Part shown: positions 1 through 32,000 of the stretch, piece by piece
Layout: the number at the start of each line of letters is the position of its first letter
Numbering within the stretch: the stretch's first letter is position 1
Assembly (NCBI RefSeq): GCF_000018105.1
Contig: NC_009926.1
Coordinates: 180,001 to 212,000, forward strand
DNA: 32,000 nt
Source: Acaryochloris marina MBIC11017
GTDB taxonomy: Bacteria; Cyanobacteriota; Cyanobacteriia; Thermosynechococcales; Thermosynechococcaceae
Reading direction: 5' to 3'
Program-made: the position numbers and the translations under genes
The notes under the pieces: model-generated
The model's database searches: none
The model's input: the letters and a program-made list of their open reading frames with translations, nothing else
What the model was told of the DNA's origin: nothing

Positions 1-505
1 GAAACCGATGAGTTCTATCACCTGCCAGTAAAGACTGTATTGGTTTTGGAAGAGCTGAATGTCCGTGATCCAGTCCATTGAAGTAGTCAGGATCAATGGA
101 GATTATGACTACTTTTAGAGCCTGACTGGCAAACCACTCTTCAATTTCAGTGTGGTTTGGGAGGTGATAAAGGTAGTGATGTCCTGCCAGTTCTTGATAG
201 TCACAATCGATGTCCGTTGCATCTAGCGTCTGTACTCGTGAGGTTCCCGATAGGTAGAATTTAGCGACTAGCGGAAATGTTGTCTCATGTTGGCGAATGA
301 CCCTCAAAGGCTGATTTAACCGACCGTGAAGAACAGCAATTTCGAGCCCCTGGCGAAGTTGCATGACTCGTTCGCCTGCCTGCCCAAACTGTATCGGCAA
401 GTTGCTTTGCACCCCATACTCAAGCAGTTGGTAAATTGTCTCGCCCTTATTCTCTGCTTGCTCCATCAGGTCCGTCAAATCAGCTTGGGTAAGGGTAAGC
501 GCCAT
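1..505 (-). CDS. AraC/XylS-family regulator, PchR/YbtA-like N-terminal part (partial; the 3' end lies beyond the left edge)
   Basis: Absent from the ORF track because it has no stop in the window. The reverse strand from ATG (505..503) reads MALTLTQADLTDLMEQAENKGETIYQLLEYGVQSNLPIQFGQAGERVMQLRQGLEIAVLHGRLNQPLRVIRQHETTFPLVAKFYLSGTSRVQT...HHYLYHLPNHTEIEEW... with no stop down to nt 1. It is colinear with the N-terminal ~175 aa of the complete AraC ORF at 15317..16396 (FPLTAKFYLSGSSRVQT, HYLYYLPDMIEVEEW). Confidence 0.8.
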   Translation of the reverse strand, partial: MALTLTQADLTDLMEQAENKGETIYQLLEYGVQSNLPIQFGQAGERVMQLRQGLEIAVLHGRLNQPLRVIRQHETTFPLVAKFYLSGTSRVQTLDATDIDCDYQELAGHHYLYHLPNHTEIEEWFASQALKVVIISIDPDYFNGLDHGHSALPKPIQSLLAGDRTHRF

Positions 506-529
506 ATTAGTTAATGCCCTACTTGTAAG

Positions 530-544
530 TAAGAATAATTCTCA
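530..544. promoter_or_regulatory. Fur-box-like 7-1-7 dyad, 25-39 nt upstream of the partial AraC gene start
   Basis: TAAGAATAATTCTCA is the reverse complement of TGAGAATTATTCTTA. It matches the 7-1-7 Fur consensus TGATAATnATTATCA at 11 of 14 specified positions, and two of the three mismatches are dyad-symmetric. An identical 15-mer occurs at 16503..16517. Confidence 0.4.
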
Positions 545-590
545 TCAATTTTTAAACTTAGCAGACCTCTAAAGTGATTTACAAGGAATG

Positions 591-622
591 TTGATCCACT
601 CCCACCGCTGAAGCAGGTGGGA
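591..622 (-). repeat. Terminal stem-loop just 3' of the truncated tnpB (putative IS200/IS605 right end / omega-RNA 3' region)
   Basis: TTGATCCACTCCCACCGCTGAAGCAGGTGGGA lies 9 nt beyond the tnpB stop and forms a 7-bp stem (TCCCACC/GGTGGGA). The same 32-mer, with one mismatch, recurs at 8383..8414. Confidence 0.5.
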
Positions 623-630
623 TTCGGGAC

Positions 631-1143
631 TCAAGCAGCCATAGCCGTCTGAGACGGTCTAACATCGCCGACTGCCAGAGACAGAGATCCTGCCTCTTTG
701 ATGTTGTTGGCTGCGTTGCCATCACGGTCATTGACCGTCTGACAACTGGGACAGCGCCAGCGCCTAACGTCCAAGGGCAACGACTCCAGCACATACTTGC
801 AGTGGTTACACGTCTTGCTCGACGGATACCACTGATCCACATAGCCCAAGGTCTTGCCCTTTTTGAAGGCAACGAACTCTAGAATTTGCAGGAATTCACG
901 GAAGGCCAGATCGTTAACTTTACGACCCCATAGTCGCTGCATTCCCTTCAAATTCAAGGTCTCAAAAAACAGGTGGTCATACTGGTCTGTGAGCTGATGA
1001 GCCAGCTTCCAAAACCAGTCTGTCCGCTTGTTCTTGATGGCTTCATGGATACGAGCATAGTGCTTTCTAGCTTGTTCACGACCCTTGGAACCTTTCTGCT
1101 TACGAGAAAGGTGGCGATTGGCCAGTTTGGTCTGATTGATCCC
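631..1143 (-). pseudogene. tnpB: IS200/IS605-family TnpB (OrfB), C-terminal half only, 5'-truncated
   Basis: The reverse frame is open from 1143 after TAA TAA. It reads GINQTKLANRHLSRKQKGSKGREQARKHYARIHEAIKNKRTDWFWKLAHQLTDQYDHLFFETLNLKGMQRLWGRKVNDLAFREF...SSKTCNHCKYV...WRCPSCQTVNDRDGNAANNI. It keeps the RuvC-II Glu (FFETLN), the CxxC...CxxC zinc ribbon and the RuvC-III DRD. The WED/REC/RuvC-I part is missing, and the ORF-track entry 631..957 covers only the tail. Confidence 0.85.
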
Positions 1144-1169
1144 TTATTACAAGACAAGGAAATAGGTGA

Positions 1170-1361
1170 GTGAGAAGGGTCTTGTGTGAATCTGCGTGGA
1201 CCGCAATTAAAAAGGATAAAGAGTTAAGGGAATCTTTTGAGAGGCTTTATCCTAAAACTGGAAAGAAGAAAGCAATCGTAGCAGTAGCCCGTAAATTAGT
1301 AGGTCGAATACGTGCTGCTTTTCGTCAAAAAACTATTTACCAAATGAGTACTATTAGTTAA
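1170..1361 (+). pseudogene. IS110-family transposase, C-terminal fragment
   Basis: RRVLCESAWTAIKKDKELRESFERLYPKTGKKKAIVAVARKLVGRIRAAF matches the conserved C-terminal (Transposase_20-type) end of IS110 transposases. Only ~60 aa remain, and the fragment abuts the truncated tnpB. Confidence 0.7.
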
Positions 1362-2021
1362 CTAAAAAAGTATCACTAAGGAAAAGGTTGAGAGACAATA
1401 GAAAGATTTATCAACACATTCTGGCTTTGTAACCACGATGAAATGTCGGTGTGTATTGGATATCAATATCCACGTGTATATTGTTTGCGGTGCAAAGTTT
1501 TTAGGACGAATAAGGAAAGAGTGGCACAGCTAAGGCAGTGACTACGAATGACTGACAGTTGCAAATCTATCGACTAATCTTTCAGCGTAAATTATCCCGA
1601 TAAAAAATCAGAGAACTCGTACCATGGAATTTATTATGACTCTCCTTAGAAGTTAAAGGAGAAAATTTCTTTTGGATACTCTTGACAACTCATCACGACT
1701 GACTTTTTACATTTGCTAACCAACCAGATATGTTTCACCTAGGAATAGTAAATTCGTGATACTCATCCAACAATCACAAAATAGATAATTTACAGATTAA
1801 GTGTAGATGAACTTTGTGATTGTAGAGGAGTCACCTAAGTTTTCCCCTCTCCCAGTGAGCTTTAATACTGCACTTTCCCGTGTCCAATAAAGGTTTTGGG
1901 CTTACTCCGAATGTGGATCCCCGGAGAGAAAGCTTCAAGCTTCCAATATTTCTAACTGCAAGAAAATTTAACTTCACTCATATGATACAGGAATCACAAG
2001 CACTCGAAAAATGTAGGAAAT

Positions 2022-2353
2022 TGTCACCGATCGATTTGATGGAGGATATTCAATCAGCATGTGGACATGATCTTTACTGACCACGCCTTTTAGTATGCGG
2101 ATATCCTCTGCATCGCATATCTGGATGAGCAACTCACGGCATCAGTTTTGCACTTCGCCTTTGAGCACCTGATAACGATACTTGGTGACCCATACAACAT
2201 GAACAGTTAAGCGGGTGACGGTATGATTCCCACGAAGATTCTCGACCATAGACTTCTGGATGCTGCTGCTCTATCCTGCATAAGAGCTGTGTAGCAATTA
2301 AAGTCTCGCACTGAAAGTGCGTAGTTTCGGACTAGCGTGTTTAGGACAATGAA
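2022..2353 (-). pseudogene. tnpA: IS200-type Y1 transposase (tnpA), 5' fragment with left-end hairpin (copy 1)
   Basis: Near-identical to 13586..13757 plus 14945..15104. The reverse strand from ATG 2249 reads MVENLRGNHTVTRLTVHVVWVTKYRYQVLKGEVQN*CRELLIQICDAEDIRILKGVVSKDHVHMLIEYPP (HUH motif HVH). There is an in-frame TGA at 2142..2144, and the gene is truncated at ~2022. A hairpin CGCAC-TGAAA-GTGCG lies at 2307..2321. Confidence 0.8.
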
Positions 2354-2467
2354 AAACCTGTCAACTATAAAAGTGAGACAAATATGAAATTACTGAATTA
2401 TTATTAATACTATTTATTGATTTTTTTATGATCTTGATTCAGCAAAATAATGCTATTATCGTTCCAA

Positions 2468-2582
2468 ACGAAGGGGAGTAGCTTTAGTCGAACAAGGCCC
2501 ATCGTCTGAGTCAACATACTGGTGTTAAGCCTGGTTCAGACGGCAATTTAGAATTTTCTAGTTTGCAAGCGAGACCTTCATT
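2468..2582 (+). promoter_or_regulatory. yybP-ykoY (Mn2+) riboswitch aptamer in the leader of the UPF0016 gene
   Basis: It carries the hallmark conserved blocks in the right order: GAAGGGGAGUAGC (2470..2482), GUCAACAUAC (2510..2519) and GCAAGCGAGACCUUC (2565..2579). The outer pairing GAAGG/CCUUC closes P1. Compare the L. lactis aptamer: AAAGGGGAGUAGC...UUGACAUAC...GCAAGACCUUU. It lies ~85 nt upstream of a Mn/Ca-transporter-family gene. Confidence 0.75.
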
Positions 2583-2665
2583 AAGTCCACAACAAGAGTG
2601 GGCTTGATGGGGTCTTTGGAAATACCTATCATGCCTGCTCATGCAATACAGTACTGGAGCAGCAA

Positions 2666-3289
2666 ATGAGCCTCTTGCCTGGATTTACAGCCGGATTGTT
2701 ACTAATTACGCTTTCAGAATTGGGTGACAAAACTTTTTTTATCGGTGCCATTCTAGCGATGCGTCACCCACGACGCTGGGTTTATGGGGGAGTAACCGTC
2801 GCTCTGGCTACAATGACGGCCTTGTCGGTCTGGATTGGGCAGGTAGCAACAGTCTTTCCTCAGCAGTATGTTAAAGGAATATCGGTGGTCTTGTTTCTTG
2901 GCTTTGGCCTCAAGCTGCTCAACGACGCGATGCGAATGTCCGGCAATGAGAGGATGATTCATGAGCAAGCTGATGCATTAGAGGCTATCCAATGTCGGGA
3001 GCAGGGCGTTACTGCTTGTCCAGGCAGAGCGGTATGGATGGAAGCGTTTACTTTGACCTTTGTGGCGGAGTGGGGGGATCGGACCCAGGTCGCGACGATT
3101 ACTTTAGCAACCGCCCAAAATCCTTATGGTGTCTTTTTGGGAGCTGTTTTGGGTCATGCTATTTGTGCCGCAATTGCAGTCGTCTGTGGAAAATTGATTG
3201 CCGGACAGATTTCAGAGCGTTTACTCACTGCCATAGGTGGTGTTTTATTTCTGATATTCGGCATCGTCGTTATCCAGCAGATGACCTGA
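2666..3289 (+). CDS. UPF0016 (GDT1/TMEM165/Mnx-type) membrane cation (Mn2+/Ca2+) transporter
   Basis: 207 aa and hydrophobic throughout. It has two copies of the family signature E-x-G-D-[KR]-T (ELGDKT, EWGDRT), each at the start of a 3-TM repeat. Confidence 0.9.
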   Translation: MSLLPGFTAGLLLITLSELGDKTFFIGAILAMRHPRRWVYGGVTVALATMTALSVWIGQVATVFPQQYVKGISVVLFLGFGLKLLNDAMRMSGNERMIHEQADALEAIQCREQGVTACPGRAVWMEAFTLTFVAEWGDRTQVATITLATAQNPYGVFLGAVLGHAICAAIAVVCGKLIAGQISERLLTAIGGVLFLIFGIVVIQQMT

Positions 3290-3543
3290 TCCGCAACGCT
3301 GAGGGATACTGAGAATGAGAATTCCTTAAATTCAAAACCGTAATTTTTTGTTCGAATGACCCCGCTGGTCCTACTTAGTAAAACGCGGCAATAATGGAGA
3401 ATAAGTCTTAAAGCAACCCCGATCGCTGCCAAAATCCATGGCAATTACAAGATCCAGCGTTGTTGGAAGATCAATCGGCTGATGGCCGGAGATGGGGGAG
3501 CAGCTGTCTCTATCTGCACAGGTACACCCAACTGTTTTGTCGC

Positions 3544-3929
3544 TCAAAGATTGGCTTCTCCTAGAGAGCTAAAGACTCTACCAGGGCAGCCATACAAATT
3601 TTGAGTGACCTTGGCCACCATTGGCCCCCACAGGGCAATGAGCTTAGCGGAATCGGGGACCATAGCCACACCAGCACAATATTCAGAAATCAATGGCTTA
3701 TGTTTTTTGGTCCAATCAATGCCCTCTTTGCGGATTTGCTTGGCTTCAGGTGATTTCCCTTGTTTCTCTGCCGCTTCAGCATTATCCCGCTGCAGCACTA
3801 AGGAAACGGTTCTTCCTTCGCCAACCATTCCTCGAAGCAGGCATAGAATTGCGCCATCTCTTCAGGCGTGCCAAGTCCTCGAAAACGAGTTGAGACAAGG
3901 GGCCAGCGGCTATCATCAATAGTGAGCAT
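3544..3929 (-). pseudogene. Conserved hypothetical protein, split by one frameshift
   Basis: ATG at 3929 gives MLTIDDSRWPLVSTRFRGLGTPEEMAQFYACFEEWLAKEEPFP*. The sequence continues one frame over as ...SLVLQRDNAEAAEKQGKSPEAKQIRKEGIDWTKKHKPLISEYCAGVAMVPDSAKLIALWGPMV... (track ORF 3544..3828). The two frames overlap at 3795..3828. I did not recognise the family. Confidence 0.5.
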
Positions 3930-4012
3930 AATCCATCACAAAGTTAGGGTGGGCTATGGCTAAACGGTTGTTTCTAGAATCAAACAAGCATTGCGTAAGG
4001 GCGGTAATTTAC

Positions 4013-4771
4013 TCAGCCAAGGGACCCGACGAAAAAGCCGATGCGATGCGGATATCGACAGTTTGCTTGAATCAAGGATTGAACACTTGTGAGGGACAAT
4101 CCCATCGCTGCGATGTCCTGTTCATTTTTGATAAACCAGTTCAAGGGGGCACCGAGTTGAGCCAACTGTTTGGCTCCTTTGCTATTTGAAGTACCACCCA
4201 ATGCATCAAATACAAGCGTTGCACCTGGAAGTCGGTGGCGAAGTTGATCAATTAAGTGCTGTACTTGGTTTTCTTCGAAATACATCAGCAATCCTTCTGC
4301 AATGATCAGCAGATTTTCAGGATTTCCAGGTAATTCGTCCATCCAAGTGAAATCCAGTGCAGATTGAGCGAGGAATCGATGGTGGTCAGTTTCTGTATCT
4401 AGCTGGCGTCGAAGGGTGGTTATTTCGGGTAAATCTAACTCTAGCCAATAGCGGTAGCCTTGTCCCACGCGATAGTAGCGGGTTGACAACCCTGCTCCCA
4501 GCTCAATGGTGATCGCTTCCTGATGACTGGCTAGATACCGTTGGGTAACTTGGTCGAATAGATGAGCGCGTACAGCCCAAGTGAGTTGCGCTAGTGAACC
4601 ACTATAGAAGATATCTAATTCAGGATCCCATTGGAGCAAAGACCACTATTCCATTATTTTTGGGTCATGAAAGATGGCATCAGAACGTTGGTGCTCTTCA
4701 ACACGAGCACGAGTGGTCATCAGCATCGTACGGGGAACGCCCGTCAGTTTAGACTCAGATGGGCTGATCAT
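4013..4771 (-). pseudogene. Class I SAM-dependent (TcmP/leucine-carboxyl-type) O-methyltransferase with an in-frame TAG
   Basis: MISPSESKLTGVPRTMLMTTRARVEEHQRSDAIFHDPKIME-TAG(4646..4648)-WSLLQWDPELD...ITIELGAGLSTRY...LLIIAEGLLMYF. Track ORFs 4646..4837 and 4013..4639 are in the same frame and are separated only by this stop. Confidence 0.75.
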
Positions 4772-4981
4772 TATTCCTCTCCTACAGCGTAGAGGTCTAG
4801 TTATCGAAAAATAGATGGACTCTCCCTTTGAGTTCAAGGATATAAATTATTGAAAATCTTTCTCAACTGTGTATGCACAATTATAAATGACCTACTGTGA
4901 ATCTGTTGTACGCCAAACGGTTCTTTTCTAATAGGAACTGAAAATCGACGCAATAGATCCTGGATCAGTGGCATATTTGGG

Positions 4982-5585
4982 CTAAATGGGCATTGTTAAA
5001 TCTGTGCCCGATTGTACCCACCATAGCCTGGCGTAGACTCCATCAAGGGCCAGTAATTCAGAATGAATACCCTGTTCTATAATCTGTCCACCATCTATTA
5101 CATAGATACAGTCAGCATTACGAATCGTTGAGAGTCGATGGGCAATTACAATGGTTTTCCGATTTTGTGTAATCTTGGCTAATGATTTCTGAATAGCCGC
5201 TTCCATTTCGTTATCCATGGCTGAGGTGGCTTCGTCCAGAATCAAAATCGGTGGGCCTTTGAGAATGGCACGGGCAATGGCAATTCGCTGTCGCTGTCCT
5301 CCAGAAAGCTTCTGTCCGCGTTCTCCGACGATGATGTCATAGCTGCTTGATGAACTCATGGATTTCCGCTAACTAAGCAGCCAGAATAATCTGTTCATGG
5401 GTTGAGCTAAAACTTCCATAGCCAATATTTTCGGTGATGGTGCCATGAAATAAAAAGATATCTTGACTGACCTATCCGATGCATCGTCGTAGATAACAAA
5501 GGTCGAGTTCACGGATGTCCATACCGTCAATCAAAATGGGATCTTGTCCGCTTTTGATACTGGTGGCGAAATACTCCTTAACGCA
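4982..5585 (-). pseudogene. ABC exporter ATP-binding domain (MsbA/YbtPQ/PchHI-type), decayed remnant
   Basis: SGQDPILIDGMDIRELDLCYLRRCIG-TAG-VSQDIFLFHGTITENIGYG...[18 protein letters not shown], then a frameshift, then [43 protein letters not shown] (signature and Walker B). Walker A and the membrane domain are missing. The 5' side is cut by the ISAzo13 element. Confidence 0.85.
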
Positions 5586-5722
5586 TGAAAGGGGCATTTT
5601 TATAACTACATACAATGAGCTGTAATCAATTCTAGTGGGGGCATTTAGGCGATTTCTAGGAAAGACCTCACATACTTCTGACCACAGAATGTAATAGTGA
5701 TGCATTGAATCTAACTCTGAGC

Positions 5723-6921
5723 ATGCGTGACCAATTAACCTGGAATCAACTTGAAGATCTGAAATTTGCCTCCTCGAAAATGACAGGAGCCCGCCGCCGG
5801 GCTTTCCAGGCAGACATCGCCCTCAAATACTGTGACGGGAACCCCAATCTCACAGAAATTATCTTTGGCTGGGGTCGAAATACGGTGGCAACAGGTTTAG
5901 GTGAGAAGCGAACAGGCATGATTTGTGTGGGTGCTCAGTCGGGTTTCTGTGGCAGGAAACGTTGGGAAGACCTTCACCCAGAGGTCGCAACCGCCTTACG
6001 GGAGCTTGCAGAAGCCCATTGCCAACAAGACCCCACCTTTTCCAGCTCAACTGCCTATACCCGCTTAACAGCGGCTGCCGCTATCACCCACTTGAGAGCG
6101 CAAGGATTTCCCCCCAAGTCTGTACCGGCAAAGAGTACCATGGCCGTCGTCTTGAATCGGTTAGGCTATCGACTCCGCCGTGTCCTCAAAGCTAAACCCC
6201 CAAAAAACTGCCGGAAACCGATGCCATCTTTGCCAATCTCAAACACAAAGACCTGAAAGACCATGACGGTACCGTCAAACGATTGAGCATCGATTGCAAA
6301 GCCACCGTTGAACTAGGGGAGTCCTCTCGTCGGGGCAAGACTCGAACCCAAACGAAAGCCTGTGATCACGATATGGGGAGTGGGCCAAAATATATTCCCT
6401 GCGGCATCCTAGAGGAGGACACCGATACGTTACACATCATCTTTGGCCATTCTCACAAAACGAGCGATTTTATGGTCGATAATCTCCAGGATTGGTGGAA
6501 CACCCTGGCCCCCACCGAACAGCAAACCCTGCAGCTCATCCAGATCAAGTTGGATAACGGTCCTGAGAATAGTGGGGTACGCACTCAGTTCCTCAATCGA
6601 CTGGTGGCATTTAGCGATCACATCGGCACCGCTATTCAACTCCTGTACTATCCGCCTTATCACAGCAAGTACAACCCCATTGAGCGATGTTGGGGGATTT
6701 TGGAGCAACACTGGAACGGAACCTTATTAACCGATGTTGATACCCTGTTGGGATGGGCTAGCACCATGACTTGGAAGGGGAATCACCCCGTTGTAACTGT
6801 GACACAGAAGATTTATGAAACAGGAATTTCGCTTACTAAACAAGCAATGAAAGGCATTGAGAAACGATTGGAGAGACATCCTCAGTTACCCAAGTGGGAC
6901 ATCCTAATTCATCCAATTTAG
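5723..6921 (+). CDS. ISAzo13-family DDE transposase in two frames (-1 shift at 6202..6208)
   Basis: It carries the family hallmark YYPPYHSKYNPIERCW. Frame 1 ends ...RRVLKAKPPKNCRK...; the -1 frame reads TPKKLPETDAIFANLKHKDLKDHDGTVKRLSIDCKATVELGE..., continuing into track ORF 6283..6921. The joined product would be about 400 aa. Confidence 0.8.
6202..6208 (+). promoter_or_regulatory. Candidate -1 programmed frameshift heptamer A_AAA_AAC
   Basis: The upstream-frame codons are CCA AAA AAC, so the X_XXY_YYZ motif is in the correct phase. A -1 slip gives ...KAKPPKKLPETDAIF..., a seamless junction. Confidence 0.4.
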
Positions 6922-6952
6922 TACGGGGCTTCTTTTCAGGAAATCACCTTAC

Positions 6953-8386
6953 ATGTCACTTCATCTGCAAGCTCAATATGTTGTACCAGCTGAAACTAAC
7001 AAAATTGCTCATGCCGTTTTCCCAAAAGGAAACCTATGCATTACGATGGCCAATGCACTGAGTGACTTTCTTAGCGATCAGGATTTCAAAGATTTCTTTG
7101 GGGTTCGGGGGTAACCAGCTGAATCCCCTTGGCGACTTGCGTTAGTGAGTATCCTACAGTTTCTCGAAGGCTTAACGGACCGCCAGGCTGCTGATGCGGT
7201 ACGCAGTCGCATCGACTGGAAGTACCTACTGTGCTTGGACTTGAGTGATGTGGGCTTTAACCACTCTGTGCTCAGTGAATTCCGAACCCGCTTAGTTACA
7301 GCAGGAGTCGAATCTCTTATCTTTGAAAAGCTCCTACAGTTTTGCCAGGAACGAGGGTGGCTAAAACCTCGCAGTCGCCAACGAACGGACTCAACCCATG
7401 TATTGGCTGCTATTCGCGCAGTGACTCGCCTAGAGTGTGCTGGAGAAACATTACGAGCGGCATTAAATGCCTTGGCTGTCGCCGCTCCTGATTGGCTGAT
7501 CGCCCATAGCCAACCAGAGTGGGCAGACCGCTACAGTGAGCGAATTGAAGATAATCACCTGCCCAAGTCCAAAAGCCAGAGAATCAAGCAAGCAGAACTC
7601 TACGGGAAAGACGGGCTAGAGCTGCTAAATGCAGTGCTTGCTGGCAACAGCCCAAGGTGGTTACGTCAAATTCTGGCAGTGGAAATTTTGCGAAAAGTCT
7701 GGGTTCAACAATACTACTGCTGTGAGCTCAGCATCATCTGGCGCACACAACAAGAAGCCCCTCCTGCCTCAGTGATGATTAGTTCTCCTTACGAACCTGA
7801 TGCCCATTATGCTAAGAAACACACAACTTCCTGGGTAGGCTACAAAGCCCATTTGAGTGAGACCTGTGAACCGGGCGAACTACACCTGATTACGAATGTT
7901 GAAACAACAGCAGCACCAGTTGATGGGGATATGACGGACTCTATTCATACTTCACTTGCGAACAACACATTGCTCTCCAGCAAACACATTGTTGATACTG
8001 GCTATCTTGATGTTGAACTTTTAGTCACCGCCCAAGAGCAATATCAGGTCGATTTACTGGGGCCAACCCGAACCAACCTTCGGTGGCAGGCGAAGGAAGC
8101 CAAAGGATTTGCAGCTGACGACTTTAAGGTAAATTGGCAAAACCAATCACTGACTTGTCCTGAAGGAAAATCGAGTGTCTCTTGGACACCTGCTATTGAT
8201 GGTCGAAACAATGAGGTGGTCAAGATTAAATTTGCCGCTTCTGATTGCTCGGTTTTTCCAAGCCTACATATATGCACTCGCAGTCAACGACAGCGTCGGG
8301 CAGTGACCCTTCGCCCGGAAGCACAGTACAAGGCACTACAGCAGGCTCGACAACGAGAACCAACGTCTGAATATCAACAAGATTGA
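6953..8386 (+). pseudogene. IS5/IS1182-family transposase with an in-frame TAA, 3'-truncated
   Basis: ATG 6953: MSLHLQAQYVVPAETNKIAHAVFPKGNLCITMANALSDFLSDQDFKDFFGVRG-TAA(7112..7114)-PAESPWRLALVSILQFLEGLTDRQAADAVRSRIDWKYLL... (InsH_N/DUF772-type N-terminus). The conserved C-terminal block expected after ...LQQARQREPTSEY is absent. The stop at 8384..8386 lies inside the palindrome 8383..8423. Confidence 0.8.
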
Positions 8387-8423
8387 TCCACTCCCACCGC
8401 TAAAGCAGGTGGGAGTGGATCAA
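8383..8423. repeat. Perfect 16-bp-arm palindrome related to the tnpB right-end stem-loop
   Basis: TTGATCCACTCCCACC-GCTAAAGCA-GGTGGGAGTGGATCAA. The first 32 nt match 591..622 with one mismatch. It sits at the junction between the truncated IS5/IS1182 gene and the 305-bp leader of the 577-aa TnpB-like gene. Confidence 0.7.
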
Positions 8424-8728
8424 TGCTATTGTGACCGGAGTCAAGGACTCTTTTACTTGGGGATAGTGGGACAAACTCCACTAAGAGAGAAGGCTCTCCA
8501 CTCATTGGGGAGATTGATTAATCCCCAAACATTTGACTTGCTACATCGCGCTGCTATTGGAAAGCCTATACGATAGTGTGAGTAGATTTATTCAACTTCA
8601 TCTAATTGAGCTTTTCAAGGCTGGGCTACTTAATAAATATTTCTTATAGGTATTGGAAAAATATGTCTGGGACCCTGATTAGATATTGCTCTCAGGGATC
8701 TTGAGACACAAATTTGTGAGAGAGGTTC

Positions 8729-10462
8729 ATGAAAACGATAGAATTTCCACTTTATCTAGACTCCTCCCAGCAGGTAAAAGTTACTGATTGGATGGACATA
8801 CTCAAACATGTTTACAATCGCGGCATTGCTCTTCTTGAGTGGAGGCAGTTTTACAACCGACTACAAAAAGTGAGAGAGGTTGACCCAGAATACAATATCC
8901 CGGTTCAACTAAACGTCAACCGGTTAGGGGGAGAGTGGTCTATGTCCTGTGAATGCAGGATAAAGACTCGTCTCGACAAGAGCAAATCCTGGGACGAAGC
9001 GAATATCGAACATCGGCCTGCTTGTACTCTCGTCAAGCCCCACTGGCTCACTGTGCCTCTAATAGCTGGTTTTAGCCCTGTAGACTTGCGTAAGTCTTTT
9101 GCCCGCAAACGCTACAAAAACTTGGGGGATATACCCCAAGTCTACGTTAACGACTTTATTGGCCTAGTGGTCTTCAAAGCTTGGGCGAACTACTTAGACC
9201 AAACTCGACCTGAAATTAAACGACCTCGTTATAAAGGAAAGTATGCGCGTGTCAATACAATTCCGTGTGAATCCTTCCGTTCTCTAGTTAAAATCGATTT
9301 TGCGACTGATCATCTGCAACTTCCAGGGTTAGGTTGGATTAGTGTTCCTGCCCTTTCTACCCGATTGAAGAGTGTGATGGATAGACAGCGGTTACATATG
9401 GAGCAGCATCCTGACCATTACCCTGAACTAGCAAAGAAGCTGATTGAAAGGAATGCATTGTTAAGGGTGGCTCACTGGTTAGAACAAGGTGTGCCGATGC
9501 CCGAGGAAGTTTTTGGGGATATTAAAAAAGCTATAAAACACGCTGAACATGCTATCGAAAAAACTGGCAACGTCTCATTCGCAATTACAAAGTTACGAGA
9601 GTTGGCCATTAAGCGTGAGTTAAATCAGGCAATTAATGACCTATGCACTCCTGGGGTATTTAGGATTTGCCGGAAGGCGGATAAATTTTACCTACAAATC
9701 ACGGTGCGCTCAGTTGTCAATCAAGGCAATCCTAGACCAGAACCCATTGGTTTGGATATGGGATTGAATCTGCTATGTCACACAACCAATGGAGTGAAAG
9801 TCAAACATCCAGACTTATCGCAGTTGACCAACAAGATCAATCGTCTAAAGCAGAAGCAATCAAAGATGAAACTAGGCTCTCAGAACTGGCATCGAATCCA
9901 GAAGAAAATTAGCTTAGCTGAGCAAAGGAAAACAAGAGCAAAGAGGAGCAGACAGCACTATATTGCAGGTTGGTTAGTGGATGCCAATCAGAACATGGCG
10001 ATAAAAAAATTCAGTCATAAAGATGTTGTTGCTCGACCATTACCGCGACCAAGTAAGAAGACTGAGCAATATTTGAAGAATGGAAGAGAAGAACAGCGGA
10101 TCATTAATAATCAAGTCAGAGAAGCTGCTTTAGGCCAGTTTACTAGTTTTATCCAGTTAAAAGCTGCTGATAGAGAGAATCACGTGATAGAATTCATAGA
10201 GTGTGACTCTAGTGCCACACCAAATGAAATTTTGGAAACATCAAGTTTCCACTCCGGTGGTCCACAATCGGAGAAAGCCCAAAACCTACAACGGACACGG
10301 GAAGGTGGGAGGGTAACCACCACCACGCGAGAGGAAAGTGAAAGCAACTCCTCAACAACACGTAGATTGAAGCAAGCCCCCTTGCTTGTAAATCCAGCCC
10401 AAAGCCCCAAGCCTTTCAAGCGTTTACGGCGTATGCCACAAGCAGAACGCAAAGTTCTATAG
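8729..10462 (+). CDS. TnpB/Cas12-like protein, REC-expanded, apparently nuclease-dead (RuvC-I only)
   Basis: SD GAGAGAGG lies 5 nt upstream. TnpB-type N-terminus IEFPLYLDSSQQ...VYNRGIALL; WED strands RPRYKGKYARVNTIPC...LQLPGLGWISV; RuvC-I IGLDMGLN (Asp343). The RuvC-II position reads MAIKKF instead of I-x-x-E-[DN]-L. There is no CxxC zinc ribbon and no D-R-D. The last ~85 aa are a Ser/Thr/Arg/Pro-rich tail. This 1.7-kb ORF is uninterrupted, whereas the neighbouring IS genes are broken. Confidence 0.65.
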   Translation: MKTIEFPLYLDSSQQVKVTDWMDILKHVYNRGIALLEWRQFYNRLQKVREVDPEYNIPVQLNVNRLGGEWSMSCECRIKTRLDKSKSWDEANIEHRPACTLVKPHWLTVPLIAGFSPVDLRKSFARKRYKNLGDIPQVYVNDFIGLVVFKAWANYLDQTRPEIKRPRYKGKYARVNTIPCESFRSLVKIDFATDHLQLPGLGWISVPALSTRLKSVMDRQRLHMEQHPDHYPELAKKLIERNALLRVAHWLEQGVPMPEEVFGDIKKAIKHAEHAIEKTGNVSFAITKLRELAIKRELNQAINDLCTPGVFRICRKADKFYLQITVRSVVNQGNPRPEPIGLDMGLNLLCHTTNGVKVKHPDLSQLTNKINRLKQKQSKMKLGSQNWHRIQKKISLAEQRKTRAKRSRQHYIAGWLVDANQNMAIKKFSHKDVVARPLPRPSKKTEQYLKNGREEQRIINNQVREAALGQFTSFIQLKAADRENHVIEFIECDSSATPNEILETSSFHSGGPQSEKAQNLQRTREGGRVTTTTREESESNSSTTRRLKQAPLLVNPAQSPKPFKRLRRMPQAERKVL

Positions 10463-10528
10463 TTGCTTACTTCCTGATTTGTTCGTGGACAAGTCATTTC
10501 CAGTACCTGTGAAGACCAAATCACGTGA

Positions 10529-11254
10529 TTAGAGTGAGCTGGTGTTTCGCATCGGCTCTCCTTTGAGGGTGACTCAAATAGAATCAGGAACAATCCGGTC
10601 AAGAATAGCGTCATCTAGAGTCGGTTCATCAATCTTTTGATGCCATTGGGATTGGGTTGCAAACAAACAGGAGGCTCGTCGGTACCGCTCATCTAGGAAG
10701 TCGAGTATTTCTCTCGCATCATGGGTACTGAGAGGGTCTCTCAACCATTCATCCAAAACCACCAACTCAAAGGCTGCTAGTTGTTTGCGCAGTTTCAGGA
10801 ATGAGCAATCCACTTTGGCCATCTTGAGTTGACCAATCAACTCTGCCGTTTTGAAATAGCGCACTCTCACTCCCTGTCTACACAGGTGTTCTGAAAGGAC
10901 GCAACTGAGAAAGGTTTTACCCACGCCCGTCGGTCCGATGATCATCTTGAGATGCTTGGTCAACCATTGCCCTTGCGCCCATTGGAGAAAGTGAGCCTTC
11001 TGTAACCCCCGCTTGACCTGAAAATCGACATCATCCAGGGCTGCATTCGTAAACAACTGAGCCTGTTTGAGCCGCCGTGCATACGCTGATTTTGTCGCCT
11101 GAGATATTCACTCTCGACCAGGAGGGCCAAGCGTTCATCAAAAGAGAGATCTTGATAAGTGGGTTGGGCTTGTTGCTGTTGCCATACCTCCAGCAAGCCA
11201 TTGAGCAGGAGACTTTGGAGTTGTAGGGCAAGCGCTTTGGCGTAGAGCCTTCAT
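10529..11254 (-). pseudogene. istB: IS21-family IstB helper ATPase, multiply disrupted
   Basis: ...LSFDERLALLVESEYLRRQNQR, a frameshift (~11085), then ...LFTNAALDDVDFQVKRGL...IIGPTGVGKTFLS (Walker A)...LVVLDEW (Walker B)...AILDRIVPDSI-TGA(10574..10576)-VTLKGEPMRNTSSL-TAA. There is a further frame problem near the ATG at 11254. No istA is present upstream. Confidence 0.8.
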
Positions 11255-11436
11255 TTAAGGGCGATTCAATTGCAATATATAGGACTGAGTTGTTCTTTTC
11301 TCGATGAAAAGGACTTCACCATCTCTCGTTCAAGCAGCGTTCACTTATTGGCATGGATCAAAACCGGGTCACAGTGTCAGGAACGAGCAAGGTAATCTGA
11401 AAACTTGATGTCACTTCCCTTAATTGATCCTCACGT

Positions 11437-11772
11437 ATGATTTCAACTCCTGCAATTGCAGCCACTCTTCCGCCAAAGATCCGCAAAGATATCGGTATTT
11501 AGGCACTATCAAGATCCATTCCCATTGCTCGTATTACTAGAGAGAATCAAACCAGTCGCAAGTTCGTCTATGGGTAGAAAGCAATTGCCCCACAAGCGTT
11601 AGATGAATCCTTTCTCGCCGAAAAAGGAGATGACGAGGTACTGTTCTATCTGCCGATCACCAAAACTTGGATGTTCCAACTAATTCTGGCTTTGGTGTTG
11701 ATCTGCTATCCTTCCTATCGAGGGGTCGTGGAATCATTGCATGAATTATTTGATTGGTCCATCAGTATATGA
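11437..11772 (+). pseudogene. Transposase N-terminal fragment (family not assigned) with two in-frame TAG codons
   Basis: MISTPAIAATLPPKIRKDIGI-TAG(11500)-ALSRSIPIARITRENQTSRKFVYG-TAG(11575)-KAIAPQALDESFLAEKGDDEVLFYLPITKTWMFQLILALVLICYPSYRGVVESLHELFDWSISI. From memory it resembles the HTH plus leader region of cyanobacterial DDE transposases. No catalytic domain follows. Confidence 0.4.
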
Positions 11773-11777
11773 AGCGT

Positions 11778-11927
11778 CTATAATCTTCCGCAAGCTGTTG
11801 CATGCTTTTGTACATGAGTCCCTAACAACTGATCAATAATCTTAACGATGCCAATCTCATCGACTATACCTGCAATGATGCCGAGATGATTAATATTCTG
11901 AAAGCCGATCTCTTGAGTTGAAGACAT
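11778..11927 (-). pseudogene. IS1634-type (DUF4277) transposase, N-terminal ~40-aa fragment
   Basis: MSSTQEIGFQNINHLGIIAGIVDEIGIVKIIDQLLGTHVQK matches the DUF4277 signature (..DHLG..AG..DE.GI...ID..LG.H.Q), then reaches a stop after about 49 codons. Confidence 0.5.
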
Positions 11928-12228
11928 GACCTACCTCTGAGGGACAACCGCAAAAATATCCCCTCATGTCAATCACCTGCGGAATGTAGGCTAGATTTTG
12001 AATCGAAATGGCATACTGCATATCCAATCTAGGTTTCAAGGAAATCTTAAGTCGAACTAATCTACTAACCAAGTGAATATTTTGTGCATATACAAAATGG
12101 CAGTAAATCGCAGTTTCGTTTGTTTGGGGCCAACCTCTGTCTAAGCTTAACTGGCCCAATTGGCACCGAACTTTATTTTGAGGAACTCGAACAACAAATG
12201 CTGACAGATAACTTATACAAATAAATTG

Positions 12229-12993
12229 ATGTTCTCTCCTTCCCCCAAATTGAATCACTGGATTAAAGCTATTACGGTTAGGTCCAACGCGGGTTTGAGG
12301 CTATTTTGCTTTCACTATGCTGGTGGAAATGCTTTTGTCTTTCGAAATTGGGCCAATCAGGTACTAGACGGGGTGGATGTGTATGCCGTTGAACTCCCAG
12401 GTCATGGTACACGACTGGCAGAACCGCCTTGCAATCGCATGGAATGCCTAATCCAAGACCTGAAAGCGGCTCTAATGCCTTATCTAAAACCACCTTTCGC
12501 CTTTTTTGGTCACAGCATGGGGGCATTGATCAGTTACGAATTAGCCCAGGCTCTGAGGAAAGAAGATTTGTCCCCGCTGCATCTGTTTGTATCAGGCTAT
12601 CGCGCCCCTCACGTTCCCGATGATGAGCCTCCGATTCACACCTTACCGACAGCCGATTTTCTCAATGCCCTACGTTGCTATAATGGCACCCCAGAAGCCA
12701 TTCTGCAAAACTCTGAGCTAATGGAACTTTTGCTGCCCACCCTCCGAGCCGACTTTGCGCTGCTGGAAGCCTATCAGTATCGGTCTCGTCCACTCTTGGA
12801 CTGCCCAATTACAGCGTTTGGAGGTGCAGAAGACTGGAAAGCCTCCGCAGAAGAGATCAAAGCCTGGCGTAGCCATACCCAATCCAAATTTTTGTTCTAC
12901 CGATTTCCTGGCGATCATTTTTTCGTCCATTCAGCTCAATCCTCGCTGCTGCAGGTACTCAATGCAGCGTTGCAAGATTTAGTCGGAGTATGA
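12229..12993 (+). CDS. Type II thioesterase (PchC/YbtT-like editing TE)
   Basis: RLFCFHYAGGNAFVFRNW...VELPGHGTR...FFGHSMGALISYELA (GxSxG)...FPGDHFF (catalytic His region). 254 aa, counting from the ATG at 12229; the track starts 3 nt earlier at TTG. Confidence 0.9.
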   Translation: MFSPSPKLNHWIKAITVRSNAGLRLFCFHYAGGNAFVFRNWANQVLDGVDVYAVELPGHGTRLAEPPCNRMECLIQDLKAALMPYLKPPFAFFGHSMGALISYELAQALRKEDLSPLHLFVSGYRAPHVPDDEPPIHTLPTADFLNALRCYNGTPEAILQNSELMELLLPTLRADFALLEAYQYRSRPLLDCPITAFGGAEDWKASAEEIKAWRSHTQSKFLFYRFPGDHFFVHSAQSSLLQVLNAALQDLVGV

Positions 12994-13265
12994 CAATGCC
13001 TCAATCGAGAAAGTCTCGACCAGCAAGGGATTCATCAATAGAGGCCCCGTTATAACGAGTAACTCAGGGCTGTTTCAAGTTCCTAAGAGGAAACCTGAAA
13101 CTACTATTCTTGCGGGGTATTAACTTAAGCCGGGCAACCTTATCCCTCAAGGATCTTAAATTAGTGATTTCATAGCCTAAACTGCCGGATGTTCCAGCGT
13201 TTTTTAGCTTGCAGTCATCTCTCTAAGTGTCTCGGTTTATGCTGGTAGACCAATATTTTTCATTT

Positions 13266-13378
13266 GAGTCTCTTCATTGTGACCGCTCAATGGGGATCAC
13301 AATGAAGAGACTCTGCACTGAAAGTACAGAGGTTATTTATCGACTGAAAGTCCGATTCTTCTCAGGACTAAAGTCCTG
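13266..13378. repeat. Hairpin cluster at the 3' (right) end of IS200-type element copy 2
   Basis: A 17-bp perfect inverted repeat GAGTCTCTTCATTGTGA/TCACAATGAAGAGACTC (13266..13282 / 13297..13313). It is followed by three small hairpins with a common loop core: CTCTGCAC-TGAAA-GTACAGAG (13311..13331), TCGAC-TGAAA-GTCCGA (13340..13355) and CAGGAC-TAAA-GTCCTG (13363..13378). The cluster ends at the tnpA stop. Confidence 0.7.
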
Positions 13379-13757
13379 ATTCACTCCAGCATCAACGTAT
13401 CTACATCGTTATTGGACACGGGACGGTGATGCTCCAAATATTCTTCTACCATTTGCTCACTGATATTGCCCTTACTCCAGGCACCATAGCCTATCGACCA
13501 CAAATTTTTCTCCCAATATCGCTTCTCTAACTCTTGATACTCCTGCGGAAGACATCTTGATGTTCGTCCTTTCAAACGCTTCACTATGTCACCGATCGAT
13601 TTGATGAGGATATTCAATCAGCATGTGGACATGATCTTTACTGATCACGCCTTTTTGTATGCGGATATCCTCTGCATCGCATATCTGGATGAGCAACTCA
13701 CGGCATCAGTTTTGCACTTCACCTTTGGGCACCTGATAACGATACTTGGTAACCCAT

Positions 13758-14940
13758 CTGAGATGTTGCACCAAGGGTCCTGACTATGAGAAAAGGGCGT
13801 GCAGTTATATAGAAACAAGCATGCCAAAACACATCCTTGCCCACGCCCAAGGGCTAGTCTACACCTTGCTCCATCTGATGCCGAGCCCCTATCAGCAAGA
13901 GACCTTACAAGCCTTATTGGAGTTGTTTTTAGAAGCAACCGGTCAATCTTTACCCGCTCACAGCAAAGTGAAATCCGCCAGTGCCATCAGTCGATTTCTC
14001 AATCAGTATCAATGGCCCACTCGCCAAGTGATTCGTGCGGTACGTCAAGCAGCCATTGAACGACTATTGAAGGTCAGGATGCCAGGACGTCAGCCCTACT
14101 TACAAGTGATTCTAGACCTAACTACCCTAGAGAAAACAGGCAAGTTCAAAGCCATGCCGGGTTTGATACGGGTGTATCACGGCAAACGAGGACTGCATCT
14201 GGTCGTGATGTATCTAGTCGTGGGGAAATGGCGTATACCTTGGAACTTTAGGGTCTATCGAGGGAAAGACACGCCTTCTCCTGCTCAATTGGGACTACAG
14301 TTGCTTCGGCGATTACCCCATTCCTTAAAGGAGCGATTTCAGATATTGGTGCTAGCCGATACAGCCTTTGGCAGCATTGAATTTTTAGAAGGAACGAAAC
14401 ACCTGGAATATTCCACTATCGTTGGTGTTCGTAAAGACCGAAAACAGCAAGCGGGTGGACCCATTTCTCAACTATCTCATCGGGGACAGCAGGCGCGCTT
14501 GGTCGGTTTGAGTTTTCCGGTTTGGGTGTCTTGGTTTTGGCTGAAACGAGAGAATGGCAAACGAGAACTTCGGTATGTGCTTTCCACAAAGCCTTTGAAG
14601 GGTAGCACGATTACCAGATGGGGGAGACGACGATGGCAAATTGAAGGATGGTTCAAGACAGCCAAGCATCGGTTTAGCTTAGATCGGTTTGCCCAAGGGA
14701 CACTGACGGGAGTGTATCGATGGTTGGTATTGTCGATGATTGCCTATTTGTTAGCTCATTGGGCCTATCTCACCACTGCTAGGTCAAGGTTACCGGAATG
14801 GGGGCAAGCTGCTCGACTAGCGATGGAGTTATGGTTCCCCCATCTACTGGTGATGACGTTGATTGCGGATGTCGAACAACTCAGACCTCGCATGCAGCAA
14901 CTGGGGCTGGACCTCCATTTATCTTGGTGCAAGATATGAG
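13758..14940 (+). mobile_element. IS4/IS701-like insertion sequence, 1183 bp, 4-bp target-site duplication CCAT
   Basis: The uninterrupted copy-1 sequence GGTGACCCATACAACATG (2194..2211) shows the empty site. Here CCAT (13754..13757) and CCAT (14941..14944) flank the insert. Terminal inverted repeats are CTGAGATGTTGCACCAAG / CTCATATCTTGCACCAAG (15 of 18 identical). Confidence 0.85.
13821..14939 (+). CDS. IS4/IS701-like DDE transposase (intact)
   Basis: MPKHILAHAQGLVY...VILDLTTLEK (D)...LVLADTAFGS (D)...RWGRRRWQIEGWFKTAKH (the Y-x-x-R-x-x-x-E-x-x-x-K-type E block). The start was chosen at the first ATG, 13821. The stop lies 1 nt inside the right IR. Confidence 0.8.
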   Translation: MPKHILAHAQGLVYTLLHLMPSPYQQETLQALLELFLEATGQSLPAHSKVKSASAISRFLNQYQWPTRQVIRAVRQAAIERLLKVRMPGRQPYLQVILDLTTLEKTGKFKAMPGLIRVYHGKRGLHLVVMYLVVGKWRIPWNFRVYRGKDTPSPAQLGLQLLRRLPHSLKERFQILVLADTAFGSIEFLEGTKHLEYSTIVGVRKDRKQQAGGPISQLSHRGQQARLVGLSFPVWVSWFWLKRENGKRELRYVLSTKPLKGSTITRWGRRRWQIEGWFKTAKHRFSLDRFAQGTLTGVYRWLVLSMIAYLLAHWAYLTTARSRLPEWGQAARLAMELWFPHLLVMTLIADVEQLRPRMQQLGLDLHLSWCKI

Positions 14941-15316
14941 CCATACAACATGAACAGTTAAGCGGGTGACGGTATGATTCCCACGAAGATTCTCGACCAT
15001 AGACTTCTGGATGCTGCTGCTCTATCCTGCATAAGAGCTGTATAGCAATTAAAGTCTCGCACTGAAAGTGCGTAGTTTCGGACTAGCGTGTTTAGGATAA
15101 TGAAGAGACTCTTTCTTAGACTCCTGGAATTATCAAACTCTGCAAGTCCTCTGGCTTTGCCAGAGATTTACCAGGAATTAATTAGGTTGATTGGGTAGTA
15201 ACCTTTTCAGCCTCAAAATACTTCCTATTCAAACAGATCGGTTGGTTATTGTAATAAGTCTAGTGTATAACTTAACTTAATAAGAATGACTTGCAATTAA
15301 CTGGAGTGCATTTGCA

Positions 15317-16396
15317 ATGACAGTGAGCATTTCTTCGCCCTGTGACACGTATACGCTGACTTCAGCAGAATTGATTGAGTTACTTCAACAGGCTCAAAAA
15401 GAGGGTGAATCAATCTTCTGGGAAACAGAGCTGCATGAGCAATTCAATCTTCCTAAAGTATTGGGAGATGGGGGTGATCGCGTCATTAAGCTACGAGGTG
15501 GGTTAACTCTTCATATTCGTAATGCAACTCTGCACCAAAATCTTCGAATGGTGCAGCAGCACACCTCCCAGTTTCCCTTAACAGCAAAGTTTTATCTATC
15601 GGGATCTTCTAGGGTTCAAACCCGCGGTTTTTCAGGCATTCAAGCTGAATATGAAGAACGAGCCAATAGTCACTATCTCTACTACCTGCCGGATATGATC
15701 GAAGTCGAAGAATGGCAGGCCAAAGAGCCTACGCAAATCGTCATGGTTTATGCAGAAACGGACTATTTTCATGCATTTCAGTGGGCGGATAGTACTCTAC
15801 CAGAACCATTACAGTTTCTCAAACAAGCGAGCTTGAAACCAGTTGCCGATCTACGATTTCACCAAAACCTTGGCAATGTTACCCCAGCTATGTATCAGGT
15901 GCTCCAGCAAATTCTTCACTGTCCGTATCATGGCGTGATAGAGCAGCTTTATCTTGAAAGCAAAGCGTTAGAACTTTTGACCCTACAGTTTGCCCATTGG
16001 CAAGCGAATGGAGTCATTTCTGAGCAAAAGCTGACTAAAAAGGTGCTACTGCGCTCAGAAGATTTAGGGCGACTTCATCATGCCAAAGAAATTCTAATTG
16101 AACGGTTAGTTGAGCCTCCATCACTTGTAAAATTGGCTCGCGAGGTGGGGCTGAACGATCGCAAGCTCAAACAGGGTTTTCGTCAACTGTTTGGGACAAC
16201 TGTCTTTGGGTACTTGCAAGACTACCGGATGCAGCAGGCTAAGCAGTTACTCCATGACTCAGACTTATCGATCGCTTGGGTTGCCAAAACTGTAGGCTAC
16301 AAAAATCCAGAGGCTTTCAGTACGGCCTTCCGACGAAAATTTGACATCAGCCCCAAAGGATATCAGTTAAGCCAACGAAATTATATGCACGGTTGA
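15317..16396 (+). CDS. AraC/XylS-family transcriptional regulator, PchR/YbtA-like
   Basis: C-terminal double HTH: LVKLAREVGLNDRKLKQGFRQLFGTTVFGYLQDYRMQQAKQLL...IAWVAKTVGYKNPEAFSTAFRRKFDISPKGY. The N-terminal ~200 aa are paralogous to the partial gene at 1..505. Confidence 0.9.
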   Translation: MTVSISSPCDTYTLTSAELIELLQQAQKEGESIFWETELHEQFNLPKVLGDGGDRVIKLRGGLTLHIRNATLHQNLRMVQQHTSQFPLTAKFYLSGSSRVQTRGFSGIQAEYEERANSHYLYYLPDMIEVEEWQAKEPTQIVMVYAETDYFHAFQWADSTLPEPLQFLKQASLKPVADLRFHQNLGNVTPAMYQVLQQILHCPYHGVIEQLYLESKALELLTLQFAHWQANGVISEQKLTKKVLLRSEDLGRLHHAKEILIERLVEPPSLVKLAREVGLNDRKLKQGFRQLFGTTVFGYLQDYRMQQAKQLLHDSDLSIAWVAKTVGYKNPEAFSTAFRRKFDISPKGYQLSQRNYMHG

Positions 16397-16421
16397 AGGT
16401 GTAAGCTCGGTGTCTTCGCAG

Positions 16422-16460
16422 AAAGTCCGGTTGGCAAAGGAAAAAGTCCGGCTTGCAAAG
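16422..16460 (+). promoter_or_regulatory. Two 18-nt direct repeats with 21-nt phasing (candidate AraC/PchR-type operator)
   Basis: AAAGTCCGGTTGGCAAAG (16422..16439) and AAAGTCCGGCTTGCAAAG (16443..16460), 16 of 18 identical. A third half-site TTGCAAAG lies at 16488..16495. They sit between the araC stop and the assembly-line operon. Confidence 0.35.
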
Positions 16461-16502
16461 AAAAGCCAAGCGTCTGTCCCCTATGATTTGCAAAGAAGTA
16501 TT

Positions 16503-16517
16503 TGAGAATTATTCTTA
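16503..16517. promoter_or_regulatory. Fur-box-like 7-1-7 dyad upstream of the NRPS-PKS operon
   Basis: TGAGAATTATTCTTA is identical to the reverse complement of 530..544, and the flanks are also similar (TGAGAATTATTCTTAYTTRC). It lies 138 nt upstream of ATG 16655. Confidence 0.45.
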
Positions 16518-16654
16518 TTTGCTTTGCTGCCACCGAAAAGATGTGAGGAAGTTGCTCTATTCGCTACAGGGTTAGCAATGGGCAACGCTCCTCATTGCTA
16601 GCTCCTTTTGAACCACATGATGTTCATCCCGCTGCTCTACGTTGGAGTCGTCGT

Positions 16655-18205
16655 ATGACGAATCAAGCCGTTGGTATCCGTTCCCTTGCCGTAAAGTTTC
16701 CGAGTGTAATTCACACTCCAGAAGCTTGGGGTGAGGCATTTCCTGAGTTGGCAGCTCAGGCCCAGGCAAGAGTCCGGTTGCCGAGAAAACCTCAACCTGG
16801 CATTGATCAGGATGCGGAATCGGACTTGGCGACTTGGTCACAGGAAGTTGCACCTTATCTCAGCGATCCGTTTCGCGGCAATGTCGAGCGACGCAGGTTG
16901 GCAGTGCAGGAGTCGCCGCGAGCGATCGAATGTCAGGCTGCTCAGGATGCCATAGCGGCGGCAGGTCTTCAGCCTGATGATATTGAGTTGATGATTGCCA
17001 GTACGCTCTTTTCAGAATCGATGGGCATAGGTAATGCCCCAGCTTTGGCTCAGCAATTGGGGTTGCGCTGTCCTGCCTGGACGCTGGAATCGACCTGCTC
17101 CAGTGCATTGGTCGCCCTGCAAACGGTGCGATCGCTAGTGCAGGCTGGCGAGTATCGCACTGTGCTCGTCATCGTTTCCCACTTTGGATCGCGAGTTGTA
17201 GATCCGGCTGATACTCTGTCGTGGGCGATGGGAGATGGTGCAGGGTCGTTCATCGTTACGGCACAGCCCGATCAGCAGGGGGTTCTCGCGACTCATGTGA
17301 TGAGTACCACTGACACCTGTGGCGCATATGCCTACGAATTTGTAACCAACGATCAGGGAATGCCCCAACTGCGAATGCGTACTGGCGAGAGTGCGGGGGC
17401 GATCGCTGAAACAGCCGTTGCCAGTGTCCGCACTTGCTGCGAAAGTGCTGCGGCAAAAGCAGGGATTAGTCTGGATCAAATTAGCCTGTTTGCGTTCAAC
17501 ACGCCGACGGCTTGGTATGCCAGCGTCTGCACCCGCGCCTTAGCCATCCCGCCGGAACGAGTGATGAATCTCTATCCGCGTTACGCCAATATTGGCCCGG
17601 TGCTGGCAGTGGCCAATCTGTATCATGCGGCTGAGTCCGGTCGGTTATACCAAGATGATTTGGTGCTGGTCTACACCCACGGGGCTGGTGCAACAGCCGC
17701 GGCAACAGTAATGCGTTGGGGCGAGGTGGCGCTGGGGCCAAAACCCACTGCCCCCAGCCGCGTTACGCCAGAGCAGGAAACAGTGCGACTGGCTTCATCG
17801 TTAACGTCTCTGCCCGTTACCGCATCAGACATGGAAACGGTGGCACCCATACTTACGTTGTCTAGGGCGATGGTGCAGGCGGCGGTGTCAAAAGACCGAC
17901 TGCAACTGGTAGAAACCTATCTGCTGGACTGGATCAGGCGATCTCTCCCGGCTCTGGCACCATCGCTCAGCCCTGATCAGCCATTGGCGACAGTGTTGGA
18001 TTCGCTGATGGGGCTCACGTTCAAAAGCCAGATTGAAGTGGATCTTCAGGTGCGAGTGCCAATGGAGCAGTTCTTCGGCGAACACACGATCGCCCACCTC
18101 GCAGAATACATCTTAAATCAGCTAGAACTGTCGGTCTTACGGGCGTTGCCGTCTGATCCTCACGCTGAGACCTGTGCTGACAGCCGAGAAACCTTACGTT
18201 TGTGA
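16655..18205 (+). CDS. KASIII (FabH)-like enzyme fused to a C-terminal carrier-protein domain (putative starter/loading protein)
   Basis: Thiolase-fold motifs: LESTCSSALVAL (Cys148, nt 17096..17098), FAFNTPTAW where FabH has PHQAN, and RYANIGPV (Asn). The C-terminal ~90 aa have a phosphopantetheine site: LATVLDSLMGLTFKSQIEVDL (Ser at 18002..18004). The start was taken at ATG 16655 rather than the track TTG at 16595. Confidence 0.8.
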   Translation: MTNQAVGIRSLAVKFPSVIHTPEAWGEAFPELAAQAQARVRLPRKPQPGIDQDAESDLATWSQEVAPYLSDPFRGNVERRRLAVQESPRAIECQAAQDAIAAAGLQPDDIELMIASTLFSESMGIGNAPALAQQLGLRCPAWTLESTCSSALVALQTVRSLVQAGEYRTVLVIVSHFGSRVVDPADTLSWAMGDGAGSFIVTAQPDQQGVLATHVMSTTDTCGAYAYEFVTNDQGMPQLRMRTGESAGAIAETAVASVRTCCESAAAKAGISLDQISLFAFNTPTAWYASVCTRALAIPPERVMNLYPRYANIGPVLAVANLYHAAESGRLYQDDLVLVYTHGAGATAAATVMRWGEVALGPKPTAPSRVTPEQETVRLASSLTSLPVTASDMETVAPILTLSRAMVQAAVSKDRLQLVETYLLDWIRRSLPALAPSLSPDQPLATVLDSLMGLTFKSQIEVDLQVRVPMEQFFGEHTIAHLAEYILNQLELSVLRALPSDPHAETCADSRETLRL

Positions 18206-18212
18206 TTGTGAT

Positions 18213-21200
18213 ATGGAGCTACATTCGCTACTCACCACACTTTCAAAGCAAGGCATCAAGCTTTCAACTTGTGAAGGTTTGCTGGAAGTCGATGCGCCGC
18301 AAGGAGTGATGACTTCAGACTTGCGTCATGCCTTGAGTCAGCATAAGGCTGAGATTGTACGGTTGCTCAATCAACTGCCGGCGGCGGGGGAGGTAAATGG
18401 CTCTGCGACAGAACTGCCGACGTTGGTGTCTGATCCCAGCCAGCGCTATGCACCCTTTCCCCTGACCGACATGCAGTACGCCTTTTGGGTCGGTCGTAGC
18501 GGGGTGCTGGAACTGGGAACGGTAGCAAATCACGGTTATTACGAGATCGATGGACAAAACATAGAGCTAGAGCGGCTGAATCAGGCACTGCAAATTCTGA
18601 TCGATCGCCATGATATGCTGCGAGCGATTATTCTGCCGGATGGACGGCAACAGGTGCTGGAAACGCTGCCGCCCTACCAGATGCCCCTGGTTGACCTGCG
18701 GGGCCAGAGCGATGATGCGGTTCACAGCGCCTTAGCAGAAATTCGCGATCGCTTGTCCCATCAGGTTGTGCCCGCTGACCAGTGGCCGCTGTTTGAGTTT
18801 TCCGCCACGCAGTTGGATGGGGGACGGGTGCGGCTGCATATTAGCTACGATTTGCAGGTGTTTGATGCCTGGAGTCTGTTTCGACTGTTTGATGAATGGG
18901 TGCAACTCTACAAAACGCCGGATGTACCATTGCCACCGCTGGAGCTGACCTTTCGGGACTATGTGCTGGCCGAGCAGGCGTTACAGAAAACGGAGCTGTA
19001 TCTGAGATCGCAAACCTACTGGCTAAATCGGCTCGACAGCCTGCCTCCTGCCCCCGACCTGCCGTTAGCTCGACATCCCAAGGAGCTGAAGCAGCATCGT
19101 GCCCATCGCCATGAAGATCACCTCCAGCGCAGCGACTGGCAGCAGCTCAAACAGCGGGCAATGCAGGCTGGGATCACTCCATCCGGGCTGTTGCTAGCTG
19201 CCTTTGCTGATGTCATCTCTCTGTGGAGTCAGAGTCCTCGGTTCACGATTAATCTGGCCCTATTTAATCGCTTACCTCTGCATCCCCAGGTGAACGATCT
19301 GCTGGGAGACTTTACGTCAGTCACGCTTCTGGCGGTTGATCAGTCTGTCCCTGCTTCCTTTACCGAGCGAGCCGCGCGGCTACAGCAGCAGCTCTGGCAA
19401 GACTTAGAACACCGCTACTTCAGTGGAGTGCGAGTGGTACGAGAGTTGGCGCGACGACGGGGGACAGCCCCCAGCGTTATGCCGATTATCTTCACCAGCA
19501 CCCTGGGCTTTCGCTCCTTGGGACAGGAAACCCTCACCTTCAGCCACTTTGGTGAGCGGGTTTATGGCATCAGTCAGGCATCACAAGCCTGGATGGATAT
19601 GCAGGTCTGGGAAGAGAACGAAGAACTGACCTTTAATTGGGATGTGGTGGATGGCCTGTTTCCAGACGGGCTGATTGACGATATGTTTTCCGCATATGGA
19701 CGATGGCTGCGGCACCTGGCTCGCTCAGCATCTAGTTGGACAGAATCGGGGCAACCATTGAAGCGATCCTCCTACGGAGGGGTTTCACGAACGCTCCTAC
19801 CTCCGGACCAACAAACGCAGCGAGCGTTGATGAACGCAACTGATGCTCCCATTTCAGACGCGCTGCTGCACGAACTCTTCGCGACTCAGGTACGCCTGCG
19901 ACCCCAGGCTCCGGCAGTAATTACCTTGCAGCAGACGCTGACCTATCAGGATCTCTTCGCCCGCGCCAATCAGCTTGAATATCACTTGCGTCAGATGGGG
20001 GTGACTCCTAATCAACTGGTAGCAATCGCAATGGACAAGGGTTGGGAGCAGGTGGTAGCTGTCATGGGTGTGCTGATGGCTGGAGCTGCCTACGTTCCCC
20101 TCGATCCGCACTTACCACAGAGCCGATTGGAGGCTCTTTTGGACAACAGCGAGGCGGCCATCGTCCTCACCCAAACTCGCTGGCTAGAACAGCAAGTTTG
20201 GCCGGATAGGGTTCACTGCCTATGTGTCGATGATTGGAGCCGTGACGGTTCTGATTTTGGATTTTCGATCTTAGATTTTCGATCTAAATCAGATGGTGTT
20301 GATGTTAATTTTGATTTGGCGCAGGTAGATCAATCAAAGCAATCGGAGCACCTGGAACCGCTGTCCTCAGTGCAAACGGCTGATGATCTGGCCTATGTGA
20401 TTTATACCTCTGGATCGACGGGCACGCCCAAAGGGGTGATGATCAGCCATCGTAATGTGGTCAACGTGATCACCCATACTAATCAGCGTTTTCAGGTGGG
20501 GGAACAGGATCGGATGCTGGCGCTGACCGCACTCAACCATGACCTGTCGGTTTACGACATCTTTGGTCTGCTCAGTGCTGGGGGGGCGATTGTGATGCCG
20601 GATGTCGAAGCGGTGAAAGATCCGAGCCACTGGCTAACCCTGATGGCTCGCGAACGGGTGACGCTGTGGAACTCGGTGCCTGCCTTTATGGAGATGCTGA
20701 TCGATGAGGCCGAAGCCCAGGCAATCAATCCCCTAGATTCTCTACGGTTGACGATTTTAGGGGGAGATTGGTTACCGTTGTCGCTGCCAGATCGGCTGCG
20801 GGCGATCGCTCCCAATACCCAAATTTTCAGCATTGGCGGGCCGACAGAGACAACCATTTGGAATATTGGCTATCTGATCGATACCGTTGATCCCAACTGG
20901 GCGAGCATCCCGTATGGACAGCCGTTAGCGAATTCCAAGTACTATATCTTGAACGAAATCCTAGAGGACTGCCCGATCTGGGTGCCAGGGCAGATGTATT
21001 GCGCTGGGGTGCAGCTTGCCAAGGGTTACTGGCGGGATAAGGAAAAGACAAATCACCAATTTATCACGCATCCGTATACTGGCGAACGGCTTTACGCCAC
21101 AGGGGATTTAGGCCGCTATCGCCCCAATGGCACCATAGAAATCTTGGGTCGTATTGATTTCCAAATTAAGCTGCGGGGGCTGCGAATCGAAGCGGGTGAA

Positions 21201-21824
21201 GTTGAAGCCGCACTGCTCCAGCATCCAGCCGTGCAAGCGGCAGTGGTAGGCGGCATCGGCGATCACCATCCAGAACGGCTAGTGGCCTATGTGGTGCCCC
21301 AGTCCACCGCTCCCTCGCTGGAGGAACTGCGGGATTTTCTGGCTCAGAAGCTCCCCTCTCACATGGTGCCCTCGGCGTTTGTCTTCCTAGAGACACTGCC
21401 GCTGTCTGCCAATGGCAAAGTCGATCGTAAAGCCCTACAAGCGCAAGCGATCTCCGTTCAGTCTGTAAATACGGCCTATGTAGCTCCGCAAAATCAATTG
21501 GAAACCGCGATCTCAACTATTTTTCAAACCATTCTAGACATCCCAAACGTGGGGATTCACGACAATTTCTTTGACCTGGGGGGCAATTCGTTGCTGCTAG
21601 CCAAGGTGTATCGGGCCCTGGTGGAGGAGTTGCCTGAAGAAACGCGGTCGATTTCGCTGATTGATCTATTCCGCTATTCCTCTGTGCAGGCGATCGCTCA
21701 GCGGCTGAGCCAGACAACGCCTGACCTTGAACTAGAAAGCCAGATGGTGTCCAGAAATCAACAGTTAGCACAGGGGAAAAATCGTCTAAAAACCCGCTTG
21801 GAAAAGTCAAGAAATCTCCGGTAG
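18213..21824 (+). CDS. NRPS module: TubC-type N-terminal docking - Cy (heterocyclization) - A (Cys-like) - PCP
   Basis: Dock LLTTLSKQGIKLSTCEGLLEVDAP...HKAEIVRLL. Cy: FPLTDMQYAFWVGR, with DLQVFD (DxxxxD) in place of HHxxxDG. A: LAYVIYTSGSTGTPKG, HDLSVYD, WNSVPA, GGPTETTIW, YATGDLGRY, KLRGLRIE. PCP: FFDLGGNSLL. Start at ATG 18213, 7 nt after the upstream stop. Confidence 0.9.
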   Translation: MELHSLLTTLSKQGIKLSTCEGLLEVDAPQGVMTSDLRHALSQHKAEIVRLLNQLPAAGEVNGSATELPTLVSDPSQRYAPFPLTDMQYAFWVGRSGVLELGTVANHGYYEIDGQNIELERLNQALQILIDRHDMLRAIILPDGRQQVLETLPPYQMPLVDLRGQSDDAVHSALAEIRDRLSHQVVPADQWPLFEFSATQLDGGRVRLHISYDLQVFDAWSLFRLFDEWVQLYKTPDVPLPPLELTFRDYVLAEQALQKTELYLRSQTYWLNRLDSLPPAPDLPLARHPKELKQHRAHRHEDHLQRSDWQQLKQRAMQAGITPSGLLLAAFADVISLWSQSPRFTINLALFNRLPLHPQVNDLLGDFTSVTLLAVDQSVPASFTERAARLQQQLWQDLEHRYFSGVRVVRELARRRGTAPSVMPIIFTSTLGFRSLGQETLTFSHFGERVYGISQASQAWMDMQVWEENEELTFNWDVVDGLFPDGLIDDMFSAYGRWLRHLARSASSWTESGQPLKRSSYGGVSRTLLPPDQQTQRALMNATDAPISDALLHELFATQVRLRPQAPAVITLQQTLTYQDLFARANQLEYHLRQMGVTPNQLVAIAMDKGWEQVVAVMGVLMAGAAYVPLDPHLPQSRLEALLDNSEAAIVLTQTRWLEQQVWPDRVHCLCVDDWSRDGSDFGFSILDFRSKSDGVDVNFDLAQVDQSKQSEHLEPLSSVQTADDLAYVIYTSGSTGTPKGVMISHRNVVNVITHTNQRFQVGEQDRMLALTALNHDLSVYDIFGLLSAGGAIVMPDVEAVKDPSHWLTLMARERVTLWNSVPAFMEMLIDEAEAQAINPLDSLRLTILGGDWLPLSLPDRLRAIAPNTQIFSIGGPTETTIWNIGYLIDTVDPNWASIPYGQPLANSKYYILNEILEDCPIWVPGQMYCAGVQLAKGYWRDKEKTNHQFITHPYTGERLYATGDLGRYRPNGTIEILGRIDFQIKLRGLRIEAGEVEAALLQHPAVQAAVVGGIGDHHPERLVAYVVPQSTAPSLEELRDFLAQKLPSHMVPSAFVFLETLPLSANGKVDRKALQAQAISVQSVNTAYVAPQNQLETAISTIFQTILDIPNVGIHDNFFDLGGNSLLLAKVYRALVEELPEETRSISLIDLFRYSSVQAIAQRLSQTTPDLELESQMVSRNQQLAQGKNRLKTRLEKSRNLR

Positions 21825-21841
21825 AGGTTAGCTAAACGGCA

Positions 21842-24800
21842 ATGAATGTGCATCGCAACGGCTTAGAAATTGCAATTATTGGACTGTCTGGACAGTTTCC
21901 AGGTAGCCCAACTCTGGATCAATTTTGGCAAAACTTAAAGGCGGGCGTTGAGTCAATTTCTGTCTTTTCTGATGCCGATTCTCAACTCGCTTCGGCTCCA
22001 TCCAGTGCCACTCAAACCGCAGTCAAAGCGGGCGGCATTCTCACCGATATTGAGTATTTTGATGCCCCCTTCTTTGGTATTAATCCGCGCGAAGCCGAAA
22101 CGATGGATCCGCAGCATCGGCTGTTTCTGGAATGTGCTTGGCAGGCATTAGAACAGGCTGGCTATGCTCCTGGGAGGGGGAACGATGCGGTCGGCGTTTT
22201 TGCCGGAGTGGGCATGGGCACCTATTTGCTCTACAACCTCAGTCCCCATCCAGAGGTGATGGCCTCCCGTGGCTTTTTGCAAACCTTAGTCGGCGTGGAT
22301 AAGGATTATCTATCCACACGCGTCTCCTACAAGCTTAACCTTAGAGGCCCCAGCATCAGTGTGGGTACGGCTTGTTCCAGTTCGCTGGTCGCTGTTCACT
22401 TGGCTTGTCAGAGCTTGCTCAGCGGCGAATGTGATATGGCGATTGCAGCCGGGGTTGCCGTGAAGGTGCCGCAAATGAATCTCACCCTGTCGCCGGACGA
22501 AATTGCTTCTACCGATGGGCAGTGTCATGCCTTTGATGCCAGGGCCAACGGAACTGTTGGGGGTAACGGTCTGGGGGCCGTGGTGTTGAAGCGATTGGAG
22601 GATGCGATCACAGATCGGGATACGATCTACGCGGTGATCAAAGGCTCGGCCATCAACAACGATGGGGGGATGAAGGCGGGCTATACCGCTCCTAGCCAGG
22701 CCGGACAGACCCAGGTGATTCGGGCGGCGCAGGCAATGGCAGAGGTGGAGCCGGACAGCATTACCTACATGGAAGCCCACGGTACGGGCACGCCTTTGGG
22801 CGACCCGATTGAGATTGCGGCGATGACCGAGGCGTTTCGAGCCAGTACGAACAAAGTCGGTTACTGTGCCGTGGGATCGGTCAAAACCAATGTCGGCCAC
22901 CTGGATGCGGCAGCGGGAATTGCTGGCTTGATCAAAACCACGCTGGCACTGCATCATCGGCTTTTACCGGCCAGCCTCAACTTCGATACGCCCAATCCAG
23001 ATATTGATTTTGCCAACAGTCCATTTTATATCAATACAGGGCTAAAGGAGTGGGTGGCCAACGGTACGCCTCGACGAGCGGGATTGAGTTCCTTTGGCTT
23101 TGGCGGCACCAATGTGCATCTGGTGCTGGAAGAAGCCCCTGCCCCGGCACCGTCGAGTCTGTCTAGACCCCAGCAACTGCTGCTGCTGTCTGCCAAAACT
23201 CGCTCTGCCCTTGATACGGCCACAGCTAATCTGGTTCAGCACTTGCATCTGCCAGATATCAATCTGGCAGATGTCGCCTATACGCTACAGGTTGGACGCA
23301 GCACCTTTGCCCATCGCCGTATAGTGGTCTGTGCCACGGGGGCAGAAGCGATTGCTGCTCTAGTAGACAAGGCAGACTGCCAAGCTCCCCAATCGGAATA
23401 CGGATTGACGGACAGCGACACCTCTCAACGGCCTGTCGTGTTTATGTTTACCGGACAGGGTGCCCAATACGTGAACATGGCACGAGAGCTGTATGATACC
23501 GAGCCGCTGTTTCGTCAGACTTGCGATCGCTGTTTCACGATCCTTGAACCGCACCTGGGCTTTGATTTGCGCTCGGTGCTGTATCCCGATGCAGCCAGTC
23601 CCGAATTTGACATCGACCAGGCCACGCAGCAGTTGCGCCAGACAGCAATCGCCCAACCTGCTCTATTTGTGATTGAGTATGCCTTGGCGCAGCTCTGGAT
23701 GTCATGGGGAATTCGACCGACAGCGATGATCGGTCACAGTATCGGCGAATATGTGGCAGCCTGTTTGGCAGGTGTCTTTTCCCTGGAGGAGGCTTTACCG
23801 CTGGTGGTGAGGCGGGGTCAGTTGATGCAGCAGTTGCCGGGAGGAGCAATGCTCTCGGTTAACCTGTCTGTGGACGAAGTAGCGTCACTGCTAGATGAGA
23901 TAGATAAGACAATCTCAATCGCGGCCAGTAATAGCCCTAGCTTAACGGTGGTATCTGGCTCCAATGCAGCAATTGCTGCATTGGAGCAGTGGTTAACCCA
24001 GCAGCAGATTGGCTGTCAGCCACTGCACACCTCCCATGCCTTTCACTCCAGCGCCATGGATGAGATCGCAACTCCCTTCGCCCAGGCGATCGGCCAAATT
24101 CAGCTCCATCCTCCCCAGATGCCGCTAATCTCTAACGTGACGGGCACCTGGATGACCGCCGCCGAGGCCACCGATCCGCAATACTGGGTGCACCATCTGC
24201 GCCAGACCGTGCGTTTTGCTGAGGGCATCGCCGAGCTATTGCAGGATAGTCATCACCTATTTTTAGAAGTGGGGCCAGGCCGCACGTTGAACACCCTGAC
24301 TCGGCAGCAAGCGACCGATCGGGCGGTGCTGTCATCCCTGCACCATCCCAAGGATCACGCCTCCGATGTCGCCTTCTTGCTGCAAACACTGGGGCGGCTC
24401 TGGCTGGCTGGGGTGACGGTCAACTGGCCAGGCTTCTATGCCCACGAACAGCGCGATCGCCTACCTCTACCCACTTATCCATTTGAGCGACAGCGCTACT
24501 GGATTGATCCACCCAAGACCCTCCCCAGTAAGGCGTCTCTCAGTCAGGCGGTTCCACTGCGACAGAATTCCAGTCAAGCCAATGATCTCGCCGACTGGTT
24601 TCATGTACCCTCTTGGCAGCGTTCGTCTCGATTATCCACACCTATTCGGTCAAGCTCATCCGCCAACATACTAATCTTCCTTGATCAGGCAGGTGTAGGA
24701 GAAGTACTAGTGGAACGGCTGCAACAGCAAGGACATCGCGTGGCAACCGTGGACATTGGCTCAGAATTTGCCCAGCTTAGCGACACCAAATTTTGTCTCA

Positions 24801-26839
24801 ATCCCGATCAAGCGGATGACTACCAGGCTCTATTCAAGACCCTGCGGACGCAGCAGTTCAGTACAAATGCCATTGCCCATCTCTGGTCAATAACAACTGC
24901 GGCAGAGATGCCCTCTGGACTCGACCCGCTTGACGCGACCTTGAGCCGAAGTTTCTACAGCCTGCTGTTTTTGGCCCAGGCTCTGGGCGACCAACCAGGA
25001 ACCGATCCGGTTCACCTCACGGTCGTCTCTAACCAGCTACAGTCCGTTATCGGGAATGAGCGGATGTGTCCAGAAAAAGCGACGCTGCTGGGGCCAGTGG
25101 GTGCGATCGCACAGGAGTATCCTCATCTCAACTGTTGCAGTATTGATCTGGAACTGGATGAACCCCTATCCGAGGCGACAGACCCAGATCTACTCGAATC
25201 ACTGCTGGCTGAAATTACGGCACCATCGGATGATGCCCTGATCGCCTATCGGGGTCGCCATCGCTGGGTGCAAACGATGCAGCCCATTCGTCTGGAGGAA
25301 ACGCTAGCCGACCCAGCCAATTTACGGTCGGGTGGTGTTTATTTGATTACCGGAGGACTGGGCGGTATCGGCCTAACCATGGCAGAGTATCTCGCCCAAG
25401 CTGTACAGGCCAAGCTAGTGCTAATTGGGCGTTCTGGATTACCAGATGACACAGCAGCAGCAGATGGACAGGATGCTCCAGTTCGTCGCAAAATTGCTGA
25501 CCTGGAGGCGCTGGGAGCAGAGGTGCTGGTTACCCAGGCTGATGTCACGGATCTGGCGCAGATGCAACGTGCGATCGCAGAGGCGGAAGCTATCTTTGGT
25601 TCGATCAACGGCGTGATTCATGCGGCGGGAATACCGGGCGGCGGCATCATGCAGCGCAAAACGCGAGCGGCGGCTGAGGCAGTTTTAGCACCCAAGGTGA
25701 AGGGAACTCGCGTTCTGGAGGCGGTACTGCCCGCAGACCTGGACTTTTTGGTGCTCTGCTCCTCACTGGCTTCGGTGATTCCTCTGCCCGGACAGGTGGA
25801 CTATGCCGCCGCCAATGCATTTCTGGATGCGGTTGCCCAAGCTCGAACGGCCAGAGATCAGTTCACGACCTGCATCAATTGGGATGCCTGGACAGAGGTG
25901 GGCATGGCCGTAAAGGCGGCGAACCCGTCTGTGCAGGATACGGATCAGAACCCTGATCCTATTGCAGTTGAGCATCCACTGTTTGAGGTCTGCTATCCCC
26001 ATGATGCCGATCAGGTGCGGTACGTTTCCCGACTGAGTTTGGATCAGCATTGGGTGCTGAATGACCATCGCTGGGGTGAGCAGGGGCTCCTACCTGGAAC
26101 GGCTTACTTAGAGATGGCACGGGCTGCCTGGGCCAATCATCATCAGACCAACCCGACCGATGGCATAGAACTTCGCAATGTCTATTTCCTGACGCCGTTG
26201 CTGGTGGACGCTGAACAAGAAGTCCATACGGTGCTGACGCAGAAAGACACCTACGTCGAGTTTCAAATTCAGAGTCCATCTGGCGTTCAGATATCTGGTG
26301 CCCAGCCGCTAGAATGGCAAACTCACACTGTCGGTGAAATCGCTATACCGCAGCCAGCACAGCCCCGGACATTCGATCTGCCTGCGCTGAAAGCCACCTG
26401 TAGCCAACCGCAAGCCGGGAGTGCGGCACCGTCTCTGGATCATCTGCTGGATGGTCCGATTCAGTTTGGCGATCGCTGGCGTAGCCTGAAGTGGATCAAC
26501 CGCTCCGACACCGAAGCGCTGGCTCTGCTAGAGTTACCCGATGCCTTCCATGCTGAACTATCCGTTCATCGCCTACATCCCGCGCTACTGGATGTCGCTA
26601 CGGGGTTTCTAATGATGCAGCTACGGCAGTCTGACACCGCGTATCTGCCCTTTTCTTATCGCCGATTGACGATGTGGGGAACGTTGTCAGCGCAGATCTG
26701 CAGCTATATCCAGTGGCTCAACCCATCTGACTCTGACAGCCTGAAATTCAACATCGTGCTTATGGATGACCAGGGCATTGAGCTGATTGACATCGAAGAC
26801 TACACGCTGAGGAGAAAGGCCAATGACGCAACTACCTAA
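21842..26839 (+). CDS. Type I PKS: KS - AT (malonyl-type) - KR - DH, no carrier domain
   Basis: KS: GTACSSSL, EAHGTGT, NVGHLD. AT: GQGAQ, GHSIGEY, HAFH (malonyl signature). KR: GGVYLITGGLGGIG...VIHAAG...SSLASV...VDYAAANAFLDA...INWDAWTEVGMA. DH: HPLFE, LNDHRWGEQGLLPGTAYLEM, GPIQFGDRW, LHPALLDVATG. The order was read directly from the translation. Confidence 0.85.
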   Translation: MNVHRNGLEIAIIGLSGQFPGSPTLDQFWQNLKAGVESISVFSDADSQLASAPSSATQTAVKAGGILTDIEYFDAPFFGINPREAETMDPQHRLFLECAWQALEQAGYAPGRGNDAVGVFAGVGMGTYLLYNLSPHPEVMASRGFLQTLVGVDKDYLSTRVSYKLNLRGPSISVGTACSSSLVAVHLACQSLLSGECDMAIAAGVAVKVPQMNLTLSPDEIASTDGQCHAFDARANGTVGGNGLGAVVLKRLEDAITDRDTIYAVIKGSAINNDGGMKAGYTAPSQAGQTQVIRAAQAMAEVEPDSITYMEAHGTGTPLGDPIEIAAMTEAFRASTNKVGYCAVGSVKTNVGHLDAAAGIAGLIKTTLALHHRLLPASLNFDTPNPDIDFANSPFYINTGLKEWVANGTPRRAGLSSFGFGGTNVHLVLEEAPAPAPSSLSRPQQLLLLSAKTRSALDTATANLVQHLHLPDINLADVAYTLQVGRSTFAHRRIVVCATGAEAIAALVDKADCQAPQSEYGLTDSDTSQRPVVFMFTGQGAQYVNMARELYDTEPLFRQTCDRCFTILEPHLGFDLRSVLYPDAASPEFDIDQATQQLRQTAIAQPALFVIEYALAQLWMSWGIRPTAMIGHSIGEYVAACLAGVFSLEEALPLVVRRGQLMQQLPGGAMLSVNLSVDEVASLLDEIDKTISIAASNSPSLTVVSGSNAAIAALEQWLTQQQIGCQPLHTSHAFHSSAMDEIATPFAQAIGQIQLHPPQMPLISNVTGTWMTAAEATDPQYWVHHLRQTVRFAEGIAELLQDSHHLFLEVGPGRTLNTLTRQQATDRAVLSSLHHPKDHASDVAFLLQTLGRLWLAGVTVNWPGFYAHEQRDRLPLPTYPFERQRYWIDPPKTLPSKASLSQAVPLRQNSSQANDLADWFHVPSWQRSSRLSTPIRSSSSANILIFLDQAGVGEVLVERLQQQGHRVATVDIGSEFAQLSDTKFCLNPDQADDYQALFKTLRTQQFSTNAIAHLWSITTAAEMPSGLDPLDATLSRSFYSLLFLAQALGDQPGTDPVHLTVVSNQLQSVIGNERMCPEKATLLGPVGAIAQEYPHLNCCSIDLELDEPLSEATDPDLLESLLAEITAPSDDALIAYRGRHRWVQTMQPIRLEETLADPANLRSGGVYLITGGLGGIGLTMAEYLAQAVQAKLVLIGRSGLPDDTAAADGQDAPVRRKIADLEALGAEVLVTQADVTDLAQMQRAIAEAEAIFGSINGVIHAAGIPGGGIMQRKTRAAAEAVLAPKVKGTRVLEAVLPADLDFLVLCSSLASVIPLPGQVDYAAANAFLDAVAQARTARDQFTTCINWDAWTEVGMAVKAANPSVQDTDQNPDPIAVEHPLFEVCYPHDADQVRYVSRLSLDQHWVLNDHRWGEQGLLPGTAYLEMARAAWANHHQTNPTDGIELRNVYFLTPLLVDAEQEVHTVLTQKDTYVEFQIQSPSGVQISGAQPLEWQTHTVGEIAIPQPAQPRTFDLPALKATCSQPQAGSAAPSLDHLLDGPIQFGDRWRSLKWINRSDTEALALLELPDAFHAELSVHRLHPALLDVATGFLMMQLRQSDTAYLPFSYRRLTMWGTLSAQICSYIQWLNPSDSDSLKFNIVLMDDQGIELIDIEDYTLRRKANDATT

Positions 26840-28628
26840 TGCGCTGGATGCCCCGATCAACCCGCCGTACTCGCACGATCTAGACGCGGTTGAGTCAATG
26901 CAGATCGACTCTGCATCAGTCACTGAAGCAACCGCTGAGGAAACGACGGCGGAAAACGCTTACCTCACCCTCTCAACTCCCGGACTACTAGAGACGCTGC
27001 ACTTTCAGCCCACCACTCGACCATACCCTCAACCGGGAGAAGTGGAAATTGAAGTGGCGGTGGCTGGCCTCAATTTCAAAGAGGTCTTGCTGGCACTGGG
27101 GTTAATTCCGGCTCCATCCCCAAACGTTCAATTTGGCCTGGAATGTGCGGGGAAAATTACGGCGTTAGGAACCGGAGTAGAGGGCTTTGCCGTAGGCGAC
27201 GAGGTGATGGCCTTTGGTCAGGGCTGCATGAGTCGCTGGATCACTCTGCCTGCTCAGTCCGTCGCGCCCAAGCCTGCTCAGCTCAGTCTGGAAGCATCTG
27301 CCACGATTCCGATCGCCTTTACGACCGCTTATTACGCCCTGATTACCGTAGGTCGCCTGCGGCTGGGCGATCGCCTGCTGATTCACTCGGCGGCAGGTGG
27401 TGTGGGGCAAGCCGCCGTTGCGATCGCACAGTGGGTGGGAGCCGAGATCTTTGCCACCGCTGGTAATCCTGAGAAACAAGATTTTCTGCGATCGCAGGGC
27501 ATTGCCCATGTGATGAATTCCCGTTCTCTGGACTTTGCCGAGCAGGTGATGCAAGACACCAATGGTGAGGGAGTAGACGTGGTGCTGAACTCTCTAGGCG
27601 GCGAGTTTATTGCCAAAAGTCTGAGCGTGCTGGGTCGCTATGGTCGGTTTCTGGAACTGGGTCAGCGCGATATTTTGAACGATACCCCAGTGGGACTGGG
27701 AGCGTTTGAGAAGCGGCTTTCCTTCTTCGCGATTCAAGTGGAACCAGATGCGCCAGGGTTTGACGAAACTTGGCAAGCTGTTGGCCAGCAGTTTCAAACC
27801 CAGCACTTTCAACCACTACCCCACCGGGTATTTCCGGCAGCAGCCGTAGCAGAGGCGTTTGGCTACATGGCGGCGGCAAGCCACATCGGTAAAGTCGTGA
27901 TTTCGCTAGCCGATTGCCAATCCTTAGCCTCCCGCCAATCTCTGGCCTCAATCCCACAGCTTGCCCTCAGTTTGCCAACCGATTCTTCCCGGAATCAGGC
28001 AAGTGCGCCGAGAAATCAGGGTATTGCTTCAACCCAGCCAAGTGCCCCCTCCCGCCGGGGCCTGCCCACTGATTTTTTTGATGCAGGCATCTCGCCAGCG
28101 GACGGGATGATTGCCTTTAGACGGATTTTGGGCAGCAAATTGCCCCAAGTGGTGGTTTCCACCCGCGATTTAGACCTGCGGCTGAGTTCCCGCAAAGTTG
28201 GCAGCGAGGAGCGGATTCAGATGCGCCCACAGATGCCGATGGCTGAATCTGAAGCGCCCACCATTAACCCATCGAGTCAACCCGGAAACGCTGCCAGTCA
28301 TGCCCGTCCCGCCCTTGTTCAGGACTATGCTGCTCCCCGCAATGCTACAGAACAGGCAATCGCTACTATCTGGGAACAGTTCCTCGGTGTCAGCCCAGTG
28401 GGTATCCATGACAGCTTTTTTGAGTTAGGCGGTCATTCCCTGATGGCAACGCAGGTCGTGGTCCAGATGGGCGTGGCCACCCAGGTAGATCTGTCACTCA
28501 ACATTTTATTTGACCACCCAACCGTGGCTGCCGTGGCCCAATATGTAGAGCAGGTGCAGCAGACTGCTACAGCCCTACAAGCTTCTATCAATAGTGACTC
28601 AGACGATCGCGCGGAGATTGAGTTATGA
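26823..28628 (+). CDS. Enoylreductase (MDR-type) - carrier protein didomain
   Basis: ER: PGEVEIEVAVAGLNFKEVLLALG...LIHSAAGGVGQAAVAIAQ...VDVVLNSLGGEF. Linker with a KR-tail-like GISPADGMIAFRRILGSKLPQVVVSTRDL. CP: IWEQFLGVSPVGIHDSFFELGGHSLMATQV. It overlaps the PKS gene by 17 nt. Confidence 0.85.
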   Translation: MTQLPNALDAPINPPYSHDLDAVESMQIDSASVTEATAEETTAENAYLTLSTPGLLETLHFQPTTRPYPQPGEVEIEVAVAGLNFKEVLLALGLIPAPSPNVQFGLECAGKITALGTGVEGFAVGDEVMAFGQGCMSRWITLPAQSVAPKPAQLSLEASATIPIAFTTAYYALITVGRLRLGDRLLIHSAAGGVGQAAVAIAQWVGAEIFATAGNPEKQDFLRSQGIAHVMNSRSLDFAEQVMQDTNGEGVDVVLNSLGGEFIAKSLSVLGRYGRFLELGQRDILNDTPVGLGAFEKRLSFFAIQVEPDAPGFDETWQAVGQQFQTQHFQPLPHRVFPAAAVAEAFGYMAAASHIGKVVISLADCQSLASRQSLASIPQLALSLPTDSSRNQASAPRNQGIASTQPSAPSRRGLPTDFFDAGISPADGMIAFRRILGSKLPQVVVSTRDLDLRLSSRKVGSEERIQMRPQMPMAESEAPTINPSSQPGNAASHARPALVQDYAAPRNATEQAIATIWEQFLGVSPVGIHDSFFELGGHSLMATQVVVQMGVATQVDLSLNILFDHPTVAAVAQYVEQVQQTATALQASINSDSDDRAEIEL

Positions 28629-31600
28629 CCCCATCCATCCATGAGTTTTTATTTCAGCTCAGCGAACAGGGTATTAAGCTGTGGGTCGAGGGTGATCGCC
28701 TCCGCTGTAACGCGCCCAAGCAGGTCTTAACTGAAGAATTGCGATCGCAATTAGCTGACTGCAAGGCCGACATTGTGCAGTTTTTGAGCCGAGCAGATGC
28801 CCGTTCCAGTGGTGCCTCAAATGGTACAGTCACCCCTGACCTACCTCAGATCAGGCCATGCCCCGACGATCGCTTTCAGCCCTTTCCCCTGACCGACATT
28901 CAGCAGGCGTACTGGATTGGACGCACCCAGGCCTTTGAACTGAGCCAGGTTTCAACCCACTTTTATAGCGAACTGGACTGTGATCCCGATCTCGATCTGA
29001 ACTTATTAACTCAGGGCTGGCAGCGACTGATTGAGCGCCATGATATGTTGCGGGCAATCGTGCGACCCGACGGACAGCAGCAGATTTTAGCACAGGTGCC
29101 GCCCTACGAGATTGCGGTGTTGGATTTGCGGGGCGAGTCGGCGGAGAAAACGGCAGTTCAGCTAACTGAGTTGCGCGATCGCATCTCTCATCAAGTACTG
29201 CCCAGCGATCAGTGGCCTCTGTTTGAGATGCAAGCGACCTATTACGATCCCGCTCATCTGCGGCTGCATATCAGCTTCGACCTCTTAACCAGCGATGCCC
29301 GCAGTATTGAGATCGTGTTTCGGGAATTGGGGCAGCTCATGCAGCAGCCAAACACAGAGTTCACGCCCATCGAGCTTTCGTTTCGCGATTATATCCTGGC
29401 CGAAATCGCTTTTCAAAACTCAGATGCTTACCGTCGCTCACGGGACTACTGGCAGCGTCGGCTGGCCACTCTGCCACCCTCACCCGAACTGCCGTTGGCT
29501 GTAAATCTAGCCGGGATTAGTGCCCCGCGCTTTGTGCGGCACCATCAGCTTTTGGAGCGCGATACCTGGCAGCGGCTCAAGACCCAAGCGGCTCAGATTG
29601 GCATCACGCCTTCTACACTAATTTTGACGGCATTTGCCGAAATTCTTACCGTTTGGAGCAAAAAGTCTCGCTTCACGCTTAATTTGACGCTGTTTAATCG
29701 GTTACCTCTGCATCCCCAGGTGAATGATCTGGTGGGCGACTTTACTTCGCTGACATTGCTGTCGATCGATCACACCCAGGCAAGTTCATTGATTATTAGG
29801 GCACGGCAGATTCAGGCTCAGCTCTGGACTGATTTGGAACACCATCATTACAGTGGCGTACAAGTCTTGCGAGATCTGGCTCGTTCCCAGGGCGAGGGAA
29901 CTGCTCCGCTGATGCCCGTGGTGTTTACCAGTATCCTCAACCCAGAGGCGATGGGTGAACGCCCCTTTCCGCTCGACTGGTTGGGACAGTTGACCTATGC
30001 CGTCAGTCAGACCCCACAAGTGTATTTGGATCACCAGGTCTCGGAGGTGTCGGGAGCGCTGAAGTTAACCTGGGATGTGGTGGAGGCCATTTTTCCGGCT
30101 GGCTTAATCAAGGAGATGTTTGCCGCCTACTGCGCCCTGCTAAATCGGCTGGCCCAGGAGGATGACCTCTGGCATACCCCCCAGCGACAGCTACTGCTGC
30201 CTCACCAACTGAAGCAGATCGAGGCGATCAATGCCACCGATACCAACTTTGTCACCAGCGATTCGGCTCCCCTGCTGCACACGCTCTTCTTTGACCAAGC
30301 GATCCGGCAACCGGAACAGATTGCGATCGCAACTCCTGACCGCACCCTCACCTATCAGGAATTGTGCGATCGCGTCCATCAGCTCAGTTATTTCCTGCAT
30401 CAACAGGGCATTCAGCCCCAGGATCGAGTGGCGATCGTCATGGCCAAAGGTTGGGAGCAGATTGTTGCTGCCCTTGGTATTCTCAGCTTGGGAGCCGTTT
30501 ACATTCCCATCGATGCGGCTCTCCCCCAAGCGCGTCAGTGGCAACTGTTTGCAGAAGCCGATGTCACCTATGCCCTCACCCAATCTGTGATAGACGCGAC
30601 GTTAGAGTGGCCCCCATCCCTGCCTCGTATCAGCGTCGATACCCTATCATTCTCATCCATCTCTATTCCATCATCTCCCACATCCCCCACCGATCTGGCC
30701 TACATCATCTACACCTCCGGCTCCACGGGCCAACCCAAAGGCGTGATGATTGACCATCGGGGAGCCGTGAATACGATCCTCGACATCAACCAGCGATTCG
30801 GTGTAACTTCAGCAGATCGGGTGCTGGCGCTCTCGTCCCTCAGTTTTGACCTGTCGGTTTATGACATCTTTGGCACGCTGGCCGCAGGCGGCACTCTGGT
30901 CATCCCAGCAGCGGACGGTAATCGTGACCCAGCTCACTGGCTCAACCTAATTGAGCGGCATCATGTAACGATTTGGAACTCGGTGCCAGCGCTGATGCAA
31001 ATGCTAGTGGAATTCGCGGCAAGTCAACCCGATCGAACGGCAGCAACATTGCGTCTGGTGCTGTTGAGCGGCGACTGGCTGCCGCTGAGCCTACCCGATC
31101 AGATTCGCTCAATTGCGCCCCGATCTCAGGTGATCAGCCTGGGAGGAGCAACCGAAGCCTCTATCTGGTCAATTCTTTACCCGATTAAAGAGGTTGATCC
31201 CACCTGGAGGAGCATTCCCTATGGCCGACCGATGGCGAACCAGCGGTTTTATGTGCTGAATGCGGCCTTGTCACCTTGCCCTGTTTGGGTGACAGGGCAG
31301 CTTTACATTGGCGGCATTGGGCTAGCTCAGGGGTACTGGCGCAATCACGAAAAGACCCAGGCCAGCTTTATGGTTCACCCCCACACTCAGGAGCGGCTAT
31401 ACAAATCAGGCGATCTAGGCCGCTATCAACCTGATGGCACGATTGAGTTTCTGGGTCGAGAAGACTTTCAGGTGAAAGTGAATGGACATCGGATCGAACT
31501 AGGCGAGATTGAGGCTACACTGCTTCAGCATCCGGCAGTGAGACATGCGATCGTAACGACCATTGGTGCCCCTCGTGATCAGCAGCAGCTAGTGGCCTAT

Positions 31601-32000
31601 ATCGTGCCCGATTCACCAGCGGCGCTGACTCCTGCCTCTTCTCCATCGTTTAATGCCCAAGTTGAAGCCCATGAGCCTCGCCCACTAGACGGTACGCTCA
31701 CCGATCCAGCCGAACGTCTAGATTTCAAGCTTCAGCAGCGGGGAGTGCGATCACCCGCTCCTAGCCAATCGGGCGTTCAACTGCCCAAGCCCGAATTTGA
31801 TGATGCGCTGGTGCAAGCTTACTGGCAACGCCAAAGCCATCGTCAGTTTCTCGAACAGCCGATTTCATTAGAGGCATTTAGCCAGTTTCTCAGCAGCGTA
31901 CTTCAGATGCAGGTGACGGGCTTGCCGCTACCGAAATACCGCTATGCCTCGGCGGGCAGCCTCTATCCGGTGCAGGTGTATCTCTATCTGCAACCCAATC
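28625..32000 (+). CDS. NRPS module: docking - Cy - A (Cys) with embedded FMN oxidase (Ox) domain; partial, continues past the right edge
   Basis: Not in the ORF track because it has no stop in the window. ATG 28625 overlaps the upstream TGA (ATGA). Dock FLFQLSEQGIKLWVEGDRLRCNAP. Cy: FPLTDIQQAYWIGR, DLLTSD. A: LAYIIYTSGSTGQPKG, with a specificity code read as DLYNLSLIW(K), the canonical Cys code. After the A8-type motif (NGHRIELGEIE) comes LTDPAERLDFKLQQRGVR...PKYRYASAGSLYPVQVYLY, an Ox domain as in epothilone/bleomycin-type thiazole modules. I translated all 1125 codons and found no stop. Confidence 0.9.
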   Translation, partial: MTPSIHEFLFQLSEQGIKLWVEGDRLRCNAPKQVLTEELRSQLADCKADIVQFLSRADARSSGASNGTVTPDLPQIRPCPDDRFQPFPLTDIQQAYWIGRTQAFELSQVSTHFYSELDCDPDLDLNLLTQGWQRLIERHDMLRAIVRPDGQQQILAQVPPYEIAVLDLRGESAEKTAVQLTELRDRISHQVLPSDQWPLFEMQATYYDPAHLRLHISFDLLTSDARSIEIVFRELGQLMQQPNTEFTPIELSFRDYILAEIAFQNSDAYRRSRDYWQRRLATLPPSPELPLAVNLAGISAPRFVRHHQLLERDTWQRLKTQAAQIGITPSTLILTAFAEILTVWSKKSRFTLNLTLFNRLPLHPQVNDLVGDFTSLTLLSIDHTQASSLIIRARQIQAQLWTDLEHHHYSGVQVLRDLARSQGEGTAPLMPVVFTSILNPEAMGERPFPLDWLGQLTYAVSQTPQVYLDHQVSEVSGALKLTWDVVEAIFPAGLIKEMFAAYCALLNRLAQEDDLWHTPQRQLLLPHQLKQIEAINATDTNFVTSDSAPLLHTLFFDQAIRQPEQIAIATPDRTLTYQELCDRVHQLSYFLHQQGIQPQDRVAIVMAKGWEQIVAALGILSLGAVYIPIDAALPQARQWQLFAEADVTYALTQSVIDATLEWPPSLPRISVDTLSFSSISIPSSPTSPTDLAYIIYTSGSTGQPKGVMIDHRGAVNTILDINQRFGVTSADRVLALSSLSFDLSVYDIFGTLAAGGTLVIPAADGNRDPAHWLNLIERHHVTIWNSVPALMQMLVEFAASQPDRTAATLRLVLLSGDWLPLSLPDQIRSIAPRSQVISLGGATEASIWSILYPIKEVDPTWRSIPYGRPMANQRFYVLNAALSPCPVWVTGQLYIGGIGLAQGYWRNHEKTQASFMVHPHTQERLYKSGDLGRYQPDGTIEFLGREDFQVKVNGHRIELGEIEATLLQHPAVRHAIVTTIGAPRDQQQLVAYIVPDSPAALTPASSPSFNAQVEAHEPRPLDGTLTDPAERLDFKLQQRGVRSPAPSQSGVQLPKPEFDDALVQAYWQRQSHRQFLEQPISLEAFSQFLSSVLQMQVTGLPLPKYRYASAGSLYPVQVYLYLQPN

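Follow-up and report, generated by a model that had tools for sequence, protein, structure and literature searches.

The 32-kb window (the whole stretch of DNA that was analysed) contains, at 8729..10462 on the plus strand, the gene of a nuclease-dead Cas12 protein related to the V-U2/Cas12p group. The open reading frame is intact, as the initial annotation had claimed, with an ATG start and 577 aa, and a Shine-Dalgarno-like GAGAGG can be read from the sequence at 8720..8725 (+), the ATG lying 3 nt further on; orthologues have GA(G/A)(A/G)GGAAC at this position. The RuvC-I motif IGLDMGL is present and keeps Asp343 in the alignments (codon 9755..9757, +). In the alignment to a TnpB-type nuclease, MAIKKF lies opposite IAVEDL, and therefore Lys426 (codon 10004..10006, +) takes the position of the RuvC-II Glu, in agreement with the Lys-Lys replacement noted earlier. 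Family alignments concur, with Lys conserved in this column in 15 tabulated members, namely P0001, P0002 and P0004 from Acaryochloris and 12 more distant representatives, including P0012-14, P0016, P0019-23, P0159 and P0160. Between 9900 and 10900, none of the three forward frames contains a CxxC pair or a D-x-N-A-A-x-N motif, and the PADLOC Cas12u2 and NCBIfam C2c8 matches both end before the ZnF/RuvC-III part of the profiles. The protein has thus lost these catalytic parts, and the reported absence of zinc ribbon and RuvC-III was borne out.

In their place stands a C-terminal tail (residues 491-577, 10199..10459, +) ending in basic KPFKRLRRMPQAERK. This tail of about 85 aa, also described before, is real and partly disordered, residues 512-548 having pLDDT <50 in an AF2 model of the 577-aa protein whose pLDDT is 91. 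Its dS is 3-5-fold below that of the core, and its dN/dS is 0.2-0.5. The model further shows a helical insertion of five helices between WED strands (residues 209-306, 9353..9646, +). An insertion of this kind had been annotated at about 130 aa; it exists, but its size relative to live relatives is about 95 aa, of which about 55 aa occur in the Acaryochloris clade only. P0006-8 have a shorter version and the live relative P0009 has none. Since WED strands flank the insertion and its counterpart in Cas12p is the stretch that holds the PI (PAM-interacting) domain, it is probably, judging from the model, a PAM-interacting-type domain, and the earlier label "REC-expanded" is probably wrong. The top Foldseek neighbour in the PDB was Cas12p-TrxA (E 2e-13), with TnpB and Cas12f next. 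The protein is thus predicted to keep the WED, REC and RuvC-core fold together with a PI-like insertion.

Upstream of the gene lies an IS5/IS1182-type transposase ORF with a truncated DDE domain (7145..8423, +), after which a perfect 16-nt inverted repeat is found (8383-8423), both in repeated DNA. This IS-derived DNA replaces the native upstream region: the sequence before the gene is alignable with orthologues for about 15 nt at most, and every short-read assembly of the strain is interrupted at about 8603. The neighbouring IS genes are damaged, as had been stated, ISAZ013 being split in two ORFs, IstB reduced to 160 aa and DDE_Tnp_1_6 truncated. The canonical tnpB fragment used for comparison (631-1143) is real and shows FFETLN, CNHC, CPSC and DRDGNAANNI, on the minus strand. 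The gene does lie near a secondary-metabolite locus (a thioesterase/PKS-NRPS cluster 1.8 kb away), but this neighbourhood is incidental, as no neighbour gene is conserved across loci.

An exhaustive profile search found about 30 cluster representatives (50% clustering) without RuvC-III and without either CxxC pair, some from Acaryochloris and others from phage-like metagenomic contigs, and the 577-aa protein belongs to this dead Cas12 family. Their RuvC-II residue is mostly K, Q or T, Glu being kept in a few shorter, more distant ones, and in a sister group the RuvC-I Asp is also gone (A/S). Live relatives (P0009, L018 and CL131 gp061) still have D, E, ZnF and D-x-N-A-A-x-N. A one-off truncation was rejected, because about 30 representatives share the same losses. 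The best NCBIfam match was C2c8, at 138 bits against a cut-off of 350, and the best PADLOC match Cas12u2 (E 5e-52). The protein fails the cut-offs of both the V-U2 and TnpB models, and it has no match to the Cas12k model NF038191, while a dead-clade profile matched Cas12p at 2.5e-16. Within the literature searched, the lineage is apparently undescribed.

Four orthologues, the window copy and three others, have 577 aa each and are co-linear without indels. Their dN/dS of 0.07-0.12 (0.11-0.12 in pairs with the window copy versus 0.07-0.08 among the other three) indicates that the gene is under purifying selection, as the earlier argument for maintenance had supposed. Every family-invariant residue is present in the window copy, as are the near-invariant ones, and derived changes at conserved sites number 7, versus 2-5 in the others, with no marked excess.

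The initial annotation also placed a guide RNA at the 3′ end of the ORF, and a co-varying, conserved RNA structure was found there. Within the final 87 codons of the ORF, 4/4 orthologues use the same codon at 69% of the positions that can be compared, versus 29% elsewhere (p = 3e-8), a conservation at synonymous sites. Codon conservation and covariation outline a tracrRNA-like scaffold within the ORF (10233..10389, +) with hairpins A (10233-10251), B (10252-10273), C (10278-10301), D (10304-10324, with a GUAA loop), E (10331-10353) and F (10372-10389). RNAalifold and pair counts gave 93-95% of cells paired and 9-11 double-change pairs (0/500 shuffles); five helices are 95% paired, with compensatory changes at 11/26 pairs, in coding and non-coding contexts. 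Hairpins D and F, flagged before, are real and conserved, the former with compensatory changes at 5/8 pairs. The motif also occurs in the phage locus L017 and, non-coding, in L020.

In the orthologues, the putative anti-repeat CAACACGTAGATT between hairpins E and F (10356..10368, +) pairs with the repeat that follows about 280 nt later, with compensatory changes (AAG:CUU versus CAC:GUG). Since repeat-scaffold complementarity in single sequences was no better than in shuffled controls, this assignment is based on covariation in 4 related sequences only. The loop of hairpin B, GGTCCACA (10259..10266, +), is the proposed pseudoknot partner of the repeat 3′ end (UGGAC). The two co-vary in two sequence classes: Acaryochloris combines the loop GUCCA(C) and the repeat end (G)UGGAC, phage loci GUGCU(G/A) and U(G/A)GCAC. 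That an ORF 3′ segment co-varies with a CRISPR repeat points to a tracrRNA inside the ORF. Judged from these comparisons, the 3′ end of the ORF does encode an RNA structure, in which the window copy has 2 broken pairs.

The repeats belong to mini-arrays beginning about 150 nt past the stop, with 3 repeats in L007, at least 2 in L011, 2 in L016, 1 in L010 and 3 in the phage locus L022. In the orthologues, 1-3 repeats of 36-38 nt accompany unrelated spacers, whose identity is at the random level (0.44-0.49) next to conserved leaders (0.66-0.78), which indicates spacer turnover. No protospacer was found for 8/8 spacers, and none had a match in the window or in the contig that carries it. The mini-arrays make the lineage a CRISPR-associated type V derivative rather than a TldR-like stand-alone protein. 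Dead-clade loci without an adjacent array also exist, such as L019, where a convergent gene abuts the stop, and the atypical L021 and L009.

In the window, a residual leader (10463..10515, +) starts with TTGCTTAC (10463-10470, +), a degenerate copy in leader alignments of the conserved GTGCTTGCA box. The orthologous leaders can be aligned up to about 10510-10517, some 50 nt past the stop, where IS21 debris starts, and there the array of this copy was lost. No CRISPR repeat or further leader remnant was found in the 32-kb window, so that the earlier statement of "no CRISPR array" holds for the window and fails for the relatives. The debris opens, at the place of the orthologues' leader and mini-array, with a 160-aa IS21 IstB remnant on the minus strand (10574..11056; Pfam IstB_IS21 2e-30, profile positions 61-219 of 238). 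The broken scaffold pairs and degenerate box are compatible with early decay.

The gene probably encodes an RNA-guided DNA binder. It would represent a new lineage of dead Cas12 proteins and, in the window, be cut off from its crRNAs. The lineage would descend from CRISPR-associated type V-U2/Cas12p-like effectors by loss of the RuvC-II Glu, zinc ribbon and RuvC-III, its reading frame extending through the DNA for the guide-RNA scaffold, so that the last 85 or so residues and a tracrRNA-like RNA would come from the same DNA. In the complete system, represented in other Acaryochloris and at least one phage-like contig, the 1-3 repeats downstream would yield crRNAs pairing with the embedded scaffold via anti-repeat and loop pseudoknot. 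What the protein binds (RNA, and DNA that it does not cleave) and its biological role are what we infer: the ribonucleoprotein would bind matching DNA uncut, as a roadblock, repressor or recruitment platform. The earlier proposal of such a binder is supported by the losses shared among homologues, the low dN/dS and the co-varying 3′ RNA. The retained RuvC-I Asp could in principle still support residual chemistry. With protein and scaffold intact and leader and array replaced, the window copy would either use crRNAs encoded elsewhere or be a recently orphaned gene; a cognate array elsewhere in the genome would carry (...ATCTRAAGTGTTGRTGGAC).

The window copy could instead be a functionless relic, whose array and native promoter fell to IS activity and which is intact because the loss is recent. 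The lost array and most of the leader, the IS debris on both sides, the broken pairs and degenerate box, the slightly raised dN/dS and the IS630 element that, in a different A. marina strain, already cuts a sister copy all fit this reading. We nevertheless consider it rather unlikely, given 577 clean codons without indels, the retained family residues and the lack of marked excess of derived changes; the raised dN is consistent with the window copy being the outgroup of the four orthologues, and crRNAs could come in trans.

Still less probable is a TldR-type transcription factor with a fixed guide for the nearby thioesterase/PKS-NRPS operon. A dead, TnpB-derived protein with a disordered, truncated C-terminus resembles TldR, and the A. 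marina paralogous locus L010 also adjoins NRPS-type genes, but the two NRPS-type neighbourhoods are not homologous, the repeat-spacer units with spacer turnover provide no single fixed guide, the spacers match neither contig nor window, and TldR has 300-350 aa. A similarly small chance is given to persisting DNA cleavage, through the RuvC-I Asp with substitute residues or a recruited nuclease: Asp343 and Lys426 are conserved together across subfamilies, a VRR_NUC gene overlaps the homologue start by 17 nt in L013 and L014, and Cas12p itself requires the host factor TrxA for activity. However, the zinc ribbon and all of RuvC-III, strand and helix alike, are gone, the sister group has lost the Asp too, and no nuclease partner recurs across loci. 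A Cas12k-like targeting module for RNA-guided transposition is very improbable. A dead type V effector with a short array in a cyanobacterium would suit it, and Cas12p, the closest relative with a solved structure, has the GTN PAM and PI layout of Cas12k, but tnsB, tnsC and tniQ were not called in loci with gene calls and Pfam marks (L011, L016, L018 and L019 by ORF lists only), the Cas12k model did not match, and the structural similarity to Cas12k is weak (E 2e-3 to 3e-2).

Among known systems, C2c8/Cas12u2 (type V-U2, e.g. cyanophage vB_AphaS-CL131 gp061) is the best profile match in two libraries and agrees in the N-terminal motif NRGLALLEW, the domain order, a locus of gene, 150-255-nt leader and 36-37-nt repeats, and a cyanobacterial and cyanophage habitat. 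V-U2 proteins, however, have D, E, two CxxC pairs, RuvC-III and arrays of 10-13 repeats, whereas the window protein, far below the cut-off, lacks RuvC-II Glu, ZnF and RuvC-III and carries in addition a PI-like insertion and a tail of 85 aa, with only 1-3 repeats in its relatives' arrays. In structure, the first-ranked neighbour (TM 0.49) is Cas12p ("Cas12 hacker", PDB 9jg3/9jfs), a miniature nuclease that phages encode and that depends on TrxA. It also gave the profile match, and it shares the PxPxxxGxxYxxNGA insertion, the inserted helical (PI) domain and phage carriage. Its tracrRNA pseudoknot pairs with the repeat 3′ end as proposed here, a geometry known from the guide RNAs of Cas12p and TnpB, but it is an active nuclease (IAWEDT, ZnF) with about 12% identity.

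TldR, an RNA-guided DNA binder that is phage-encoded in some cases, offers an independent example of a TnpB fold with disrupted DED triad and truncated, disordered C-terminus. It is smaller, however, not CRISPR-associated, uses one fixed short guide and is linked to fliC, csrA or oppF; none of this applies to the window system. Cas12k (V-K), Cas12m (V-M) and dCas12f-sigmaE are CRISPR-linked Cas12 proteins that bind DNA uncut, Cas12k being also cyanobacterial with short arrays. They are different lineages (Foldseek E 1e-3 for Cas12m, 2e-3 or weaker for Cas12k, 1.5e-4 for dCas12f), and the window gene has neither Tn7 genes nor a sigma factor nearby and no conserved partner. IS200/IS605 TnpB shares the fold (ISDra2 TnpB, TM 0.74 on target) and a guide-RNA scaffold (omega-RNA) overlapping the gene 3′ end. 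The window system differs in having no TnpA or IS ends and in its dead protein, which is about 170 aa larger, and its RNA would come in two parts, a tracr-like scaffold and the crRNA repeats.

The open reading frame that the initial annotation had proposed at 8729..10462 is present on the plus strand; it starts with ATG, encodes 577 aa and is preceded by GAGAGG at 8720-8725. Its Pfam matches, OrfB_IS605 (24.4 vs 30.5 bits) and HTH_OrfB_IS605, were all sub-threshold, and it failed the guided_TnpB cut-off of NCBIfam (51.5 vs 100 bits). Pairwise alignment with a TnpB-type nuclease placed MAIKKF opposite IAVEDL, so that Lys426 stands where the RuvC-II Glu is expected, in agreement with the proposed substitution; the RuvC-I Asp is kept (IGLDMGL). 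The zinc ribbon (ZnF) and RuvC-III are also missing as described, with no CxxC pairs and no RuvC-III motif in the three forward frames from 9900 to 10900. Since neither element was seen in any forward frame downstream of residue 390, a frameshift hiding them was ruled out as the cause of the C-terminal loss. With respect to the D-E-D triad and zinc ribbon (TNB) of TnpB, the protein therefore has the Asp, Lys in place of the Glu, and neither ZnF nor RuvC-III. No tnpA or resolvase gene was found adjoining the window ORF or the orthologous loci.

The IS genes beside the ORF were found split or truncated, as had been stated. A C-terminal fragment of a canonical TnpB occupies 631-1143; the FFETLN (RuvC-II), CNHC/CPSC (zinc ribbon) and DRDGNAANNI (RuvC-III) motifs earlier read in it are present, on the minus strand and not on the plus strand that had been implied. 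The stop codon of an IS5/IS1182-like transposase ORF lies within an inverted repeat at 8383-8423, whose 16-nt arms match perfectly (TTGATCCACTCCCACC-N9-GGTGGGAGTGGATCAA).

An identical protein is annotated in Acaryochloris marina, three orthologues, also 577 aa long and 75-78% identical, were found in genomes or metagenomes of other Acaryochloris, and a 34%-identity group (representatives P0006-8) has a matching architecture. When 1.84 billion representatives were searched exhaustively with a profile, 90 matches fell below 1e-30; about 30 of the full-length ones lack both CxxC pairs and RuvC-III (hereafter, the dead clade). These shared losses rule out a truncation unique to the window copy. 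The Glu-to-Lys change is likewise found in relatives: the retained Asp combined with a RuvC-II Lys (AVKK, AIKK, AVKR) is common to many dead-clade members, others have also lost the Asp (A/S) and carry Q/T at RuvC-II, and a few shorter, more distant ZnF-less members keep Glu in this column. The live relatives (P0009, P0018 and the protein of locus L018) and the V-U2 effector of cyanophage CL131 retain D, E, ZnF and D-x-N-A-A-x-N. An index-based protein search with the dead-clade profile made no additions to the first search; one of 185,579 species-representative genomes gave a locus, and the wider dead clade is known from metagenomes only.

The alignment of the four Acaryochloris orthologues contains no indels, and their dN/dS of 0.07-0.12 agrees with the maintenance by selection that had been suggested. 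The window protein keeps all invariant and near-invariant residues of a 25-member alignment, with seven derived changes at conserved sites compared with 2-5 in the others, which is no marked excess.

The top NCBIfam model for the window protein was type V C2c8 (V-U2), with 138 bits against a cut-off of 350 (NF038192). In a test panel with this model, CL131 gp061 passed with 451 bits, live relatives scored 266-310 and dead-clade members 105-211. PADLOC ranked Cas12u2 first (E 5e-52), the match stopping before the ZnF/RuvC-III part of the profile. The protein shows the features of the dead lineage: its N-terminus is V-U2-like, its RuvC-II residue is non-acidic, and both ZnF and RuvC-III are absent. 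The Cas12k profile NF038191 did not match it at E up to 10, and neither the window nor those loci that had gene calls marked with Pfam yielded tnsB, tnsC or tniQ.

An AlphaFold model built with 128 sequences reached pLDDT 91 and pTM 0.84, with disorder limited to residues 512-548. Foldseek against PDB returned Cas12p-TrxA first (E 2e-13, TM 0.49), followed by ISDra2 and ISFba1 TnpB, Cas12f and TranC; dCas12f, Cas12m and Cas12k were far weaker. The dead-clade profile matches Cas12p at 2.5e-16 over profile positions 141-449, outside the thioredoxin-binding (TB) region. The helical insertion noticed earlier is real, comprising five helices between WED strands (residues 209-306). Its reading as a REC expansion has been replaced: because it aligns with the Cas12p stretch that holds the PI domain, it is read as a predicted PI-type domain.

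Mini-arrays are found beside relatives of the window gene. In the Acaryochloris loci L007, L011 and L016, a conserved leader of about 150 nt separates the stop codon from 2-3 direct repeats, each 36-38 nt long (GTGATYTRAGGYTTAGRRYCTGAAGYKTTGATGGAC) and spaced by 70-75 nt. In the L010 locus (9457-11500), which carries the A. marina paralogue P0005, an IS630-type insertion, with HTH and DDE_3 genes directly adjoining, has cut the gene at its N-terminus; the leader and one repeat persist, so that L010 is a second example of IS erosion of the system in Acaryochloris. Among the Acaryochloris loci, leaders are 66-78% identical, repeats 69-92% and spacers 44-49%; since the spacer value equals that of shuffled sequence, spacers have been replaced and are not simply drifting. 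In a more distant 'D...K' subfamily, the contigs of five further loci (L017, L019, L021, L022, L023) also encode phage hallmark or phage-like proteins, namely terminase, Mu-type portal, prohead protease, lysozyme or tail-fibre-like ones. Here, L022 has a 3-repeat array beginning 150 nt after the stop, L017 and L023 have shorter or degenerate units with TTGGCAC as a common 3' end, and no clear array was seen in L019 or L021. On viral contig L018, the array of the live relative counts 13 repeats, and that of CL131 counts 11. No BLAST matches were obtained for 8 spacers in their own contigs, the window, INPHARED phages or PLSDB plasmids, so no self-targets were found in the own contigs and the window. 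By tblastx, the nine loci compared have no conserved partner gene, and only transposase fragments and the leader/array region are shared.

Several other features of these loci were recorded. Downstream of the phage dead-Cas12 gene, L017 contains at least 14 TGGCAC copies with irregular 20-45-nt spacing (7720-8150), and three GTGCCAA copies lie inside the ORF tail (7548-7610); the genuine repeat of L022 ends in TTTGGCAC at its 3' side. The TGGCAC copies may represent iterons or else an array that is degenerate or built of short units. In the P0006 locus (L009), the last ~50 nt of the ORF and ~45 nt downstream (3200-3292) are duplicated 207 nt further on (3407-3500); this unit overlaps the ORF end, unlike the 36-38-nt Acaryochloris repeats. 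Upstream of the live Cas12 gene of L018, four palindromic units (GGCCCCAC-N4-GTGGGGGTGGATC), similar to the inverted repeat at 8383-8423 of the window, occur with 37-nt spacing (2954-3090). A canonical IS607-type pair of serine resolvase and zinc-ribbon TnpB lies ~2-3 kb from the dead Cas12-like gene in L017 (10014-11820) and L021 (10698-12447), so that a single phage genome can hold TnpB-fold genes of both kinds, live and dead. Several HIP1 octamers (GCGATCGC) in L019 (6573-6691), L022 (8990-9045) and L023 (8990-9490) are consistent with cyanobacterial hosts. The dead Cas12-like genes of L013 and L014 share 17 nt around their start codon with a nuclease gene of the VRR_NUC family (1158-1799 and 1153-1794, respectively); the overlap suggests that the two are translationally coupled, and the VRR_NUC protein could be a nuclease acting in trans in this lineage.

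In codons 491-577, dS is 0.27-0.46 vs 1.0-2.0 in the core. Of the codons there that specify an unchanged residue throughout the four orthologues, 69% are identical in nucleotide sequence, as against 29% of such codons in the stretch 1-490 (Fisher p = 2.6e-8). For the 3' end of the ORF together with leader and first repeat, RNAalifold predicted a series of hairpins and one long-range helix. Hairpins A-D of the scaffold RNA lie in the last ~290 nt of the ORF (window 10233-10389), and the GGTGG...CCACC hairpin pointed out by the initial annotation is predicted in the orthologue alignment at 10304-10324, with a GUAA loop. The long-range helix joins the segment at window 10356-10368, the putative anti-repeat, to a repeat ~280 nt downstream, with compensatory changes of AAG:CUU (L016, L011) vs CAC:GUG (L007, L010). 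In independent pair counts, which draw for the anti-repeat on four related sequences, 93.5% of cells were paired vs at most 36% with the partners slid, nine pairs showed double changes, and none of 500 shuffles reached the observed values. The anti-repeat signal comes from comparative covariation only; in single sequences, neither RNAduplex windows nor a scan for ungapped helices exceeded the shuffled controls.

The core motif CCCAAAACC-N-GGACACGGGAAGG occurs at an equal offset from the stop in phage locus L017 and is present also in L021, L022 and L023. A motif-based metagenome scan yielded a single locus, L020, whose scaffold copy is purely intergenic, with no Cas12-like ORF within 7 kb. There, hairpins A-D are free-standing (800-905) and show compensatory stem changes, beside HTH/toxin-antitoxin-like genes; this copy is an RNA in its own right or else the relic of a deletion. 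In a 7-sequence alignment including L017 and L020, pairing across five helices reaches 95%, with compensatory changes at 11 of 26 pairs, a result matched by none of 500 shuffles. The loop of hairpin B (window 10259-10266) co-varies with the last bases of the repeat, as GUCCA(C)/(G)UGGAC in Acaryochloris and GUGCU(G/A)/U(G/A)GCAC in phage loci, and the proposed pairing ends exactly at the repeat's last base, the geometry reported for the pseudoknot in TnpB and Cas12p guide RNAs. Rfam returned no matching family for four loci. The low-complexity tail of the protein is, we infer, largely the translation of scaffold-encoding DNA, which would explain its disorder, its dN/dS of 0.2-0.5 and the conserved 'TREG' peptide, corresponding to ACACGGGAAGG.

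In the window, protein and scaffold are intact. The RNA folds into the hairpins of the orthologues (z = -2.2) with two broken pairs, and the predicted cognate repeat of this copy is ...ATCTRAAGTGTTGRTGGAC. Leader homology stops ~50 nt after the stop codon, the first GTGCTTGCA box is degenerate (TTGCTTAC), and an IS21 IstB remnant begins at 10574. The earlier statement that there is no CRISPR array holds for the window, where no repeat or leader remnant remains in 32 kb, but not for the orthologues L007, L011, L016 and L010 or phage locus L022, which have mini-arrays. Upstream, repeated IS DNA extends to ~8603 and the native upstream region is not alignable to the orthologues. Given the absent array and leader remnant and the IS DNA upstream, the window copy is an effector-plus-tracr unit without cis crRNAs. 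A scan for promoters and terminators gave nothing above shuffled expectation. Further downstream (12226-28628), a secondary-metabolite locus contains a type II thioesterase, an AraC-type regulator, a KAS III-ACP fusion and ORFs of 1216, 1665 and 601 aa, interrupted by an IS4-type transposase gene at 13746-14939.

The system is probably a crRNA:tracrRNA-guided DNA binder unable to cut, a dead V-U2/Cas12p-like descendant that is here orphaned from its array. A crRNA and the tracrRNA would guide the dead Cas12 protein to DNA, which would be bound and not cleaved. The lost array and leader could also mark the window copy as a relic, already functionless; with the reading frame and conserved residues preserved, this is considered unlikely. 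Regulation of the adjoining PKS/NRPS cluster in the manner of TldR, the TnpB-like nuclease-dead repressors, would suit a dead protein with a TnpB fold, but spacer turnover in the relatives, the lack of self-targets found and the non-conserved neighbourhoods disfavour this reading, which appears very improbable. Residual or partner-mediated cleavage finds a point in its favour in the one lineage with an overlapping VRR_NUC gene; set beside the missing catalytic residues and the absence of a conserved partner across loci, its chance is slight. A Cas12k-like transposition module, given the absence of a Cas12k profile match and of tns/tniQ calls in the window and the Pfam-marked loci, is extremely improbable.

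A broader proposal is made tentatively: the dead lineage could be a distinct, unclassified type V subtype, derived from V-U2/Cas12p, in which the C-terminal coding sequence also serves as the tracrRNA gene, carried mainly by cyanophage-like viruses and Acaryochloris replicons, with 1-3-spacer arrays silencing, or recruiting factors to, host or rival-element DNA. If true, this would be a natural phage-borne CRISPRi, with a logic like that of prophage TldR, yet CRISPR-programmed and with spacer turnover. In the literature searched, no account was found of a dead V-U2-like clade that lacks the ZnF and has mini-arrays, whether in Acaryochloris or in phages. V-U2 appears there as an uncharacterised subtype only, and in a 2024 review it is the one V-U subtype that has yet to receive a Cas12 letter name; Cas12p is known there only in its role of active nuclease, the TldR clades comprise no groups other than those associated with fliC, csrA and oppF, and dCas12f-sigmaE is known in Bacteroidetes. 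Binding-only type V derivatives are already known, and the family merits experimental follow-up as a compact system (~1.7 kb of protein and ~0.4 kb of RNA locus) for studying how phages and cyanobacterial replicons use programmable binders that do not cut, and as a possible small CRISPRi scaffold. The window itself is the more modest finding of an intact, array-less copy in a culturable strain.

Compared with V-U2, represented by CL131 gp061 with its nuclease-competent RuvC and ZnF, the window protein has neither of these, and the adjacent CRISPR array is absent from the 32-kb window and present as mini-arrays in L007, L011, L016, L010 and phage locus L022. Cas12p, a nuclease that phages encode and that depends on thioredoxin, recognises a GTN PAM, has a PI domain and uses a tracrRNA with a pseudoknot; it shares with the dead clade a PxPxxxGxxYxxNGA insertion after RuvC-II; it keeps the RuvC-II Glu (IAWEDT) and is an active RuvC nuclease, whereas the dead clade has K, Q or T. 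The likeness to TldR lies in a nuclease-dead protein with a TnpB fold; however, TldR proteins have ~300-350 aa against 577 aa, are non-CRISPR and use one fixed guide to a linked host promoter, in contrast to the repeat-spacer units with spacer turnover in the window protein's relatives. Each of the dead derivatives Cas12k, Cas12m, TldR and dCas12f-sigma revealed a new use of RNA-guided DNA binding. The present lineage would be a further independent nuclease loss, from V-U2, and combines a ZnF and RuvC-III deletion of unusual completeness with a dual-coding ORF/tracrRNA segment, a mostly phage-borne distribution and tiny arrays, which nevertheless turn over.
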